Part shown: positions 1-63,841 of the stretch, piece by piece | How positions within the stretch are numbered: position 1 is the first letter of the stretch | How the letters are laid out: every line of letters starts with the position of its first letter | Assembly: GCA_030613565.1 (NCBI GenBank) | Contig: JAUWLS010000003.1 | Location: 1-63,841, forward strand | DNA length: 63,841 nt | Direction of reading: 5' to 3' | Source: Candidatus Shapirobacteria bacterium | Lineage (GTDB): Bacteria; Patescibacteriota; Microgenomatia; UBA12405; JAUWLS01 | Program-made: the position numbers and the translations under genes | Notes under the pieces: model-generated | Seen by the model: the letters and a program-made list of their open reading frames with translations, nothing else | What the model was told of the DNA's origin: nothing | The model's database searches: none

Positions 1-476
1 TCACTCTCACCATCACCTTCCCCGTATCCTAAAAAGTCCAAAGATACTGTAATGTATCCCTCGTCTACTAGCTCATCTGCCACCCTCCACACCCCATACC
101 CCGGATAATAACCTTCCTTTTCTGCATATCCTCTTACCATCACCACTACTGGATATTTCTTCTTTTCCAAAAAACCATTAGGCCAACTCATCATTCCTGA
201 AATCAACTTGTCATCACTCATAAATGTAAAAACTTCACTATTCACCTCTTTTTTTCTTCTAACGTCTACTTCAACAGGCTCTCCTAAAAATTCAATCTTA
301 CTTGCCACCCCACCCCTCTTTCTTAACTGGGAAAATGAATATCTATCCAACTCTCTCCCTTCCACTACAAACGGTTCACCCAAAGGCTCTAAGGCTGGTC
401 TACTATATATAAACCCCCATATCCCACCACCTAAAAACACAAAAACTCCTAAGCCTATCAAAAGAAAATTCCTCAC
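1..476 (-). CDS. Alpha/beta-hydrolase (S9/dienelactone-hydrolase-like), runs off the window start
   Basis: Not in the ORF track. My translation from GTG 476 gives MRNFLLIGLGVFVFLGGGIWG...KYPVVVMVRGYAEKEGYYPGYGVWRVADELVDEGYITVSLDFLGYGEGDGES: an N-terminal TM segment and the typical 'G(Y/F).V...D..GYG.S' hydrolase segment. TAGAAT lies 5 nt before the GTG. Confidence 0.65.
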   Translation of the reverse strand, partial: MRNFLLIGLGVFVFLGGGIWGFIYSRPALEPLGEPFVVEGRELDRYSFSQLRKRGGVASKIEFLGEPVEVDVRRKKEVNSEVFTFMSDDKLISGMMSWPNGFLEKKKYPVVVMVRGYAEKEGYYPGYGVWRVADELVDEGYITVSLDFLGYGEGDGES

Positions 477-493
477 CCCTTATTCTAACCCAC

Positions 494-1546
494 TTAAGCT
501 CGTAATTTCGGTAAACTGTGCAAATCCTTCATATCAAGCATCAAGCCTCTGTGTTCTATTATCAAACGATCATACAGCACCAAGGCCGTCATCCCTTCAC
601 ACCCCTGCGCCGTAAGTGGATCCGAGTCTTCAAATAATCGCTTTAAAGCAAAAGCTGTGCTTGGAAAAAAATCATCAGACCCCACATCATCACCATAATA
701 AAAAACATTCCAAGGGCTATATCCCTTACCTCTATCAACCGAATCAAAAGTCGTACTGTTCATTGTTGCCACCAAGCGCCACAAGTTATCGTAATGTAAA
801 ACACATATTTCTGTAAAATCAATCACTCCTGCTCCACCTGGTCTTTCCAAGTAAGTAACTACAAAACCTTTCTTTGTACCCCCACCTGGAGCTAACTCAC
901 CCGTTTCTTCTTCCAACTCAACCTGCAACATTCTCTGAAAAACACCAATCCCATAACTTGGCCCAAAACCCCATCCCAACTCAACTTTTCCTCCTGGCAT
1001 ATCAAGTTTACCCTCATCTCCACCAAAAGATTTTTTTGCCCGCCTTCTGGCGACGAAACAAACCTTTTCATCCCTTGGGTCAACGGCAGTAATAAGAGCT
1101 CTAGTAACCACGTAACCACCCTCTCTCCTACACCTTTCTTTAATTTTTGAAATTTCAGCTGGATCTAAAGTACCCTTCCCTCTATCAAGAATTGAGCCAA
1201 AACAAGAATCCCATAACGAACTTCCGATCCTGGCCCTTCGAAAACCTTTAGGTTCTTCAAACAACATACTAGAATCTGGTTTTTCAGCTCTCTCTGTATA
1301 TTCTGTTTCTCTAGCTAAAAACAAAGTTTCAAAAACATCAAAGGGGAACCAACCCTTGCTTGGACAAATCATCAAACCACTAAAATCTGACTCACACGCA
1401 ACTGGATAATCACGTTTCTCTCCAGGTTCTGGTATATCCAATCTCGGATTACGAGGCAACGCTTCCCCGCAATTGGGATTAGAAAACAAAAGTGGAAAAT
1501 TTTCTCTAGCATGTACTCCAATTTTTTCACTGCTCATAAACACCAA
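494..1546 (-). CDS. Divergent Nudix-fold protein with N-terminal extension
   Basis: Nudix-box-like MPGGKVE...VELEEETGE with a ~9-aa insertion. Confidence 0.6.
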   Translation of the reverse strand: MVFMSSEKIGVHARENFPLLFSNPNCGEALPRNPRLDIPEPGEKRDYPVACESDFSGLMICPSKGWFPFDVFETLFLARETEYTERAEKPDSSMLFEEPKGFRRARIGSSLWDSCFGSILDRGKGTLDPAEISKIKERCRREGGYVVTRALITAVDPRDEKVCFVARRRAKKSFGGDEGKLDMPGGKVELGWGFGPSYGIGVFQRMLQVELEEETGELAPGGGTKKGFVVTYLERPGGAGVIDFTEICVLHYDNLWRLVATMNSTTFDSVDRGKGYSPWNVFYYGDDVGSDDFFPSTAFALKRLFEDSDPLTAQGCEGMTALVLYDRLIIEHRGLMLDMKDLHSLPKLRA

Positions 1547-1614
1547 AGGATAGATTATTTTTAAACTAACCCTATTTTACATCAATGTTACGACCCTACC
1601 AAAATCATTTTTTC

Positions 1615-2973
1615 TTACCTTACCCAAAACCATCCCAATCCACTGGCCAAAATTACCACCGTCATCGAAAGAGCAAAGCGAGTTGCAAACTCTTTTCTTC
1701 CTTGCATCCAGGAATAAGCTACTTTAGAAATCAAATTCGTTGCATTCACACACACTAAAACAAACCAGGCCTGCGCTATATTAATCTCACCTCCTGCCAT
1801 ATCAGCCAAGTTCACCACTACTGCATCAATTCCGGAAAACGACGCTGCTATCGAGCCTACTAAAAATCCGGCCTGGCCAAAGAAAGTCAAAGCAATTTTA
1901 GTAACTAATCTGATTACCAAAAGTACCAGCACAAAACGCATTGCTGAACCCAAAGAGATAATTGGCTTTTGTTCTGCCTTCTCTCTCTTTTTCGTTTTTA
2001 TTTCCTTTATCTTCTTCCCTTTTTTAAAATAAAACCAACCTCCCATTACCAAAGCTGATCCAATAATTAAAAGCATTGTTGGAGTAATTGAAATCAACCA
2101 CTCCCCATTTATTGGTGCCACCAACACAACAATCTGTAAAAAGGAAACTAAATTGGCAAACACTGCTGCTGCCACCAGCTCATTTATGTATCCACCTTCC
2201 TTACTCCTCAAAGCCAAAGACTGCACCGTCGAAGTTGATGAAACAAACCCACCTGCCACAGATGTCAAAAACCACCCCTTCTTCTCTCCCACCATCCTAG
2301 ACAACAAATGTCCAAACATTTCTATCCCTGTTATAAAAGCCACAATCAACCACATCCTAAAAGGATTCAGTATCTCCAGCTTCTCCAAAGCCCCATAACT
2401 CACCCCATAGGCATCTAAAAGCATTGTTACTCCTGGAATATCCGTTACCACATAACCCTGATTAGGTAAAAATGGCAAAATCACTAAGGCTATAATCGCA
2501 AAGGTTAAAAAGGCCGACATCTCTTTTCGCTTAACTCCCGATATAAAATTTTTCGTCCTATCCTTCATTGAAAGAATTAGGGTAACCACTACTGCAACTG
2601 CAATCACTATCTGTACCGGTAAAATATCTGCTGCTACTAAATAACCCATTACAAACACATAAACTGCTGCCAACTCTGTTGTTAACCCTGGAGACTTGAT
2701 CATAATACTTCCCACCACATAATAGGCCGTCAATAAAACAAAAAAACCAACTGTCACTATTAAATACAAAACACTGTCTCCTGAAACTGAGAGTAATCCT
2801 GCAACTCCTCCCAAAAGAGAAATTAAAGAAAAAGTTCTCAAACCAGATAACCCTCTCACCTTCATTCCCTTCTTTCCTTTTTTCTTACTAGGAATAAACT
2901 CTCTCTCCACTCCCACCAAAGCTCCCAGAAAAACTGCTACCAACAATCTAAAAGGACCAGACAAATCACTCAT
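1615..2973 (-). CDS. MgtC/SapB-family membrane protein with DUF4010
   Basis: N-terminal 'LGALVGVERE...GLRTFSLISLLG' MgtC motif, then 'LNPFRMWLIVAFITGI' and 'GGFVSSTSTV' typical of DUF4010; many TM helices. Confidence 0.85.
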   Translation of the reverse strand: MSDLSGPFRLLVAVFLGALVGVEREFIPSKKKGKKGMKVRGLSGLRTFSLISLLGGVAGLLSVSGDSVLYLIVTVGFFVLLTAYYVVGSIMIKSPGLTTELAAVYVFVMGYLVAADILPVQIVIAVAVVVTLILSMKDRTKNFISGVKRKEMSAFLTFAIIALVILPFLPNQGYVVTDIPGVTMLLDAYGVSYGALEKLEILNPFRMWLIVAFITGIEMFGHLLSRMVGEKKGWFLTSVAGGFVSSTSTVQSLALRSKEGGYINELVAAAVFANLVSFLQIVVLVAPINGEWLISITPTMLLIIGSALVMGGWFYFKKGKKIKEIKTKKREKAEQKPIISLGSAMRFVLVLLVIRLVTKIALTFFGQAGFLVGSIAASFSGIDAVVVNLADMAGGEINIAQAWFVLVCVNATNLISKVAYSWMQGRKEFATRFALSMTVVILASGLGWFWVR

Positions 2974-2994
2974 TCTATTTCAGTATGCCTTATT

Positions 2995-3678
2995 TTATTT
3001 CCCTTGACCAGACCTCTCTCTACGCACCATCATGAGTTCTTCGTAAGGTGGAACATACCTCCATGGACCAATTCTAGCCATTACTGCATGCTTATCCATC
3101 CTTAATCCAGCTATCACTTCAATTTTGCCCCCCAACCATTCTTCTAATCTTTTCACCCTTCTTCCAAAAAACTTCTCATTTGCTCTCTCAACTAACCATC
3201 TTAAAATCTGAGGTTCATTTATTTCTCTCCTATATATATCTCCCCACTTTTTCTTACCATCAATCAACTCACAAAGTTCGCTTGTCAAAAATGGTCTTGC
3301 CAACACCACCTTTGAATCCCCTTCCACTTCCCACCCTTCGGGTGACAACCCACTCCCACAATACTCTGCCTCATAAACCAACCCCAAAGTCGACAGGCCA
3401 TCACCATCTTTTGAAAAAACCGGAACTACGTGTGGTCGACATTTGGCCTCGACATACGGAAGACACACATCGCCTCTCTTTATGGCCGTTTCCTCAAGAA
3501 GTTCATCCAAAACCATCCTCATTGGAACTTGGTTTTCAGTCCCGCCAGCCGGCAATCCCCAACCCAATTCTTCCTCTGTACTTGGATCCCTGTTACACAC
3601 CAAAACTAAACGATCACCTCCAGCTGTTAATAATAATCCAACGGAAACATTGGTTAAAACTCTACCCTCACTTCTCAT
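2995..3678 (-). CDS. Divergent Nudix hydrolase
   Basis: WGLPAGGTE...DELLEETAI Nudix-box-like motif; TATAAT 5 nt before the ATG. Confidence 0.6.
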   Translation of the reverse strand: MRSEGRVLTNVSVGLLLTAGGDRLVLVCNRDPSTEEELGWGLPAGGTENQVPMRMVLDELLEETAIKRGDVCLPYVEAKCRPHVVPVFSKDGDGLSTLGLVYEAEYCGSGLSPEGWEVEGDSKVVLARPFLTSELCELIDGKKKWGDIYRREINEPQILRWLVERANEKFFGRRVKRLEEWLGGKIEVIAGLRMDKHAVMARIGPWRYVPPYEELMMVRRERSGQGK

Positions 3679-3699
3679 CTCTGATTATATAACATCCCC
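3645..3699. repeat. Direct repeat A1: promoter and first codons of the Nudix gene (intact copy)
   Basis: 44/55 nt identical to 4442-4496 by manual alignment, including an identical 18-nt core ATCTCTGATTATATAACA. Confidence 0.8.
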
Positions 3700-3707
3700 T
3701 TCACTGT

Positions 3708-3766
3708 TGAATTCTAAATCGAATCCGAACACTTGATAGCTAACAACTCTGATTCCAACATCTCTT
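3708..3766. repeat. 59-bp dispersed element, copy 1
   Basis: 53/59 identical to 62827-62885; first 28 nt TGAATTCTAAATCGAATCCGAACACTTG identical. Confidence 0.9.
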
Positions 3767-3778
3767 TAGTATTAATAC

Positions 3779-3807
3779 TTGACTTAACCAAGTATTACTC
3801 ATATAAA
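3779..3807 (+). promoter_or_regulatory. Sigma70-type promoter of the AbrB/PIN module
   Basis: TTGACT-N17-TATAAA, 11 nt before ATG 3819. Confidence 0.6.
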
Positions 3808-3818
3808 CTATTCTTACC

Positions 3819-4061
3819 ATGTTGCAAAGCACCACCCTTACTCAAAAAGGTCAAATTACTATCCCCCTCTTTCTGCGCCAAAGACTTAAACTAAAAACTG
3901 GACAACAAATGGTTTTTCTCCCCCATCCTGAACAACCCGGTATTTTAATCCTAAAACCCATAACAGACCTCATCTCCCTCAAAGGAAAATTTAAAAGCCA
4001 CAAAAAATACAACAAAACACGAGCCAGAGCAACTTTTACAAAAGACATTTCTAAAATATGA
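3819..4061 (+). CDS. AbrB/MazE/SpoVT-family antitoxin
   Basis: TTLTQKGQITIPLFLRQRLKLKTG swapped-hairpin motif; ATGA overlap with the PIN gene. Confidence 0.85.
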   Translation: MLQSTTLTQKGQITIPLFLRQRLKLKTGQQMVFLPHPEQPGILILKPITDLISLKGKFKSHKKYNKTRARATFTKDISKI

Positions 4062-4418
4062 TCGTTGATACTGACATCATTATTCGCTTTCTTACCAACG
4101 ACGATCCTAAAAAAGCCAAAGATTTTGAACGTTTTTTAAACTCAAAAAAGAAAATCATTTTAACCGACGTCAGCTTTGCCGAAGTTTACTGGACCCTAAA
4201 ATCTTTCTACAAATTTCCTAAAGGGGAAATCATACCTGCCCTAAATTGTCTCCAACAAATCTCTACTGGCTCAGACCTTAAGCATTCTCCAAACTCACAA
4301 CACAAGTCTAATCGATGCCTACAACGCAGCATACTCCTTGGTTAACAGTGATTCAAAGGTACTTTCATTCGATAAAGGGTTTGATAAAATCCCTCAAATC
4401 ACTCGTCAAGAGCCCTGA
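4058..4418 (+). pseudogene. vapC: PIN-domain (VapC) toxin, frameshifted near 4244
   Basis: N-half MIVDTDIIIRFL...FAEVYWTL. The C-half IVSNKSLL...SLIDAYNAAY...VLSFDKGFDKIPQITRQEP* is in the next frame and ends at TGA 4416-4418. Confidence 0.8.
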
Positions 4419-4441
4419 ACTCAATTTTGACTCCATACCTA

Positions 4442-4496
4442 AAACATTCATCAAAACCCCGCTTTCACTTCCTATCTCTGATTATATAACACCCCC
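4442..4496. repeat. Direct repeat A2: truncated copy of the Nudix promoter and 5' end
   Basis: Minus strand reads ATA GGA AGT GAA AGC GGG GTT TTG ATG AAT GTT versus ATG AGA AGT GAG GGT AGA GTT TTA ACC AAT GTT in the intact gene. Confidence 0.8.
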
Positions 4497-4516
4497 CAAC
4501 ACGCTATAATATCCCC

Positions 4517-5671
4517 ATGTCAAAAACCTTCTATTTAAAGACCTACGGCTGTGCCCAAAACGTTGCCGACTCTCAACGTATTAAAACCCATTTCTATAAC
4601 CTTGGATTCAAAGAAGTCAATTCTTGGAAAAAAGCAGACACTATTATTATTAACACCTGTATCATCAGAGAATCTGCTGAAAACAGAGCCTATGGACTCC
4701 TAGAAAACGTTCATCAATACCGAAAAAAAGAAAAAACCAAACAAAAAATCATCATTACTGGCTGCTTAGTTGGCGCTGCTCTTAATCAAAAAAACAAAAA
4801 AGGTATTCCTAAAATAGAAAAACTAAAAGAAAAATTCCCTCAAGTGGACCAATTCTTACCCATTTCTAAAATCAGTTTTGATCTTGATCCCCTAAGAGAT
4901 AAAAAACTTTCTGCCCTCATTCCCATAAGTACTGGTTGTAACAACTTCTGCTCCTACTGTATCGTCCCTTTCGCCCGTGGCAAAGAAATTAGTCGCCCTT
5001 TTAAAGAGATTTTAACTGAGGCCCAAAAAGCCCTAGATTCGGGTTTTACCCACATCACCTTAGTTGGTCAAAACGTCAACTCCTACGGATCTGATCTGGT
5101 CAAAGAAAAAGGGTCCTACACTCTTCCCACGAAAGAAAAGGTCAAACCAGTCCTCGTAAAGTCCATGGGCAAGACCCGTATCCCCACCCTCTTTCCTTAT
5201 CTTCTAGAAACTGTAGCCAAACTCCCTAACCTAAAAACTCTCTCTTTTATCTCATCTAATCCTTGGGATTTCTCAGATCAACTAATCAAGGTCATTAAAG
5301 AAAACAAAAACATTGACCGCCTACTCCATCTCCCTTTTCAATCCGGAGACGATCAAATTCTTAAAAAAATGAACCGTAACTACACTTCAAAAGAGTATCT
5401 CGATCTTGTCAAAAAAATCAGAAAAGCTATTCCTGACATCATTCTCACTACCGACATCATTATCGGTTTCCCAGGCGAAGATGAAATTGCCTTTCAAAAC
5501 ACCATAAAACTCTGTAAAAAGGCAAATTTTCAAAAAGCCTATCTTAATAAATACTCTCCCAGATCCGGCACTATATCCAAAAAACTATACCAAGAAACTA
5601 TCTCCCAAAAAGAAAAACGTCGTCGTTGGCACCTTCTTGACCAACTAATCAATAAAGTAAATACTAAGTAA
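4517..5671 (+). CDS. miaB: MiaB-type radical SAM methylthiotransferase (no C-terminal TRAM domain)
   Basis: TYGCAQN, INTCIIRESAE and ITGCL N-terminal Cys motifs; TGCNNFCSYC; LHLPFQSGDD.ILKKMNR; TDIIIGFPGE. Confidence 0.85.
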   Translation: MSKTFYLKTYGCAQNVADSQRIKTHFYNLGFKEVNSWKKADTIIINTCIIRESAENRAYGLLENVHQYRKKEKTKQKIIITGCLVGAALNQKNKKGIPKIEKLKEKFPQVDQFLPISKISFDLDPLRDKKLSALIPISTGCNNFCSYCIVPFARGKEISRPFKEILTEAQKALDSGFTHITLVGQNVNSYGSDLVKEKGSYTLPTKEKVKPVLVKSMGKTRIPTLFPYLLETVAKLPNLKTLSFISSNPWDFSDQLIKVIKENKNIDRLLHLPFQSGDDQILKKMNRNYTSKEYLDLVKKIRKAIPDIILTTDIIIGFPGEDEIAFQNTIKLCKKANFQKAYLNKYSPRSGTISKKLYQETISQKEKRRRWHLLDQLINKVNTK

Positions 5672-6351
5672 TGAAAGCAAAAATCAACTGGAAAGAAATC
5701 AAAGGAGATGAAAGAATCCGTGGCTACTTTCTAGATAAACCAGAAAAAAGGCTCATTAACTACCTTACTCCTAGAATTCCTCCTTTTATTGAAACTTATC
5801 ACCTTACTTTAAGTGCCATTCCACTTGGTTTACTTTTAATTGGCACTGGTTACTTAGCCCAACAAAACCGGCTTTGGTTTATATTAAACGCCCTTATTAT
5901 CTTCATTCGCTTTCTCACCGATGCCCTGGACGGAGAAGTTGGCCGACGAAGAAACACGGGGCTTGTCCGCTGGGGGTTCTATGTTGATCATTTCCTTGAT
6001 TTCATTTTTGCCATTTGCATCCTATCTTCCTACATCCTTTTCTTACCTGAAAACAAACTAATTCTTCTCCTTATCTTAGGAACTATTGCCGCCCATTTCC
6101 TAAATGTAAGCCTTATTTGTATTGCCACTGGTGAATACAGAACTTCTGGAGAACTTAGGATTGGACCTACTGAAATCGTTCTCGCCGCCATTTTATTCAG
6201 TCTTTCTCTTGCATTTTTTCCACCCACTCTCTCTCGCCCTGCTCTCATAGCTTTCTGGTTTATTATTACCTTTGGACTAATCATTAAGTTCTACACTGTC
6301 CAAAAAACCCTCTGGAATCAAGAGATGAGTAAAAAAAGAAAGAAAAAATAA
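5671..6351 (+). CDS. CDP-alcohol phosphatidyltransferase family protein
   Basis: DALDGEVGRRR...GFYVDHFLD matches the D-x2-DG-x2-(A/G)R...G-x3-D-x3-D motif; multiple TMs. Confidence 0.85.
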   Translation: MKAKINWKEIKGDERIRGYFLDKPEKRLINYLTPRIPPFIETYHLTLSAIPLGLLLIGTGYLAQQNRLWFILNALIIFIRFLTDALDGEVGRRRNTGLVRWGFYVDHFLDFIFAICILSSYILFLPENKLILLLILGTIAAHFLNVSLICIATGEYRTSGELRIGPTEIVLAAILFSLSLAFFPPTLSRPALIAFWFIITFGLIIKFYTVQKTLWNQEMSKKRKKK

Positions 6352-6352
6352 C

Positions 6353-6955
6353 ATGCCTCCCAAAATCAAGAAAAACAAGATTAAAAAACGTATCTACTAT
6401 CTGTACGATCATCAGAACAAAACATATCAACGTGCTGCCTATACTAGAAATAAAAAGGTAGACAAACTAACCATCCACCCAAAAAAGATCACCCTAAAAG
6501 AAATTGAAAAGATTCTAAAAGTCTATCTTGACCCTAAAACCAATCTCCCTTCTTTTATAGACACCCCTCAAAAAAAACTTTTTTGGAATTATGCCAGTCA
6601 CGAACTTAGATTGGCCCTTACTTTTTCTTACCATCAAAGAATAACTAAAAAATCAAAAAAGATACCTAATACTGAAATTGGAGATTGGCAAAAAACTCCC
6701 TTCTATAAAACCCACCACAAAAAACTAAAAACCCAAATCCGTTTAGGAAATATTGCCCGACCTCTACGCATTCTCCGCTCTTGGCTCAACCTAAGTGGTC
6801 GCCACCTTGTTACCTTAAGATTCGAAAATATTCATCTTGCCATTGACCTCGTTAACGATCAAATCATTCCCACCATCCACTATGATCGTCACCCTCCTTC
6901 TTGCTCCCCCTTTTCCGCCCTGAAACATCTTCTATTTGAAGATCAAAAGTCATAA
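6353..6955 (+). CDS. Hypothetical protein
   Basis: 200-codon ORF 1 nt after the previous stop; + strand codon style; no recognised motif. Confidence 0.6.
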   Translation: MPPKIKKNKIKKRIYYLYDHQNKTYQRAAYTRNKKVDKLTIHPKKITLKEIEKILKVYLDPKTNLPSFIDTPQKKLFWNYASHELRLALTFSYHQRITKKSKKIPNTEIGDWQKTPFYKTHHKKLKTQIRLGNIARPLRILRSWLNLSGRHLVTLRFENIHLAIDLVNDQIIPTIHYDRHPPSCSPFSALKHLLFEDQKS

Positions 6956-6971
6956 GTGGTATAAATAACAT

Positions 6972-7325
6972 ATGAGCGACGAATCAAAAACTCCCCCGGG
7001 AATGTGGGACATCTTCAGGGCAGGAGGACAACCACCAGAGAAAAAAAATACTAGTTCACCAGAAGAACCAGTGGTGAAAACACCAGTACCAAAAATAAAA
7101 GCTGACCAAGACAGTTTGCCACCACAGGACCCGGCTACCACTCCAGCAATACACAGTGAAGACCCGAAACTAATCACTGCACAAAAAGAAGAAGCAAGAG
7201 AAAAAGAAAAAGCAACTGAAACCACCAAAGCAATGATTGGTCAAGGAGACAAACAAACCCCTGCAGAAAGAATAACTAAAAAAGGAATTGCCCAACATGC
7301 TTTAGGGCAAATGCTTGGTAAGTAA
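6972..7325 (+). CDS. Hypothetical, probably disordered protein
   Basis: P/E/K/T-rich ORF filling the gap before the rplJ promoter. Confidence 0.5.
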   Translation: MSDESKTPPGMWDIFRAGGQPPEKKNTSSPEEPVVKTPVPKIKADQDSLPPQDPATTPAIHSEDPKLITAQKEEAREKEKATETTKAMIGQGDKQTPAERITKKGIAQHALGQMLGK

Positions 7326-7356
7326 AACACCACTCTTCACCTGAAACCCAAAAAAC

Positions 7357-7385
7357 TTGCCTTTTCAAACCTCCTCCCTTATAAT
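7357..7385 (+). promoter_or_regulatory. Sigma70 promoter of rplJL
   Basis: TTGCCT-N17-TATAAT. Confidence 0.75.
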
Positions 7386-7397
7386 TCACCCTGTAAC

Positions 7398-7490
7398 CAA
7401 AGACAGCTGGTCTCCTACGGGACGAAGCCACCAGCCGAGGTGAAAAATCAATTTTGACTTTTTCATAGCCTCGGTCTCCGAGGTTTTTTT
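7398..7490 (+). ncRNA. L10 leader (rplJL autoregulatory element) with attenuator terminator
   Basis: AAGACAGCTGG...CCAGCCGAGGTG resembles the Firmicutes L10-leader core. It is followed by hairpin CCTCGG-TCT-CCGAGG + T7, whose 5' arm can instead pair with CCGAGG at 7435-7440. Confidence 0.7.
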
Positions 7491-7518
7491 ATTACAAAAT
7501 ATCAAAAAATAAATAACA

Positions 7519-8031
7519 ATGGTTAAACAAAGTAAAGTCTACCAAGTCGAAGAGATTAAAACTCAGCTTCAAGGCAGTAAATCAGCTGCCCTAGTTGACT
7601 ACCAAGGCCTAGACGCTGGACAAATCACCACCCTTCGAGAAGAAATCAAGGAAAACGGTGGAACCATGGAAGTCATTAAAAACACTCTTCTTCAAAGAGC
7701 TTTTGAAAAACTTGGAATCACTCTTCCTGAGAAACTAACTGGACCCACTGCCCTAGTTTGTTGTGAAGAGGATGAAATTTCTCCTCTAAAAAGCGTAGAA
7801 AAATCAAGAAAAGCTAACGAAAAGCCTGAATTCAAATACGGAGTCTATCAAAACAAACTCCTCTCCTTAGACAAATTAAAAACTCTTCTTACCCTTCCTT
7901 CAAAAGATCAACTTTATGCCAATTTCTTAGCTGGACTTCAAAATCCCCTTCAAAGACTTGTTCAATCTCTTAAATTCAATCAAACCAAGCTGGTCTTAAC
8001 TTTAAAAGCTGCTTCTCAAAAAGCAAACTAA
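7519..8031 (+). CDS. rplJ: 50S ribosomal protein uL10
   Basis: VDYQGL...ITTLREEIKENGGTMEVIKNTLLQRA...LTGPTA; directly upstream of rplL. Confidence 0.95.
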   Translation: MVKQSKVYQVEEIKTQLQGSKSAALVDYQGLDAGQITTLREEIKENGGTMEVIKNTLLQRAFEKLGITLPEKLTGPTALVCCEEDEISPLKSVEKSRKANEKPEFKYGVYQNKLLSLDKLKTLLTLPSKDQLYANFLAGLQNPLQRLVQSLKFNQTKLVLTLKAASQKAN

Positions 8032-8065
8032 TTTTGTATATAAATTAATAATTATTTAAATAAAA

Positions 8066-8494
8066 ATGGCCGACGAAAAAAAAGTAAAAGAAAAAAAGGA
8101 AGTCAAAATTGACTCCAAACTTCAAAAAATAGTGGATGAAGTATCCACCTTATCAGTTATCGAGCTTTCCGAGCTAGTTAAAGCTTTGGAAGACAAACTT
8201 GGTGTTCAAGCTATCGCTGCCGCTCCTGTAGCTGCCGCTGGTGGAGCCGCTGCCGCAGATGCCCCTGCTGCTGAGGAAAAATCCGAGTTTAATGTCGTCT
8301 TAACCGACGCTGGATCCAACAAAATCGCCGTCATCAAGGCTGTTAGGGAAATCAAACCCGAACTTGGTCTAAAAGACGCCAAAGATCTTGTTGATGCTGC
8401 CCCCAAGGAAATCCTAGAGGGAGCTAAAAAAGATGTTGCCCAAGAAGCTAAAGAAAAAATCACCACTGCCGGTGGTCAAGTAGAGCTTAAATAA
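8066..8494 (+). CDS. rplL: 50S ribosomal protein bL12 (L7/L12)
   Basis: [19 protein letters not shown], Ala-rich hinge, [32 protein letters not shown]. Confidence 0.97.
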
Positions 8495-8511
8495 GTCCTT
8501 CTTTTTCTAAA

Positions 8512-8547
8512 AAAACAAAGCCCCCGAGCAATCGGGGGTTTTTCTTT
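8512..8547. terminator. Intrinsic (bidirectional) terminator
   Basis: A-rich run, CCCCCGA-GCAA-TCGGGGG hairpin, then TTTTTCTTT, between the convergent rplL and dehydrogenase genes. Confidence 0.85.
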
Positions 8548-8563
8548 ACCTAAAGTAAAAAAC

Positions 8564-9538
8564 TTATACTCCAAAGCCTTTTATTGATTCCACTGTCGTC
8601 TTTATTATTCTCTCTATCGCCTCTTTCGTATTAAAAGCATTATGGGGAGTGAAAATCACATTTTTTCTCTCTCTTAATAAATGATACGAAACAATCTCCT
8701 TAAGATCATCTTTTGTTGTTCCTTCTTTTGTTACCACTCCCACATCGTCCACTCGAGACTCCTCTTCTGTTACATCCAATCCTGCTCCAGCCAATATCCC
8801 CTCATCTAAAGCCCACAAAAGCGCTTCTACCTCCACCACTGGCCCCCTGGCTGTATTAATTAAATAACTCCCCTTCTTCATCTTTCCCATACTCTCTCTA
8901 TTCAGCATATGAAAGGTCTCTGGTGTTGAAGGAACGTGTAAAGACAAGAAATCTGCTTTAGACAAACAATCCTCCAAACTAACACAACTGTATCCCCCCT
9001 TCTTTGCTTTTTCCTCATCTCTCTTTCTTCCCACTCCCAAAACATTCATTCCAAATGCCTTTCCTCTCTTAATCATTTCTTGTCCAATCTTTCCCACACC
9101 TATCACTCCCAAAGTTTTTCCATAAAGATCTACTCCAGTAAGTCCCTCTGGTGAAAACCTACCTTCCTTCACAGCTTTATCTGCCTCCGTTATTCTTCTT
9201 GAAAGGGCGATCATCAAAGCAAATGCATACTCTGCCACTGTCACTGATCCATATTCTGGTACATTTACCACTTTAATTCCTCTTTTCTCACATTCTTTCT
9301 TGTCTATATGATCAATCCCCGTTGACCTGGTTGCTATCAATTTAAGGTTTGGTAATTTATCCAAAACCTTTTTATCCAACTTTGAATAGATAAAAACTGA
9401 CAAAACTTCAAACTCTACTGCTTTATCTACTGCATCCTGAACCTCTTGCTCAAAAAAGGAGACATCACCTAAAACTTTTGATTCTTTTTCAATTAATTCT
9501 TTTTCCCAGTTTTTTACTCCAAAAAATGCAATTTTCAT
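8564..9538 (-). CDS. D-isomer-specific 2-hydroxyacid dehydrogenase (D-lactate dehydrogenase-like)
   Basis: ATRSTGIDHID, VPEYG..TVAE, GVIGVGKIG Rossmann motif, LINTARG, LDV.EEE, TPHNAFNT. Confidence 0.9.
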   Translation of the reverse strand: MKIAFFGVKNWEKELIEKESKVLGDVSFFEQEVQDAVDKAVEFEVLSVFIYSKLDKKVLDKLPNLKLIATRSTGIDHIDKKECEKRGIKVVNVPEYGSVTVAEYAFALMIALSRRITEADKAVKEGRFSPEGLTGVDLYGKTLGVIGVGKIGQEMIKRGKAFGMNVLGVGRKRDEEKAKKGGYSCVSLEDCLSKADFLSLHVPSTPETFHMLNRESMGKMKKGSYLINTARGPVVEVEALLWALDEGILAGAGLDVTEEESRVDDVGVVTKEGTTKDDLKEIVSYHLLRERKNVIFTPHNAFNTKEAIERIIKTTVESIKGFGV

Positions 9539-9561
9539 TAAACTATTCTAATATAAGAACA

Positions 9562-10809
9562 GTGAAAAACCTAATAAAAAATAAAGTCTTTCAAGGCTCC
9601 TTTATCATCCTTCTTGGAACAACCCTGGCAAACGGTATCAACTATCTTTACCATCTTTTTACCGGTCGTCTCCTTGGTCCAGAAAACTACGGACTCCTTT
9701 CTGGCTTCATCGGTACCACCTATTTTCTTGGAGTTTTAACCTCTACTCTCTCCATTTCTATAATCAACCTTTTAGGATCAAAAAAAGAAAACGAAGTTGC
9801 TCCCCTAATTCGCCTTTTAGAGAAAAAAATTCTTTTCCTTTCCTTTCCTTTCTGGTTCTTTCTTCTTCTCCTTTTCCCTCTTTTTAAAAACACCCTTCAT
9901 TTTGAAGGTTTTACTCTCTTCTTTGTCTACTCTCTCCAACTCTTCTTCATTTTCATCCCCACTATCTACTCTGCGACCCTTCAAGCTAGACTTAGATTCT
10001 TCCACTTTGCTCTCATCACTGTTGCCATCGCCCTCACTAAACTTCTCTCTGCTCTCTTTTTCATAAAACTAGGTGGTCAAGTCCTTGCTGCCCTATCCTC
10101 CTTACTTGTTGCTGGCCTTGTCTCACTGTTTCTAGGAAAAATACTTACTAAAAAATTCTGGCCACTCCCAGCTAAACAGCCAAAAAAGGTAAAACTAAAC
10201 AAGGGTTTTTGGTCCTATTCTGTCCTCACTTTTGTTACCAACCTTTCTTTGGTCTCTCTTATTTCTACTGATATCATTCTCGCCCGCTTCCACTTTTCCT
10301 CCTTTGATTCAGGACTCTATTCTGCGGCCACAAACCTCGGAAAGATCATTTACTTCACTGCCTTTTCCGCTCTCACTGTCGCCTTCCCTCTATTCATAAA
10401 ACACAAAAACAACCCCAAAAGATTAAAAACCATCTTCCATCTAAGTCTTTTGCTCATTACTTTCCTCTGTACCTTTGCCACCATTCTTTACAAAACCTTC
10501 CCCCAATTTATAACCAACCTCCTTTACGGAAAAGCTTTTGAACAAGCCAGCTCTCTAATGTTTTTAGTTGCCATCAACTTCTCCCTCTACACTCTCTTCC
10601 ACCTTCTTATCCAAATCCTTCTGGCCAAAGGTAAAAAAGAAGCTGCCTTTATTACCACCCTCGCTGCTATTGCTCAGATAATCATCCTTACCTTAAATCA
10701 TGCTTCTCCCACCATCTTTATTCAAAACAACATAGTTGTTCTCACCCTTATCTGCTTACTCACCTTCATTCCAGTTGCTAAAATAATCTATGTCCCCCAA
10801 AAAACCTAA
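9562..10809 (+). CDS. Wzx-like polysaccharide flippase
   Basis: ANGINYLYHLFTGRLLGPENYG, SDIILAR-like TDIILAR...GLYSAA; about 12 TMs. Likely GTG start at 9562 (the track start at 9478 overlaps the opposite-strand gene). Confidence 0.85.
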   Translation: MKNLIKNKVFQGSFIILLGTTLANGINYLYHLFTGRLLGPENYGLLSGFIGTTYFLGVLTSTLSISIINLLGSKKENEVAPLIRLLEKKILFLSFPFWFFLLLLFPLFKNTLHFEGFTLFFVYSLQLFFIFIPTIYSATLQARLRFFHFALITVAIALTKLLSALFFIKLGGQVLAALSSLLVAGLVSLFLGKILTKKFWPLPAKQPKKVKLNKGFWSYSVLTFVTNLSLVSLISTDIILARFHFSSFDSGLYSAATNLGKIIYFTAFSALTVAFPLFIKHKNNPKRLKTIFHLSLLLITFLCTFATILYKTFPQFITNLLYGKAFEQASSLMFLVAINFSLYTLFHLLIQILLAKGKKEAAFITTLAAIAQIIILTLNHASPTIFIQNNIVVLTLICLLTFIPVAKIIYVPQKT

Positions 10810-11593
10810 ACTTCTTTCTGTTATCATTCCCGCCTACCTTCAAGAAAAAACCATTCAAAAAGACCTTAAAAGAATCCAATCCACTCTAGATCAAATCCGT
10901 TACGACCATGAAATCATCTGCGTTGTTGATGGAAAAATCGATAAAACTTACCAAAATGCCAAAAAGGTATCTTCTCAAAAGCTAAAGGTCATCTCCTATA
11001 AAACCAACAAAGGTAAGGGGAATGCTGTTCGTTTTGGTATGGCACGGTCCAAAGGAAATTACATTGCCTTCATTGACTCTGGTATGGAAATTGATCCCAA
11101 CGGAATCAGCATGATCCTTGAACACATGGAGTGGTATCAAGCTGATATTATTGTTGGATCCAAGCGTCACCCTGCCTCCCAAGTCATTTATCCTCTCAAA
11201 AGGAAAATTCTAAGCCGCATCTATCAAATCTTTGTTCGCCTTTTTACTGGCCTTAATGTCACCGACACTCAAGTTGGTTTAAAAATCTTTCGCCGTCCGG
11301 TTTTAGAAAAAGTACTCCCTCGGCTTGTCATAAAGGCCTACGCTTTTGATGTCGAACTTCTTTCAGTTGCCCACCGCCTTGGTTTCAAACGCATCTACGA
11401 GGCTCCAGTTAAGTTAGATTACGACTTTAGAGGGCCCATTCATGCTGACACCTTCACTGCCATGAAACAGGCCTTTATGGACACCTTAGCTGTCATCTAC
11501 CGCCTAAGAATACTCAGATACTACGACAATAAGAATAAAAGAAAGTGGAAATTCGACCCCGATCTTAATTTTAGAGTCAACACTGGCCAATGA
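10790..11593 (+). CDS. GT2 glycosyltransferase, DPM1/polyprenol-phosphate glycosyltransferase-like
   Basis: LSVIIPAY, NKGKGNAVRFG, VGSKRHP, TDTQVGLKIF, FDVELL. Confidence 0.85.
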   Translation: MSPKKPKLLSVIIPAYLQEKTIQKDLKRIQSTLDQIRYDHEIICVVDGKIDKTYQNAKKVSSQKLKVISYKTNKGKGNAVRFGMARSKGNYIAFIDSGMEIDPNGISMILEHMEWYQADIIVGSKRHPASQVIYPLKRKILSRIYQIFVRLFTGLNVTDTQVGLKIFRRPVLEKVLPRLVIKAYAFDVELLSVAHRLGFKRIYEAPVKLDYDFRGPIHADTFTAMKQAFMDTLAVIYRLRILRYYDNKNKRKWKFDPDLNFRVNTGQ

Positions 11594-12591
11594 AACCAAC
11601 TTTTTCTATCATTGTTCCTGTCAAAAGAATAAATTCCTATATCTTAAACGACATTATCCCCGCTTTATCTGCTCAAACCTACAAAAACTTTGAACTTATT
11701 ATTGTTCCTCATCAAAAAAGAAAGACAAGGCTCCTTCCTGACTTTGTCAAAATCTACCCCTACTCCGAAAACAACCCCTCCCGAAAAAGAAATCATGGGG
11801 TTAAAAAAAGCAAAGGAAAAATCCTAGTTTTTTTAGATGATGATGCCTACCCAGGCAAATTCTGGTTAAAAAACGCCCTTTCTCTTTTAAAAGACCAAAA
11901 GCTTTCTGCTGTCTGTGGTCCCGGAGTCACTCCACCAGCCAATTCACTACTTCAAAAAGTCTCTGGCTATTTTTGGTCTTCTTTTTTAGGCTCAGGTGGT
12001 GCTGGAACTTATCGTTGCCTACCTCAAAAAAAACGCTTTGTTGACGACTATCCCTCTTTTAACCTCTTTGTAAAAAAAGATGACTTTCTACACATTGGTC
12101 CTTTTGATCCTCGTTTTTACCCAGGAGAAGATACCAAACTATGTCATGACCTGGTTTATAAACTCAAAAAAAAGATTCTTTATCACCCCCAGGTTTTAGT
12201 TTTTCATCATCGCCGAAATATCTTCCTCCCTCACCTTAAGCAGCTCTCTCGTTACGCTGTTCAACGAGCTCGGTTCACTTATCTTTTTCCCAAAACCAGT
12301 AAAAAACTAGGTTACTATCTTCCCGCTCTCTTCTTTCTTGGCCTAATCACTATCCCTCCTTTGATCATCTTCCTTGAGATTCTCTCTCTGTGTTTTATTT
12401 CCATTCCCTTATTTCTCATCTACCTCGCCATCATCTTTGTTTACATCATCCTTCTTTTATTAAACTCTCTCCACACCCTTTTTGTCTCCAAAAACCTTCT
12501 TATTTCTCTTCTTCTTATCCCCACCACCCTTATTTCTCATCTCACCTACGGCTTCCTTTTTTTAAAAACCCTAGTTAGAAGGAAGATCTAA
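11590..12591 (+). CDS. GT2 glycosyltransferase with C-terminal TM helices
   Basis: FSIIVPV, PSRKRNHG, FLDDDAYP, PSFNLFV, GEDTKLC. Confidence 0.85.
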   Translation: MKPTFSIIVPVKRINSYILNDIIPALSAQTYKNFELIIVPHQKRKTRLLPDFVKIYPYSENNPSRKRNHGVKKSKGKILVFLDDDAYPGKFWLKNALSLLKDQKLSAVCGPGVTPPANSLLQKVSGYFWSSFLGSGGAGTYRCLPQKKRFVDDYPSFNLFVKKDDFLHIGPFDPRFYPGEDTKLCHDLVYKLKKKILYHPQVLVFHHRRNIFLPHLKQLSRYAVQRARFTYLFPKTSKKLGYYLPALFFLGLITIPPLIIFLEILSLCFISIPLFLIYLAIIFVYIILLLLNSLHTLFVSKNLLISLLLIPTTLISHLTYGFLFLKTLVRRKI

Positions 12592-14385
12592 AAGCATCCT
12601 TTTTACCTTCTCATCTGTCGGATTATACTGTAAAACCAACTCTAACTCTGTTCTCGCCTCCCCATATCTTCCTGCCTGAGCCAAAATCACCCCTTTATTA
12701 AAATGCAAAGTCAAGTTCTCAGGACTTATCTCTATTGCCCTATTAATCGTCCCCACCGACTGATCCCACTCTTCAAGTTCAAAATAAACTGCTGCTAACT
12801 TTTGATAACTTTGCCATAAATTTGGATTTATTTCTATTGCTTTATAGTATTCTTTGATTGCCTCATCCACCTCTCCCACTAAAACATAAATATTGGCTCT
12901 ATTGTGAATTGCATCTCCATAATTCGGTTTTAACTCAATTGCCCAACTAAACTCCCGTATCGCGTTCTCATAATCTCCTGTCCTAGCATAATAATCCCCT
13001 AAATTATTATGGTTCTGATGTGACGATGGAGAAGTTCTAGCTGCCGATAACCACAAAGTATCCTGATTTTTCCAATCTCCATTTCTTACCACTGTCCTCA
13101 CTGTCAACCCCAGCCCCAAAAGGACTAAAAAAACCACCGCCACACCATCCCACTTTTTACTTCTTAAAAACTTATCCAATCCTATTGCCACCAAAACCAT
13201 CATCATCGTTGCTCCAAAGTAAACATACCTTTCCGCCACCAACCAACTCACTCCAAAAGGAGTCATTACTGGTAAAAGAGAAACAAAAAAAGCCATTGGC
13301 CAAAAACTCCATTCTCTTTTTTTGATCCACAAGTAAACCGTCCCTGAGAGAAAAATTAAAAACACTAAAATTAAACCAACAAACTTCACTGTTCCAAAAG
13401 TTAACTCTGAGTGATAAAGAGTTAACTTATCTGGCCAAACCATTAATCCCAAATACGAACTAACTGCCACTATTACCACCGCCAAAGGATTGGCCATCTC
13501 ACCACTGTGATAATGCTCTGACCCCAACCAATTCAATCTATCTGAAAGCATTGATAAAAAAACCAACCCCATCACAATTGCAGGAATAAAAGCTATAAAC
13601 AGTTTTTTAATCTCCTTTTTTCCCAATCCAAAACAGGCCACCAAAAGCAATAAAATCAAAGGATAGATAACTGCTTTTTCTGAAACACTAAAGGCTAAAA
13701 ACATTGCCAAAAAAGACCAGTAGAAATACTTCATCTTTTCTGTACCCAAAACATACAAAAATAATGCTAATAATAAAAAGAATGTGTACATTACATGACC
13801 AACACCTGTAACCCAAGTCACCGACTCTGTCATCAAAGGATGTATTGCTACCAGGCTCGCTGCCAACACTGCCACCCTCTTTTCTACTAACAAGCAAACT
13901 AAAACAAAAAGCAAACTCACTACACCAAAGTGAAAAGAAACATTTACCAATCTAAAAGCCATGGCTGATTTGCCAAACAAATGATAAACCAAAAAGAAGA
14001 CTAGTTGTTGAAAAGATCTAAAAGAAGAAAGTGGTGAAGAAAAAATCACTTTTAGATCACCAATGCCTTCATTTTGCACTATCGCTCCAATATCATCAGA
14101 AACAAATTCATTTGCCAAACCATTCATATAACAAACCCCCACCAATCCCAAAAACCACAAAAAAAACAACCAATTTTTTCTAAAAAAACTAACAAAAACA
14201 AACTTCTCTATTCGCCTTTTCAGGTTCAAATCCTTTTTCTCTCCCTCGCCTTTTTTCCTTCCTTTCTTTCCTAAATATTCTAGAATCAGATCCTCTTTAA
14301 CTCCCAAGCTCTTTGCTATTTGTTTCTCTGATCTCTTCCCCTTCTTCTTGTCTATATAATTTCTTTGCTTTTCACTAAGTCTCAT
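12571..14385 (-). CDS. TMTC-like GT-C membrane protein with C-terminal TPRs and an N-terminal HTH-like segment
   Basis: NEFVSDD acidic motif, FRLVNVSFH, AIHPLMTESVTWV, VAERYVY, RNGDWKNQDTLW, then TPR repeats. Confidence 0.8.
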   Translation of the reverse strand: MRLSEKQRNYIDKKKGKRSEKQIAKSLGVKEDLILEYLGKKGRKKGEGEKKDLNLKRRIEKFVFVSFFRKNWLFFLWFLGLVGVCYMNGLANEFVSDDIGAIVQNEGIGDLKVIFSSPLSSFRSFQQLVFFLVYHLFGKSAMAFRLVNVSFHFGVVSLLFVLVCLLVEKRVAVLAASLVAIHPLMTESVTWVTGVGHVMYTFFLLLALFLYVLGTEKMKYFYWSFLAMFLAFSVSEKAVIYPLILLLLVACFGLGKKEIKKLFIAFIPAIVMGLVFLSMLSDRLNWLGSEHYHSGEMANPLAVVIVAVSSYLGLMVWPDKLTLYHSELTFGTVKFVGLILVFLIFLSGTVYLWIKKREWSFWPMAFFVSLLPVMTPFGVSWLVAERYVYFGATMMMVLVAIGLDKFLRSKKWDGVAVVFLVLLGLGLTVRTVVRNGDWKNQDTLWLSAARTSPSSHQNHNNLGDYYARTGDYENAIREFSWAIELKPNYGDAIHNRANIYVLVGEVDEAIKEYYKAIEINPNLWQSYQKLAAVYFELEEWDQSVGTINRAIEISPENLTLHFNKGVILAQAGRYGEARTELELVLQYNPTDEKVKRMLLDLPSN

Positions 14386-14455
14386 TCTCCTATTCTACGA
14401 CATTTTAACTGTTATCATTCATAATAGAACCAAAGCCACATAGAAACTGTTTCTA

Positions 14456-15190
14456 ATGCCAAAAATAAATAAAAAACTACGGCTTTCCCAAAAGCTAGCA
14501 AAAAAAATTGACGGTTTCCTTAGTCAAAATGAAGGAGAATTGCTTTTTAAGCTAGCAAAAAACTGTCCTCCAAAAACATCTATTGTCGAAATCGGATCTT
14601 GGAAAGGAAAATCAACTGTTTTTCTAGGCCTTGGTTCTCAATCAGGAAACAAAAACAAAGTATATGCTATTGATCCACACACTGGATCTCCAGAGCATAA
14701 AAAAAAACTTGGAGAATTTTCCACTTTAAAACAATTTAAAAAAAACATCAAACAGGCAAATCTCAAACAAATAGTTGTTCCCATAGTTAAAACATCTACT
14801 CAAGCCGCTCCCTCTTTCAACAAGAAAATTGGCCTTCTTTTTATAGACGGTGACCATTCTTATCAAATGGTTAAAAAAGACTTTCAACTGTGGTTTCCTA
14901 AAATAGTTAATGGTGGAATCATTGCCTTTCATGATTCAAACACTCACTTTGATGTCAAAAAGACTGTGAATCAATTTGTCTTTACGTCATCAAACATTCA
15001 CCACCTTACTTTTAAAGAATCCATTCTTTATGGACAAAAGGCTAAAAAAATATCTCTTAAAGACAGATTTAAAAATATTTATCTTTTCCCTAACCATAGT
15101 TTATATTTCCTCATTAACCAGCTACCTTTCAGACCCCCTCCTTTTATAATAAAAATTGGAAAAAAAATTAGTCAACTTCTTCAGCTTTAA
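14456..15190 (+). CDS. Class I SAM-dependent methyltransferase (Methyltransf_24-like)
   Basis: IVEIGSWKGKST, AIDPHTGS, LLFIDGDHSY, GGIIAFHD. Confidence 0.85.
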   Translation: MPKINKKLRLSQKLAKKIDGFLSQNEGELLFKLAKNCPPKTSIVEIGSWKGKSTVFLGLGSQSGNKNKVYAIDPHTGSPEHKKKLGEFSTLKQFKKNIKQANLKQIVVPIVKTSTQAAPSFNKKIGLLFIDGDHSYQMVKKDFQLWFPKIVNGGIIAFHDSNTHFDVKKTVNQFVFTSSNIHHLTFKESILYGQKAKKISLKDRFKNIYLFPNHSLYFLINQLPFRPPPFIIKIGKKISQLLQL

Positions 15191-15240
15191 AATACGAAGT
15201 TTTAACAAAACCTTTTTCTTTCTTTCTATATAATTCATCT

Positions 15241-16179
15241 ATGTCCATAAAAACTATTCTTCTAACTGGATCCACTGGCTTCATTGGTTCTCATCTTTTA
15301 AAAAAACTACTTGAAGAAAAATACAAAGTCATTATTCTCAAAAAATCTACCTCACCCCTCTGGCGTATCGAAAAACTACTCCCTAAAACCAAACACTACA
15401 ACATCGATGAAACAGATCCAGAAACAATCTTTAAAAACAAAAAAATAGACTGCCTAATTCATCTGGCCACCAAATACATCAAAAAACATCAGACTAAAGA
15501 AGAGGTCCAAGAAATGATTGACATAAACATCAATCTCCCTTCTGTTCTCTCTCATCTTTGTATTCAGTACAAAGTCCCCTATTTTTTAAACACTGGCACC
15601 TTCTTCGAATATCAAATTCAGAAAAAACCTCTCACTGAAACTGATCCCCAAAAGCCATATAACTTCTACGCTGCCACCAAAACCGCTTTTGCAAAAATTC
15701 TAGAAGGCCAAACTCAAGAATCTAGCCTTAAAGCCACCACTCTCTATCTTTCTTCCACCTTCGGTCCCAAAGATAATCCTAAGCTATTCCCCTTCCTTAT
15801 AAAATCTCTACTAAAAAACCAAGAGGTGCTTTTTTCAGGAGGAGAACAGACCTGGAACTTCACTTACGTAAAAGATATTGTTTCCGCTTATATAAAAGTC
15901 TTAAAAAACTTTCCCAAACTAAAAGATTACGAAACCTTCCTTATCGGCCAACCCCAACCCCATTCTATTAAGGAAATTGTCTCCACTCTTGAAAAAATCA
16001 GTAAAAAGAAACTAAATATCACCTGGGGATCCAAGCCCTACATTGAAAATGAAATCTTTTTTGCCTCCTGCAGCTCAAAAAAAGCTCAAGAGAAATTAAA
16101 TTGGAAACCAAGCTATAATCTAAAAAGAGGTTTAAAAGAAACCTACAACTACTATTTAAAAAACCAAAACAGATTATGA
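15241..16179 (+). CDS. NAD-dependent epimerase/dehydratase (extended SDR, CDP-dideoxyhexose synthase-like)
   Basis: LTGSTGFIG, NTGTFFEY, PYNFYAATK (YxxxK). Confidence 0.85.
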   Translation: MSIKTILLTGSTGFIGSHLLKKLLEEKYKVIILKKSTSPLWRIEKLLPKTKHYNIDETDPETIFKNKKIDCLIHLATKYIKKHQTKEEVQEMIDININLPSVLSHLCIQYKVPYFLNTGTFFEYQIQKKPLTETDPQKPYNFYAATKTAFAKILEGQTQESSLKATTLYLSSTFGPKDNPKLFPFLIKSLLKNQEVLFSGGEQTWNFTYVKDIVSAYIKVLKNFPKLKDYETFLIGQPQPHSIKEIVSTLEKISKKKLNITWGSKPYIENEIFFASCSSKKAQEKLNWKPSYNLKRGLKETYNYYLKNQNRL

Positions 16180-16655
16180 CCAAAATATTCGGAGTAAAAG
16201 GTAATCCCATTGAAGGTGTTATCGTAAAATCCTTAAACAGAATTCCTGACGAAAGAGGTTCTGTTATGCACATGTTAAAAACCACTGATCCAGAATTCAG
16301 TAAGTTTGGTGAAATCTATTTCTCTACTATCCACCCTGGGGCAATCAAGGGTTGGCACATCCACACCAAAATGGAACTAAACTACACCACTGTTACTGGA
16401 AACGTTAAGTTTGTCCTCTACGATGATCGTCCCAAATCAAAAACCAAAGGAAATCTTCTGGAAATCTTCATGGGTGAAAAAAACTACTGCCTGGTCAAAG
16501 TGCCTCCCAATGTCTGGAATGGATTTAAAGGTATTGGGTACAAAGAAGCCATTGTCGCCAATTGCGCCACTCTTCCTCACGATCCTAAAGAAATAAAAAG
16601 ACTTGATCCTTTCTCAAAAAAAATTCCCTATAAGTGGGATCTAATCCACGGCTGA
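16176..16655 (+). CDS. rfbC: dTDP-4-dehydrorhamnose 3,5-epimerase-like cupin
   Basis: DERG, GAIKGWHIH, LYDDRPKSKT, VPPNVWNGF. Confidence 0.75.
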   Translation: MTKIFGVKGNPIEGVIVKSLNRIPDERGSVMHMLKTTDPEFSKFGEIYFSTIHPGAIKGWHIHTKMELNYTTVTGNVKFVLYDDRPKSKTKGNLLEIFMGEKNYCLVKVPPNVWNGFKGIGYKEAIVANCATLPHDPKEIKRLDPFSKKIPYKWDLIHG

Positions 16656-17545
16656 TCCTTCTTCAATTTTCTCCATACTGACACCTGTGACATAATGGTT
16701 TTTCCAACCATTTCAAAACGTCCAAAAAACAAATCTCTAATCACTATTAAAAACAACATTAGATAAAGTGCTAATAATCTACAAAACAACTCCACTCCAA
16801 AAAAATTATTAATTACTGTCCAAACCATATTTTTTCGTACACAAAACCACAAACTTGTTGAATCAGCATACTTTTTTACCGTCAAACTCCCTTTGTGGTA
16901 AACCCTTGCTTTAAAGCAATACCAAGACTCTCCCCCCATCCTTTTTGCTTTTAAATTTAAGTCAACATCTTCATAATAATATCTAAACCACTCATCATAC
17001 CCACCTAATTCCCAAAAAAAATCTCTATCCATCATAAAAACAGCGCTAGCCGCAAAATCAACCCGACTGTTTTGATCATATTGTCCCCTATCTCTCTTTC
17101 CACTACCTCGTCCACCACCCACACTAAGAAAGTATCTTCCACCCACATTATCTATCTTATTTTTTTCTCTATAAGAAAGAATTTTAGGCTGCACTAATAT
17201 CTTTTTTTTATCACCTACAAACTTAACCATTTCTTTCAAAAAATCTTTCTCAACAACAATATCGTTACTCAAAAAAACAATCTTCTTCCCCTTAGCTTTT
17301 TTAACCCCAAAATTAAAACCTCCCGTAAAATATTTATTTTTTTCTAGTCTAAACAGCTTAACTTTCTTCTCTTTTTTGTATCTCTTCTTTAAAAAAGAAT
17401 AACTATCATCAAACGACCCATTATCCACTACTACTATTTCAAAAAAAGAATAACTTGACTTCAATACTGAGTCAATACAGTCCCCCACAAACTCTTTTCC
17501 ATTGTAATTTAGAATAACTACCGAAACCATTTTCTTTTTATACAC
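16628..17545 (-). CDS. GT2 glycosyltransferase
   Basis: VSVVILNYNG, VVDNGSFD, FLSND, GGYDEWFRYYYEDVDL. Confidence 0.9.
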   Translation of the reverse strand: MYKKKMVSVVILNYNGKEFVGDCIDSVLKSSYSFFEIVVVDNGSFDDSYSFLKKRYKKEKKVKLFRLEKNKYFTGGFNFGVKKAKGKKIVFLSNDIVVEKDFLKEMVKFVGDKKKILVQPKILSYREKNKIDNVGGRYFLSVGGGRGSGKRDRGQYDQNSRVDFAASAVFMMDRDFFWELGGYDEWFRYYYEDVDLNLKAKRMGGESWYCFKARVYHKGSLTVKKYADSTSLWFCVRKNMVWTVINNFFGVELFCRLLALYLMLFLIVIRDLFFGRFEMVGKTIMSQVSVWRKLKKDQPWIRSHL

Positions 17546-18542
17546 TTTTGAACCAAGAAAAACCTTTAACTAAAAACGAACCCCAGGATAAATCACCAAA
17601 CATAATTTTATTCACCTCAACACCTTTCTGATCTAAACTTTTCACCTTCTTCCTCTTCTTAATTGTTTTTTCTAAATTTTTTACATTCCACCACCATCCC
17701 TCAAGCACTCCCTTACTCATTTTTACTCTTCCTTCTATTAAAAACTTAATCATTAAAAACAACCACCCCAAACAGTTAAATGGTAACAAATACCACAAGA
17801 CACTAATTGGACAATTTTTCAAAATATAATTCACATTGTTCTTCGACCCCTCATAAGCCACCCGTATTCCTCTTTTTTTCATACTACTCTTCCCAAAATG
17901 CCAAACCTTAAACTCAGGAGCATAAAACACCTGCTTTCCTGCCAACCAAATTCGCCAACACAGGTCTGTCTCTTCTCCGTAAATCATATAATCTTCATCA
18001 AACCCTCCCACTTGATCAAAAATATCTCTTCTCATCATCATACCCGCACTCCTGGCCCCAAAAATCATCCTTTCCTCATCGTGTTCCTTGGGATCCTCTC
18101 CTACTCCAATCTCATAAGGAAAACCCAAAATACTTAAAAAATGACCGGCCGCATCTATCTTTCCATCTTTTCTAAGCAATTTTGCTTGAATCACCCCCAC
18201 TCCATTATGTTTTTCTAAAAAACCAACCCCTTTTTTCAAACTGTTTTTACCTATCTTGGTATCAATGTCCAAAAACAATATATACTTTCCTTTTGACACC
18301 AAAACCCCTGCATTTCTGGCTCTTGACGCTCCAAAATTTCCTCCCAAATCGACAACTTTCACTTTTCTTTTCTTTTCATAGCCCCACATGATTCTTTTGT
18401 CTTTTTCCTCCATCCCATCGTCTACTACAACCACTTCAAAGTCGGAAAAGTTACTTGCCAACAAAGATTCTAAACATCCTTCAATATAGCCACCACCTCT
18501 AAAAACCGGAATCACCACTGAAACCAAAACTTTACTTTTCAT
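17538..18542 (-). CDS. GT2 glycosyltransferase
   Basis: VSVVIPVF, VVDDG, FLDID, GGFDEDYMIYGEETDLCWR. Confidence 0.9.
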   Translation of the reverse strand: MKSKVLVSVVIPVFRGGGYIEGCLESLLASNFSDFEVVVVDDGMEEKDKRIMWGYEKKRKVKVVDLGGNFGASRARNAGVLVSKGKYILFLDIDTKIGKNSLKKGVGFLEKHNGVGVIQAKLLRKDGKIDAAGHFLSILGFPYEIGVGEDPKEHDEERMIFGARSAGMMMRRDIFDQVGGFDEDYMIYGEETDLCWRIWLAGKQVFYAPEFKVWHFGKSSMKKRGIRVAYEGSKNNVNYILKNCPISVLWYLLPFNCLGWLFLMIKFLIEGRVKMSKGVLEGWWWNVKNLEKTIKKRKKVKSLDQKGVEVNKIMFGDLSWGSFLVKGFSWFKSV

Positions 18543-19582
18543 TAGTGTGGTTTTCCAGCAATATACGACAATGCTTTACGAAAATAATAAACCACTCCTT
18601 CTTTTGTACCCACCAAAGAAAAAAGTGCATCATCACTAATTTTTCTTTTTCTTTGAACCATTCTCCTCTTATTAATCACTGTTGGCCAATTCAATAAATT
18701 CCAAACAATCCCTCGCCATATTTCTATCGAACCTTTTTTCTCTCCTTTTAAGAACATAAAAAGGGCTAAAAACAACCATGATCCAATATTCAAAGGAGCT
18801 ACCCACCACACCTTTTTATTTCCCAAGTTCTTCAATAAAGTTATTATTGTATTTCTACACCCAAAATAATAATTACGATAGAGTTGATTGTTTTTCTTAT
18901 AATAAGTTCGTTTTTTGATCCCTTGGGCATGCCAAACTACTATTTCAGGAACAAATCTAACTTCGTATCCTGAAAGCCATGTTCTCCAAGCCAAGTCCGT
19001 ATCTTCACAATAAAAAAAATAATCACTGTCAAATCCTCCTATATTTTCAAAAACACTCCTTCTCCACCATGCTCCAGCGGTTTTTAAACCAAAAATATAA
19101 TCATATTTATCAAACTGTCCTTTATCCTTATCTCCCCGCGCTCTTTCTACTAAAAAACCAAAACCAGAAAACAAATCTCCTGCAGAGTCAAACAAATCAG
19201 TCCCCATTTTCAAAAGTTTTACCTGAAATGCTCCTGTTTTCTCATGTTTTTCAAAAAAATCCACTCCTTTTTGATACCACCCTTTAGCTAGCTTGGTGTC
19301 ATTATCTACAAAGAACAAGTACTTACCTAAACTATTCTTCACTCCAATATTCCTTGCCTTAGCTCCTCCTAAATTGTTATCTAAAGTTATTATCTTTAAT
19401 CTTTTTTCTCCTCCAAAGTTTTTATTCACTATTTCCATACTTTTGTCTTTAGATCCATTGTCCACTATCACTACTTCATATTTTCCATTTTTCTCTAAAA
19501 AAATAGATCTTAAACTTTTCTCTATAAACTCCTCCCCATTAAAACTACTAATCACTATCGAAACCAACATTTTATTTTTCAT
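18542..19582 (-). CDS. GT2 glycosyltransferase
   Basis: IVDNGSKD, FVDND, GGFDSDYFFYCEDTDLAWR. Confidence 0.9.
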   Translation of the reverse strand: MKNKMLVSIVISSFNGEEFIEKSLRSIFLEKNGKYEVVIVDNGSKDKSMEIVNKNFGGEKRLKIITLDNNLGGAKARNIGVKNSLGKYLFFVDNDTKLAKGWYQKGVDFFEKHEKTGAFQVKLLKMGTDLFDSAGDLFSGFGFLVERARGDKDKGQFDKYDYIFGLKTAGAWWRRSVFENIGGFDSDYFFYCEDTDLAWRTWLSGYEVRFVPEIVVWHAQGIKKRTYYKKNNQLYRNYYFGCRNTIITLLKNLGNKKVWWVAPLNIGSWLFLALFMFLKGEKKGSIEIWRGIVWNLLNWPTVINKRRMVQRKRKISDDALFSLVGTKEGVVYYFRKALSYIAGKPH

Positions 19583-20634
19583 TAAAATGGCCTTCTTAAC
19601 ACATAACTTACCCCTTTACCTAAATACCACAAAAAACCTTTAGCACTTCCCACAACAGAAAAAATCTCTTTATCACTCACCACCCTCTCTTTTTGTATTT
19701 TTTTCCTTTTTCTTAAAGTCTTTTTTAAATTAACGATATTCCACCAAATAGCTTTTGGTATCGCTCCTGCTCTTTTAAACTCAAACTTCAAAAAAAACAT
19801 CAGTCCCAACATCAACCAACAAGAAACATTAACTGGAAGCACTAAAAACAAACTATGAGTCTCAAAATTCTTAATTAAAGTCATAATCATGTTCCTACAT
19901 CCCAAATAAGTGGCTTGATACAACCTGTTTCTTCTCTTATAATAGTCTGTATCTTTCTCCTTTGTCCCAAAAGCATGGTAAACAACTATTTCTGGCGCAA
20001 ACAAAACCTTATAACCCGCCAGCCAATATCTCCAACATAAATCCGGTTCTTCCCAATAAAAAAAATAATCTTCATCAAACCCTCCCAATCTCAAAAAGGC
20101 CTCTCTTTTAAACAAGGCCGAAGCAATATTTAAAGAAAATATCTTATCCACCTTATCAAACTGACCTTTGTCTTCAGCTGACCTCGACCTCTCCATAAGA
20201 AACCCAAATCTACTAATATAATCCCCTGCATAGTTAAATTTATTTGTTCCCATTATTAAAAGTTTTGGTTGAGCTATTCCAAACTCCTTGTTTTCTTTTA
20301 TAAATTTCAATGCTTTTTTGTACCACCCTTTCTCTATCTTTGTGTCATTATCCAATATCAAAATATATTCCCCCTCACTCTTTAATACTCCCCAATTTCT
20401 GGCCTCAACTGGACCCACATTCTTTTCAAATCTTTTTACCTTCAGTCTTTTATCTTTCCCAAACTCTTTCCTTACCAGATCCAAACTTCCATCACTTGAT
20501 CCATTATCAATAAACACCACCTCAAATCTACCCTTTTCAGAAAAAACAGATCCCAAACACCTCTTCAAAAACTTCTTCCCATTATAACTAATCGTTACCA
20601 CTGATAGTTTAAGCTTATTTTTCTTTCTGACCAT
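19582..20634 (-). CDS. GT2 glycosyltransferase
   Basis: FIDNGSSDGS, ILDND, GGFDEDYFFYWEEPDLCWR. Confidence 0.9.
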   Translation of the reverse strand: MVRKKNKLKLSVVTISYNGKKFLKRCLGSVFSEKGRFEVVFIDNGSSDGSLDLVRKEFGKDKRLKVKRFEKNVGPVEARNWGVLKSEGEYILILDNDTKIEKGWYKKALKFIKENKEFGIAQPKLLIMGTNKFNYAGDYISRFGFLMERSRSAEDKGQFDKVDKIFSLNIASALFKREAFLRLGGFDEDYFFYWEEPDLCWRYWLAGYKVLFAPEIVVYHAFGTKEKDTDYYKRRNRLYQATYLGCRNMIMTLIKNFETHSLFLVLPVNVSCWLMLGLMFFLKFEFKRAGAIPKAIWWNIVNLKKTLRKRKKIQKERVVSDKEIFSVVGSAKGFLWYLGKGVSYVLRRPF

Positions 20635-21598
20635 GCTTTAAAAAACCACTAACTGTTCCCCAATATCCTCCCAACCAGTCCATATTCCTCGTCTCAATCG
20701 CTTTGTAAGTCCAATACCCGTTCAAAAACAGTAAATAAGTCAAAAACTTCACCACATAATCTACTCTGGGCTTGTAAACATGCCTAAAATAGAACTTAAA
20801 GAAGTTTTCCATTCTTTCTTTTGCTCTAGTTCTTCTTGGATATACTCCACCTCTTGATATATTATGATTCACTTTCACCTTTGAGCTAAATACCAACCTC
20901 TTCCCTTCCTCTGCTACCCTCTTTGCTAAATCCAATTCACACCACTCCGCCACCTTTGTATAACCATAATCAAACCCTCCCACCTTCTTAACCAAATCCC
21001 TTCTCAATGTCATATTACATGCCTCTAAATAATCCACGTCTTGTAGTCCTTTTATCCTTAAAGATTCAGGAAAGTTGGACCCTGGACTCCAAGCTCCACT
21101 CTTAAAAATTCTTCCCACCTGGTACCTATTTCCTTCAAGAAACCACTCCTCCCAAATTTCACCCAAAGTCTTCCAAATCCCCCCTTTTCTGTAAAAAGAA
21201 AAGACATCTCTTTCGGACAATCGCTCTTTTTTAACCAAGGTTGGACCTGACACTCCTCCTACATCTTTGTTTTTATCCATTATCTCTACTATTGATTTAG
21301 CCCAATCGGGGGAAACCACCACATCATCATCTATCCAGCTTACTAGTTCTCCTTTTGCCTTTCTCCAACCTTGGTCTCGTACTCGAGACAATTCTTTTCC
21401 TTTATAAACCACCTTCTTAATTTTCAGTTTCTTGCTGTACTCTTCAATCACCTCATTTGTCACATCTTTCGACCCACCGTCAATAATCACTACCTCAAAA
21501 TTCTTGTAACTCTGGCCCACCAAACTCTCCAAACACTCCCTTAAACTTTCTCCCCTCTCATAGGTACAAACTGCTACTGAAAGTTTTAATCTAGCCAT
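20615..21598 (-). CDS. GT2 glycosyltransferase
   Basis: VAVCTYER, IIDGGSKD, WIDDD, ACNMTLRR, GGFD. Confidence 0.9.
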   Translation of the reverse strand: MARLKLSVAVCTYERGESLRECLESLVGQSYKNFEVVIIDGGSKDVTNEVIEEYSKKLKIKKVVYKGKELSRVRDQGWRKAKGELVSWIDDDVVVSPDWAKSIVEIMDKNKDVGGVSGPTLVKKERLSERDVFSFYRKGGIWKTLGEIWEEWFLEGNRYQVGRIFKSGAWSPGSNFPESLRIKGLQDVDYLEACNMTLRRDLVKKVGGFDYGYTKVAEWCELDLAKRVAEEGKRLVFSSKVKVNHNISRGGVYPRRTRAKERMENFFKFYFRHVYKPRVDYVVKFLTYLLFLNGYWTYKAIETRNMDWLGGYWGTVSGFLKHGQKEK

Positions 21599-21617
21599 TA
21601 CCTAGTATACTAATTAA

Positions 21618-22640
21618 ATGCCAGATAAACTCATCAAATATCTAAAATCACTCTATTCCTCTACCTCCATTCAAAAAACCCTAAAAACTCTCTCTTCCTC
21701 CTACCTCTATTTTCTAACCCTCCAAAAAATAATCCAAATGCAAGAAAAAAAAGATCAATCCGGTCCCTACAACCTTCTTATTGAAACCTCTTCCTCCTGT
21801 AACGCCCGCTGCCTCATGTGTCCCCATTCTAAAATGACCAGAAAAAAACAAATTATGGATAAACTCACTTTCCAAAAAATCATTACTCGTCTGAAATCTG
21901 AAAACCCACCCATCAACAAAGTCATCCTCTCTGGCTTTGGAGAACCCTTTCTTGATCCTAACTTTCTTGACCGTTTAGAAAGGATAAAATCCCTAGGATA
22001 TCCTGTCCGCTTCTATACCAACGCTTCCCTCCTAACCAAAAAGAATGCCCAAAAACTAATTGATCTTCGGTTAGATGAATTAAACATTAGTTTCAATGGC
22101 ACCAACCCCGTTCAGTACAAGAAAATCATGGGCTTAAACTATGCCCAAACTGTCAAAAACATAAACCAGCTTTTAAAACTAAAAAAGGAGGCAAACTCTA
22201 TTCTCCCCAAAGTCCAAATCAGCTCCATCATCATTAAAGAAAATGAAAAATCCATCCAAAAGCATCTAAAAACCTGGCAACAAAAAGCCGACTCAGCCAC
22301 TGTTTCTTTAGCTCACGAATGGGGAGGAATAATCAAGTCAAATTCAAAAAAGAAATTTGAAAAAGCAAAAAGAACTTACCCTTGCCGTTCTCTTTGGCAC
22401 ACCTTGGTTATCGACTCTCAAGGCAGCTTTGTTATCTGCTGCCGAGACTATGAATCTAAGTTTAAATTAGCAAATATAAAAACCCATTCTTTCAAAAAAG
22501 CAGCTAATCATCCCACCCGTCTTACCTGGCAAAAACTCCATCTAAAGTATCAAAAACAATCCCTCCCTCTAATCTGCCAAAACTGCAATTTCCCTTACCA
22601 AGACGGTATTGAATGGCTACTACCCAGATCTATTGATTAA
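21618..22640 (+). CDS. Radical SAM protein with C-terminal SPASM/twitch-like domain
   Basis: CNARCLMC; SGFGEPFLD; C-terminal PCRSLW...CCRD...CQNC. Confidence 0.85.
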   Translation: MPDKLIKYLKSLYSSTSIQKTLKTLSSSYLYFLTLQKIIQMQEKKDQSGPYNLLIETSSSCNARCLMCPHSKMTRKKQIMDKLTFQKIITRLKSENPPINKVILSGFGEPFLDPNFLDRLERIKSLGYPVRFYTNASLLTKKNAQKLIDLRLDELNISFNGTNPVQYKKIMGLNYAQTVKNINQLLKLKKEANSILPKVQISSIIIKENEKSIQKHLKTWQQKADSATVSLAHEWGGIIKSNSKKKFEKAKRTYPCRSLWHTLVIDSQGSFVICCRDYESKFKLANIKTHSFKKAANHPTRLTWQKLHLKYQKQSLPLICQNCNFPYQDGIEWLLPRSID

Positions 22641-22655
22641 ACCTTCCACAAAACA

Positions 22656-22949
22656 TTATCTAGAAAGCCCTCTGGGTCTAGTCTCTTTTTCCACTCTTTC
22701 TGCTAAAAATATTTTCATCAGTGACTGGTAAGGAACATCTTTCGCATTCGCAAGCTCTCTTATTCTGCTCAGTAAATACTTAGGAAGTCTTAATGAAATT
22801 GACTTAGTGCTTGGTTTCAAATTAGGAAAACTAGCCGCCTCTGCCTTATTCCAGTCAACATATTCAGTAGAGTCATTCTTTGACCAAAAATTACGCTCTT
22901 CGCTCTCATTTTTGAACTTTGGTATTACTTTAAGCTTTCTTTTCAACAT
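22656..22949 (-). CDS. brnA: BrnA/CopG-like antitoxin
   Basis: IPKFKNESEERNFW...KSISLRLP...KDVPYQSLMKIFL; overlaps brnT. Confidence 0.8.
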   Translation of the reverse strand: MLKRKLKVIPKFKNESEERNFWSKNDSTEYVDWNKAEAASFPNLKPSTKSISLRLPKYLLSRIRELANAKDVPYQSLMKIFLAERVEKETRPRGLSR

Positions 22950-23232
22950 ATATTTTCCTTTCTTTTTTATTTGCTAATCTTGATGAAATAATTCTTATTC
23001 TATTTTTCCTAACTGTAAAAGATAAAAATAAAATTTTGTTTTCATTCGTTTTCCCTAAAGCATAATATCTAATTTCTCTTCTTGTCGAATGTCTAACATC
23101 GAGCAAAAGAAATACTGGTTTATTATAAAAAACTTCTTCTGACTCTTTGTCACAGACTCCGTGTTTTTTAAGGTTTTTGTCAATATTGCCTTTGTCCCAC
23201 TCAAACTCTATAGAATCAGGCAATATCTTCAT
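22930..23232 (-). CDS. brnT: BrnT ribonuclease toxin
   Basis: FEWDKGNIDKNLKKHGV...ESEEVF...E.RYYALG...RIRIISSR. Confidence 0.9.
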   Translation of the reverse strand: MKILPDSIEFEWDKGNIDKNLKKHGVCDKESEEVFYNKPVFLLLDVRHSTRREIRYYALGKTNENKILFLSFTVRKNRIRIISSRLANKKERKIYVEKKA

Positions 23233-23265
23233 TTAGAAAAGTATATCTTAAAAATATACATTTTG

Positions 23266-24282
23266 TCAACCCTTCACTCCCAACACAAACCTAAATACCC
23301 CCCTCACTCCCTTTTTCATCACAGCAAAAAAATAAATCCAAAACATAAAGAAACTTACCACTGGATGCCAAAACCAAGCCAAGTCTGGAATCCTCCAAAA
23401 ACCCCACAAGGCTTCCATAATTGGCCACACTAAAGTTAAAGACGAAAGTGAATACAAAATTATCCTCACTTTATCTCTCTTAGGATCATATAAAAAATAC
23501 CTTCTATTCTCATACTCATCCATATAAAGCTCTCTCATATACCTGCTTCTTTTCTTAAAAAACTTCAAAATACTTTCTCCACTAATATGCACCACACTAT
23601 TTTTAACCACCACATACTTACCTTTTCCCCTTCTTTTCCTCAAAATATCTACATTCACATCTATATGGCCAAAGTGTTTTTCATCCACTTTTGCTGTCAA
23701 AAGATCTTTCCTTCTTATTAAAAACCCATTCGCTCCCACTGTCGGCAATTCCTCTACTCTGTATTCCACCAGAAAATAATCTCCTTTGTCCTCTACTTTT
23801 CCTCCCAATCTCCACTGATCCGATAGATAATCTTGTCTATCTGCTTTTTTCAAAAATCTAGCCACCGGATCATTTATTCCCATCAGTGAAAAGTACCTGT
23901 TTAAAGACTTTGCTCCCTCCTGATACTCATATCTCCATGTATAAACTCCCACTGCGTCTTTCTCCTTCAAAAAACAATCAACCATTTTAGACAACCATTT
24001 CTTATCAACCAAAACATTATCCTCATCCACCCCCAAAATAAGTTCATTCTTTGCTTTCTTTAAAGCCACTGCTTTGGCTGCTTCTGGACTTCCTGTGTTC
24101 TCGAACACCACTTTTCCTCCATATTTTTTCACCAACTCCACTGTCCCATCTGTTGAGCCTCCATCCGCTACGACAATCTCAATCTTCTTTTGGTCATAAT
24201 TCTGACCTCGAATTGACCTCAAACATCCCTCCAGAACCCTTCCACTATTTAAAGTGGCCATTATCACTGAAATACTTTTCAT
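23266..24282 (-). CDS. GT2 glycosyltransferase
   Basis: ISVIMATLNS, VADGGSTDGT, VDEDN, GANGF. Confidence 0.85.
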   Translation of the reverse strand: MKSISVIMATLNSGRVLEGCLRSIRGQNYDQKKIEIVVADGGSTDGTVELVKKYGGKVVFENTGSPEAAKAVALKKAKNELILGVDEDNVLVDKKWLSKMVDCFLKEKDAVGVYTWRYEYQEGAKSLNRYFSLMGINDPVARFLKKADRQDYLSDQWRLGGKVEDKGDYFLVEYRVEELPTVGANGFLIRRKDLLTAKVDEKHFGHIDVNVDILRKRRGKGKYVVVKNSVVHISGESILKFFKKRSRYMRELYMDEYENRRYFLYDPKRDKVRIILYSLSSLTLVWPIMEALWGFWRIPDLAWFWHPVVSFFMFWIYFFAVMKKGVRGVFRFVLGVKG

Positions 24283-24285
24283 CCC

Positions 24286-24474
24286 TTATTCTAAACCACT
24301 AACCATTTTTTCTAACCCTTCCCGAACCATTTCTGTCGTACTCATACCCAAATCCTTCCTATTTCTTGTCCCGGCCACCCCTCCGACTGCCCTTGATATA
24401 ACTGTCGCACTAACCCCAAGACTTTCTGCCACCTCTCTTTGTGTGAGTCCCCTCCCGAACAACTTAGTCATCAT
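24286..24474 (-). CDS. Small helix-turn-helix protein (possibly 5'-frameshifted)
   Basis: GLTQREVAESLGVSATVISRAV. The frame extends upstream to a TAG at 24540, and a plausible N-terminus (MEVEEYEQKMRG) lies in another frame. Confidence 0.5.
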   Translation of the reverse strand: MMTKLFGRGLTQREVAESLGVSATVISRAVGGVAGTRNRKDLGMSTTEMVREGLEKMVSGLE

Positions 24475-24626
24475 TTCTCGAATTTTTGGTGCACTGTTTA
24501 AACTTTGATACCTTGGATCCCACCACCTCCTACCCTCCTACCCATACCTCGCATTTTTTGCTCATATTCTTCTACCTCCATTTCATCTCTATTTTACCAA
24601 TCTTGTCATCTGCTATACTCTGCCAC

Positions 24627-25727
24627 ATGACTAAACCTACCCATTTTAAAACCTTAACTGGTAAAAAAATCCCTCTTCCTGTCTTTTTTCCCGATGCTAC
24701 CCGCGCTGTTTTAAAAACTCTTGACTCAAAAGACATTAAAGATACTAAAACTCCAGGAATTCTAGTCAACACCTACCACCTTTTTCAAACACCAGGCCTT
24801 CAAACTATAAAAAATCACCAAGGAGCAAGAAAATTCATGAATTGGGACCAAGGAGTCATCTCTGACTCTGGAGGATTTCAGGTTATGTCTATCGCAAAAA
24901 AAGATCTTAGTAGAAATTCTGTCTCTGATAAGGGAGTTACTTTTCATCCTCCCGGATCAAAAAAGGTCCTCCTCACTCCCGAATTATCTATTCGCATCCA
25001 ACTTGCCTTAAAAACTGATCTGGTTGTCCTCTTGGATGATTTCACTACTCCCACTGCCACCAAAAAAGAAGCCCAAATTTCGGTTAAAAGGACTCTTCTT
25101 TGGGCACATCGTTCTAAAATCGCCTTTAAAAAACTAACCAAAGATCTAAAACCAAAAGACAAACCTTATCTTCTTGCTGTTGTTCAAGGAGGAGACTATC
25201 TTGACCTACGAAAGCACTGCACAAAAGAGTTGGTCAAAATTGGATTTGATGGCTTGGGTTACGGGGGTTGGCCTATTAAAAAAGATGGCTCCTTCAATTA
25301 CGCCGTTGCCAATGTTATAAAAAAGCACACTCCAAAAGATTACCTTCTTTATGGATTAGGAATCGGCAAACCTGAAGAAATAACCAATCTTGTTGAAAGC
25401 GGCTGGCATATCTTTGACTGTGTCCTTCCTACTCGCGATGCTCGCCATTCTCGTCTTTACGTCTACAACGCCAAATCAATAAAAGATATTGACCCCACCA
25501 AAAAAGATTTTTACTCTTTTCTAAACCCTAAAAAACAGGAATTTAAAAACTCAAAAAACCCTGTTTCCACTGCTTGTGATTGTCTACTTTGCAAAAACTA
25601 TTCTCTCTCTTACCTCCACCACCTCTTCAAAATTAAAGATTCCACTGCTAAGCGCCTTGCCACTATTCACAACCTCAGATTCTATTCTCTCTTGATGGAA
25701 AGTCTCAGAAACATCAACCATTCCTAA
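24627..25727 (+). CDS. tgt: tRNA-guanine transglycosylase (atypical specificity residues)
   Basis: LPVFFP, LVNTYHL, DSGGFQV, YGLGIG, FDCVLPTRDAR, Zn site CDCLLC...HN. Start ATG 24627 is 7 nt after TGnTATACT. Confidence 0.9.
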   Translation: MTKPTHFKTLTGKKIPLPVFFPDATRAVLKTLDSKDIKDTKTPGILVNTYHLFQTPGLQTIKNHQGARKFMNWDQGVISDSGGFQVMSIAKKDLSRNSVSDKGVTFHPPGSKKVLLTPELSIRIQLALKTDLVVLLDDFTTPTATKKEAQISVKRTLLWAHRSKIAFKKLTKDLKPKDKPYLLAVVQGGDYLDLRKHCTKELVKIGFDGLGYGGWPIKKDGSFNYAVANVIKKHTPKDYLLYGLGIGKPEEITNLVESGWHIFDCVLPTRDARHSRLYVYNAKSIKDIDPTKKDFYSFLNPKKQEFKNSKNPVSTACDCLLCKNYSLSYLHHLFKIKDSTAKRLATIHNLRFYSLLMESLRNINHS

Positions 25728-25855
25728 CAACGCTACATTCGCATTCGAAAGGTATCACCCTCTGATTCAATCTTCTAGCCTCAATCTCACCCCAAATTAT
25801 ACCAACACCCATCTTTTCTTTACAAGATAACACAAATATGTTACATTTTTATAAC

Positions 25856-26116
25856 ATGATTACAACAAAAAACACCAAAACCATCTCTGATATGAGACTC
25901 AATGCCCCACAACTCCTCAATCAGGCTGCAAAATCCCAAGAAGCTCTTTACATTTTCTACAAATCTAAACCCAAAGCAGTCCTTTTAAGTCTTTCAAAAT
26001 ACCAATATCTACTGAGTATTTTTGAAGATTATCTTGACTCTCAAGAAGCCAAAGAATTTGAAAAGAAAAACAAAAAAAAGATTAACTGGCTCTCCGAAAA
26101 AGAACTTCTATCTTAA
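25856..26116 (+). CDS. Phd/YefM-family antitoxin
   Basis: TISDMRLNA..LLNQA...KPKAVLLSLSKY..L...EDYLD; adjacent to relE. Confidence 0.75.
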   Translation: MITTKNTKTISDMRLNAPQLLNQAAKSQEALYIFYKSKPKAVLLSLSKYQYLLSIFEDYLDSQEAKEFEKKNKKKINWLSEKELLS

Positions 26117-26119
26117 AAC

Positions 26120-26389
26120 ATGGCTTATCTTTTTGCTCTCAAATTTCACTCCTCCACAAAAAAACAACTTAAGAAAATCCCCTCTCAAGACCAGAAAAAA
26201 ATTCTTTTCGCACTCCAAAAACTAAAACAATACCCCTTTACACCCAATCTCAACATAAAAAAACTGTCGGGAACCAAAAACTTCTACCGTCTTCACACTG
26301 GATCCCTAAGAATAATATTTGAACCAAAACACAAAGAAAAAATCATCTACATCTGGAAACTCGGCTACCGACAAAACATTTACCAATAA
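26120..26389 (+). CDS. relE: RelE/ParE-family toxin
   Basis: KKQLKKIP...IKKLSG..NFYRLHTGSLRIIF...IWKLGYRQNIY. Confidence 0.85.
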   Translation: MAYLFALKFHSSTKKQLKKIPSQDQKKILFALQKLKQYPFTPNLNIKKLSGTKNFYRLHTGSLRIIFEPKHKEKIIYIWKLGYRQNIYQ

Positions 26390-26425
26390 GGCATTTCTAC
26401 CCTTATTGCTAGTCTATAATAACCC

Positions 26426-27883
26426 ATGCGCATTATTATTGCTTTCCCACCTCTTTCTTCTCAAAAAGGAATTCCTCTTCTTGCCCAAAACCGCCAATTC
26501 CAATGGGCCAAAACTCCCTGGACCGCCTATCCCATGGTCCCCGCTTCTGCCGCCACTCTTTTGGACAAATCTGATCATCAAGTTCTTTGGGCCGACGGTA
26601 TCACCAAAGGCCAAACTTACTCTACCTGGGAAAAAGAAGTCATTAAATTCAAACCAGACCTGATTTTCATTGAATCCAAAACCCCTGTCATCAAAACTCA
26701 CTGGAAAATTATAAATTCTTTAAAAAAGAAACTTAAAAAAACTATCTTTGTTCTCGCTGGAGATCATCTTACTGCTCTTCCTAAAGAATCTTTCTTGCAC
26801 TCAAAGGTTGACTACGTTTTAACTGGCGGAGACTATGATTTTCTGCTCCTTAGCCTGGTCAACCATCTTTCTAAAAGAGAGAAGCTCTCTCCTGGCATTT
26901 ACTATCGTGCCAAATCTCAAATCCGAAGCACTGGTCCCTCAAAATTAAACCACTCCCTAGAAGACCTTCCTCTAATTGATCGTGACCTAACTCAATACAA
27001 GCTCTATGCTTACAAAAACTCAAACTATGCCTACACTCCTGGTACATACACCATGTTTGCCCGTGATTGCTGGTGGGGGCGTTGCACCTTTTGTTCTTGG
27101 ACTACTCTTTATCCAGGAAAACATTACCGCCAGATCAGCCCCCAAAAAGCCTTAAAGGAAGTTGGTCAATTAATTGAAAAATACTCTATTAAAGAAATCA
27201 TGGATGACTCTGGAACTCTACCTGTTGGCTCCTGGCTTCAGACCTTTTGTAAAGGAATGATCAAGTCTGGATTAAACAAAAAGATAAAAATAAGTTGTAA
27301 TATGCGCTTTAACTCTGGTCTTTCTCAAAAAGACTTTTCCCTTATGAAAAAAGCAGGTTTCAGACTCCTTCTTTTTGGTCTTGAATCCTCCAATCAAAAA
27401 ACCCTGGATCGATTAAATAAAAATCTAAAAGTAACTCAAATTATCCCCGCCCTTAAAAAAGCAAAAAAGGCTGGTCTTAGGCCCCACATTACTGTCATGG
27501 TTGGCTACCCTTGGGAAACCAAAGATGATATCAGAAACACTCTCTCTTTTGCCAAAAAAATCTTTAAAGATGGACTTGCTGATTCTCTCCAGGCCACTAT
27601 CATTACTCCTTACCCCGGAACCCCCCTCTTTAAAGAAGCCCAAAAAGAAAACTGGTTAAAAACCACAAATTGGGATGACTACGATATGAAACAACCTGTC
27701 CTAAAAACCTCTCTCTCTGATAACCAACTCCAGTCCTTAACCCGATCTCTCTACTCTTCCTTCTTCACTCCCCAGTTTCTCATAAAAAAAACCAGGGAGG
27801 CTTTATCTGATCCAAAAGTATTTAAATACTACATCCGCCTTGCTCTTAAGTTCCCTTCAAAACTTCTTGATTTTAAATCTTAA
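26426..27883 (+). CDS. Cobalamin-binding (class B) radical SAM protein
   Basis: N-terminal B12-binding-like domain (GDHLTALP, GGDYD); RDCWWGRCTFC; FGLESSNQ; MVGYPWET; TPYPGTPLF. Confidence 0.85.
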   Translation: MRIIIAFPPLSSQKGIPLLAQNRQFQWAKTPWTAYPMVPASAATLLDKSDHQVLWADGITKGQTYSTWEKEVIKFKPDLIFIESKTPVIKTHWKIINSLKKKLKKTIFVLAGDHLTALPKESFLHSKVDYVLTGGDYDFLLLSLVNHLSKREKLSPGIYYRAKSQIRSTGPSKLNHSLEDLPLIDRDLTQYKLYAYKNSNYAYTPGTYTMFARDCWWGRCTFCSWTTLYPGKHYRQISPQKALKEVGQLIEKYSIKEIMDDSGTLPVGSWLQTFCKGMIKSGLNKKIKISCNMRFNSGLSQKDFSLMKKAGFRLLLFGLESSNQKTLDRLNKNLKVTQIIPALKKAKKAGLRPHITVMVGYPWETKDDIRNTLSFAKKIFKDGLADSLQATIITPYPGTPLFKEAQKENWLKTTNWDDYDMKQPVLKTSLSDNQLQSLTRSLYSSFFTPQFLIKKTREALSDPKVFKYYIRLALKFPSKLLDFKS

Positions 27884-28725
27884 GATAAAGAAAGGAAATA
27901 AACTCCTACCACACAAAGTACCGCTGCTATCATCTTCTTTAATAGTCCGTCTCTTTCCTTTAGAAACACCACTCCTGCCCAAACTGTCAAAAGAACTGAA
28001 AGACCTCTTACTGAAGCTACTTTTGAAATTTCTCCCCAGTAAAGACTTTGTATCGAAAAGAAAGAGTAAAGTCCAATCAATAGTCCCGCTACCACCAAAC
28101 CCCATTTTTGTAACTTAATTTCTTTTTTAATCCTGGAAAGTCGATTAGGTATAAAAAGAAGCATCCATCCTAAACTTAAAAACAAAACCAAAAAATAATA
28201 CTTAACTGTTGGAACCAAATTATTAACCATGTACTTATCTAAAATACTCCCCGACGTATAAATAAAATTAGCCACCAAAACCAACCATGCCCCTTTTGGT
28301 AGAACAAACTTCCTCTTTTTTAAGATTACTAATAACAAACCCGAAACTATCAAACCTATTCCCAAAACCTTAAAAATGGTCACTCTTTCCCCTAAAACCA
28401 AAACCCCCAAAAGAAGTGCCCAAAAAGAGTTTGTTCTAGAAAACACAGATATTACTGAGGCCTCTATTAGCTTTCTTGCCCTTGTAAACATCAAAGCTGT
28501 CACTGCAAAAACAAGAGAGCTTACTAAAACCAAACCCCATCCTCTTGGTCCTAAAGCTATTTTTTCCTTTTCTCCAAAAGAAAGAATTCCTAAAAGAACT
28601 GTTGAAAAAACATTCAACCAAAAGGCAAAAGCCAAAGAATCTCCTTTATTTTTTAAAAGCTTTCTTGTCAATAAAGAGTAACTCGACATGCAGAAAGCTG
28701 ACAATAAAGAAAAAATTAACCACAT
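27880..28725 (-). CDS. EamA/DMT-family transporter
   Basis: Two repeats of about 5 TMs, with 'LLGVLVLGERVT' and 'AGVVFLKER' motifs. Confidence 0.85.
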   Translation of the reverse strand: MWLIFSLLSAFCMSSYSLLTRKLLKNKGDSLAFAFWLNVFSTVLLGILSFGEKEKIALGPRGWGLVLVSSLVFAVTALMFTRARKLIEASVISVFSRTNSFWALLLGVLVLGERVTIFKVLGIGLIVSGLLLVILKKRKFVLPKGAWLVLVANFIYTSGSILDKYMVNNLVPTVKYYFLVLFLSLGWMLLFIPNRLSRIKKEIKLQKWGLVVAGLLIGLYSFFSIQSLYWGEISKVASVRGLSVLLTVWAGVVFLKERDGLLKKMIAAVLCVVGVYFLSLS

Positions 28726-28863
28726 GTCCTCATCATATCAAATTGCTGTTTTTCTCCTTTAAATCCCTATCTTCCATAAAAATTCCTAATTTATCCCATT
28801 GACACAGTTTTATCTAATGTGTTTTACTGTTATTAACATATTACCTATTTGATACCTTAAATA

Positions 28864-29085
28864 ATGCCTACTGCAAAAAACAAAAAAAAGCTATCTATCG
28901 AAAACCTCCCCGATCTATTAACTGTTGGTGAAGTCGCCGAACTTTTAAGAGTTTCCAAACTTACCGTTAAACGCTGGGGTAAAAGAGGAAAGCTTCCCGC
29001 TATCCGTATTAATGCCAGAGGTGACCGACGCTACCGAAAAGAAGCTGTTCTTTGGCTCCTAGGAATCCAGCAAGATAAGGCCTAG
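28864..29085 (+). CDS. MerR/excisionase-like HTH DNA-binding protein (HTH_17-like)
   Basis: LLTVGEVAELLRVSKLTVKRW...GKLPAIRINARGDRRY. Confidence 0.8.
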   Translation: MPTAKNKKKLSIENLPDLLTVGEVAELLRVSKLTVKRWGKRGKLPAIRINARGDRRYRKEAVLWLLGIQQDKA

Positions 29086-29342
29086 CGATAAATATCACGT
29101 CTATGACCGACTCGGATTACAAACACCGTCTTATCATTGTCATGGATATCGTAAAGAATCCTGTAATCACCTACTCTAACCCTACACTGAGCAATCTTTG
29201 AACCAACTAATGACTTGAACTGCTGTGGATAACGATTTAAAGAAAGTTTTTGTATTGCTCTCAAAACCCTTTCTCTGACTTTAACATCAAGTTTTTTTAT
29301 GTCTTTCTCCGCCTTACTACTTAAAAAAATCTTATACTTCAT
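29082..29342 (-). CDS. relE: RelE-family toxin
   Basis: AEKDIKKLD...RVRVGDYRILYDI...VIRVGHRRDIY. Confidence 0.9.
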   Translation of the reverse strand: MKYKIFLSSKAEKDIKKLDVKVRERVLRAIQKLSLNRYPQQFKSLVGSKIAQCRVRVGDYRILYDIHDNDKTVFVIRVGHRRDIYR

Positions 29343-29612
29343 TTACTCCAAATCTTTTAGAAAATCACCAAGCTCTCTAGCCTCCCCCGACTTGTATTCC
29401 TCTCTTGCTCTCAAAACCTCTTTCTGTAAAGATGGTGAGTTTAACTCCAAAAGAATATCTTCAATCTGCTGATAGTCAGAAAAAGGAATGGTTACAAAAA
29501 CTGGCTCATTACGCCTGGTAACTAAATAATGACCACCAATTTCTCTTATCTTATTAGTGATGCTTGGTAAATTAGCTTGAAACTTTTTTACTCCTAATAC
29601 ACCCTGAATCAT
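29343..29612 (-). CDS. Phd/YefM-family antitoxin
   Basis: VTRRNEPVFVTIPFSDYQQIEDILLELNSP; coupled to relE. Confidence 0.75.
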   Translation of the reverse strand: MIQGVLGVKKFQANLPSITNKIREIGGHYLVTRRNEPVFVTIPFSDYQQIEDILLELNSPSLQKEVLRAREEYKSGEARELGDFLKDLE

Positions 29613-29646
29613 ACTTTAAGGTACCTTAAAGTACGTACCTTGTCAA
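29612..29646 (-). promoter_or_regulatory. TA promoter with perfect 22-bp palindromic operator
   Basis: TACTTTAAGGTACCTTAAAGTA (29612-29633) is its own reverse complement. It overlaps the -10 (TACCTT) and the ATG; TTGACA lies 17 nt upstream. Confidence 0.75.
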
Positions 29647-29654
29647 CACTTCCT

Positions 29655-30617
29655 TTATAAACTCAAATGTTTCTTCCCTTTTCTTGTAAGTACTCTTCCC
29701 CTGCCCGTCCTCTTAACAAACCCGATCTGTAATAGATAAGGTTCGTAAACATCTTCTATTGTTCCCACATCTTCCTGTAAGGCTGCTGCCAAAGTTTCTT
29801 TTCCTACCGGTCCTCCATCATACTTCTCTCCAATCACCCTCAAATATTTTCTATCTGCTTTCGAAAGTCCTTCTTTGTCTATTCCTAGTAGATCCAATGC
29901 TTCCTGAGCCACCTTCTTGTTCATCTTTCCATCACTCTTTATTTCTACATAGTCCCTAACCCTCTTCAAAAGCCTATTTGCCACCCTTGGCGTTCCCCTT
30001 GTTCTTGAAGAAATAAGTTCAATTCCTTCTTTGTCTAGTTCCATTCCCAAAACACCAGACGATCTTTTAAGAATTTCTAAAATGTCTTCATCCTCATAAA
30101 AATCCAACTGATGCACAAAACCAAACCTATCTCTCATTGGAGAACTAATCAGTCCAATTCTTGTTGTTGCCCCTACTATAGTAAAAGGGGCTAACTTTAA
30201 CCTTAAAGTCTTTGCTGACGGTCCCTTACCAAGCACTATATCCAACGCATAATCCTCCATCGCCGAATACAAAGTCTCCTCTACTGCCTTGTTTAACCTG
30301 TGAATTTCATCGATAAATAAAATATCCCCTTTTTTAAGTCCTGTTAAAATCGAAGCCAAATCTCCCACCCTTCCCAACACTGGTCCTGAAGTTATCTTGA
30401 TTTTCCCTCTCATTTCTTGAGCCAACAAAAACGCTAAAGTTGTTTTTCCTAGTCCTGGTGGTCCATAAAACAAAACATGCTCCAAAGCCTCATCTCTTTT
30501 TTTTGCTGCTTTAATAAAAATTTCCAGTTGTTCTTTTAAGTCTTTTTGCCCAATAAAGTCTAAAAGTTTTTCTGGTCTTAATACATTCCTCTGTACTTTC
30601 TTTTTTGTCATCTTCAT
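29655..30617 (-). CDS. ruvB: Holliday junction branch-migration helicase RuvB
   Basis: LRP..L.DFIGQ, GPPGLGKTT, FIDEIHRL, GATTR.G.I.SPMRDRFG, RGTPRVANRLL. Confidence 0.97.
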   Translation of the reverse strand: MKMTKKKVQRNVLRPEKLLDFIGQKDLKEQLEIFIKAAKKRDEALEHVLFYGPPGLGKTTLAFLLAQEMRGKIKITSGPVLGRVGDLASILTGLKKGDILFIDEIHRLNKAVEETLYSAMEDYALDIVLGKGPSAKTLRLKLAPFTIVGATTRIGLISSPMRDRFGFVHQLDFYEDEDILEILKRSSGVLGMELDKEGIELISSRTRGTPRVANRLLKRVRDYVEIKSDGKMNKKVAQEALDLLGIDKEGLSKADRKYLRVIGEKYDGGPVGKETLAAALQEDVGTIEDVYEPYLLQIGFVKRTGRGRVLTRKGKKHLSL

Positions 30618-31186
30618 TCTCTACCTCCCAACTCTCCCAAACACCAACCAACTTTTTCTTCTATCTCTTTCATTTCTTCAGGCATTCTTTTCATTACTGC
30701 CTCTATCTCTGCTTTTACAAACCCCAAACTCTTCAATCCCTGATAAACCTCATCTTCTTCTATCTCATTTTCAAAAAAGTCTAATTCTCCTAATCCTCCC
30801 ACCTTGGATTTTAAATCCACTATTATTCTCTGGGCCCCTTTCTTTCCAATTCCTTTCACTTTCTCAAAAAAAGACACATCTGCTTTTGAGATTGCCCCCA
30901 ATATCTCCTCTGAATGATAATCCGAAAATATGCCAATTGCCGTCTTTGGTCCAACCCCCGAAACTCCTATTAAAAGTTTAAAAACCTCCACCTCTTCTCT
31001 CTCCAGAAAACCATAAAGATCCATTACTCCTTCTGCAACATGCATGTGCGTATATAAAAGAACTTCTCCTTCTGCTTCCTCTATCACCCTCTTGTGTGTC
31101 AAAACTAAATAACCCACTCCTCGTACCATCACTTCCACTGACCCCTTTCCTTTCCTTAAACAAATCCCATTTAAACAAGAAATCAT
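30614..31186 (-). CDS. ruvA: Holliday junction DNA-binding protein RuvA
   Basis: GVGY, LYGF, LIGVSGVGPKTA, VKGIGKKGAQRIIVDLK. Confidence 0.95.
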   Translation of the reverse strand: MISCLNGICLRKGKGSVEVMVRGVGYLVLTHKRVIEEAEGEVLLYTHMHVAEGVMDLYGFLEREEVEVFKLLIGVSGVGPKTAIGIFSDYHSEEILGAISKADVSFFEKVKGIGKKGAQRIIVDLKSKVGGLGELDFFENEIEEDEVYQGLKSLGFVKAEIEAVMKRMPEEMKEIEEKVGWCLGELGGRE

Positions 31187-31225
31187 AAGTTCATTCTACA
31201 CTCTCTTCCCGAAAGAAACACGAAG

Positions 31226-31684
31226 TCAAAAACTTTTACTCATCAAGTGAGTCAGGGCCACTGCCACCGCATCTGCCGCATGATCTGGCTCAATTACTTC
31301 TTCTATGTCCAATATCTGCTGAACCATAGAAAGCACCTGGTCTTTATCTGCTCTCCCATATCCCACCACCGCCATCTTTACCTGCAAGGGTGTATATTCT
31401 TTCACTTTCACTCCATTATTAACCCCTGCTACTTTTATTACCCCCATCGCCTCTGCTACTTTCAATGCCGATCTCTTGTTCTTTGCAAAAAACAAATCCT
31501 CTATTGCCATTACTTTCACTTTGTACTTTTTAACCAACTTCTCAATTTCCTTGTAAATCACTCCCAACTTTTCTGACACCTCCCCTTTCTTGTTCTCAAT
31601 GCACCCATAATCCACCAAAGTTTCTTCATCCTTTAAAATCGCCCACCCCACATTATTAAGTCCTGGATCTATCCCCATTATCAT
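31226..31684 (-). CDS. ruvC: Crossover junction endodeoxyribonuclease RuvC
   Basis: IMGIDPG, AIEDLFFAKN, EYTPLQVKMAVVGYGRADKDQV, DHAADAVAVA. ATG 31684 is 5 nt after TAAAAT. Confidence 0.95.
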   Translation of the reverse strand: MIMGIDPGLNNVGWAILKDEETLVDYGCIENKKGEVSEKLGVIYKEIEKLVKKYKVKVMAIEDLFFAKNKRSALKVAEAMGVIKVAGVNNGVKVKEYTPLQVKMAVVGYGRADKDQVLSMVQQILDIEEVIEPDHAADAVAVALTHLMSKSF

Positions 31685-31698
31685 ACTCAATTTTACCC
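31575..31698. repeat. Direct repeat B1: ruvC promoter and 5' end (intact copy)
   Basis: 122/124 identical to 33202-33325. Confidence 0.95.
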
Positions 31699-31992
31699 TA
31701 ATTTTTTATGGACTCCCAAAAACCAAACACAATAAAGTCAATGCCGAGAAAGACAAGAAGGAATCCTGGGTTTTGGAGGATAATTAAAAAAAATCCTAAA
31801 TTTAACAGAAAGGGTAGAAAGACTGATCCTCTTTTCCCTCAACAGGTATCTTCTGTCGGTTTGACCAACAACCAATTAATAGAAAACAACAAAATCAAAA
31901 AAAGACTTTTTGGGGAGATTTTGAGACTAGAGTTTTTTTAAACATGTTATTATTATAAAAATAATCGCAGTGGTTAAAAGCTATAGACATAT

Positions 31993-32922
31993 ATGTCAAG
32001 ATTGAGAAAACTATATTGGTCAGTAACCAATAGTTGTAATTTGGGTTGCAGGTACTGTTACTATAATTCTGGTTTGGAGTCTAGGGTTGGTGGGAATAAA
32101 AATCCGCTTGATTATCCTAACATTTTGGATGATATGGCCAAAACTTTTGGTGAAATAGTTTTTACTGGTGGTGAGCCATTACTGTTTAATGGTCTGTTTG
32201 ATTTAATTTCTTTTTTTAAATCGAAGAATAGACGGGTTGGTGTTTTGACCAACGCCACCCTGTTAACTAAAGCAGTTGCCAAAAGAATGGTGGCTATGCA
32301 AGTGGACAGTGTGTCTGTTTCGTTGGATTCGCTTGATAGGAAAGAGAATGATTATCTGAGAGGTAAAACCAAGCATGTTATGGCGGGTTTGAAAAATATT
32401 TTGTCGGTTAAAAACAGTGGTATGAAGATTGAGATAATGCAGACGATTAGTAAAGTTAATTACGGTTCAATTCCGGAATTGGTTTCCTTTTGTAAGAAAA
32501 AAAACATTACACTTTGGCTTGATCCGGTTGAGGTCAACAAGAAGCTTTGTCATTTACGTAGTTTAGATTTGAAAGAAATGTCTACCAAACAATTAATGGA
32601 GTTAGAAAAGCAGATGTTAATGTGGGCGCAAGGTAATCCTGTGTTGGAGATTTATGTCAAGAATTGTTTACTGTTAATCAAGGGAAGAAAGTCGGGTGAG
32701 TTGTTTTGTCCTATGGGAACCAGTAGTTTCATTCTTGATCCTGATGGAAATGTATATCCGTGTTTTTTAAGAAAAGATATTTTGTTGGGTAATATTTACA
32801 AAATGTCGTTTGAACAAATTTTGGGTAGTAAATTGTTGGAAAAAAAGCGAAAGGAACTACAAAGTGGACAATGTGTGAAACTGGGCTGTGTTTGTATGAC
32901 TATATCTGATAATTATCGGTAA
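31993..32922 (+). CDS. Radical SAM protein with C-terminal SPASM/twitch-like domain
   Basis: CNLGCRYC, FTGGEPLL, VLTNATLL, VSVSLDS, CPMG...DGNVYPC. Codon usage is G/T-rich, opposite to other + strand genes. Confidence 0.85.
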   Translation: MSRLRKLYWSVTNSCNLGCRYCYYNSGLESRVGGNKNPLDYPNILDDMAKTFGEIVFTGGEPLLFNGLFDLISFFKSKNRRVGVLTNATLLTKAVAKRMVAMQVDSVSVSLDSLDRKENDYLRGKTKHVMAGLKNILSVKNSGMKIEIMQTISKVNYGSIPELVSFCKKKNITLWLDPVEVNKKLCHLRSLDLKEMSTKQLMELEKQMLMWAQGNPVLEIYVKNCLLLIKGRKSGELFCPMGTSSFILDPDGNVYPCFLRKDILLGNIYKMSFEQILGSKLLEKKRKELQSGQCVKLGCVCMTISDNYR

Positions 32923-33201
32923 TTGGCTTATTTAGGCTAGTAGGGATTGGTGAGTTTTGGTGAGATAGGTTGTGGAGGGTAAGTGTGCCAGAGCTGGAAG
33001 GGTATTTATTGAATAGCGGTACTGTTTAAGAAACGGGCGTTTTTTTTAGAACCCAAATTTTTGCTTTAGAGTCTTGAATTTTGTCTGGTTACCAATAGCT
33101 ACTTGAAGTGAACATTTACCATTGAGTTTCCTGAATTTACCTTGACAGTCGGTAAAGGGTTTTAGTCGTCTTTGGATAAAGTAAGTGTTAAACCATAGTC
33201 G

Positions 33202-33325
33202 GACACCTCCGCTTTCTTGTTCTCAATGCACCCATAATCCACCAAAGTTTCTTCATCCTTTAAAATCGCCCACCCCACATTATTAAGTCCTGGATCTATC
33301 CCCATTATCATACTCAATCTTACCC
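33202..33325 (-). pseudogene. Direct repeat B2: truncated ruvC 5' fragment
   Basis: Encodes MIMGIDPGLNNVGWAILKDEETLVDYGCIENKKAEVS, then runs into unrelated sequence. Confidence 0.95.
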
Positions 33326-33346
33326 CAACTGCTATACTATTCCCAC

Positions 33347-34408
33347 ATGGACAGTAAGAAAGTGGCCCAAACAATTCAAGACAAGTTTCCCGATCTAACC
33401 GTAAAAACTAACTGGTCTCTCGCTCCCCTATCCACCTTTAAAATCGGTGGACCCGCCCAAATCTTCACCATCACCAAGTCATCCAATCAACTAAAAGAAC
33501 TCCTGGTCTTTGTCAAAAAAGACCATCCCCAACTTCCTCTTACCATCTTAGGAAATGCCAGTAACACTCTCATCTCCGACTCTGGAATAGAAGGTCTCGT
33601 CATTAAAAACACCTCCCAAAACATTCATATTCTTAAAAAAAAACCACCAGAAAGTAAAAAACAACTTATTCCTGTTTTAAGGCAAGAAAAAGACTCTAAA
33701 AAATATCTTGATTTTAATTCTTTAAACTACGACGAGTCAGACAAAGAGAAAGTTTTTGTTGAAATTGAATCCGGAGTCCCCTTCCCCTATGCCATTTCCC
33801 ACCTTCTTCAAAAAGGCGTTACTGGACTTCAATGGTTTGCTGGTATCCCTGGTACTGTTGGTGGAGCAACTTGGTACAATCTCCACGGTGGATCCTATCA
33901 TCTTTCTGATTTTATCCACTCTGTTGAGGTCTTGGACCTTAAAAACTCCACTGTTAAAAAAATGTCTCCAAAAGACTTAAACTTCGCCTATGACTACTCT
34001 CTACTTCAAAAGAAGCCTAATCTAATTATCCTCTCCACCACTCTCTCTCTTTATAAAGGAAATATAGAAAAAGCCCAATCCACAGCCCAAAAATGGATCG
34101 AACAGAAGAAAAAAGTTCAACCTATCCCCTCTGCTGGATCTGTCTTTAAAAATCTCTCTCCTGACCTTGCTCAAAAACATGGCTTTGAGTCCTCTTCTGT
34201 CGGTTGGATTATTGACCAAAAACTAAAATTAAAGGGAAAAACCATTGGTAGTGCCCAAATTAGCCCTCTTCATGCCAATTTCATAGTCAATACAGGCAGC
34301 GCTAAAGCTAAAGATGTCCTTTCTTTGATAAAACTTGTCCAAAAAGAATTCAAAAACCGCTGGAATATAAAACTTGAACCCGAAATCAAGATTTTAGACA
34401 ATGTCTAA
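33347..34408 (+). CDS. murB: UDP-N-acetylenolpyruvoylglucosamine reductase
   Basis: STFKIGGPA, LGNASN.L.SD.G, GIPGTVGGA, FAYDYS, PSAGSVFKN, AQISPLHANFIVN, LEPEI. Confidence 0.93.
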   Translation: MDSKKVAQTIQDKFPDLTVKTNWSLAPLSTFKIGGPAQIFTITKSSNQLKELLVFVKKDHPQLPLTILGNASNTLISDSGIEGLVIKNTSQNIHILKKKPPESKKQLIPVLRQEKDSKKYLDFNSLNYDESDKEKVFVEIESGVPFPYAISHLLQKGVTGLQWFAGIPGTVGGATWYNLHGGSYHLSDFIHSVEVLDLKNSTVKKMSPKDLNFAYDYSLLQKKPNLIILSTTLSLYKGNIEKAQSTAQKWIEQKKKVQPIPSAGSVFKNLSPDLAQKHGFESSSVGWIIDQKLKLKGKTIGSAQISPLHANFIVNTGSAKAKDVLSLIKLVQKEFKNRWNIKLEPEIKILDNV

Positions 34409-35557
34409 ATTCAAAACTTCACCAGACCCCCTCTCCTCAACATTCTCTTTTCTCCAAAGCCTTAGCTCCTTTTGAAATCTCCATTTTTCCAAAGCTTCCT
34501 GTTTTCTAAAATTAACCAACAAAAGGGTCTTGAGTATATCAATCTATAAACTTGTACTAAACGCTAACCAAATTTAATTAACCAACAAACTATGTGAAAC
34601 ATTAACTTTCTATATAAAGTATCCCCTTCAAAAATCACTTAATTCCTATAGTATTTTAAGAAACTTAGTCTATAACCCCCTCCTCCTCACTGACCATTAA
34701 GAAACAAAAACTGAAAAGAAAAATATATAAGATCTTTCACCCCTCTCCTCTTTTTAATTTTTTATTCCCAAAAAAACCTCTTCTCTCTCCTCTTTTACTT
34801 CCCCTTACTTGGTCTTTGTCAAAAAAGTCATTCTCTCCTCTTCTAATAAAACCTCACCCACCCTTATCTCTTAAAAACACTAAAAATCACCATTCTCCTA
34901 TTACTAAAACAAGCCTTTTCTTTTTTCTTTACATTTTTTCTCACGCTTCATTTACCTTTCGACCTTCTCCAAACTCACTATTTCTACCCTCTTTGTGGTC
35001 TCCCGCCTACCTAGGCTAAACCTACCTCAAAGCTCAAAAGCCCTATTTGGCAAAGAACTCAACCTTCTGACAAAGCATATTGCCCAAGGTTTTTCCCCTA
35101 TTTATAAGCCAATACACGTGCTTGCAACAAAGCATTAATCTTGACTTTTCCACACCAATGCATCAAAAAAACCTGATTTTTATCATTTTCGTCATGCCCA
35201 AAACTTCTAAAAACCCTTTTTTCATATTTTCTTTTTCTTTTTTTTCAAAAAATATTTTCCCAAACCCCTTTTCTTTAATTTCACGAATCCTCTATCCTTA
35301 TTCTATAAGATAATAACGTCGCTCACCCTCTCCTTACCCCTATATCTCTATCTATAGGACCAGAAACAAACTAAAAGCTATCTCCCAAACCCCTTCTTTG
35401 AACAACTTATTTATTCAAACTCTCCTTCTTGAAACAAGTCTAAGCGCTTTTAAACATCAAAAAAACCTTTCCCCATATAACACAAACCTACAAGATAAAA
35501 AAACAAAAGGAAAAACCGCTCAAAACAATCCTAAAATTCTAGTACTATAAGCCTCTC

Positions 35558-36562
35558 TTATCTTAAAACTCTTCTATATAAATCCAGGTTCTCCATCGCC
35601 ACCCCTGTCCCTTTCACTACGCACAACTGTGGTTCCTCGGCTACATGGGCAACTACTCCAATCTCCCTTGTTATATACTTATCAAAGTTAGAAAGTTGAC
35701 TAGTCCCTCCTGAAAGCACAATTCCCTTCTCTATAATGTCCGAAATTAATTCTGGAGGCGTTTCTTCCAAAACTCCCTTAATTGCCCCCAATATCTGCCC
35801 CAGAGGTTCCTGAATCATGTCGTGAACCTCTTTTGAAGATAGATTAACTGTCTTTGGTAATCCATAAATTGAATCTCTCCCGTTCACTTCCATCTTTTTT
35901 TCTTTCTGGTCTGCTATTGCTGAACCTATCTTTATCTTCACTTCCTCTGCTGTCTGTTCTCCTACAATCAAGTTGTGCCTCTTTCTAAGCTGGTTTGAAA
36001 TCATTTCATCTATCTTGTCTCCTGCTACTCTCACACTTTTATGAACCACCACCCCTCCCAAAGCTATTACTGCTGCTTCTGCTGCTCCTCCTCCAATATC
36101 CACGATCATATTCCCCGAACTCGAAGCTACCGGGATCAAGGCTCCAATTGCTGCTGCTAAAGGCTCATCTATCAAATAAGCGTTCTTTGCCCCCGCAGAC
36201 AAAGTTGCTTCCAAAACTGCTCTCTGCTCTACTTGAGTCACTCCTGCCGGTACACAAATCATCACCTCTGGTTTAAAAAACCATCCTTTACCCATTACCT
36301 TTTGAAGAAAGTAACGAAGCATTGCCTCCGTCACCTCATAATCCGCAATCACTCCTTCTTTCATTGGTCTCGTTGCTTCTATGTAACCTGGTGTTTTACC
36401 AAGCATTGTCTTTGCTTCCTTGCCCACAGCCAAAACTTTCCTATCCTCAGCCGAAACTGCCACCACTGTTGGTTCCGAAAGCACTATTCCCTTTCCTACC
36501 TCCCAGACCAAACTGTTGGCCGTTCCTAAGTCTATTCCCAGTCTTTTGAACAAATTCTTCAT
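35558..36562 (-). CDS. mreB: MreB/Mbl rod shape-determining actin homologue
   Basis: GIDLGTANS, RPMKEGVIAD, PAGVTQVE, DEPLAAAIGA, DIGGG, GIVLSGG. Confidence 0.93.
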   Translation of the reverse strand: MKNLFKRLGIDLGTANSLVWEVGKGIVLSEPTVVAVSAEDRKVLAVGKEAKTMLGKTPGYIEATRPMKEGVIADYEVTEAMLRYFLQKVMGKGWFFKPEVMICVPAGVTQVEQRAVLEATLSAGAKNAYLIDEPLAAAIGALIPVASSSGNMIVDIGGGAAEAAVIALGGVVVHKSVRVAGDKIDEMISNQLRKRHNLIVGEQTAEEVKIKIGSAIADQKEKKMEVNGRDSIYGLPKTVNLSSKEVHDMIQEPLGQILGAIKGVLEETPPELISDIIEKGIVLSGGTSQLSNFDKYITREIGVVAHVAEEPQLCVVKGTGVAMENLDLYRRVLR

Positions 36563-36685
36563 TTTAATTTCTCATTTTTCTGATATACTCTGATGCACTT
36601 TACTCCTATTTAGATTATAAAATTCAAAGCCCTCATCCTCTATTATACAAGGCCTCTTTTAAAGTTTTTCTGTTATCATCCTCTT

Positions 36686-37984
36686 ATGAAGAAATTTAAA
36701 TCATCCATCAGCGAATATAAATCCATCCTCATCCTCTCCTCTACCTTCGCCTTCGTCATCCTAGGAACTCTCGCCATCTCCCTCTTCATCCGAGGCTACC
36801 GACCCGACTTCAAAAACAAACTTCTCACCCCTACTGGCCTTCTTTCTACCACCTCTCTTCCCAAATCCGCCTCTGTCTACCTAAATGACCGCCTTACTAC
36901 TGCTACTGACGACACTCTAAATCTCCCTCCTGGAGACTACAAGGTAAAAATCCAAAAGGACGGTTACCTTCCCTGGGAAAAAGAAATCACTCTTAAAAAA
37001 GAAACTGTTTATCAAACCAACACCCACCTCTTCCGTTCTGTACCTGACCTTAACCCCCTCACCCTCTCTGGATCTATCAACCCCACTCTCTCTCCTGATG
37101 GGACTAAAGTAATCTACTCTGTTGCCTCTGCCTCTGCCAGCACTGATAATGGCCTCTACTCTCTTGCCCTCACCAACTCTCCTCTAAACATTGTCCGCTC
37201 CTCACCCAAACAGCTCTCTCAAAACTACAAAAACATTAACTGGTCCGCTGCCCACTTCACCTTCTCTCCTGACTCTCAAAAAGTCCTTGCCTACTTCAAA
37301 AAAGACTCTGACCTTAACCCCACCATTTTTTCCAATGAATGGATCCAAAACATCTCTTCTGCCTATCTTCTAAATCCCCAAGATCCTGTCTCTCAAAATG
37401 ATCTTTTAGACGTTACTCTCCGTCTCTCCATTATTAAACTCGAATGGCAAGAGACTCATCAAAAACTAACTGCTGCCAAACTAGACAAGCTTCCCAAACT
37501 CTTCCAAAACATTGCCTCCGAGTCCGCCGCATTCATCCTCTGGTCCACCGAAGAAGACAAGATTACCTATCTTGCCAATTCTGATGCCACCATTCCTCAA
37601 AACATTATCACTCCCCCTCCCGCCCAGTCCACCCAAATCCAGGAAAGAGAAATTAAAGCCGGTCACATCTACGTCTACGACATTGAAGATGACACCAACT
37701 TCCATATCACCGACTCCAAAGATCTCTCCTCTAATCCCAACTACTCTGAAATTAACAATCAACCCGTCTTCCTCTCTTGGCTTCCCTACTCCCACCACCT
37801 CACCTTCCTAAAAGACAATCAAATCAAGGTTATTGAATACGATGGTACCAATGAACTAAACCTCTACGCCGGTCAATTCGATCCCAGGGCAGTCTTCCCC
37901 TACCCAGACGGCAACAAACTCATCATCCTCACCCACCCCTATGACACCGCCCCTGAAAATCTCTATGCTATAAGTATTAAATAA
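36686..37984 (+). CDS. Membrane-anchored PEGA-domain protein with TolB-like beta-propeller
   Basis: N-terminal TM; TGLLSTTSLPKSASVYLND...LPPGDYKVKIQKDGYLPW (PEGA); SPDG/SPDS repeats; IEYDGTN. Confidence 0.8.
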   Translation: MKKFKSSISEYKSILILSSTFAFVILGTLAISLFIRGYRPDFKNKLLTPTGLLSTTSLPKSASVYLNDRLTTATDDTLNLPPGDYKVKIQKDGYLPWEKEITLKKETVYQTNTHLFRSVPDLNPLTLSGSINPTLSPDGTKVIYSVASASASTDNGLYSLALTNSPLNIVRSSPKQLSQNYKNINWSAAHFTFSPDSQKVLAYFKKDSDLNPTIFSNEWIQNISSAYLLNPQDPVSQNDLLDVTLRLSIIKLEWQETHQKLTAAKLDKLPKLFQNIASESAAFILWSTEEDKITYLANSDATIPQNIITPPPAQSTQIQEREIKAGHIYVYDIEDDTNFHITDSKDLSSNPNYSEINNQPVFLSWLPYSHHLTFLKDNQIKVIEYDGTNELNLYAGQFDPRAVFPYPDGNKLIILTHPYDTAPENLYAISIK

Positions 37985-38162
37985 GACATGGAAACAAAAA
38001 TAATAACACCTGGATTTGGAAAACTGATTGTAATATACCCAGCCCTAAGAAGAGGGGGTCGTTGTGTATCACAAGATCATGAAATCTCTCAACCCACCGA
38101 AGGAAAGAGACAACCGCGTTCCACAGTCAAATTCAGAATAATACAACCCCAATAAGAATAAG

Positions 38163-38237
38163 TCGGAGTGACCAGACTTGAACTGGCAACCTCTAGCTCC
38201 CGATGCTAGCGCGCTATCCAAATTGCGCCACACTCCG
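38163..38237 (-). tRNA. tRNA-Pro(CGG)
   Basis: CGGAGTG/CACTCCG acceptor stem; anticodon arm CTAGC-ATCGGGA-GCTAG; T-arm GCCAG-TTCAAGT-CTGGT; CCA not encoded. Confidence 0.92.
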
Positions 38238-38248
38238 AATAAAAAAAG

Positions 38249-38320
38249 TATCCCCACTAGGAATCGAACCTAGAACTGACCCTTAGGAGGGGTCTGTTAT
38301 ATCCATTTAACTATGGGGAC
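38249..38320 (-). tRNA. tRNA-Arg(CCT)
   Basis: GTCCCCA/TGGGGAT acceptor stem; anticodon arm GACCC-CTCCTAA-GGGTC; T-arm CTAGG-TTCGATT-CCTAG; CCA not encoded. Confidence 0.92.
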
Positions 38321-38374
38321 AAACAGCTTATTTTACCCTCTCTCTTCCCTACAATCCACCAAAGACAGTTGTTC

Positions 38375-39427
38375 TTAAATCAAATCCGCAATCTGCTTAA
38401 TCATCGAGAGTACTCCTGGCTCAGGTAATAAACTCACTGACTCTACTCCTTCATCGTCTTTTGTTACCCACTGCCTTGTTTTCTTTACCACTTTTCCATC
38501 CTTGTTTTCGTAATAAAATTCTAGTGTTACCTCATACTCATCCACCATCTCTTTAACCTCATTTAAGGCAACTGAATTTCTCAAAAGGATCTTTGGTACA
38601 CCATGTAGTGAAAAAGCCTTCTCTATAAGCGCTCCATCGGCCTCAAGACGATCTTTGATCTTCTCTATCCCCACCTCTCCCTCCTTCTCTCTCATTCTTT
38701 CTCCATTACAACTTTCACTACCACACCTTAAAAAGAACTTTTTTTCTTCTTTGTCATATCCAACACTCTCTGTTGGCATTAAACTCAAACCTCGAGGTGT
38801 AAAACACTTTGGACAAACCACTCTGTCTTTGATTCTGGCGCCTATCACTGCTTCTGGAACATCCACGATCACAAAAAAGTCTGGATCATCCCTATATCCA
38901 ATCAAAGTTCTAAAATACAAAGAGTAAGAAATCTGATCTAAAGTTCTTGGGAACCCATCAATAAATAAAGCCTTCCTATCGTGTTTGTCAATTTCTCTCT
39001 TCAATAAAGAAAGTATTAGTTCATCTGGCACCGAAACCTTATCCTGACTTCTACCTAAAATTGCATCAATTCCCTCCTCCACTGAGATATAGCCTCTGTA
39101 ATCCTTTTTCAGGTACTCGATAAGTTCTTTCTTTCCTTCCTTTGTCTCTAAGGCTTTATGAACTGATCTAACCAGGTCTCCAACTGAAATGTGAGCAACC
39201 TTGTCTTCACCAAGAATCTCCTTAAACATCTTTGCCCTGGTTCCCTTACCTGACCCCTTCTTACCCATTAGATAGGCCACAAAGGTATTGTTCTTCAAAA
39301 ACTCCTCAATCTTTTTGATCTCTAAACCCGCCTTAGCCTCAAAATAGACCTTTCTTTCCTCAGGGTTCTTCAGATCAAAGCTCTGGGTAACATCTAAATC
39401 TTTTGTCTTAAAAACTGGTATTTTCAT
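38375..39427 (-). CDS. adk: Adenylate kinase-family nucleoside monophosphate kinase, extended form
   Basis: GKKGSGKGT P-loop, HISVGDLVR, FIDGFPRTLDQ, LID-like CPKC...C-x4-C. Confidence 0.75.
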   Translation of the reverse strand: MKIPVFKTKDLDVTQSFDLKNPEERKVYFEAKAGLEIKKIEEFLKNNTFVAYLMGKKGSGKGTRAKMFKEILGEDKVAHISVGDLVRSVHKALETKEGKKELIEYLKKDYRGYISVEEGIDAILGRSQDKVSVPDELILSLLKREIDKHDRKALFIDGFPRTLDQISYSLYFRTLIGYRDDPDFFVIVDVPEAVIGARIKDRVVCPKCFTPRGLSLMPTESVGYDKEEKKFFLRCGSESCNGERMREKEGEVGIEKIKDRLEADGALIEKAFSLHGVPKILLRNSVALNEVKEMVDEYEVTLEFYYENKDGKVVKKTRQWVTKDDEGVESVSLLPEPGVLSMIKQIADLI

Positions 39428-39879
39428 TTCAATACTTAAAGTGAAGGCATTTAATCACAACTTATCTTTCTCTACAAGTCCCAATCTTTTAAAAACAAAA
39501 ATATATTAAAAAAATCTCTTTAAAAACCAAAAAAACCACTCTCTCCCAAACCTTCCAGAAACTATTCCACTTCTCCCTCTTGGCAATCCAGAAATATTCT
39601 GCCATTCCCGAACTTAGCATACCCTATATGTTTTCTTTTTTACATACATTTTTTCAAAAACATATTATGAGTCAAATCATCAAAATTTAACTAAAACATC
39701 TTCTCTACTTAATTTTTTCAAGAAAGTGACCCTCACCTACCCTCCAATCTTTTCCACACAAGTCCCAATCTTATCCCCAAATAATAACTCTCTATTTCTT
39801 GTCTTCTTTTATTAAAAAGAATGGTTCTTTCTAAATTTACCTTTTAAAAAATGTCCTTTTAAAAAACCATCTCAAACAA

Positions 39880-40515
39880 AAAATTTTTTTTCTTTCCCTA
39901 AAAATCTTTAATCTTTCCATCACTGATTTATTTTGACCCTCCATCCCTGACTTGATTTAACCCTCCATCCCTGATTAATTTTGACCCTCCGTCACTGACT
40001 TGATTTGACCCTCCATCTAACTGAATCAAAAAAAGACAAACTCTCCAATCTCAAACCTAGCTCAAAACCTCATTTTTAACCAAATTCGGTTATTTGCGAT
40101 AATCAACCAATAACACTATTCTCCGCGTACTTTATTCTGTCTAACCTAACAATCTATCATATTTCTAAACAATATATATCATTTTCTCCGCACTGACCTT
40201 CATGCTTTACACCACCCTATTATTACTGGTTTCCAACTCCAAAAAGCTCAAAAATATACCTAAAACACTCTTTTTACTTCTTTTCTTAAAAACCATCCTA
40301 AACCTAAAATCTTCCCTACTTTCAATAATCGCAACTTTATACCTAGAAGGTAGAAAATAACCGTAACCAAAGGCCTTTTGTTCAAAAAGAATCTCTCTCA
40401 CACCCCTCTTACAACCTTTTTTCTTAAAACAATTAGGCTTATCCTGACCTAATTTTAAAAAACACCAAACCATAGGAACAAAAAGAAAAAAACAAACCTT
40501 ATCAGGGAAAACCAC
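39880..40515 (-). pseudogene. Decayed reading frame containing 8-aa DGG repeats
   Basis: ORF 40207-40515 continues in the same frame through several TAA/TAG/TGA stops into DGGSNQVS-DGGSKLIR-DGGLNQVR-DGGSK*. Confidence 0.35.
39910..40024. repeat. Tandem 24-bp repeats (4 clear units and 1 degenerate)
   Basis: Units at 39934, 39958, 39982 and 40006, consensus TGACCCTCCATCCCTGACTTGATT. Confidence 0.9.
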
Positions 40516-40541
40516 TCTCTGCTAATCTGTACCTAAGCCTC

Positions 40542-41780
40542 TTAATCTATTATCGCCAGTCTAAACTTTTCCTCCCAGAAAAACTCTTTCGCTATTTTCT
40601 TCACCTCATCTAGGCTCACCTTCTCATAACTTTCTATCTCCTCCGACACTTTAGCCAACTTTTTATTCAAGATTAACTTCTCGCCCACAAAGTCTGCCCA
40701 AAAGTCTGATCTGTCCATTAGTAAAGCTAACCGGCCCTTCAAATAGTCCTTAGCCATCAGTAACTCATCTTCTCTCACTCTTTCTCCTATTAAAAGATAC
40801 TCTTTTTTAGTCTCTTCAATCACTTTCTCAAGTTTATCTTTACTAACCCCTGCCTGCACTCCTGAAAACCCTGCCTCTTCCAATCTATCACTTACTGAAT
40901 ATACGTAATAAGCTGCTCCCATCTTCTCCCTTATCCTCTGGTACAACCTCGAAGACGTGTTTCCCGATAATATGATGTCCAAAAGCTTCATTGCATGTCT
41001 TCTCTGGTCATCCCTCTTAATCGTGGGTAACCCTAATATAAAATGTGCCTGATCCAATCCCTTCTTCTTTCTCCACTCCTTCTTCTCTGACAATTCCATT
41101 CTTACCTTAGGCAACTCTTTTTTACTGCCTAAAAACCCCGAAAAGTACTTTTCAATCCATCCTCTTATCTTCTCTTTATCTTTTCCCAAGTTTCCTGCCA
41201 CTACTACCACCATTTCTTTGCTATCAAGATAATTATCTCTAAAACTAACCAAATCACTCTTCTTTATTGAAAGCACACTTTCTTTACTCCCCAATATATT
41301 CCAACACCCCACTTTACCTGACTTATACATTAACTTATAAAACTCTCCCCCAATTCCTCTCATGGGCGTATCTTCATACATATTTATCTCCTCTACTACC
41401 ACCCCCAACTCCTTTTTTAATTCCTTCTCTGGAAAGGTTGGATTAAGAAGCATATCAGACAAAATCTCTATCCCCCACTCAATGTGTCCAGGCACTGTTT
41501 TTACATAATATTCCGTATACTCATGATTGGTTGAAGCATTGTGTATTGAACCTATCTGATCAAACTCCTTACTTATCTCTGTGGCTGTTTTTCTATTTTT
41601 AGTCCCCTTAAACGCCATATGCTCCAAAAAATGACTTATTCCCCACACCTTGCTCTCTTCATACTTGCTTCCAATCTTTACAAACACCTGCACCGTCACC
41701 GACGAAAGTCCTTCTACAGGCACCAAACAAGCTCTTACTCCATTTGAAAGCTCAAAATATTCATACTTAGAATCAGTCAT
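40542..41780 (-). CDS. M16 (pitrilysin/insulinase) family zinc metallopeptidase
   Basis: GISHFLEHMAFKGT (HxxEH), NASTNHEYT, VVVEEINMYED, GNTSSRLYQRIRE. Confidence 0.93.
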   Translation of the reverse strand: MTDSKYEYFELSNGVRACLVPVEGLSSVTVQVFVKIGSKYEESKVWGISHFLEHMAFKGTKNRKTATEISKEFDQIGSIHNASTNHEYTEYYVKTVPGHIEWGIEILSDMLLNPTFPEKELKKELGVVVEEINMYEDTPMRGIGGEFYKLMYKSGKVGCWNILGSKESVLSIKKSDLVSFRDNYLDSKEMVVVVAGNLGKDKEKIRGWIEKYFSGFLGSKKELPKVRMELSEKKEWRKKKGLDQAHFILGLPTIKRDDQRRHAMKLLDIILSGNTSSRLYQRIREKMGAAYYVYSVSDRLEEAGFSGVQAGVSKDKLEKVIEETKKEYLLIGERVREDELLMAKDYLKGRLALLMDRSDFWADFVGEKLILNKKLAKVSEEIESYEKVSLDEVKKIAKEFFWEEKFRLAIID

Positions 41781-41798
41781 TCCTCATTCTATCACTCC
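41728..41798. repeat. Direct repeat F1: M16 promoter and 5' end (intact copy)
   Basis: 32/41 (41728-41768 vs 43199-43239) and 18/21 (41778-41798 vs 43250-43270) identical. Confidence 0.75.
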
Positions 41799-42568
41799 CC
41801 CAACCCTCTCACCCAGTCATCAAATTTCTCCACCTGGACAAGCTTTTTAGCCTTTACCAAAAAAGGTTCTACATCCAAAGACAGTTCCTTCAAATCATGT
41901 TTCATGCAAAAACCCACCAGTTCCTGCTTCAATTCCTTCATGTTCCCTATTCCCACCAACTCCTGTAACAAATTCCAATTGGGCTTTGTCTTAGAAAACA
42001 AAAAAACAGTATCGTACAAATCCCTGCCCTTGGCTCGTTTTCTTCCTAAAAGAGCTGACAGTTTTTGAGATAAAATAACATCCACTGGGTATACTTTAAC
42101 CTCTACAAAAATACCAAATTTATTAATCACTTTAGCCACAAAGTTAACTTCACCTTTTCTTTGACTAATATCCAATTGTATTAATACTTTCTCAGTTTTC
42201 TGATCTGTCAAATTAAATTTCTGCAATACTCCCAAAAATCTTAAATAACATCTGAACACTCCCTTATACACATTTCTATATTCCGTCTCAAAACCCTCTC
42301 TTTTTAAACTCAAAACCAAATGTTTAACCATTCGATCAAACTCATCCTTACTCAAATCAATGCCATCTAAATCCAAATCCTCAGAAAATCTATCGTTACC
42401 ATGAACAATTCTCACACTAGTCCCTCCCATAAAAACTAACTTCTCACCATATTTAGACTCAAACAATATCTCCAACACCTTATACTGCAAATACTCTTTC
42501 ACCATCATTCTGTCTAAACTACTTTCTTCCGAAGAAAAGAAAGATTTTATCTGTTCAAAATCAAGCAT
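41792..42568 (-). CDS. abiEii: AbiEii nucleotidyltransferase toxin (type IV TA)
   Basis: LVFMGGTSVRIVHG..RFSEDLD, KLSALLGRK...RDLYD. Confidence 0.9.
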   Translation of the reverse strand: MLDFEQIKSFFSSEESSLDRMMVKEYLQYKVLEILFESKYGEKLVFMGGTSVRIVHGNDRFSEDLDLDGIDLSKDEFDRMVKHLVLSLKREGFETEYRNVYKGVFRCYLRFLGVLQKFNLTDQKTEKVLIQLDISQRKGEVNFVAKVINKFGIFVEVKVYPVDVILSQKLSALLGRKRAKGRDLYDTVFLFSKTKPNWNLLQELVGIGNMKELKQELVGFCMKHDLKELSLDVEPFLVKAKKLVQVEKFDDWVRGLGE

Positions 42569-43161
42569 TAATATGTTTCAAAAAAACCTAACAATCGTTT
42601 TTTCAACGCCCTCGAATAAACAAGCTCAACGTAATCATAAACTCTTTTTAAATCAAAGTCCTTGCTTAAATTCAACCTCAGTCCTGCTAAATCACCTTTG
42701 TCCTTTAAATCTTTCCTAAAATAGACAAGGTCAAACAACGCCTTTTCTGGACTTGCGATCCGAAAAAGTACATCCTCAACTTTTGACTTTCTGTTCACAT
42801 AGCCAGTAAAAAGATCGGCTTTGATTTTAAAATACCTAAAACTACCAAACTGGTTTTCAAGTCTTTCTCCCCTCTCACAAGAAACACTAGTAACAACTCT
42901 ACTTATTTCTGGAATCAGTTGGTAAAAAGACAAGGCATACTCTAAAGAAATGTAAGACTTATTAATCTTGTTAGCCATCAAGTGAATGTCTGGGTTTTCA
43001 TTTGGCAACATATAAAGACCTTTTCTAACCTTCACTAACCAACCTTTTTTAATCCAAACACTTATCTGCTGTCTATTAACTTCACCATACCTGTTTCTCA
43101 GCTCCTGAACAGACAGCACCTGTCTATTTCCAAAATCCTTCATCAAGCTCAAATATCTCAT
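42568..43161 (-). CDS. abiEi: AbiEi antitoxin (type IV TA)
   Basis: WIKKGWLVKVRKGLY, SYISLEYALSFYQLIPE, IASPEKALFD. Confidence 0.88.
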   Translation of the reverse strand: MRYLSLMKDFGNRQVLSVQELRNRYGEVNRQQISVWIKKGWLVKVRKGLYMLPNENPDIHLMANKINKSYISLEYALSFYQLIPEISRVVTSVSCERGERLENQFGSFRYFKIKADLFTGYVNRKSKVEDVLFRIASPEKALFDLVYFRKDLKDKGDLAGLRLNLSKDFDLKRVYDYVELVYSRALKKRLLGFFETY

Positions 43162-43198
43162 ATTGTCATAAAATTCTACAACAATATGGAATGTTAAT

Positions 43199-43270
43199 CA
43201 AGTTCTCGCTCTATTTTCCAGCTCAAAATACTTATACTTCCAGGCTCACCACTCCTCACCCTATCACTCC
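43199..43270 (-). repeat. Direct repeat F2: truncated M16 5' end directly after tmk
   Basis: Encodes KYKYFELENRART* versus KYEYFELSNGVRAC in the intact gene; shares GGAGTGATAG..TGAGGA.TG around the start codon. Confidence 0.75.
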
Positions 43271-43947
43271 AACCTCTTCTTAACTGTTAAAACCACTTTT
43301 TTATGAACCTCTTCTAAGCTTAAAATCTTTCCTCTGTTCATACAATCCACCTTCACCCACTCCTTTTTCCACTCACACATCTTCAAAAACGCTCTATAAG
43401 CCCCAAGTTGGTGTAAAAAACTCTTCTCTGCTTCATCCCTTACCTCTCCATTTAAATACCCTCTTCCTGCTTTCTTCTCAATTAGTTCCAAACAAACTTT
43501 AGGATCCACCGCCAAAAAGATAACCAAATCTGGTTTTAATATCCCCAACTGATTAAACCCCACTTCCCACAGCCATTCTCTCATCTTTTCCTTACCCCTC
43601 CCCTTCTCTTTTGCCACCTGATGCCCTAAACAAGCTGTATAGTATCTATTTGAAACCACCCACTTCCCTTCACTTAGTGTTTTTCTTCCCACATTCCTAC
43701 TCCAAGTGTATTCATCTAACATGTAAGGCAAGGCCCCCATGTACCCACTAATCTTGGAAAATGGACCATGTTCTCCTTTTAGAAACTCTCCCACCAACTT
43801 ACCAAATGGAGAATCATAATATCTTGGAAAATCAGCTTCTTCAAACTTCTTACCCAACCCTTTAAAGTGATCCACCAACAACTTAAACTGAGTACCCTTG
43901 CCAGACCCATCTGTCCCCTCAATTACCACAAATTTTCCTTTCTTCAC
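43264..43947 (-). CDS. tmk: Thymidylate kinase
   Basis: VIEGTDGSGKGTQ, DFPRY, VVSNRY, KPDLVIFL. Confidence 0.88.
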   Translation of the reverse strand: MKKGKFVVIEGTDGSGKGTQFKLLVDHFKGLGKKFEEADFPRYYDSPFGKLVGEFLKGEHGPFSKISGYMGALPYMLDEYTWSRNVGRKTLSEGKWVVSNRYYTACLGHQVAKEKGRGKEKMREWLWEVGFNQLGILKPDLVIFLAVDPKVCLELIEKKAGRGYLNGEVRDEAEKSFLHQLGAYRAFLKMCEWKKEWVKVDCMNRGKILSLEEVHKKVVLTVKKRLE

Positions 43948-43965
43948 TATCTACTTTAACACAAT

Positions 43966-44325
43966 TTAAGGATCCATAACCGTCCCTTTTTGATCCATTC
44001 CTCCCCACGGTTCGTCTAATCCAGAACCCTGAACTTCCCAAACAGACCTAGGAGGTCTTCCTCTATGTTTCACTGTCTGTTTGCCCCCTCTTAGTCTCCT
44101 ATAACTATCAGAGTGTCTTCTGGCTTCAATTGGATCAACCTCATCACCATTTGCGATTCTTCTTGCCAACATTGCATGTCTGGTTAGATAAGCAGCTACC
44201 CCTACCGCACCAATACCCAGTCTTCTTATCTTCTGTCTCTGTCTCAAACTCAATAACTCCCCAACCCCTTTCCCGAACCCAGGTCCATCCAAAACATTCC
44301 CCTCTCTGCCTTTTCTAGTACTCAT
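43966..44325 (-). CDS. Hypothetical protein
   Basis: Likely start ATG 44325 (MSTRKGREG), 6 nt after TATAAT; one hydrophobic segment. Confidence 0.55.
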   Translation of the reverse strand: MSTRKGREGNVLDGPGFGKGVGELLSLRQRQKIRRLGIGAVGVAAYLTRHAMLARRIANGDEVDPIEARRHSDSYRRLRGGKQTVKHRGRPPRSVWEVQGSGLDEPWGGMDQKGTVMDP

Positions 44326-44335
44326 AATCTCATTA

Positions 44336-44373
44336 TACCCCCACAAGGTCTCTCCTTGCAGGCCCTTGACAAT
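44336..44373. repeat. Direct repeat E1 (promoter region ending in TTGACAAT)
   Basis: CCCCACAA-GG-TCTCTCCTT-G-CAGG...TTGACAAT, similar to 45101-45140. Confidence 0.6.
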
Positions 44374-44401
44374 CAAAAACATGTGTAATAATATTACACA
44401 T

Positions 44402-44692
44402 ATGACTCTGTATCAAATTCAAAACGATCCCAAGATTAGAACTCAAGTCGTCCTCACCGCCTCCATAAAAAGGATGATCCAAGCCAAGAAAAAATTAAAT
44501 GGTGAGACCCTCTCCGAATATCTAAGAAAAGCCGCCCTACTTCGTCTCATGTCTGAAGATCAAGAAAAAGTCGAACTAGAAAGGCTAGCCAATTCCCTCA
44601 TCGGCAGCCTGTCTTTAAGTCGCCACCCCGAATGGAAAACCAAAACCAAACTTTTAAAATGGCAAAAGAAATTAAGAGAAAGCTGGGAATGA
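44402..44692 (+). CDS. Ribbon-helix-helix-like antitoxin
   Basis: RTQVVLT...ETLSEYLRKA; ATGA overlap with the PIN gene. Promoter TTGACA-N17-TAATAT carries the inverted repeat ATGTGTAAT/ATTACACAT. Confidence 0.7.
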   Translation: MTLYQIQNDPKIRTQVVLTASIKRMIQAKKKLNGETLSEYLRKAALLRLMSEDQEKVELERLANSLIGSLSLSRHPEWKTKTKLLKWQKKLRESWE

Positions 44693-45069
44693 AATTGTAC
44701 CTGATCGACACCAATATTCTCATCTACGCCCTAGCCGGCAAAAAACCTTGGGCAAATCTCGTAAAAAAATGGATTAAAACCAAACAACTGGTCTTATCAT
44801 CTATCGTTGTAGCTGAATTTTTAACCGGAGCTCATCAAGATGAGGCCAAAATTTTTGAAGCCCTTCTAGACAAATTCGGCAGCCTCCCTGTGGACACCGC
44901 CGTGGCTAGAATCGCCGCTGATTATCGAAAAAAATTCCTCGAAAAAAACAAGCGAATCCGATTACCTGACTGTCTTATTGCCGCCACCTGCCGTCTTTAT
45001 CAAACAACTCTTGTCACCCTTAACCAATCTGACTACCCCATGAAAGATATCAAAATCTACACTGCCTGA
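44689..45069 (+). CDS. vapC: PIN-domain (VapC) toxin
   Basis: YLIDTNILI, SSIVVAEFL, RLPDCLIAAT, LVTLNQSDY. Confidence 0.9.
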   Translation: MKLYLIDTNILIYALAGKKPWANLVKKWIKTKQLVLSSIVVAEFLTGAHQDEAKIFEALLDKFGSLPVDTAVARIAADYRKKFLEKNKRIRLPDCLIAATCRLYQTTLVTLNQSDYPMKDIKIYTA

Positions 45070-45100
45070 AAATTCATATCCCAATCCCCAGCCACTCTTT

Positions 45101-45140
45101 TACCCCACAAAATCTCTCCTTACAGGTCTCTCTTGACAAT
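45101..45140. repeat. Direct repeat E2
   Basis: CCCCACAA-AA-TCTCTCCTT-A-CAGG...TTGACAAT. Confidence 0.6.
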
Positions 45141-45172
45141 AGTAACCACACAGACTAGACTAGACTTAGTCT

Positions 45173-45409
45173 ATGCAAATAACAAATATTTATCAAGCCA
45201 AAACGCAATTCTCAAAACTAATAAATCAAGTTATGGCTGGAAACCAAGTCATAATCGGCAAAGCAGGTAAACCGGTTGCTAAATTAATACCCTACCAAGA
45301 GAAAAAGGCCACTCGTTCGCCAGGTTTGTGGAAAGGAAAAATGTGGATGAGTAAAGATTTCAACAAAGAATCTCAAAAAATAAACAAAATGTTTTATGGC
45401 CAAGAATAA
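45173..45409 (+). CDS. Phd/YefM-family antitoxin
   Basis: NIYQAKTQFSKLIN.V..G..VIIGKAGKPVAKL.P...R.PG.WKG. Confidence 0.9.
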   Translation: MQITNIYQAKTQFSKLINQVMAGNQVIIGKAGKPVAKLIPYQEKKATRSPGLWKGKMWMSKDFNKESQKINKMFYGQE

Positions 45410-45782
45410 ACAATTATTGCTTGATACCCACATTTTTTTGTGGTGGATGCAGGGAAGTAAAAAACTAAGTAAAAAACTGGTTAAAGTTTTAAAAAATCCC
45501 GACAACCAGGTTTTTATCAGCACAGCCAGTATTTGGGAAATGATAATAAAAAAGAAATTAGGTAAATTAAAAATCCCCAATAACCTAAAAACAATCCTCA
45601 GCAAAAGCGGATTCGAAGTATTATCAATCAGCCTAGATCACGTTCTCGAATTAGAAAAACTACCTCCCCTTCACAAAGACCCTTTCGATCGAATACTTAT
45701 CGCTCAAGCTAAAACAGAACATCTAATACTGGCAACTAATGATAAAAAAAATAGTCGATATGAAGTACTAATAATCAGCTAA
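45396..45782 (+). CDS. vapC: PIN-domain (VapC) toxin
   Basis: LLLDTHIFLW, ISTASIWE, HKDPFDRILIAQA. Confidence 0.92.
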   Translation: MAKNKQLLLDTHIFLWWMQGSKKLSKKLVKVLKNPDNQVFISTASIWEMIIKKKLGKLKIPNNLKTILSKSGFEVLSISLDHVLELEKLPPLHKDPFDRILIAQAKTEHLILATNDKKNSRYEVLIIS

Positions 45783-45801
45783 AAAACTATCTTTATATTA
45801 T

Positions 45802-48318
45802 TTACCTCACCACAAAGTTCACCATTCTCCCAACCACATAAATCTCTTTTACAATCTCTTTGTCTTTTATCCATTCTTTTACTGCTCCATCTTCCCTAGC
45901 CAGCTTTAAAATTTCTTCCTGGTCATCCACTTTATTAGTCTCCACTTCTACTCTCCCCCTTACTTTCCCATTTACTGACACTGGAATCTCTACTTTTTCA
46001 TCCAAAAGATATTTCTCTTCCCATTTTGGCCAAACAGACCAATGCACTGATCCCTCATTTCCCATCCTCTCCCACAATTCCTCTGATAAATATGGCGCAT
46101 AAACTCCCAACACCTTTATAAGCATCTCCTTTTCTTTCTTTCCTAACTCGTCTTTTTCCTTCCCCAACTCATTTAAAGCCTTCATTAAAGCCGCCACTCC
46201 TGTATTAAACCTAATTCCATCAACATCCTCACTCACTTTCTTTACTGTTTTGTTCACTATCACTTTTACCCTATCACTGCTAACCACATCCTTTTTACCA
46301 TTACCTATCAGCTTTTCAAATCTTTCAAGAAACCTCCTCACCCCTTTTAATGCCCTGTCATCCCAAGCCATCGTTCCCTCATAAGGACCAATAAACATTA
46401 AGTACGTTCTGGTTGCATCCACCCCATATTCTTCCCAAACATCATCGGGGCTCACTCCATTTCCTTTACTCTTACTCATCCTGTTGCCATCTGATCCCAA
46501 TATCACTCCATGAACCACCCTCCTCTGATAAGGCTCTGATCCTGGTACTACTCCCAAATCATAAAGAAACTTATGCCAAAATCGAGAATAAAGTAAATGT
46601 AGTGTCGTGTGCTCATCTCCTCCAAAGTAGATATCAACTGGCATCCACTTCTTTAACTTCTCCATATCCCCCAACTCTTTATCATTCTTACTATCCACGT
46701 ATCTTAAAAAGTACCAGCTTGATCCTGCCCAGTTAGGCATCGTATCTGTTTCTCTCTTTCCTTTTCCTCCACAATTTGGACACTCACACTCTACCCACTC
46801 GGCAATTTCAGCCAAAGGAGACTCTCCTGTCCCCGTTGGCTCATACTTCTCCACTTCTGGTAATTCTATTGGTAATTCTTTTTCAGTTACTGGAAACCAC
46901 CCCACCACTCCCTTCTTCTGCTCTTTTGAAAGTTTAAACTTACTCTTAAAGTTTTCTCCTTCCTTTGTCTCCCACCAACTTATTTCCTTTTGAGCACAAC
47001 TCTTACAATAGACCATTGGTATTGGTTCTCCCCAGTAGTGCTGTCTTGAAAAAATCCAATCTCTCAAGTGATAACTCACTGCTTCTTCACCAATCCCCTT
47101 CTCTGAAAGCCACCCAATTGTTTTCTTTATTGCCTCCTCCGGCTTCATTCCATTAATGAAATCAGAATTAATCATCTTTCCCTTACTCACTTCCTTATAA
47201 GATCCCTTGGAATAATCCCAATCTTCTCCGGTATCAACTACTGGAATAATGTCTAATTTAAACTTTGTTGCAAACTCCCAATCCCTCTGGTCATGAGCAG
47301 GCACTGCCATAATCGCTCCTGTCCCGTAACTACCCAATACAAAGTCACTTACCCATATTGGAATTTCCTTATCATTCACTGGGTTTATCGCCACCAATCC
47401 GGTATCCACTCCTGTTTTTTCTTTCGAAAGTTCCGCCCTCTCCAGTTCCGACTTATTTCCCGCCTCTTTTACATAATCTCTTACCTTCTGGTCCTCAAGT
47501 TCCCCTACTAACTTATGTTCTGGAGCTAAAACCATAAACGTTACTCCCCATAAAGTATCAGGTCTGGTTGTAAACACCTCCAACTCTTCTTCTTTTCCCT
47601 TCACCTTAAACCTAACCTTGCCCCCACTACTCTTTCCGATCCAATTTCTCTGCGCCGCTACTACTCTTTTGGGAAAATCTATTTCATCCAGGTCCTCTGA
47701 CAATCTGTCCGCATACTCCGTAATCCTTAAAACCCACTGCGAAAGGTTCTTTTTTCCTGCCTTAGATCCACATCTTTCACACTTTCCATCCACCACCTCT
47801 TCATTAGCTAATCCGGTCTTACAGTCAGGACACCAATTGATTGGTTTCTCTTCTTTAAAGGCTAATCCCTGCTTGAAAAGCTGTAAAAAGATCCACTGTG
47901 TCCATTTGTAGTAAGAAGGATCTGTTGTATTCACTTCCCTATCCCAGTCTACTGAAAAAGCCATTCTCTTCATCTGCTCCCTAAATGTATCCGTATTTTC
48001 TTTAGTCACTTCTTGGGGTTTTCTGCCCGTTTTTATAGCATGGTTCTCTGTGGGTAGTCCAAAAGCATCCCAACCCATTGGAAACATTACTTCATTCCCT
48101 TCCATTCTCTTTTTCCTCGCATACACATCTGCTCCCACCATCGAAAAGGCATGTCCTACATGAAGTCCGCTCCCCGAAGGGTAAGGAAACTCCACCAACA
48201 CATATTTTTTCTTCTTAGCACTCTCATCCTTCGCCTGATACCACCCCTCTTTTTCCCACACCTCTCCCCACTTTTTCTCGATTTCTAAAAACTGATTTTT
48301 TTTATTTTTTTCTTCCAT
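45802..48318 (-). CDS. leuS: Leucyl-tRNA synthetase
   Basis: EFPYPSGSGLHVGH (HIGH), GWDAFGLP.EN, FTTRPDTL.G editing domain, RMSKSKGN (KMSKS), C-terminal VNGKVRG. Confidence 0.97.
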   Translation of the reverse strand: MEEKNKKNQFLEIEKKWGEVWEKEGWYQAKDESAKKKKYVLVEFPYPSGSGLHVGHAFSMVGADVYARKKRMEGNEVMFPMGWDAFGLPTENHAIKTGRKPQEVTKENTDTFREQMKRMAFSVDWDREVNTTDPSYYKWTQWIFLQLFKQGLAFKEEKPINWCPDCKTGLANEEVVDGKCERCGSKAGKKNLSQWVLRITEYADRLSEDLDEIDFPKRVVAAQRNWIGKSSGGKVRFKVKGKEEELEVFTTRPDTLWGVTFMVLAPEHKLVGELEDQKVRDYVKEAGNKSELERAELSKEKTGVDTGLVAINPVNDKEIPIWVSDFVLGSYGTGAIMAVPAHDQRDWEFATKFKLDIIPVVDTGEDWDYSKGSYKEVSKGKMINSDFINGMKPEEAIKKTIGWLSEKGIGEEAVSYHLRDWIFSRQHYWGEPIPMVYCKSCAQKEISWWETKEGENFKSKFKLSKEQKKGVVGWFPVTEKELPIELPEVEKYEPTGTGESPLAEIAEWVECECPNCGGKGKRETDTMPNWAGSSWYFLRYVDSKNDKELGDMEKLKKWMPVDIYFGGDEHTTLHLLYSRFWHKFLYDLGVVPGSEPYQRRVVHGVILGSDGNRMSKSKGNGVSPDDVWEEYGVDATRTYLMFIGPYEGTMAWDDRALKGVRRFLERFEKLIGNGKKDVVSSDRVKVIVNKTVKKVSEDVDGIRFNTGVAALMKALNELGKEKDELGKKEKEMLIKVLGVYAPYLSEELWERMGNEGSVHWSVWPKWEEKYLLDEKVEIPVSVNGKVRGRVEVETNKVDDQEEILKLAREDGAVKEWIKDKEIVKEIYVVGRMVNFVVR

Positions 48319-48377
48319 AAAACAAAAACCTCCCTTACTGGGAGGTCCAAAAAAAGTCTTCCGCCTCCCGGAGTTTA
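48319..48377 (-). promoter_or_regulatory. leuS attenuator: antiterminator and terminator/SD-sequestering hairpin
   Basis: ACCTCCC-AGTAA-GGGAGGT-TTTTGTTTT immediately before the leuS ATG; a competing GGGAGG lies at 48369-48364. Confidence 0.8.
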
Positions 48378-48410
48378 TCTCAAAAGAAGTAAAAGGCTCT
48401 TATAAAACAT
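48375..48410 (-). CDS. Poly-Leu leader peptide MFYKSLLLLLR
   Basis: ATG TTT TAT AAG AGC CTT TTA CTT CTT TTG AGA TAA; extended -10 TGGTATAAA 6 nt upstream. Confidence 0.8.
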   Translation of the reverse strand: MFYKSLLLLLR

Positions 48411-48518
48411 CCCCTATTTATACCATCCTGACACAAAAATTACCACTTCCGTACGGTCACACTTTGCTATAACAGCATTCTCATCAAAATAAATACTTAT
48501 CTCTATTCCCTCTTTCTC

Positions 48519-48878
48519 CTACCTCCTTCCTCTTGCTACCCGAACCTGCCTAACCCTTGCAGACCTAATCTCCGGACCGCAACCCACACCTTCCTGAACT
48601 ACATGAGCTGTTTGATCATAACCACTCTCTACTTGAACGTCCACTCCCCCGGAAGGAGAAATACTACTAATCCTCAAAACTCTCTGGCCTAGACCGATTT
48701 TACCAACATCACCACCAACTAGAGCAGAAACATTGCAACCTAAATTCCTAGTAGTAAAATCACAACTCCTCCTTTCTCTTCCGCACCCATCAACCACTGG
48801 ACCACTTAAGATGGCTCGATGCCTAACTCCACCCCCCTCTCTCCTTGGAAGATAGCTTATTGTAATTCCACCATTCAT
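48519..48878 (-). CDS. Hypothetical protein
   Basis: TAGAAT 7 nt before the ATG; - strand codon style; no motif. Confidence 0.45.
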   Translation of the reverse strand: MNGGITISYLPRREGGGVRHRAILSGPVVDGCGRERRSCDFTTRNLGCNVSALVGGDVGKIGLGQRVLRISSISPSGGVDVQVESGYDQTAHVVQEGVGCGPEIRSARVRQVRVARGRR

Positions 48879-48956
48879 ATCTCTTATTCTACCAGAACTA
48901 CCACCTTTTAATCATAACCACTTGCTCCCCCCAAAAAAAAGACCTATACTCTCTAT

Positions 48957-49292
48957 ATGGAATCAAAATCTGACTCCGGCTTTGCAAACATTCCCAACAT
49001 CCTCATGCTTGCTCTTCTTCTCGCTGGACTAGGTATTACCCTTAGAGCCACCACTCTCCGTACCGTTACTCAGCAACAAGCCGCCAAATACTCTCCTCGT
49101 GGCTACTGCTCTGATACCAAAACCCTTGTTGTCACCCAAAATGGACAAATCAACGAAGAATCTTGTTCCTATCTCTGCCAAGAAGGTGACTGCTGTGGTG
49201 GAATTGACCAACCCTGCTGTCCAGATCCCGAACTCTCCCCTATCTGTGACCAGAAAATGACCTGTCTAAACGACGTCTGTAAACCCAACTAA
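48957..49292 (+). CDS. Small Cys-rich exported protein with prepilin-like N-terminus
   Basis: KSDSGF followed by a hydrophobic helix; 10 Cys in the C-terminal ~60 aa; TATACT 6 nt before the ATG. Confidence 0.65.
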   Translation: MESKSDSGFANIPNILMLALLLAGLGITLRATTLRTVTQQQAAKYSPRGYCSDTKTLVVTQNGQINEESCSYLCQEGDCCGGIDQPCCPDPELSPICDQKMTCLNDVCKPN

Positions 49293-50176
49293 TCCAATAC
49301 AAACCCAATCTCTCCCTCTTTGTCCGTCCTTCTTATTTCAATCCCTCTTTCCTCTACTCTTCCCAAAACCTCCTCATTTGGATGACTGTATCCATTTCCT
49401 GCTCCTACTGAGAAAATAACCACTCCTGGCTTCACCCTATCCAGTAGTTCAGCCGATGTACTCGTCTTTGACCCATGATGCCCTGCTTTTAAGATATCCA
49501 CCTCTTCATTCAAAATTTCCCTCCACACCAACCTCTGCTCTACTTTTACCGGAGCATCTCCCATCAATAGAATCTTCTTCTCTCCCACCTCCAACATCAT
49601 TACTAACGATCCTTCATTTGCATCCTCCCATTCTCCCCCTTTCTCTGGTGCCAAAACCTCAATTTCTACTTCCCCAAACCCTATTTTCTCTCCCTCACTC
49701 AAAACACTAGACCACACTTCCTCTTCTCCCACTATTCTTTTCACTTCCTTCCAGGCCAAACTCTCCCCTTCTGCTCCATTTGAAAAAAACTTCTCTACTT
49801 CATACCTATCAAGTACTGAAACCAGCCCTCCTACATGATCCAGATCTGGATGTGTTGCTATTACTACCTCAACTTTCCTGTCCCAAAATGCCATACTCCC
49901 TTCCAAACAATCTAATACCGGACTTTCTTTCCTGCCCATTACTACTCTTCTCGTCTCTTCTTCTAATTCAGCCACTCCTTCATACTCTTCAAAATCCCAA
50001 CTGTAAGGTCCTCCATCAATAAGCACTTGAACACTCCCCTTGCTAATTAAAATAGAATCTCCCTGTCCTACGTCACAAAATACTATTCTAGTTTTTCCAT
50101 CCGGAAACGTAACCACAAACAACCCTACTAAAAACAAAACTCCCAACAAAAGAACAATCCAGCTTCTCTTCTCCAC
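49289..50176 (-). CDS. ComEC-type metallo-beta-lactamase-fold domain (stand-alone)
   Basis: FCDVGQGDS, LIDGGP, THPDLDHVGG, N.GSLV, LMGDA, LKAGHHGSKTS, GYSHP. Confidence 0.9.
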   Translation of the reverse strand: MEKRSWIVLLLGVLFLVGLFVVTFPDGKTRIVFCDVGQGDSILISKGSVQVLIDGGPYSWDFEEYEGVAELEEETRRVVMGRKESPVLDCLEGSMAFWDRKVEVVIATHPDLDHVGGLVSVLDRYEVEKFFSNGAEGESLAWKEVKRIVGEEEVWSSVLSEGEKIGFGEVEIEVLAPEKGGEWEDANEGSLVMMLEVGEKKILLMGDAPVKVEQRLVWREILNEEVDILKAGHHGSKTSTSAELLDRVKPGVVIFSVGAGNGYSHPNEEVLGRVEERGIEIRRTDKEGEIGFVLD

Positions 50177-50257
50177 CCCTCATTCTACACAAATCCTCAA
50201 AATCCTGGTTCACCATATCTTCTTCCTCCAAAAACTGGATATTTATATCCCCAATTT

Positions 50258-50635
50258 CTAAGTACGACCTTTACTTCTTATCTTCCCCATTCCTACTAAC
50301 CAAGGTCGACACATAATGGGCGCATCAAGCCCTCTTCCAAAACTCTTATCATAAAAATAAGGATACTTGACCATCTCTGCCCGCTGACTAGGAAGTGTCA
50401 CTCTCAACCTGAAAGTGCAGCAACTCAAACCCAAGGATCTATCGAAAAACAATCTCTCACATTCCCTCGCTCCTTCTAAGTTTTCTACTCCACATCTTCG
50501 CACAGAAAGCACTGTTCCTCTCGCTCGCAATACATCTCTCCCAATAAAACCAACTTCTGGCAAAGTTCCTCCCGACACCTGAACCCCCTCCTTACCCAAA
50601 GCCTTACTCACTCCCGTCCCTCTTCTTCCAGTCAC
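50258..50635 (-). CDS. Hypothetical protein between the two comEC halves
   Basis: GTG start 5 nt after TGGTATAAT; no motif. Confidence 0.4.
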   Translation of the reverse strand: MTGRRGTGVSKALGKEGVQVSGGTLPEVGFIGRDVLRARGTVLSVRRCGVENLEGARECERLFFDRSLGLSCCTFRLRVTLPSQRAEMVKYPYFYDKSFGRGLDAPIMCRPWLVGMGKIRSKGRT

Positions 50636-50641
50636 AAAATA

Positions 50642-51892
50642 TTATACCATCTCCTTCTCCCTGTCTTTCCGCCCAACTATCCACCAACTCACTATTAAAT
50701 AGTACCCCACAACCATAAACCAGTTAACTTCTACTTCCATTGACAACCACTCCCAACTACCCAAAAAACTAACCACTTCCGAAAAGTACCAGGCCAATGG
50801 ATACACTCCCCACATTATCACCCTCCCTACTACCTCTCCCACTACTGGAACCAACCCTAGAACGCTCCCTACCATTCCTAATATTGTTATTGGTCCCACT
50901 ACCCCCATCACTACCATGTTCACTCCCACCCCCGCCCACTGAAGCTCAGAAAAATTAACTGCCAATATTGGCCAGACCATTAAAAACACCCACCACCCCA
51001 CCCTCAACTCTTGCCCCACTCCTTTCCCTTTTCCAGCCAACACCACCCCCATCATCGCCATCACACTCAACTGAAAAGAAACCTCTAATATCACTCCTGG
51101 ATTAAAAATCACCATCCCCACCACTGCCACCAAAAGTGCCCTCCCCACACTAAACTTTCTACCCACAACTTGTCCTAAAAACAAAACACTTGCCATTATC
51201 CCCGCCCGCACAACTGGACTATCAAACCCTGCTAAAAATGCATAAAACCATATCATTAGTAACCCTACTACCAGAGCAATTTTTCTACCCAACAATAAAC
51301 TTAAGCCCGTAACTACCGCTCCTGCGACCAAAGCCACATTGCTTCCACTAGCCACTACGATATGTAATGTTCCCGTCCTTTTTAGTCTCTCTAAAAACTC
51401 ACTGTCCATTCCTCCTCTCACTCCCAACACCATTCCCGATACCAAGTCCCCTTCTCTTTTAGGCAAACTCTTTTTGATTACTCCCAAAAGCTTATTCCTC
51501 ACTTTTCCCACTGCCTTATACCACCCACTTTCTCCAGTTCCTTCCATCTCTTCCCCCTCAACAAAACAACCCTCCCTACACTCTCCCTCTTCTTTCTCCA
51601 CTACCCTAAATCTTCCTACCACTCTCACACAATCTCCTGTCTCCAACCTTCTCCCTTCTGATAGATAAATCTTAAACCCACCCAACTCAAAACTTTGACC
51701 TCTCTTTTTAATCTCACTCTCCTCTCTCAAGCACCCTCTAATTTCAACTCTCTCTCCAATTCTATACTCTCTTCTAGACCCGTACCAATCTATAAACCTG
51801 TATATCAAAAGAGTAACTAGTATCACCCAAAAAAGATCTCTTTTCTTAAATCTCAATCTCATCTTTGATCTTTTCAAATACCTTATCTCCAA
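50642..51892 (-). CDS. comEC: ComEC/Rec2 membrane DNA-uptake channel (Competence domain)
   Basis: GMVLG, TGTLHIVVASGSNV, SPVVRAGIM, SFQLS. Confidence 0.9.
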   Translation of the reverse strand: MEIRYLKRSKMRLRFKKRDLFWVILVTLLIYRFIDWYGSRREYRIGERVEIRGCLREESEIKKRGQSFELGGFKIYLSEGRRLETGDCVRVVGRFRVVEKEEGECREGCFVEGEEMEGTGESGWYKAVGKVRNKLLGVIKKSLPKREGDLVSGMVLGVRGGMDSEFLERLKRTGTLHIVVASGSNVALVAGAVVTGLSLLLGRKIALVVGLLMIWFYAFLAGFDSPVVRAGIMASVLFLGQVVGRKFSVGRALLVAVVGMVIFNPGVILEVSFQLSVMAMMGVVLAGKGKGVGQELRVGWWVFLMVWPILAVNFSELQWAGVGVNMVVMGVVGPITILGMVGSVLGLVPVVGEVVGRVIMWGVYPLAWYFSEVVSFLGSWEWLSMEVEVNWFMVVGYYLIVSWWIVGRKDREKEMV

Positions 51893-52448
51893 TTCCTTTT
51901 ACCAACTTCAGTTCGTTTATATCCCTAAACTCACTATTTACCTCCCTGTATTCAACTATTCTTCCTGCCAAGCTTGGCCCTATCCCCACTAATTCCTCCA
52001 GTTCTTTACCACTGGCCGTATTCAAGTTAATCATCCCTCCCCCACTCTCTATTTCCCCATTATTATATATAGTATCCCCCAATACCTCTTTTTCCTCTTC
52101 CCCTTGCCGTACTATGTAAACCTTCTCTCCATCCCTTAATTTCCTTGCCCTATTTACATTCATCTCTACCCACTCCCTGTCAGCGTCTTTTGAAAGTCCT
52201 CCACACTCAACTAGTAAATCAATCACCCTGTCTCCACTCTCCATCATGTAAACTCCTGGCCACATCACTCCTCCTACAATTTCCACCACCAATTCTCCAC
52301 CCATCTCCTTGACCTCCTCTTCTTCCTCAATAACTACCACCTCCTCTTCCTTATACCTTCCTCTAAGGTTCAATCCTATCCCAACGACCAAAAGTACCAC
52401 CCCTAACCCTAAAAGAACTTCTCTCACCCCTATTCTTGTCTCTCCCAC
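51846..52448 (-). CDS. comEA: ComEA DNA receptor (SLBB and helix-hairpin-helix)
   Basis: VEIVGGVMWPGVY, GGLSKDAD, NRARKLRDGEKVYI, INLNTAS..ELEEL.GIGP..A.RI.EYR. Confidence 0.92.
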   Translation of the reverse strand: MGETRIGVREVLLGLGVVLLVVGIGLNLRGRYKEEEVVVIEEEEEVKEMGGELVVEIVGGVMWPGVYMMESGDRVIDLLVECGGLSKDADREWVEMNVNRARKLRDGEKVYIVRQGEEEKEVLGDTIYNNGEIESGGGMINLNTASGKELEELVGIGPSLAGRIVEYREVNSEFRDINELKLVKGIGDKVFEKIKDEIEI

Positions 52449-52475
52449 AACTCAATCTAGCACGAACTGACTGTT

Positions 52476-52610
52476 AAAATTGATTTTTAAACTCCAAAAA
52501 ACTATAATTCAAGCATCACGAAGGGGAAAAGACTTCAAGGTTTCGTCCTTAAAGCAATACCTTTTTTTTGTTTTAAGATCTAAAACGACCTTTCCTCCAA
52601 ACAATCCAAT
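52476..52610. repeat. Repeat D1: promoter/hairpin unit and relic NYN 3' end
   Basis: 52476-52521 is 44/46 identical to 53586-53631. The minus strand then reads IGLFGGKVVLDLKTKK versus IELFKKKVRLDPKRKK at the NYN C-terminus. Confidence 0.8.
52515..52569 (+). ncRNA. Candidate small RNA, copy 1
   Basis: Follows TTGATT-N17-TATAAT (52480-52508); hairpin ACTTCAAGG-TTTCGT-CCTTAAAGC, then T8. Confidence 0.4.
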
Positions 52611-52638
52611 ATTCGCTAACTATAAGTCTACACCTACC

Positions 52639-53022
52639 TCATTTTCTCTCTTTTTGCACCAACTCCTTATCAAAACTCAATATTCCAAACCCACTTATCT
52701 TCGCCCACGAAAGCAAAAAACTATCTACGAAATGCAAGCCTTTTTTATACCACTTCCACAAAGCCAAAAGTGTCTTTCTCTCGTCTATTTTAAACCACCT
52801 CTGGCTCAAAAAACTTTCAAACACTCTTGCGATCTTTTCCCTATCTTGCCCATAAAAAGACTCTAACACAAAACAACATTCTGCTATCACCAAAGGACTT
52901 ATCGCCAACTTTCTCTTTCCTGCCTGAGCTTCCTTGAACCATTTTTTCGCCCTGTCTTTCTGTTTCTTGTCATCTCCCACCAAATACCTCAAAATCACAT
53001 TTGTATCCACTATTTCAGTCAT
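52639..53022 (-). CDS. vapC: PIN-domain (VapC) toxin
   Basis: IVDTNVILRYLVGDD, ISPLVIAECCFVL, LHFVDSFL, ILSFDKEL. Confidence 0.88.
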   Translation of the reverse strand: MTEIVDTNVILRYLVGDDKKQKDRAKKWFKEAQAGKRKLAISPLVIAECCFVLESFYGQDREKIARVFESFLSQRWFKIDERKTLLALWKWYKKGLHFVDSFLLSWAKISGFGILSFDKELVQKERK

Positions 53023-53260
53023 TTTTTGCCCATTTCTTACTAAATTCCAATCTAGCCTTCGTTAGTTCTTTATCACTAAGCTTAACATCTGATTTCAAAA
53101 AACCAGCCAAGCTCCAAAAATCCATCTTTGGCTCCACGATTATTTTATTCCCTCTTTTCTCTATCACTGCCTTGATTGAATCTCGCACCCCAAAAGCATC
53201 TCTTATTGATTTTGGGATAGTTAACTGTCCTGTACTAGTTATTGATACGATCTGTTGCAT
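53015..53260 (-). CDS. AbrB/MazE/SpoVT-family antitoxin
   Basis: VSITSTGQLTIPKSIRDAFG. Confidence 0.85.
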   Translation of the reverse strand: MQQIVSITSTGQLTIPKSIRDAFGVRDSIKAVIEKRGNKIIVEPKMDFWSLAGFLKSDVKLSDKELTKARLEFSKKWAKND

Positions 53261-53377
53261 AATAATATTATATACTTTAATGAAATCTTGTCAAATAATG
53301 CGTACTAAAAAACAATTATTTTTTCAATAAACTTACCTACCTCTCTTTCTTTTGAGTGTGGTAAAGCTAAAGGAATC

Positions 53378-53593
53378 ATGCTTAACACCATTGATGATCA
53401 TTCTCAATTCAAGTGGCCTTACTTCTATCAGGGAAACAATAGTCAGCGGTACAATTCCGGAAGAAAACATCTAGGATACAAGATGAATAAGCTTACTCCC
53501 CAGAGAAAGATTGAAGAGTGGATCATTAACAACAAAACATCAGACGAGTTTGTCCCGGAGGTAAACGAAACCCTGATACTCTGCAAAAATTGA
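53378..53593 (+). CDS. Small hypothetical ORF or gene fragment
   Basis: 71-codon ORF inside the accessory island; AAGGA before the ATG; no motif. Confidence 0.3.
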   Translation: MLNTIDDHSQFKWPYFYQGNNSQRYNSGRKHLGYKMNKLTPQRKIEEWIINNKTSDEFVPEVNETLILCKN

Positions 53594-53624
53594 TTTTTAA
53601 ACTCCAAAAAGCTATAATTCAAAC

Positions 53625-53681
53625 ATCACGATGAGGGGACTACCAAAGGGTTTTATCCCGAGGGAATGCCTCTCATTTTTT
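53625..53681 (+). ncRNA. Candidate small RNA, copy 2, antisense to the NYN stop region
   Basis: Follows TTGATT-N17-TATAAT (53590-53618); outer stem ATGAGGGG/CCTCTCAT, inner GGG-TTTTAT-CCC, then a T-tract. Confidence 0.45.
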
Positions 53682-54179
53682 ACGTTTAGGATCTAAGCGA
53701 ACCTTCTTCTTGAACAACTCTATCTTTACTATATGGGCACCAAACTTCCTCAAAAGGGAGGAATATTTTTTACTAGGCGCAATTATTTTCCCCAATTTTC
53801 CCTTCTTTTCTAAGTATTCAACTAAACAATGAAAGTCGCCATCACCTGACACAATAATAGCCTTGTCATATTTTTTGTACTCAATCATTGTGTGTAAAAC
53901 CAACTCTGCATCCACATTTCCTTTTACCATCACTTTTTTGCCTTTCTTGATCTTTAAAGTAGGTTTAAAAACACAGATATACCCTGATTTTTGAAGATAT
54001 GTATACAAACCCTCATTTCCCTCAAGATAGCCAATAAACAAAAAGGCCTCTTTCACTTTGTACTTGTCTCTTAAAAACTTGTAAAACCTTTCAAAATCTA
54101 ATACCCAACCCTGACTTCTCACTCCAAGATTCAGGTTTTGACTATCAATAAAAGCAAACACTCTTTTCTTCTTTCTCAT
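53673..54179 (-). CDS. NYN-domain (PIN-fold, LabA/DUF88-like) nuclease
   Basis: AFIDSQNL, KGNVDAELV, VSGDGDFHCLV. Confidence 0.9.
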   Translation of the reverse strand: MRKKKRVFAFIDSQNLNLGVRSQGWVLDFERFYKFLRDKYKVKEAFLFIGYLEGNEGLYTYLQKSGYICVFKPTLKIKKGKKVMVKGNVDAELVLHTMIEYKKYDKAIIVSGDGDFHCLVEYLEKKGKLGKIIAPSKKYSSLLRKFGAHIVKIELFKKKVRLDPKRKK

Positions 54180-54260
54180 ACTTAATAATACGAAGAAAAC
54201 CCGAAGATGTAAACACCTAACTGACTTGAACCTTTTCCTTTCTTCCTAGATACTGTTTGT

Positions 54261-54947
54261 ATGTCTATTCTTCTTTCTCTTTCCCTATTCTCAATCCTTT
54301 CTCTTTTTCTTTCTTACTCCCCGCTCTCCTATTTCATTCCCCAACTTATTGCCTTTCTTACCTTTCTCACCCTCGTCCTAAACTTTAAAAAACACGCCCC
54401 CCTCCTTGTCTCTTCCACCACTCTCGTCCTTATCACCACCATCACTTCTCTTCTCATCTTCTCCACTGGAGCCCTTGCCTCCCCTCTCTTCTTCCTCCTC
54501 TATTTCCTTCTCTTCTTCATTGCCTTTCTCTATCCTCCTCCTGTCACTCTTTCTTTCACCATCATTTACATCCTCCTTCTTTCTCCCTCTCTCACCTCCG
54601 AATCCTCTGTCCTCTCTCTTCTTTCTCTCCTTCTAGTCACCCCTTCTTCCATCTTCTTTTCAAAACAATACCTTAAACTTCTAAGTCAACAAAACAAAAT
54701 CCTCATCTTAAAAAAGAAACTAAAAAAAGAAGAAAAGTCTATTCAATCTACTGAAACTGACATCCTCCTCTGGACCTCTCTTAACTTAAAGTCTTCCCTT
54801 CAAAACGTCCTCGACTCTCTTTCCTCTCTCCTCCCCACTTCCACTCCCATCCAAAAACAAGAACTCAAAAAGTCCCAATCCATCATCCAAAAACTCCTCA
54901 AACAAAGTACTTCCCTTGCTAAAAAAATTGACCAAATCACCGACTAA
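54261..54947 (+). CDS. Membrane protein with HisKA(DHp)-like coiled coil lacking the phospho-His and ATPase domain
   Basis: About 5 TMs, then 'WTSLNLKSSLQNVLDSLSSLL' (compare SHELRTPL..I.G...LL) and a second helix; stops with no HATPase domain. Confidence 0.55.
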   Translation: MSILLSLSLFSILSLFLSYSPLSYFIPQLIAFLTFLTLVLNFKKHAPLLVSSTTLVLITTITSLLIFSTGALASPLFFLLYFLLFFIAFLYPPPVTLSFTIIYILLLSPSLTSESSVLSLLSLLLVTPSSIFFSKQYLKLLSQQNKILILKKKLKKEEKSIQSTETDILLWTSLNLKSSLQNVLDSLSSLLPTSTPIQKQELKKSQSIIQKLLKQSTSLAKKIDQITD

Positions 54948-54948
54948 C

Positions 54949-55680
54949 ATGTTTAAAAAAATTCTTTTTCTTCTGCCCCTACTTTCCCTCCTTCCTCTCT
55001 CCAAAACCCTTCTTGCTCAGTCTTTTTCTTCCGACTCCTACTACATTCAAATGGGCAACTTCAACATGACTGGTGGTAAAAAAGAATCAGCCAACTACAG
55101 CCTTACCGACACTGTTGGTCAAACCTTTCAAGGCCAGTTTGATTCTACTGGTTATATAGTTGAAGCTGGTTTCCAATATATCCACAACATCTACCCCTTT
55201 GCTTTCAGCATCTCTGACTTAAACATCGACTTTGGCACTCTCTCTCCAGGAGCCCTAACTACCGACCAAAATGTTCTCACTGTCAACTACTACGGTGCTG
55301 GAGGTTACCAAGTCCTAGCCTATGAGGCCCACCCCCTTCGCCAAACTCAAACCTCCACCGACATTACCGACACTACCTGTGACGACACCACCTGTACTCA
55401 AACCCTTTGTCGTCCCTGGACCTCCACCTCTATCTACGGCTTTGGTTTTAATGCCGCCGGAGACGATGTTGACACTTCTGCCTCTAAATTTTCAGACTCC
55501 ACCTACTTTTGTCAGTTTTCAAACAACGAAGCCAGTGAAACTCATCAACCCGTCATGAGCTCAAGTGATGTTGGAGTAAATCGTCAGGCCACTATCACCT
55601 ATCAGGCTAATGTCTCTACTCTTCAAGAAGCTGGTGACTACGCCACCTCCATTGTCTATTTAGCCATTCCCTCCTACTAA
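54949..55680 (+). CDS. Secreted protein with WxL-like C-terminal domain
   Basis: Signal peptide; FGTLS, GGYQV, W...GFG and AGDY..IVYLA.PSY motifs shared with 56699-58159. Confidence 0.65.
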   Translation: MFKKILFLLPLLSLLPLSKTLLAQSFSSDSYYIQMGNFNMTGGKKESANYSLTDTVGQTFQGQFDSTGYIVEAGFQYIHNIYPFAFSISDLNIDFGTLSPGALTTDQNVLTVNYYGAGGYQVLAYEAHPLRQTQTSTDITDTTCDDTTCTQTLCRPWTSTSIYGFGFNAAGDDVDTSASKFSDSTYFCQFSNNEASETHQPVMSSSDVGVNRQATITYQANVSTLQEAGDYATSIVYLAIPSY

Positions 55681-56642
55681 TGAACCCTAAACTCAAAAAC
55701 TCTCTTTTTCTACTTCTCTTAACTCTCTTAAAAACCCTCAACCCACTCCCTACTCTCGCCCAAGAGTTCTCTCTCAAAGTCTCTCCTCCTTTGGTTGAAA
55801 TCCTTGCCCAACCTGGAACCGCCATCACCCAGGCCTACCAAATCAAAAACAATTCTCAAAAAGACATTCTTCTTACTACCATTTTAAAACCCTTCACTGC
55901 CTCCCAAAAACCTGGCCTCCCTTCCTATGACGTTCAAACCAATCCCAACCTACCTCCCCCTGTCTTCTCTTTAGGCAACTCTGACTTGAAAATCGGCGAC
56001 TCCTTTACTATTCCTGCCCAGTCTCAACAACAAATTGTTTTAAAAATCCGCACTCCTCCTAAAAACCTTCTTTCCGACTACTACTACACCCTCTTTTTTG
56101 CCCAAGTCAGCAACCCTCAAAGCTCATCCCTCTCTTCAGGGCAAGTCGGAACCAATCTTTTAATTTCTGTTTCCCCTGATTCAAACCCTCCCCGCGACCC
56201 CCAAACTCTCTCTTTTACTGTTCATCCTAAGTTTGCCGACCTTTTCTTTAGCAAAGTAAAATTCCAAGCCCTCATAAAAAACCAAGGTAAGACTCTCTTA
56301 AAACCTTTTGGTCAAATCCGCATCCAAAGATCTTGGCCTCCTACCTCCCAAGATTATTCTCCTCTTCTTATCCGTCCCGATAACATTCTTGCCGATTCTT
56401 CCCGCCCCCTCTCCTGTCTTTATGAAAACGATGAAACTCGTACTACATGTCAAGTTGACTCCTATCTTCCTCCCGGTCAATACCAAGCAACTCTCTCCTA
56501 CTGCACCAATCCTGATCCTAATCAAAAAAACCGAAACTGCCAAGAAACTACCCTCTACTTTTATGTCTTCCCTTACCTTGCTCTCCTTCTTCTTTTCTTA
56601 CCTTTCCTCTACTACCTCTTTCAAAAGAACAAAAAGGCTTGA
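55680..56642 (+). CDS. DUF916/DUF3324-like Ig-fold protein with C-terminal TM anchor
   Basis: Signal peptide; VSPPLVEILAQPG...YQIKN; IKNQGKTLLKPFGQI; C-terminal TM and basic tail. Confidence 0.65.
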   Translation: MNPKLKNSLFLLLLTLLKTLNPLPTLAQEFSLKVSPPLVEILAQPGTAITQAYQIKNNSQKDILLTTILKPFTASQKPGLPSYDVQTNPNLPPPVFSLGNSDLKIGDSFTIPAQSQQQIVLKIRTPPKNLLSDYYYTLFFAQVSNPQSSSLSSGQVGTNLLISVSPDSNPPRDPQTLSFTVHPKFADLFFSKVKFQALIKNQGKTLLKPFGQIRIQRSWPPTSQDYSPLLIRPDNILADSSRPLSCLYENDETRTTCQVDSYLPPGQYQATLSYCTNPDPNQKNRNCQETTLYFYVFPYLALLLLFLPFLYYLFQKNKKA

Positions 56643-56698
56643 CTTTGATACTCAACTCATCACATACTAAGCCAAGCCATTTTTTGCTCGATTAAACC

Positions 56699-63841: not shown

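Follow-up and report, generated by a model that had tools for sequence, protein, structure and literature searches.

A radical SAM gene inserted at the start of ruvC between direct copies of a 127-bp target in a Candidatus Shapirobacteria genome

We analyzed a stretch of 63,841 nucleotides (the window) from a Candidatus Shapirobacteria genome and found, at the start of ruvC, a segment of 1,500 bp that carries an intact radical SAM/SPASM gene and lies between two direct copies of the target sequence. Taken as a whole, the locus is best explained by an insertion through illegitimate recombination in which 127 bp of the target were duplicated, a reading to which we give a probability of about 0.7. 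The event fits a known class, insertion with long target duplication, of which it is a new example, and is not a new kind of system. The features of the locus are the following.

29655-30617: ruvB, downstream of ruvC, with ruvA
30614-31186: ruvA, downstream of ruvC
31226-31684, minus strand: ruvC, intact, 152 aa from the ATG at 31684, with a TTG at 31690
31575-31701, no strand: left target copy, from 17 nt upstream of the ruvC ATG to codon 37, contiguous with the body of ruvC
31702-33201, plus strand: inserted segment (cargo), 1,500 bp, GC skew +0.31, GC content 35.4%
31702-31992, plus strand: left part of the cargo, A-rich, with a 77-codon Cys-free ORF of doubtful reality (31708-31941) and a promoter-like site (31937-31965) before the radical SAM gene
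31993-32922, plus strand: radical SAM/SPASM gene, intact, 309 aa, with CxxxCxxC near residues 15-22 and a Cys-rich SPASM C-terminus
33019-33202, minus strand: 3' end of an IS256-like element, with its terminal inverted repeat (33019-33046) and the last ~51 transposase codons (33055-33207)
33162-33311, minus strand: ruvC stub ORF, 37 codons of ruvC and 12 codons from the IS fragment, then a stop
33202-33328, no strand: right target copy, contiguous with the native upstream region and murB, with three derived substitutions
33347-34408, plus strand: murB (Pfam MurB_C and FAD_binding_4), the native divergent neighbour of ruvC

The occupied site and its empty counterpart

The two target copies are identical at 124 of 127 positions, with a longest perfect run of 107 nt, close to the 122 of 124 counted in a preliminary description of the window. 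The three mismatches (31584/33211, 31692/33319, and 31699/33326) all lie at most 10 nt from the edges of the repeat. The sequence occurs only twice in the 858-kb genome and is thus not a multi-copy element. In agreement with that description, which had placed an intact ruvC on one side of the insert and a 37-codon stub on the native upstream side, the product of ruvC, a DNA-repair gene for a Holliday-junction resolvase, matches the Pfam RuvC profile over its full length (positions 1-148 of 148, 4.4e-47, 160 bits), and the stub has a weak match to its N-terminus only (positions 1-39). A pair of -35/-10-like motifs spans the left junction (31719-31690, minus strand). As a candidate for the present transcription of ruvC it is only a lead; a scan of promoters and terminators gave no more sites than were found in shuffled sequences.

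The same site could be compared with that of a relative of the same genus (G001, contig C49). The left flank (29664-31701 of the window) aligns to 13370-15395 of this contig and the right flank (33220-34612) to 15286-16689, so that the images of the two flanks overlap by ~110 bp. There, ruvC and murB are 36 bp apart, the native ATG-to-ATG gap between the two genes being 35 bp. The adjacency of these genes in the relative means that its site is empty, a comparison that stands at the level of the genus and has a sole outgroup, ~73% identical. At each of the three mismatches the relative has the base of the left copy, which assigns the changes to the stub. We considered imperfect microhomology with the donor as the source of the two mismatches at the left edge, and ruled it out, as both positions are T in the relative, just as they are in the left copy. 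Exact-protein look-ups with MurB and RuvC returned no other contigs, hence no empty allele of the same species was retrieved. The empty site of the relative, the few differences between the repeats (3 of 127), and a strand skew of the cargo that is fully un-ameliorated (see below) support a recent insertion, and provide a basis for the recency proposed from the outset.

Content and origin of the cargo

The presence of a radical SAM gene in the insert, recognized previously, is confirmed by matches to PF04055 (1.6e-19, 71 bits for a cut-off of 29.5) and PF13186 (3.3e-9, 37 bits for a cut-off of 21.5). Its homologues of 300-320 aa cover 97-99% of the gene product, the best of them being 53% identical. 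All matches of the protein to NCBIfam were below the cut-offs; as no equivalog cut-off was reached, we assign no specific function to the gene. The gene neighbourhoods of the homologues showed no conservation either, and thus no function can be derived from them. Apart from this gene, the insert contains a 51-codon remnant of a transposase gene and lacks any intact mobility gene, integrase, or prophage. The left 291 bp of the cargo and its 96-bp spacer gave no match by tblastx and blastn against the genome and the loci of the radical SAM homologues, nor in Pfam and Rfam. The membrane-protein-like fragment that had been placed at 31700-31930 resembles nothing in these tblastx and blastn searches and is unsupported. 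We also considered the 77-codon ORF as a precursor peptide; the proposal is unconvincing, since the ORF has no cysteine and no homologue.

The fragment noted earlier as unassigned around 32930-33200 does exist, at 33019-33202, and can be assigned: it is the 3' end of an IS256-like element, 83% identical to a full copy of the element (G000:C34:95085-96251) and 91% identical to a relic on contig C36. By tblastn, it covers residues 302-352 of the transposase, whose family is given by NF033543 (4e-16) and PF00872 (3e-5). Among the 41 genomes of the order that we searched, the element was found only in this one. Its terminal repeat lies inside the insert, 184 bp from the junction, and the element is broken internally where it meets the ruvC stub, with a microhomology of only ~1 nt. 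This junction could also be the scar of a later deletion, in which case the original insert and the original duplication would have been larger.

The composition of the insert sets it apart from the rest of the contig. Its GC skew compares with -0.42 ± 0.11 (maximum -0.12) in 591 other stretches of 1.5 kb of the contig, and the sliding analysis of GC skew proposed in the preliminary description shows that the insert is inverted and is the only skew-inverted island of 1 kb in the genome. AT skew is -0.02 in the insert and 0.00 outside. Hence, of the contrast first described, a G/T-rich insert against a C/A-rich contig, the G/C part is borne out and the A/T part is not. The radical SAM gene has a GC3 skew of +0.54, like the ORFs of the G-rich strand (0.55 ± 0.17, n=172) and unlike those of the C-rich strand on which it now lies (-0.51 ± 0.20), being the most extreme outlier among the 196 ORFs of the latter. 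Its codon usage is within the range of the host (86th percentile). GC3 skew is also anomalous in three further ORFs (contigs C24, C28, and C2), none of which has flanking repeats above the level of shuffled sequences.

The GC3 skew, the codon usage, and the genome-specific IS fragment support the view that the cargo derives from a chromosome like that of this lineage, where it lay in the opposite orientation. This upholds the host-like origin and the opposite orientation of the captured chromosomal DNA suggested before; the provenance from the opposite replichore that went with them is indistinguishable from a simple inversion. A search for a donor locus found none, either in this assembly or in public data. 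At the DNA level, only the IS part of the cargo occurs elsewhere in the genome; among proteins, apart from the gene itself, the closest is the 53% relative mentioned above; two exact-pattern scans of metagenome contigs yielded nothing. The flanks match the empty site of the relative of the same genus.

Routes of entry

Under insertion with target duplication, the source fragment would have begun 291 bp ahead of a radical SAM/SPASM gene and ended within a neighbouring IS256-like element, 184 bp into it. The fragment may have been taken up through the competence genes; the genome encodes ComEC, DprA, and RecA, and a search for Ku found none. Illegitimate recombination would have placed it in the first 127 bp of the ruvC region, which comprise 17 nt of leader and 37 codons, with an overlap of a single nucleotide or so at the sole readable junction. 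Opening of the target would have involved two positions separated by 127 nt: they could be the sites of staggered single-strand breaks, or the points at which replication switched away from the template and later returned to it. Fill-in would then have placed one target copy on each side of the cargo. Since the fragment would have been inserted inverted relative to replication, its skew would be opposite to that of the contig. The outcome is an intact ruvC-ruvA-ruvB unit that no longer adjoins the DNA natively upstream of it, a dead stub of 37 codons by murB, and a new intact accessory enzyme gene. Judging from the 107-nt perfect core of the repeats and the presence of recA, excision by RecA-dependent recombination between the copies is plausible. 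FoSTeS/MMBIR template switching, or double illegitimate recombination in natural transformation, can insert an arbitrary segment in either orientation with minimal microhomology, and a target duplication is possible. We know of no insertion of either type demonstrated in CPR bacteria, and nothing at ruvC identifies which process acted.

The same architecture is found elsewhere in this genome. The window has a 55-nt duplication around AbrB-PIN and a 74-nt duplication around AbiE, the latter at a site that is empty in the relative, and contig C4 has a 112-nt duplication around Phd-ParE. At least two events of this type in the window are older than the one at ruvC. Local direct repeats number 34 and local inverted repeats 4. 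Several further candidates were seen elsewhere in the genome, and putative events were also noted at Nudix|miaB and ddl|recA.

The rival that survives best, which we regard as unlikely, is a Campbell-type entry, in which the incoming DNA would already have had a copy of the ruvC start next to the cargo and a single crossover, homologous or site-specific, would have duplicated the 127 bp. The carrier would be a circle excised from a sister strain (cargo and one repeat) or an integrative element, since decayed, with an attachment site that imitates the start of ruvC. The locus has the exact form of an insertion-duplication and shares with such integrations the direct repeats at a gene end, the intact copy next to a displaced fragment, and an excision between repeats that restores the site. 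Moreover, the mismatch pattern (left C...T,T; right G...C,C) is the one expected from a crossover in the 107-nt core between two alleles, the mismatches near the repeat edges also fit a hybrid of donor and recipient alleles made by homologous recombination, and there are three tyrosine recombinase genes elsewhere in the genome. However, we found no integrase in the insert or adjoining it and no recombinase in the insert, the repeat is the host's own sequence, and no conserved attachment core is present: the duplicated segments range in length from 36 to 127 nt between events and have no core in common, and among 8 events we found neither similarity between these segments nor a motif shared by them or by the insert ends. 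The agreement of the relative with the left copy at three positions is equally explained by a decaying stub, and at 33211 the base is C instead of G in a Logan contig from another run. Finally, a circle with ruvC DNA attached to the cargo would itself have to arise from an earlier illegitimate event like the one proposed above.

It is less likely still that a transposase moved the segment, be it that of the IS256-like element by the cargo or the IS1634-family transposase on contig C17 (NF033559, 1.8e-112). What speaks for this is the IS end inside the cargo, the presence of the second enzyme in the genome, and the direct repeats of 8-514 bp documented for IS1634 and IS1549 of the IS1634 family (PMC2266710), which resemble the variable target duplications seen here in spanning tens to hundreds of bp. 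Yet in those cases the duplications border the IS, whose own ends form the junctions, whereas the insert at ruvC has neither such ends nor a transposase. We found no inverted repeats at its edges, which are also unlike IS1634-like ends (TCCTGACTTCCG), and the IS256-like terminal repeat lies well inside the insert in an element truncated internally. Duplications of the IS256 type are short, as is the ~10-bp one that flanks the full copy on contig C34. The anatomy of the junctions largely refutes this rival.

A mis-join in the repeat during assembly, with a truly empty ruvC/murB site and the cargo on a separate 1.6-kb circle or at another locus, is very improbable. In its favour, the genome was assembled from short metagenomic reads, the repeats have a perfect core of 107 nt, and an independent Logan contig (SRR12623517) stops inside both of them. 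Against it, the contig ends overlap by exactly 141 nt, which points to a de Bruijn assembly with k=141, longer than the 127-nt repeat, and the copies differ on both sides of the core, which makes the spanning k-mers distinguishable. The Logan contig covers 31662-33213, so that the junctions of the cargo with the ruvC leader and of the IS fragment with codon 37 of ruvC both occur in an independent read set. Since ruvC DNA and cargo are already linked at each inner junction, resolving the assembly the other way would yield an excision product of the same insertion. We consider the assembly path through the repeats trustworthy.

Relation to known insertions and implications

Insertion with long target duplication is known for restriction-modification genes (Nobusato 2000, Gene 259:99; Furuta 2010, NAR 38:2428, PMC2853133). 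In the published cases the repeats exceed 30 bp and reach ~420 bp, the sequence is single-copy in the genome with the empty site, and the species are mostly naturally competent; the authors suspected a DNA break made by the cargo, and the mechanism was left unexplained (PMC2853133). At ruvC, the repeats have 127 bp, both align to one single-copy empty site, the insert is below 20 kb and has no integrase, transposase, or prophage, and the repeat is not multi-copy, in line with how Furuta 2010 delimits the class. The cargo is not a restriction-modification system, for which the published surveys screened, but a radical SAM/SPASM gene and an IS fragment. The insertion also lacks the hallmarks of a site-specific integrative element, with no recombinase in the insert and no core shared among the 8 events, and those of a transposon or IS insertion, with the IS256-like end 184 bp inside and no inverted repeats at the edges. 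It resembles the class in being a short block that has no mobility gene of its own and lies between direct copies of the target, the repeats being variable in length and particular in sequence to each site. It differs from the published cases as follows: the cargo has no nuclease, the host is a CPR bacterium, and the empty site is known at the level of the genus and not within the species.

The entry of small accessory gene blocks into compact genomes when they have no recombinase of their own is still unexplained. The ruvC case is informative in this respect since it is young (three substitutions in the repeats, a skew that has not been ameliorated), its cargo has no nuclease and ends at an arbitrary point in an IS, and the extreme strand skew of the genome serves as an internal indicator of where a segment came from and which way round it lies. 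Considered alongside the older toxin-antitoxin insertions, which have the same architecture, the ruvC case argues that the mechanism is supplied by the host and not by the cargo. We tentatively go one step further, to a possibility that we rate well below even odds: insertion with long target duplication would be host-driven, needing no cargo nuclease, toxin, or defined ends, and small gene blocks may reach this CPR lineage mainly in this way. If so, any fragment from competence uptake could be inserted at gene boundaries, in either orientation, and ordinary homologous recombination could then remove a repeat-flanked block or transfer it between strains. The freshest snapshot of the process would be the event at ruvC, since its cargo is an arbitrary piece of chromosome with one end inside an IS. 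These observations put forward competent CPR bacteria as subjects for work on insertion with long target duplication.

The duplicated start of ruvC

The start of ruvC occurs twice in the window, as direct repeats identical at 124 of 127 positions that enclose 1,500 bp (31702-33201), in line with the long repeats around about 1.5 kb of the preliminary description. The mismatches lie at 31584/33211 (C/G), 31692/33319 (T/C), and 31699/33326 (T/C), and the longest perfect run between the two repeats is 107 nt. No third copy was found when the whole genome (858 kb in 36 contigs) was searched. The frame in the right repeat reads through 37 ruvC codons and 12 foreign codons to a stop, while the left copy belongs to a full-length gene, as had been claimed for an intact ruvC and a 37-codon stub on the native side. 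The features are as follows (C numbers are contigs of the genome).

Features of the insertion and of the related insertion sequence (IS)
31226-31684, minus strand: ruvC, intact, full-length Pfam RuvC match, followed by ruvA and ruvB
31575-31701: left repeat, first 37 codons of ruvC and 17 leader bases
291 bp of cargo: A-rich left part, no similarity detected by any search made
31993-32922, plus strand: radical SAM/SPASM gene, 309 aa, intact, PF04055 and PF13186
96 bp: spacer between the radical SAM gene and the IS fragment
33019-33202, minus strand: 3' portion of an IS
33202-33328: right repeat, copy of the ruvC start joined to native upstream DNA, 35 bp from murB
33347-34408: murB, divergent neighbour of the right repeat
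C34:95085-96251: complete IS copy, 354-aa transposase with N-terminal zinc ribbon, imperfect terminal inverted repeats

In a relative of the same genus (G001), both flanks map to overlapping coordinates and the ruvC-murB gap is 36 bp with nothing between, and therefore the empty site is ancestral. This genome matches the left, functional copy at all three mismatch positions; the mismatches fit three substitutions in a decaying stub. Ten pairs of contig ends have a common terminal sequence, of exactly 141 nt in eight of them, which marks the assembly as a de Bruijn graph with a final k of 141. This value exceeds the 127-nt repeat, and far exceeds its 107-nt perfect core, so that spanning k-mers support both passages through the repeat. 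One such overlap, of window positions 1-141 with the start of C28 in reverse complement, makes C28 the neighbour of this contig (C33). The independent Logan assembly of run SRR12623517 includes a 1,552-nt contig identical to window 31662-33213 except for a C at 33211, and thus both cargo/ruvC junctions are present in another read set. Since either junction alone already joins ruvC DNA to cargo, even a graph resolved the other way, into an empty site and a 1.6-kb circle, would represent the excision product of the same insertion. The insertion is real, young, and well resolved; the recent event proposed at ruvC is borne out by the empty site, the 124/127 identity of the repeats, and the inverted skew of the insert.

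Recombination between the 127-bp repeats would plausibly restore the ancestral arrangement. Meanwhile, transcription of ruvC may start on the native side and run through the cargo, or it may use a promoter-like pair that straddles the left junction and did not score above chance in our scan.

Strand skew and the origin of the cargo

GC skew in the contig is extreme (-0.42 ± 0.11 in 1.5-kb windows, with a maximum of -0.12), against +0.31 for the insert, which is the only 1-kb island in the genome whose skew is inverted relative to strongly skewed surroundings. The AT skew does not differ between insert and contig; hence, of the G/T-rich strand described earlier within C/A-rich DNA, the contrast of G with C stands and that of T with A does not. 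Strand asymmetry is extreme across all contigs (GC skews up to ±0.4), and true plus-strand genes such as murB have a C-rich coding strand; the bias is thus tied to the DNA strand and not to transcription.

At third codon positions the radical SAM gene has a GC skew of +0.54. ORFs coding on the locally G-rich strand average 0.55 ± 0.17 (n=172), and those on the C-rich strand -0.51 ± 0.20 (n=196); the radical SAM gene now belongs to the latter group and is its most extreme outlier. Its codon usage is unremarkable for host G-rich-strand genes (86th percentile), with a mild discrepancy in the third-position excess of T over A (+0.29, about 2 sd off the host mean). Among 41 genomes of the order, the IS family of the cargo fragment was found in this genome only (E<=1e-10). 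The third-position skew, the host-like codon usage, and the confinement of the IS family identify the cargo as DNA of this lineage or a very close strain, which went in backwards with respect to replication and whose composition has yet to adjust. All three also bear out the suggested capture of chromosomal DNA from the opposite strand orientation. The donor locus is absent from the assembly and from the public collections searched.

Three more ORFs on C-rich strands have positive third-position GC skew (+0.16 to +0.34; C24:19939-20562, C28:20722-21651, and C2:13659-14150). No flanking repeats were found around them; inversion or acquisition at an earlier time may explain them. On C10, 126-nt direct repeats (96%; 11118-11243 and 18429-18554) lie 7.3 kb apart with about nine genes inside; the skew of this block is near zero (-0.05) within a +0.3 region, and a larger foreign island bounded by a duplication is the probable reading.

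Compared with its homologues, the radical SAM protein is complete. Family profile searches reached no specific assignment, and no gene neighbourhood is conserved among its relatives. The nearest homologue (53% identity; locus L015, JGI Ga0315294_10005071) has an archaeal-looking context, with S5-L30-L15-SecY-Adk, a Cbf5-like pseudouridine synthase, and SAM synthetase. This family of about 300 aa is scattered over CPR bacteria and probably also occurs in DPANN archaea.

The IS transposase resembles IS256/Mutator, with scores below the family cut-offs. The full element on C34 is flanked by a target duplication of about 10 bp (GCCTTTTGTT), and a relic (C36:5610-6005) joins the first 290 bp of the IS to an inverted copy of its last 106 bp. 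All three copies stop at the same base, which places the true terminus at window 33019; the cargo therefore holds a real IS end, directed towards the radical SAM gene. At its other side, the IS is interrupted internally, right where the ruvC stub starts, and the two sequences share no more than 1 nt (G at 33202).

A known class of insertion and its possible mechanism

Insertions with long target duplication were first described in Helicobacter pylori, where the inserts were restriction-modification genes; such cases in Haemophilus, Neisseria, Campylobacter, and others followed (PMC2853133, Furuta et al. 2010, citing Nobusato et al. 2000). Their direct repeats are over 30 bp long, up to about 420 bp, and both copies match one target in a genome with the empty site; the inserts lack mobility genes, and most of the species are naturally competent (PMC2853133). 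As the cause, the authors suspected that the cargo itself breaks DNA (PMC2853133). The ruvC insertion agrees with this class in every structural respect, but, unlike the published restriction-modification cases, its cargo encodes neither a toxin nor a nuclease of any kind, restriction enzymes included. It belongs to this known and mechanistically unexplained class. The genome encodes the competence-related proteins ComEC (window 50672-51433), DprA, and RecA, and no Ku was found.

Judging from the product, we favour, at roughly 70%, an illegitimate joining event: staggered nicks or a switch of template during replication would have opened the target at two places 127 nt apart, a linear fragment with arbitrary ends would have been joined in, and fill-in would then have yielded the duplication. 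Alternatively, a circle or donor DNA already bearing a ruvC start could have entered by Campbell-type recombination, which fits the mismatch pattern equally well and could account for spread between strains, yet still presupposes that an illegitimate event came first. A secondary deletion might also account for the IS/ruvC junction, the original insert and duplication then having been larger. In the IS1634 family, the members IS1634 and IS1549 can generate duplications of 8-514 bp (PMC2266710), and an element of this family lies on C17 (locus L029, 646-2316; 520-aa transposase, NF033559, 1.8e-112; terminal inverted repeats TCCTGACTTCCG), with a second copy beginning 263 bp past the first, at the contig end. 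No ends of the IS256-like or IS1634 families were found at the insert ends.

Similar architectures elsewhere in the genome

Two further sites in the window and a genome-wide search gave the following cases.

Duplications of like architecture
3645-3699 / 4442-4496: 44 of 55 nt (80%) shared, around an AbrB-like/PIN pair (3819-4345), Nudix gene start to miaB
41725-41798 / 43196-43270: 75% over 74-76 nt, M16 peptidase gene start, around AbiEi/AbiEii (41792-43161), tmk to M16 peptidase gene
C4:2014-2125 / 2903-3008 (locus L022): candidate, 112 nt, 84%, around Phd/YefM-ParE, dprA to histidine phosphatase gene
C13:8808/9593: candidate, 59 nt
C18:17486/18211: candidate, 43 nt, after topA
C34:83717/84644: candidate, 36 nt, around a DUF3800 gene, ddl to recA
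62332-62971 (repeats at 62332/62921): candidate, 52 nt, around a nucleotidyltransferase gene

The AbrB-like/PIN duplication is an older event with an architecture like that at ruvC; in G001, the search around miaB turned up no Nudix gene. The repeats flanking AbiE align with a score of 54, against a shuffle maximum of 31, and the corresponding tmk/M16 peptidase site is empty in G001. Local repeats of 35-200 nt are direct in 34 cases and inverted in 4, some of the direct pairs being tandem paralogues. No sequence is common to the duplicated segments of different events. The variable lengths, the unrelated targets, and the lack of a recombinase argue against site-specific recombination. What the ruvC case adds is a cargo of neutral DNA, in a host whose strand skew preserves the orientation that this DNA had at its source.

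Follow-up and report, generated by a model that had tools for sequence, protein, structure and literature searches.

The window, i.e., the whole stretch of 63,841 nt that was analysed, carries on its minus strand the gene for leucyl-tRNA synthetase (leuS), which is directly preceded by a short leader (48319-48425). The host genome has a size of 858 kb on 36 contigs and is estimated to be 97.6% complete. The leuS product contains the Pfam domains PF13603 (editing), PF00133, PF09334 and PF08264, and orthologues of the gene are present in all 41 relatives. A similarity search with the LeuRS sequence returned mostly proteins from Firmicutes; the close relatives found were labelled "Patescibacteria group bacterium" and "Candidatus Amesbacteria". 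The features of the locus are listed below in the order of their coordinates (an asterisk denotes a stop codon, here and in all peptide sequences).

45802-48318, minus strand: leuS, leucyl-tRNA synthetase of 838 aa (assigned with Pfam), with its ATG at 48318; the gene proposed to be regulated.
48319-48328, minus strand: T-run TTTTTGTTTT, which reaches the leuS start; its first three T are also paired in the stem.
48326-48334, minus strand: region 4, GGGAGGUUU (DNA GGGAGGTTT), 3′ arm of the terminator; it holds GGGAGGU.
48340-48348, minus strand: region 3, GGACCUCCC (DNA GGACCTCCC), 5′ arm of the terminator and alternative partner of region 2.
48364-48369, minus strand: region 2, GGGAGG, 5′ strand of the antiterminator; its complement is CCUCCC at 48345-48340.
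48381-48395, minus strand: the proposed stalling codons, five consecutive Leu codons (CTT TTA CTT CTT TTG).
48375-48410, minus strand: leader sORF MFYKSLLLLLR*, 11 codons and the stop (ATG TTT TAT AAG AGC CTT TTA CTT CTT TTG AGA TAA).
48417-48425, minus strand: extended −10 promoter TGGTATAAA with the hexamer TATAAA at 48422-48417, identified by reading of the sequence.
48519-48878, minus strand: ORF of 119 aa without a family match, located between the comEC-like ORF and the leader.
49289-50176, minus strand: comEC-like ORF with a metallo-beta-lactamase domain, recognised from motifs, without a family search.

Read along the minus strand, the promoter TGGTATAAA is separated from the ATG of the sORF by 6 nt (TAGGGG). 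The stop codon of the sORF is followed by ACTCC (5 nt), region 2 (GGGAGG), CGGAAGACTTTTTTT and a hairpin, in which the loop AGTAA lies between GGACCTCCC and GGGAGGTTT and the core arms are ACCTCCC and GGGAGGT. In a consensus terminator scan the hairpin was scored as terminator-like with 9 pairs. The GGGAGGU of region 4 is located 9 nt 5′ of the leuS ATG and is the sole Shine-Dalgarno (SD)-like sequence of this gene, so the hairpin 3′ arm coincides with the leuS SD, as had been stated in an earlier interpretation of this DNA that was made from the sequence alone (the sequence-only reading). All sequence elements named there were confirmed to the base, in their positions and on the minus strand. 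The nearest upstream gene of recognisable function on the same strand is the comEC-like ORF, which ends approximately 870 nt away. That the hairpin is the terminator of this gene was ruled out by this distance and by the intervening promoter.

The sequence-only reading had interpreted the leader as a ribosome-stalling attenuator and had named conservation upstream of leuS and of other aminoacyl-tRNA synthetase (aaRS) genes as a check. The leuS gene was located in 109 of the 132 genomes of the order, and 100 upstream regions of at least 120 nt were analysed. Twenty-two of these regions contain a short ORF with at least three Leu in six residues that is followed by a terminator-like hairpin. A first covariance model was built from 21 of the 22 leaders, with one leader (L017) held out. 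The model recovered this leader and identified three additional ones (L111, L125, and L184). In total, the leader was found at 25 of approximately 99 distinct leuS loci of the order, in three families (f1, f2, and f4) and at least 15 genera; these counts come from related sequences and do not represent independent events, and the E-values of the covariance models are rough. The leader is missing in a relative from the same genus (G001). It is dispensable, since this relative and three quarters of the order live without it.

The leader peptides end, for example, with LLLLLR*, LLLLA*, LLLD*, LLLTR*, LLLLG*, LLLLN*, LLLS*, LLLLK* or LLLLV*. A run of LLL to LLLLL is followed by one or two codons and the stop, and the other residues and the length of the peptide vary freely. 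All six Leu codons are used interchangeably, and the run itself, the start codon and the position of the stop are kept. Such synonymous variation is expected if the encoded amino acid, rather than the RNA sequence, is under selection. Of the 76 leuS loci that lack a Leu leader, a single one has a strong terminator-like hairpin within 160 nt. A hairpin that is conserved while the Leu run is not had been named as the finding that would speak against attenuation; the comparison shows that the two occur together.

A second covariance model was searched in 401 genomes of the class and gave matches in 98 of them; the best 30 loci were inspected. They include Leu-run leaders of leuS from three additional families (L199/L202, L200, and L219), with the leader peptides MKFLLSLLNLNLLLLEK*, ...SSLLLRN* and MKFLSLLLLQVA*. 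Outside the class, no leuS leader was detected when 400 genomes from across the phylum were searched with a covariance model, although the stricter filters applied there limit the sensitivity.

The Leu ORF might be a product of chance in T-rich DNA, with an ordinary promoter and terminator beside it. In favour of this, Leu codons are rich in T, and the fold of the entire leader is no more stable than those of shuffled sequences (z = −1.1). However, the two strands of the whole genome contain 10,938 ORFs of 5-31 codons that start with ATG, and only six of them have five or more consecutive Leu; the chance that such a Leu-run ORF starts in a given strand-specific interval of 110 nt is approximately 4e-4. 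In addition, the element is found before leuS at at least 28 loci in six families, its reading frame is conserved along with its start and stop, and the hairpin and the Leu ORF occur together. An origin by chance can therefore be regarded as practically negligible.

The whole genome was also scanned for short ORFs with an amino acid run that are followed by a terminator-like hairpin and by a segment able to pair with its 5′ arm. The scan yielded 11 candidates, of which two are clear: the leuS leader and a poly-Phe leader located before pheS. The latter encodes MKITSFFFFTHFQD* and is found on contig C10, directly 3′ of rplT and 64 nt before the ATG of pheS, which codes for a protein of 339 aa. 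Its −10 element TGTAAAAT is located 8 nt before the ATG of the sORF. The sORF contains four consecutive Phe codons and a fifth one farther along; its stop is followed by 1 nt and GGAGGTTT, and then by AAACCTCC-TAGTT... GGAGGTTT and a T-run. In the order, 12 of 30 pheS loci carry a leader with a Phe run, and several secondary matches of the covariance model inside the order sit directly upstream of pheS. Conservation is thus seen before leuS as well as before a second aaRS gene.

In a more stringent run that was blind to the amino acid, the leuS regions yielded 19 Leu runs and no run of any other residue, and the pheS regions yielded 12 Phe runs, two Leu runs and one Lys run; for Leu versus Phe in the leuS and pheS regions, Fisher's test gives approximately 3e-7 with these counts. 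Leu codons before leuS and Phe codons before pheS follow a cognate-codon logic. Further versions of the element were found among the best 30 loci of the class survey. Phe runs are located before pheS at L204, L217, L215, and L211, the last with an N-terminal extension. Phe/Tyr runs precede the gene for DAHP synthase at L201 (confirmed with Pfam) and L206 (by sequence resemblance to it), and another one precedes the gene for an enzyme of the PEP-mutase family. Cys runs are located before the genes for a PLP-dependent enzyme (PF00291), which we read as cysteine synthase-like, and for a PIG-L deacetylase.

These comparisons bear on two explanations that do not involve a stalled ribosome. The sORF might code for a functional hydrophobic micropeptide that is transcribed together with leuS, with an ordinary terminator behind it. 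Small peptides of this kind are common, and the sORF has a good promoter. But conservation is confined to the Leu run and to how far it lies from the stop; the rest of the peptide and its length are free, and the composition follows the downstream synthetase (Leu for leuS, Phe for pheS). Moreover, a micropeptide would give the covariation of the antiterminator described below no role. We consider a micropeptide very unlikely.

The second explanation is that a protein such as LeuRS or an uncharged tRNA binds the leader, as in the case of E. coli thrS or the T-boxes, and that the sORF is incidental. T-boxes (RF00230) are found at aaRS genes of Firmicutes, bind uncharged tRNA directly, have a length of approximately 200 nt and do not need translation. 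They share their task with the switch proposed here, namely the provision of more synthetase by antitermination when the cognate tRNA is poorly charged. It fits with such binding that aaRS genes are often autoregulated or controlled by T-boxes and that T-box-like elements occur in relatives: they were found in 13 of the 41 relatives, one of them above the Rfam cut-off, and in none of them beside leuS. In contrast, no T-box was detected in the window or in the whole genome at E ≤ 0.001, with control genomes being positive, and a T-box reading of the leader was rejected for a genome without any T-box match. The contrast with T-boxes as the solution of Firmicutes, which was drawn in the sequence-only reading, needs to be corrected to this extent for some relatives.

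The leader does not match any Rfam family at the gathering thresholds. Its best permissive match is Phe_leader (RF01859) with 21.6 bits, which is far below the cut-off of 55 bits, so by sequence the leader is not a member of this family; Leu_leader (RF00512) gave no match to the leader at E ≤ 10. The start, the in-frame Leu run and the distance between the stop and region 2 are kept along with synonymous changes, which is a signature of translation and not that of a binding site, and the codon run becomes a Phe run before pheS. Regulation by a bound protein or tRNA is very unlikely.

In all leaders, region 2 is a G-rich segment that starts 2-9 nt past the stop codon and is able to base-pair with the 5′ arm of the terminator. 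The two segments change together, with the pairs GGGAGG/CCUCCC, GGGGUC/GACCCC, GCCGGG/CCCGGC, GCGGGGUU/AACCCCGC and GGGGGCUU/AAGCCUCC. For the 22 leaders, the duplex of region 2 with region 3 has a mean energy of −13.2 kcal/mol for cognate and −10.5 kcal/mol for non-cognate combinations (permutation p = 5e-5). Compared with shuffled versions of region 2, the mean z is −2.5, and 18 of the 22 leaders have a z < −1.64. An alignment-free permutation was chosen here in place of column-wise covariation because the G-runs slide in the alignment. The terminator helix was analysed in an alignment of 25 sequences (A3), which had been re-aligned to the first covariance model; the 3′ arms were misplaced in the MAFFT alignment (A1). 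None of 500 shuffles matched the observed covariation score of the helix, and slid controls peak at register 0.

The sequence-only reading had suggested two partners for the GGGAGG downstream of the stop. Pairing with CCTCCC is borne out by the permutation result. The second pairing, G-U-rich and with the Leu codons (1:2 pairing), appears weak: RNAalifold gives five C/U-G pairs with little covariation, which is at most suggestive. In classical attenuators, 1:2 pairing prevents read-through when the leader is not translated.

An E. coli-like ribosome footprint (−15 to +12 around the first A-site nucleotide) was assumed for the folding analyses. With this footprint, a ribosome on the stop codon would mask region 2, and a ribosome stalled at the Leu codons would leave it free, which is the geometry of an attenuator. 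As a co-transcriptional snapshot we folded the RNA up to and including the hairpin loop, at which point the 3′ arm has yet to be synthesised. The median occupancy of the 5′ arm in this snapshot is 0.79 when the ribosome occupies the first Leu codon, 0.33 when it occupies the stop codon and 0.43 without a ribosome. For the leuS leader of the window the corresponding values are 0.87 (first Leu codon) and 0.48 (stop).

At equilibrium the picture is different. The antiterminator duplex and the terminator of the window's leader have nearly equal energies (−14.4 and −14.2 kcal/mol), and when the free segment is folded, the antiterminator has the lowest free energy in about half of the relatives. When the ribosome was represented by masks in equilibrium folding, a clear switch (terminator probability ≤ 0.2) resulted for approximately nine of 21 leaders. 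For the full leader of the window, the terminator prevails in all ribosome states (P = 0.75-0.98), and no switch is seen. The RNA folding that had been named as a check agrees with a switch in the snapshot, but for the window not at equilibrium. Since the terminator of the window wins at equilibrium in all states, the decision would have to be kinetic, that is, taken during transcription, as in classical attenuators.

The promoter lies close to the sORF. In all 22 curated leuS leaders of the relatives, a TGnTAnAAT-like box is located 5-9 nt before the start of the sORF. The same spacing is found throughout the genome: of 508 long ORFs, approximately 85 have a TAnAAT that ends 5-9 nt before the ATG, and the distances peak sharply at 5-6 nt. 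SD-like motifs are far scarcer. The TATAAA of the leader, with 6 nt to the ATG, falls inside this peak. The spacing suggests that the leader transcript is probably leaderless or nearly so, in agreement with the sequence-only reading. A −10 box is located 4-10 nt upstream of the leuS ATG at 36 of the 76 loci that lack a leader, and at these loci leuS itself is probably leaderless.

The overlap of the terminator with the SD would also be compatible with a purely translational switch, in which the hairpin hides the SD of leuS and stalling at the Leu codons frees it, with GGGAGG acting as a decoy and without regulated termination. In the window, leuS has no SD-like sequence other than that in the hairpin 3′ arm, 9 nt from the ATG, and the same arrangement is found in L008, L164, and L177 among the relatives. 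However, in many leaders (L019, L118, L140, L148, and L021) the hairpin is located 40-110 nt upstream of leuS and cannot be the SD. Furthermore, the hairpin and the T-run are kept in all homologous leaders, and all of them fit the pattern of an intrinsic terminator. We regard a switch that acts on translation only as unlikely. Since the far-upstream hairpins keep the terminator pattern, the sequestration of the SD is more likely an add-on in this lineage.

We consider it highly probable that the leuS leader is a ribosome-mediated transcription attenuator by which leuS expression is adjusted to the charging of tRNA-Leu. The Leu sORF is conserved jointly with the antiterminator and the terminator, its Leu run shows synonymous changes, region 2 covaries with the 5′ arm, and pheS has a twin of the element; on all these counts the attenuation proposed by the sequence-only reading has gained support. 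According to this model, transcription would start approximately 6-7 nt after the extended −10 element, and the RNA would begin at or beside the AUG of the 11-codon ORF. When Leu-tRNA is plentiful, the first ribosome would reach the UAA, and its footprint would cover the GGGAGG of region 2, which lies 5 nt downstream. With region 2 covered, CCUCCC would pair with GGGAGGU, and the hairpin and the U-run would end transcription just before leuS. In read-through RNA with the terminator formed, the SD of leuS would be sequestered. When Leu-tRNA is scarce, the ribosome would stall at the first of the five Leu codons, which are located 12-24 nt upstream of the stop. Region 2 would then be free and would pair with region 3 as soon as this is synthesised, so that the terminator is blocked. 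RNA polymerase would enter leuS, and the SD would be exposed. There is no second promoter between the terminator and leuS, and no space for one; because of this, all leuS expression from the leader promoter would have to go through the switch.

Attenuators of this kind are well known. The classical attenuator before synthetase genes is that of E. coli pheST, in which the leader pheM with its Phe codons lies between rplT and pheS. Like the leuS leader, it combines an aaRS gene, cognate codons and alternative antiterminator and terminator hairpins. Its direct counterpart in the present genome is the arrangement of rplT, MKITSFFFFTHFQD*, terminator and pheS, which shows the same order and logic. 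The leuS leader differs from pheM-pheST in using Leu codons before leuS, in the probably leaderless sORF and in the terminator 3′ arm that doubles as SD; it also has three clear segments (2, 3, and 4), with the 1:2 pairing being weak. The enterobacterial leu operon leader leuL (Rfam family Leu_leader, RF00512) likewise senses Leu-tRNA through consecutive Leu codons in its short ORF and controls a terminator. In contrast to the leuS leader, it controls leucine biosynthesis (leuABCD), a pathway whose families PF00682 and PF00180 are absent from the host genome here.

The closest precedents for the gene itself are found in Actinobacteria. Seliverstov et al. (2005, PMC1262725) predicted classical attenuators for leuS and trpS of Streptomyces avermitilis and S. 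coelicolor. With the leader described here they share the gene, Leu codons in the leader ORF, and a poly-U terminator along with an antiterminator; they are also predictions only, and leaderless initiation and an overlap with the SD are not described in that study (PMC1262725). The leaderless start has a parallel in mycobacteria, for which a preprint (bioRxiv 10.1101/834739) describes leaderless poly-Cys sORFs as Cys-responsive attenuators. As presented there, these sORFs share with the leuS leader the leaderless ORF at the 5′ end, the run of codons for a single amino acid and the stalling of the ribosome, but they concern Cys and biosynthetic operons, whereas the present leader concerns Leu and a synthetase. 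The Cys leader peptides of Mycobacterium were reported to lack obvious terminators (Seliverstov et al., 2005, PMC1262725), whereas a canonical intrinsic terminator is conserved in the leuS leaders here.

In the literature, we found no link between CPR/Patescibacteria and attenuation or leader peptides in this sense. The sequence-only reading had noted no awareness of such a switch in CPR; with respect to the CPR this agrees with our literature search, but attenuators of leuS as such had been predicted earlier in Streptomyces (PMC1262725). The leuS leader is thus a known type of switch extended to a new phylum. Its mechanism is that of the textbook and does not involve a new principle, and its two modest peculiarities are the probably leaderless start and the terminator arm that doubles as SD.

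The Leu codons of the leader (three CTT, one TTA, and one TTG) are the three commonest Leu codons of the genome, with 31%, 22% and 16% of all Leu codons. They are read by three tRNA-Leu isoacceptors (GAG, UAA, and CAA), and the genome contains five tRNA-Leu genes. Since the codons are common and three of the five tRNA-Leu genes are involved, the sensor would sample the overall charging of Leu-tRNA and not that of a rare isoacceptor. Genes of the LeuA type (PF00682) and of the LeuB type (PF00180) were not found in the genome; both are present in all 14 control genomes. Without a LeuA/LeuB-type gene, the leucine that is sensed must be imported.

CPR/Patescibacteria are uncultivated, have genomes of less than 1 Mb and obtain amino acids from others, and to our knowledge next to nothing is known about gene regulation in this group. 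Whether leader-peptide attenuation on leaderless transcripts is the main amino acid-sensing system of this class of Patescibacteria, in the role that T-boxes have in Firmicutes, is in our view evenly balanced. If it is, the leuS switch would report on leucine from the host or the surroundings, and the codon runs could label the amino acid specificity of uncharacterised downstream genes. On the practical side, the covariance model can be used for the annotation of leaders, and the compact parts are suited for reporter assays. The device would be modular, with versions for Leu, Phe, Phe/Tyr and Cys. This would mean that even in such cells synthetase levels are still tuned to tRNA charging, and that this tuning might be achieved by coupled transcription and translation on probably leaderless RNAs.

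Outside the window, the genome that contains it (G000) carries a poly-Phe leader, which is located on contig C10 directly downstream of rplT and upstream of pheS:

25055..25011, minus strand: poly-Phe short ORF (sORF), MKITSFFFFTHFQD followed by a stop
about 24982-24962, minus strand: terminator of the pheS leader, arms AAACCTCC/GGAGGTTT
24946..23930, minus strand: pheS

The decoy, the G-rich segment after the sORF stop, is GGAGGTTT. Lying between rplT and pheS, this leader is an analogue of E. coli pheM. Leaders with a Phe run were found at 12 of 30 pheS loci of the same order.

In other genomes of the class, the module of promoter, sORF, decoy and terminator also carries non-Leu codon runs (loci L201, L203, L206, L207, L208 and L214). 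The runs FFFYFY and FSFGNFF are located upstream of DAHP synthase and FYFYF upstream of a PEP-mutase-family enzyme; a CCC run precedes a PLP-dependent enzyme (PALP, cysteine synthase-like) and is also found upstream of a PIG-L/LmbE-type deacetylase. Two Leu-run leaders of the LVLLLTR type do not fit the rule that the codon run matches the amino acid of the downstream gene, with downstream genes that are not Leu-related. The leader at L205 (G379:C1, about 257951-258040) is followed by a 59-aa ORF, tRNA-Val(GAC) and a thrS core, the one at L213 (G355:C38) by a SAM methyltransferase.

The closest relative, G001, belongs to the same genus and has no Leu leader upstream of leuS (L005/L190), so the attenuator is gained or lost even inside one genus. 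In G001 a TGTAAAAT box precedes an ATG by 6 nt; this ATG falls some 30 residues from the beginning of the LeuRS alignment, and a TAA is present in frame upstream of it.

Upstream of the leuS leader the window contains the following ORFs:

48519-48878, minus strand: 119-aa ORF, G-rich
48957-49292, plus strand: 111-aa ORF, hydrophobic N-terminal stretch and Cys-rich tail
49289-50176, minus strand: ORF with a putative comEC-like metallo-beta-lactamase domain, read from its motifs

The leader promoter is separated from the third ORF by about 860 nt, and the first two, neither with a Pfam match, are the sole contents of 48430-49288. This stretch looks like an insertion, since the gene that ends immediately upstream of leuS in several relatives (L014, L022, L028) has a similar C-terminus. 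At positions 44000-53000 of the window there is a very strong GC skew, ranging from -0.3 to -0.85, with the minus strand G-rich; very strong skew has likewise been reported for the Microgenomates order UBA1400 (PMC7143001).

Genome-wide, a TAnAAT -10 box ends 5-9 nt upstream of the ATG in about 85 of 508 long ORFs of G000 and SD-like motifs are rare, thus leaderless genes are, as predicted from these motifs, common.

T-box-like elements (RF00230) were detected in 13 of 41 relatives, one of which, at 111 bits, exceeds the Rfam cut-off; none of them adjoins leuS, and G000 has none. Examples are:

G029:C1:124586-124846, T-box-like element
G002:C2:145931-146235, T-box-like element
G001:C12:3071-3382, T-box-like element

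T-boxes and leader-peptide attenuators thus coexist within the order. The whole G000 genome (estimated 97.6% complete) contains no LeuA-like (PF00682) and no LeuB/Icd-like (PF00180) gene, and both families are present in 14 of 14 control genomes; the organism is therefore probably a leucine auxotroph.

What the first reader, a model, noticed from the sequence alone, without database searches (positions are those of the whole stretch)
52476..54179. NYN nuclease paired with a conserved convergent promoter and ~55-nt structured RNA
Seen twice: TTGATT-N17-TATAAT, then ATCACGA, an outer stem, an inner stem-loop (AAGG-TTTCGT-CCTT versus GGG-TTTTAT-CCC) and a T-tract, directed at the 3' end of an NYN gene (intact at 53673; relic at ~52560-52610). 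The promoter segment is 44/46 identical, the adjacent coding relic only about 30/48, and the RNA body differs in sequence but keeps the fold. Inference: the promoter/RNA unit is selected and travels with NYN. It may be an RNA antitoxin (antisense or type III-like protein-binding) or a substrate or guide RNA, i.e. a possibly undescribed NYN-sRNA module.
Basis: partly seen in the sequence, partly recalled or inferred. Interest (0 to 1): 0.65.

Follow-up and report, generated by a model that had tools for sequence, protein, structure and literature searches.

The report
Small RNA partner of NYN nuclease
A predicted RNA-cutting enzyme gene (NYN family) in this ultra-small bacterium is faced tail to tail by a tiny, strongly promoted, highly conserved hairpin-RNA gene; the pair recurs in hundreds of genomes from many phyla, and it most likely works as a toxin with an RNA antidote, a pairing I found in no paper or RNA-family library.

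Summary
Two promoter + ATCACGA + hairpin + T-tract units lie at 52480-52569 and 53590-53681. Copy 2 converges on an intact NYN gene (PF01936), and the NYN stop codon lies inside the RNA's 3' arm. Copy 1 sits beside a 17-codon NYN relic followed by a VapBC pair.

The unit is not local. All assessable relatives of this NYN carry a convergent small-RNA gene at their 3' end: 76 of 80 by covariance model (the other four are one further subtype, seen by eye, and three contig ends), plus 31 of 31 more distant paralogs. They span many CPR lineages, Omnitrophota, Nitrospirota, Chloroflexi and others.

- **Structure:** 11 of 12 base pairs covary.
- **Strand:** G-U pairs mark the promoter strand as the RNA strand.
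- **Promoters:** they keep their position, not their sequence.
- **5' leader:** the unpaired AAUCAC is nearly invariant.
- **Constraint:** the RNA is far more conserved than the NYN coding sequence.

RNA-only loci exist. No assessable intact NYN lacked the RNA. Five viral contigs carry the RNA without NYN.

Copy 1 is a different, partly decayed subtype. The whole 1.75-kb block is an insertion relative to a same-genus genome.

Best reading: a mobile NYN toxin/RNA antidote cassette, with the mechanism (protein binding or antisense) unresolved. It has no match in Rfam 15 or the searched literature. No transcript data could be obtained.

The parts
52465..52472 (.). Left copy of the direct repeat AACTGACT (extended, imperfect: CACGAACTGACT from 52461) at the left edge of the 1.75-kb insertion
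   Evidence: The same-genus genome G001 has comEA followed directly by the membrane-protein gene. The window's homology to G001 stops at 52463 and resumes at 54224.
52480..52508 (+). Promoter of RNA copy 1 (TTGATT-N17-TATAAT)
   Evidence: 10/12 match. 44/46 identical to the copy-2 promoter segment.
52515..52569 (+). Small RNA copy 1: orphan, of another subtype, partly decayed (AUCACGAAGGGG...CCUUUUUUUU)
   Evidence: R1 18.9 bits, E 0.027. About 90% alike to the L071 (G026) and L115 RNAs, which face intact NYN genes. Fold -9.7 kcal/mol against -22.5 and -17.5 for those relatives.
52560..52625 (-). Relic of an NYN C-terminus (about 17-20 codons) overlapping the 3' end of RNA copy 1
   Evidence: frame-0 translation...NIGLFGGKVVLDLKTKK..., 10/17 identical to the C-terminus of the intact NYN.
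52639..53022 (-). VapC-like PIN toxin gene occupying the place of the lost NYN body
   Evidence: PF01850, E 1.6e-14.
53015..53260 (-). VapB-like AbrB/MazE antitoxin gene. Its promoter, TTGACA-16-TATAAT, is at 53294-53267.
   Evidence: PF04014, E 1.5e-7; 12/12 promoter match.
53590..53618 (+). Promoter of RNA copy 2 (TTGATT-N17-TATAAT)
   Evidence: Equivalent promoters sit at the same distance in 62 of 74 related loci (at least 9/12 match), against 3 of 74 shuffled controls.
53625..53681 (+). Small RNA copy 2 (about 57 nt): 5' leader AUCACGAU, outer stem GAGGGG/CCUCUC, internal loop ACUA/GAAUG, 2-bp middle helix, inner GGG-UUUUAU-CCC hairpin, U6 tail
   Evidence: -20.4 kcal/mol, z -3.0. (R1 81.2 bits). 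Covariation.
53673..54179 (-). NYN (LabA-like, PF01936) nuclease gene, 168 aa, catalytic Asp residues intact. The last 3 codons and the stop overlap the RNA.
   Evidence: 55.5 bits. (D12, N15, D90, D113, D115 invariant in 12 homologues). (PDB 2qip_A, E 5.5e-5).
54185..54213 (-). Promoter-like site of NYN (TTTACA-N17-TATTAT), abutting the right edge of the insertion
   Evidence: 10/12 match.
54219..54226 (.). Right copy of the direct repeat AACTGACT (extended: CACCTAACTGACT from 54214)

Best explanation
The 632-bp unit 53585-54216 is a compact, horizontally mobile two-gene cassette. It holds a stand-alone NYN ribonuclease, which I read as the toxin or effector. It also holds a constitutively transcribed, terminator-ended, structured small RNA of about 57 nt that keeps the nuclease harmless, the antidote.

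I favour direct inhibition as the main mode. In this reading the RNA's invariant single-stranded 5' leader (A)AUCAC and the adjoining hairpin are bound by NYN as an inhibitor or pseudo-substrate, as in type III toxin-antitoxin systems. The convergent overlap with the NYN stop-codon region would add a cis-antisense or terminator layer.

Copy 1 is the surviving antidote of a second cassette of another subtype. Its NYN gene was destroyed when VapBC took its place.

Shown here:
- the pairing, its conservation and the RNA structure
- the strand of the RNA, its promoters, and the mobility of the cassette
- RNA-only loci and phage copies

Inferred:
- transcription of the RNA
- toxicity of NYN and its neutralisation by the RNA
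- the mode of neutralisation

My probability that the RNA is an antidote by any mechanism is about 0.7. My probability that protein binding is the main mode is about 0.4.
For: **Pairing**
- 18 of 21 (order) and most of 26 (class) RNA hits face an NYN gene.
- Starting from NYN, 76 of 80 loci from many phyla have the RNA on the opposite strand at the gene's 3' end. The four misses are L115, which has the copy-1 subtype by eye, and three contig ends.

**A real RNA**
- 91% of cells pair and 11 of 12 pairs show double changes. The covariation score is 0.529 against 0.199 for shuffles (0 of 500 reach it) and at most 0.16 for slid controls.
- There are about 50 G-U cells against few A-C cells, so the promoter strand is the RNA strand.
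- Promoters matching at least 10/12: 50 of 74, against 1 of 74 shuffled.
- Conservation jumps from about 40% to 95-99% exactly at the predicted start, AUCAC.
- ATCAY is not a generic start-site feature: 1 of 42 strong promoter-like sites in this genome has it.

**Constraint on the RNA itself**
- Ten loci share a 100% identical 51-nt RNA core, yet their NYN coding sequences are only 61-99.8% identical (median 68%).
- The 5' arm and the leader lie outside the NYN coding sequence and still covary or stay invariant.
- The NYN C-terminal tail varies in length and frame.

**Antidote-like genetics**
- RNA-only loci exist: window copy 1, G010, G090, L047, L049, L053, L054, L055, L059. No assessable intact NYN lacked the RNA.
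- Five IMG/VR viral contigs carry the RNA with no NYN nearby and no T-tract. One lies between a portal gene and the next gene, beside a terminase.
- Modules that share a genome are always of different subtypes.

**Mobility**
- The site is empty in same-genus G001.
- In G007 and G032 the cassette splits an ABC-2 permease/ATPase gene pair.

**Enzyme**
- A bacterial NYN is a sequence-nonspecific, Mn-dependent ssRNA nuclease (abstract of 10.1101/2024.04.08.588522). A free-standing copy is therefore plausibly toxic.
Against:
- No experiment shows that NYN is toxic or that the RNA neutralises it.
- The strictly conserved convergent layout, with the NYN stop codon inside the RNA-covered stretch in 66 of 74 loci, is what a cis-antisense (type I-like) mechanism predicts. 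A pure protein-binding model does not require it.
- The RNA-only/NYN-only asymmetry is only weakly discriminating. The NYN gene is about 8 times larger as a mutational target, so decay would hit it first anyway.
- Viral-contig calls come from IMG/VR, and only one contig was confirmed by hallmark phage genes.
- The NYN candidate HEC-09 gave no phage protection in E. coli.
Confidence: 0.42

Rival explanations
1. Cis-antisense (type I-like) control. The small RNA pairs with the fully complementary 3' end of the NYN mRNA, including the last codons and the stop codon. The duplex is cut by RNase III or blocks termination, so little or no NYN is made. The RNA never needs to touch the protein.
For: - The convergent overlapping layout is kept in every locus, even where the hairpin bodies are unrelated.
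- The NYN stop codon lies inside the RNA-covered region in 66 of 74 loci.
- RNase III is encoded in this genome.
- Strong constitutive promoters suit an antitoxin RNA made in excess.
- From memory, not verified here: Bacillus subtilis type I pairs (txpA/RatA, bsrG/SR4) work through 3' overlaps.
Against: - A cis-encoded antisense RNA is complementary by construction. This model therefore does not explain the near-invariant unpaired leader and internal loops across phyla.
- It also does not explain 100% RNA identity where the coding sequence is 68% identical.
- In 5 of 74 loci the coding sequence does not overlap the RNA at all.
- It is not shown that the NYN mRNA extends through the RNA gene.
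- Untested lead from earlier scan notes: other NYN families carry their RNA upstream on the same strand.
Confidence: 0.28
2. Positive partner. The RNA is a cofactor, guide, scaffold or dedicated substrate that NYN needs in order to act, forming a ribonucleoprotein. It is not an inhibitor.
For: - Strict co-occurrence: NYN was never found without the RNA.
- The RNA sequence, including a single-stranded 5' leader that could pair with a target, is extremely conserved.
Against: - The leader is invariant, so it cannot programme varied targets.
- No complement of the leader stands out in the genome.
- Intact RNA genes persist where NYN has been deleted.
- Phage contigs carry the RNA alone. This fits a decoy better than a cofactor.
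Confidence: 0.13
3. No dedicated RNA function. The hairpin is only a terminator, perhaps bidirectional, for NYN. The promoter only provides transcriptional interference, or the conserved hairpin is a DNA-level recombination site of the mobile cassette.
For: - The hairpin plus T-tract is a canonical terminator on the plus strand.
- The cassette is mobile, and its left edge coincides with the start of the promoter repeat.
Against: - On the NYN strand the hairpin is not followed by a U-tract.
- A consensus promoter sits 4-9 nt (mostly 6) before the conserved leader in most loci.
- Unpaired nucleotides are 95-99% conserved.
- G-U pairs favour one strand.
- Orphan and phage copies persist, the phage ones without a T-tract.
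- No recombinase gene lies in the insertion.
Confidence: 0.06

Closest known systems
Type III toxin-antitoxin / abortive-infection systems (ToxIN, CptIN, TenpIN) and the pseudo-ToxI decoy of phage PhiTE (my own knowledge; PMC4627078 was listed)
   Same: - An endoribonuclease toxin paired with a small structured RNA antidote.
- Both are compact and mobile, occur as several co-diversifying subtypes, and have phage-borne copies of the RNA alone.
   Different: - Here the RNA is a single copy, not a tandem repeat array.
- It has its own promoter and lies convergent to the nuclease gene, overlapping its 3' end, rather than upstream on the same strand.
- The nuclease has an NYN/PIN-like fold, not the ToxN/AbiQ fold.
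- Processing of the RNA by the nuclease is unknown.
Type I toxin-antitoxin loci with convergent 3' overlap (Bacillus subtilis txpA/RatA, bsrG/SR4; par of pAD1, Fst RNA I/RNA II), from my own knowledge
   Same: - Tail-to-tail genes.
- A strongly promoted small RNA complementary to the 3' end of the toxin mRNA.
- RNase III is available.
   Different: - The toxin is a 168-aa soluble nuclease, not a small membrane peptide.
- The RNA is much shorter (about 57 nt).
- Its unpaired nucleotides are conserved across phyla, which simple antisense does not require.
Type I pairs with nuclease-like toxins (SymE/SymR, RalR/RalA of E. coli), from my own knowledge
   Same: A nuclease-type protein toxin restrained by a small RNA.
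   Different: - Those RNAs overlap or pair with the 5' or coding region of the mRNA.
- The toxin folds are unrelated.
- They lack a conserved structured RNA family spread across phyla.
LabA-like NYN proteins, PF01936 / COG1432 (PDB 2qip; Matelska et al. 2017, PMC5499597)
   Same: The protein is a member: the Pfam match and the conserved acidic residues are both present.
   Different: The review lists the bacterial members as of unknown function and mentions no RNA partner.
Other bacterial NYN nucleases linked to defence: the CRISPR-associated NYN of Bacteroides fragilis (10.1101/2024.04.08.588522) and the Hachiman-embedded candidate HEC-09 (10.1101/2024.01.29.577857)
   Same: - NYN domain with a weak PADLOC match to HEC-09 and to 'NYN'.
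- The B. fragilis enzyme is a nonspecific ssRNA nuclease.
   Different: - Those proteins have other partners or extra domains, and no dedicated convergent small RNA is described for them.
- HEC-09 gave no protection in the assay.

Membership tests
NYN domain family, PF01936 (LabA-like) | Match to the Pfam model above its gathering score | tested here: met
   55.5 bits against a cut-off of 24.2, residues 7-144.
NYN domain family, PF01936 (LabA-like) | Conserved acidic active-site residues of PIN-like nucleases | tested here: met
   D12, N15, D90, D113 and D115 are invariant in 12 homologues, including the window protein.
NYN domain family, PF01936 (LabA-like) | Metal-dependent RNase activity | not testable with these tools
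   Needs an enzyme assay. Shown for a different bacterial NYN.
Type I toxin-antitoxin | The antitoxin is an RNA complementary to the toxin mRNA | tested here: inconclusive
   The RNA gene overlaps the NYN 3' end: 9 nt of coding sequence here, and the stop codon lies inside the RNA in 66 of 74 loci.
Type I toxin-antitoxin | The toxin is a small (under about 60 aa) hydrophobic membrane peptide, the usual case | tested here: not met
   The protein is a 168-aa soluble NYN nuclease.
Type III toxin-antitoxin (ToxIN/CptIN/TenpIN) | The antitoxin is an array of tandem RNA repeats upstream of the toxin gene, on the same strand, separated from it by a terminator | tested here: not met
   The RNA is a single unit, convergent with NYN in 76 of 76 model hits.
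Type III toxin-antitoxin (ToxIN/CptIN/TenpIN) | The toxin belongs to the ToxN/AbiQ-type endoRNase families | tested here: not met
   Pfam gives only PF01936. PADLOC gives only NYN and HEC-09.
Type III toxin-antitoxin (ToxIN/CptIN/TenpIN) | The RNA binds and inhibits the protein directly | not testable with these tools
   Needs co-purification, EMSA or a structure.
Any Rfam 15 RNA family | Covariance-model match at or near the gathering score | tested here: not met
   nothing above 10.3 bits, E above 2.
Plain intrinsic terminator | A GC-rich stem followed by a U-tract, with no other conserved feature | tested here: not met
   The stem and U-tract are present. In addition there is a dedicated promoter, an invariant 5' leader and conserved loops.
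VapBC type II toxin-antitoxin (neighbouring genes 52639-53260) | A PIN toxin gene preceded by, and overlapping, an AbrB/MazE-type antitoxin gene | tested here: met
   (PF01850, PF04014). The two genes overlap by 8 nt.
Transposon- or integrase-borne insertion | A recombinase gene inside the insertion, plus a target-site duplication | tested here: inconclusive
   The empty site in G001 and an 8-bp direct repeat are present. No recombinase ORF lies in 52473-54218.

The most novel reading that the evidence does not exclude
NYN plus convergent small RNA is a previously unrecognised class of RNA-antidote nuclease system, of an abortive-infection or addiction type, spread by horizontal transfer through more than ten phyla.

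In this reading a single RNA of about 57 nt inhibits a nonspecific PIN-like RNase by presenting its invariant 5' AAUCAC leader next to a hairpin as a pseudo-substrate. The leader may mimic the natural target. From memory and untested: AUCAC also begins the single-stranded 3' tail of 16S rRNA, where the PIN-like nuclease Nob1 cuts in archaea and eukaryotes.

The system would have diversified into mutually insulated subtypes. Phages would counter it by carrying decoy copies of the RNA.
Probability: 0.3. Interest if true: 0.85.

Novelty: new variant of a known kind. Interest (0 to 1): 0.72.

Why it matters
- Bacterial stand-alone NYN (PF01936) proteins number in the thousands and are listed as of unknown function (PMC5499597). 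A dedicated partner RNA gives them a testable biology.
- If the RNA is an antidote, this is a new family of RNA-controlled toxin or defence systems. It combines features of type I (convergent overlap) and type III (a structured, sequence-conserved RNA).
- It is abundant in the genome-reduced CPR bacteria, whose defence and addiction repertoire is poorly known.
- The RNA is also an unannotated RNA family, with hundreds of members and clear covariation, that is missing from Rfam.
- The cassette is only about 630 bp, so it is easy to test in E. coli.

Tried and rejected
- **Rfam 15.** Gathering thresholds on the whole window and permissive thresholds on the RNA gave no family.
- **tRNA or tmRNA.** None at the site.
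- **Cultured phages (INPHARED) and plasmids (PLSDB).** No match to the RNA or to NYN.
- **A target complementary to the leader.** TCATCGTGAT occurs only at the RNA gene itself and in two ordinary coding regions.
- **A conserved micro-ORF starting at the AUG of AUCACGAUGA.** Rejected. Its length and frame differ between subtypes, and several subtypes have no AUG (reading).
- **Mimicry of the sarcin-ricin loop (ACGAGAGGAC).** Rejected. The GAGAGG stretch is a stem arm that covaries to GACUGG or GACCAAG.
- **Pseudoknot between the leader and the apical loop.** Rejected. The loop sequences are not conserved.
- **Coding constraint of the NYN tail as the cause of RNA conservation.** Rejected. The 5' arm and leader are outside the coding sequence, and the tail varies in length and frame.
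- **Weak model hit at 62151-62190.** It lies antisense inside a Fic-family gene and is spurious.
- **Loose viral pattern scan.** 25 of its 30 hits were chance matches inside genes. Only 5 pass the covariance model.
- **Empty-site comparison.** G001's contig ends 124 nt beyond comEA. That is enough to see the neighbouring gene start, but not enough to define the ancestral junction base by base.
Full report
**1. Observation**

- Copy 1: TTGATT-N17-TATAAT at 52480-52508, ATCACGA from 52515, T-tract at 52562-52569.
- Copy 2: the same hexamers at 53590-53618, ATCACGA from 53625, T-tract at 53676-53681.

The promoter segments are 44/46 identical.

Copy 2 runs into the 3' end of an intact NYN gene at 53673-54179 on the minus strand (PF01936, 55.5 bits). 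The NYN TGA stop sits inside the 3' arm of the RNA's outer stem.

After copy 1 comes a relic of an NYN C-terminus of about 17 codons. It is followed by a VapC (PIN) / VapB (AbrB-MazE) pair.

Copy 2 folds far better than shuffled sequence (-20.4 kcal/mol, z -3.0). Copy 1 does not (z -0.45). There are only these two copies in the 858-kb genome.

**2. The unit is a widespread RNA gene that travels with NYN**

A blastn search of 60 related genomes found the RNA body at 75-88% identity in six genomes of other families. In all six it converges on an NYN gene.

Searches starting from the RNA:
- A covariance model built from 7 sequences found the RNA in 21 of 132 genomes of the order, one copy per genome. 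18 of the 21 lie beside a full NYN gene.
- A second model, built from 20 sequences, found it in 73 of 401 genomes sampled from the class, in 66 of 295 genera.

Searches starting from the protein:
- At least 564 loci in the species-representative genome collection encode close relatives of this NYN.
- By record title, the best 80 come from many CPR lineages: Woese-, Shapiro-, Gottesman-, Davies-, Collier-, Levy-, Falkow-, Kuenen-, Magasanik-, Nealson-, Nomura-, Dojka-, Doudna-, Peri- and Gracilibacteria, and Saccharibacteria.
- Others come from Omnitrophota, Nitrospirota/Thermodesulfovibrionia, Chloroflexi, Elusimicrobia, WOR-3, Lentisphaerae and Planctomycetes. Some 'Gammaproteobacteria' labels on co-assembled MAGs look unreliable.
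- The model hits 76 of these 80, always on the strand opposite to NYN and at its 3' end. Of the four misses, two have 2 or 29 nt of downstream sequence, one runs into an IS-like sequence at a contig end, and one (L115) carries the copy-1 subtype by eye.

NYN homologues occur in 45 of 132 genomes of the order. So do 11 of 11 further paralogs at 29-51% protein identity, whose hairpin bodies are unrelated.

**3. It is an RNA, read from the promoter strand**

On the 76-sequence alignment:
- 91% of cells form standard pairs.
- 11 of 12 pairs show changes on both sides.
- The covariation score is 0.529. Column shuffles give 0.199 (0 of 500 reach the observed value) and slid partners give at most 0.16.
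- The 20-sequence MAFFT alignment, which was not fitted to the model, gives the same picture.

G-U pairs are frequent, about 50 cells. A-C mismatches, which would be G-U on the other strand, are rare. This favours the promoter strand.

A sigma-70-type promoter with at least 10/12 matches ends 4-9 nt (mostly 6) before the conserved leader in 50 of 74 loci. In shuffled upstream sequences the figure is 1 of 74. The spacer sequences themselves are not conserved.

Column conservation jumps from about 40% to 95-99% exactly at A-U-C-A-C, the predicted transcription start. ATCAY is not a general start-site feature in this genome: 1 of 42 strong promoter-like sites has it.

The architecture is as follows:
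- a 5' single-stranded leader, (A)AUCACGAU
- an outer stem of 6-7 bp
- a conserved internal loop, ACUA / GAAUG or a variant
- a 2-3 bp middle helix
- a UAA/GAN-like or AAA/GMG internal loop
- a 3-bp inner helix with a U-rich loop
- a U-tract

There is no match in Rfam 15.

**4. Relation to the NYN reading frame**

The NYN stop codon lies inside the RNA-covered stretch in 66 of 74 loci. There are two modes, about 20-28 nt and about 50-58 nt from the RNA start. In 5 loci the coding sequence ends before the RNA, and in 3 it runs through the whole RNA.

In the commonest subtype the last 11 codons (KKTGIRGRSKP*) are antisense to the RNA, and the stop codon is the complement of CUA in CCUAAGG.

The tail peptide changes with the stem. 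TG, RG and TK follow the CCAGUC, CCCUCUC and CUUGGUC arms. The tail is truncated or in another frame in other subtypes. The 5' arm and the leader lie outside the coding sequence, yet they covary or stay invariant. The RNA therefore drives this conservation, not the peptide.

Ten loci share an identical 51-nt RNA core, yet their NYN coding sequences, with the overlap excluded, are only 61-99.8% identical (median 68%).

**5. What the two copies in this window are**

Copy 2 belongs to the subtype AUCACGAUGAGAGG...CCUCUC. Copy 1 belongs to another subtype: it is about 90% alike to the RNAs of G026 (L071) and L115, both of which face intact NYN genes.

Compared with those two, copy 1 has a C-A mismatch in the 8-bp inner stem and has lost two C's of the outer 3' arm. 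It folds at -9.7 kcal/mol, against -22.5 and -17.5 for its relatives.

The window therefore once held two cassettes of different subtypes. The NYN gene of the first was replaced by VapBC, and its RNA is an orphan in early decay.

Other genomes with several modules (G082, G039, G072, G031) also hold different subtypes.

The 44/46 promoter identity is confined to this genome. I read it as local duplication or gene conversion, bounded on the right by the shared ATCACGA.

**6. The block is an insertion**

In the same-genus genome G001, comEA is followed after about 75 nt by the homologue of the membrane-protein gene that starts at 54261 in the window.

The window's homology to G001 stops at 52463 and resumes at 54224. 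The 1.75 kb in between is flanked by the direct repeat AACTGACT at 52465-52472 and 54219-54226, which extends imperfectly to CAC-N-AACTGACT. No recombinase gene lies inside.

A single cassette runs from the -35 element of the RNA promoter to the -35 element of the NYN promoter, 53585-54216 (632 bp).

In G007 and G032 the same cassette sits between an ABC-2 permease gene and its ATPase gene. By reading of the ORFs only, the same holds in G040.

**7. Genetics that bear on function**

RNA-only loci exist:
- window copy 1
- G010 and G090, whose genomes have no NYN at all
- L054 and L055, which have no NYN within 1.5 kb
- L047, L049, L053, L059 and L038, which keep only NYN fragments

No assessable intact NYN lacked the RNA.

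Five IMG/VR viral contigs carry a model-positive RNA (27.8-55.3 bits) with no NYN in several kb of flank and no T-tract. In L174 the RNA lies between a portal-like gene and the next gene, next to a terminase.

A bacterial NYN enzyme is a nonspecific, Mn-dependent ssRNA nuclease, so an unrestrained copy is plausibly harmful. RNase III is encoded in this genome.

**8. Mechanism**

The pattern is that of a toxin with an RNA antidote. It is compact, mobile and patchy (18% of the class sample). It occurs as several subtypes that coexist only when different. It leaves orphan RNAs behind, and phages carry the RNA alone. I put about 0.7 on this reading.

How the RNA acts is open.
- For direct binding (type III-like, my preference, about 0.4): unpaired nucleotides are conserved across phyla, the leader is kept even where the hairpins are unrelated, and the RNA is far more constrained than the gene.
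- For cis-antisense control (type I-like, about 0.3): the convergent layout never varies, and the stop codon almost always lies inside the RNA-covered stretch.

Both may operate. A cofactor or guide role (about 0.13) fits the orphans and the phage copies poorly. A terminator-only reading (about 0.06) is contradicted by the promoters, the leader and the loops.

**9. Comparison with what is known, and novelty**

The protein is a member of PF01936. The 2017 classification of PIN-like domains lists the bacterial members as of unknown function and mentions no RNA partner.

The module fails defining features of type I systems (a small membrane-peptide toxin). It also fails those of type III systems (a tandem-repeat RNA upstream on the same strand, and a ToxN-type toxin). 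It works like a mixture of the two.

Five full-text searches found no description.

Earlier notes of this scan report the same pairing in other genomes. They are not independent evidence. I re-tested the pairing, the phage copies and the operon insertion. I did not test their report that other NYN families carry the RNA upstream on the same strand.

**10. Limits**

- All function is inferred.
- The genomes are MAGs.
- Apart from L174, the viral status of the contigs rests on the IMG/VR classification.

Noticed in passing
window 53261-53589: The 330 bp between vapB and the copy-2 promoter hold a 71-codon ORF (53378-53593, + strand). It has no Pfam or NCBIfam match and no relative in the fetched loci or elsewhere in the genome. 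Its stop codon lies inside the -35 element of the copy-2 promoter. Its origin is unknown; it may be a gene fragment carried in with a cassette.
   Followed up: partly
window 53267-53294 (- strand): A perfect consensus promoter, TTGACA-16-TATAAT (12/12), lies directly upstream of vapB.
   Followed up: no
window 61277-62718: A Fic-family gene (HPFxxGNGR motif, 61277-62311, +) lies next to a small nucleotidyltransferase-like gene (62383-62718, -).
   Followed up: no
L092 (JAAZMX010000033.1) 1980-2129: The RNA gene is expected behind this NYN gene. Instead the contig runs into a sequence that looks by eye like the end of a transposase gene (...EFRFNHRKDDNLAKVIKKIIKKHY*) and then ends. A possible remnant of the RNA 3' end (GCACCTTTTTATTT) precedes it. 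It may be an IS insertion into the RNA gene, or an assembly break.
   Followed up: partly
L007 (G007) and L008 (G032) 600-2870; L012 (G040): In these genomes the NYN-RNA cassette sits between an ABC-2 type permease gene and its ABC ATPase gene. NYN overlaps the permease gene end and has no promoter of its own. The cassette edges therefore differ from those in the window.
   Followed up: partly
RNA 5' leader, window 53625-53629 and 52515-52519: The invariant leader AUCAC is identical to the start of the single-stranded 3' tail of 16S rRNA (GGAUCACCUCCUU, from memory). A 5-mer match can be chance.
   Followed up: no
G026:C28 25367-26428: An NYN fragment (residues 121-157) lies about 420 nt upstream of the intact NYN that carries the copy-1-type RNA. 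This is another case of a relic beside a live cassette.
   Followed up: no
L175 4707-5360 and L175/L185 peptidase genes: The two best viral-contig RNA copies lie near M23-type peptidase/endolysin-like genes and, in L175, near a gene matching a 'CRISPR/Cas system associated' PHROG. No hallmark capsid or terminase gene was among the ORFs tested on these two contigs.
   Followed up: partly
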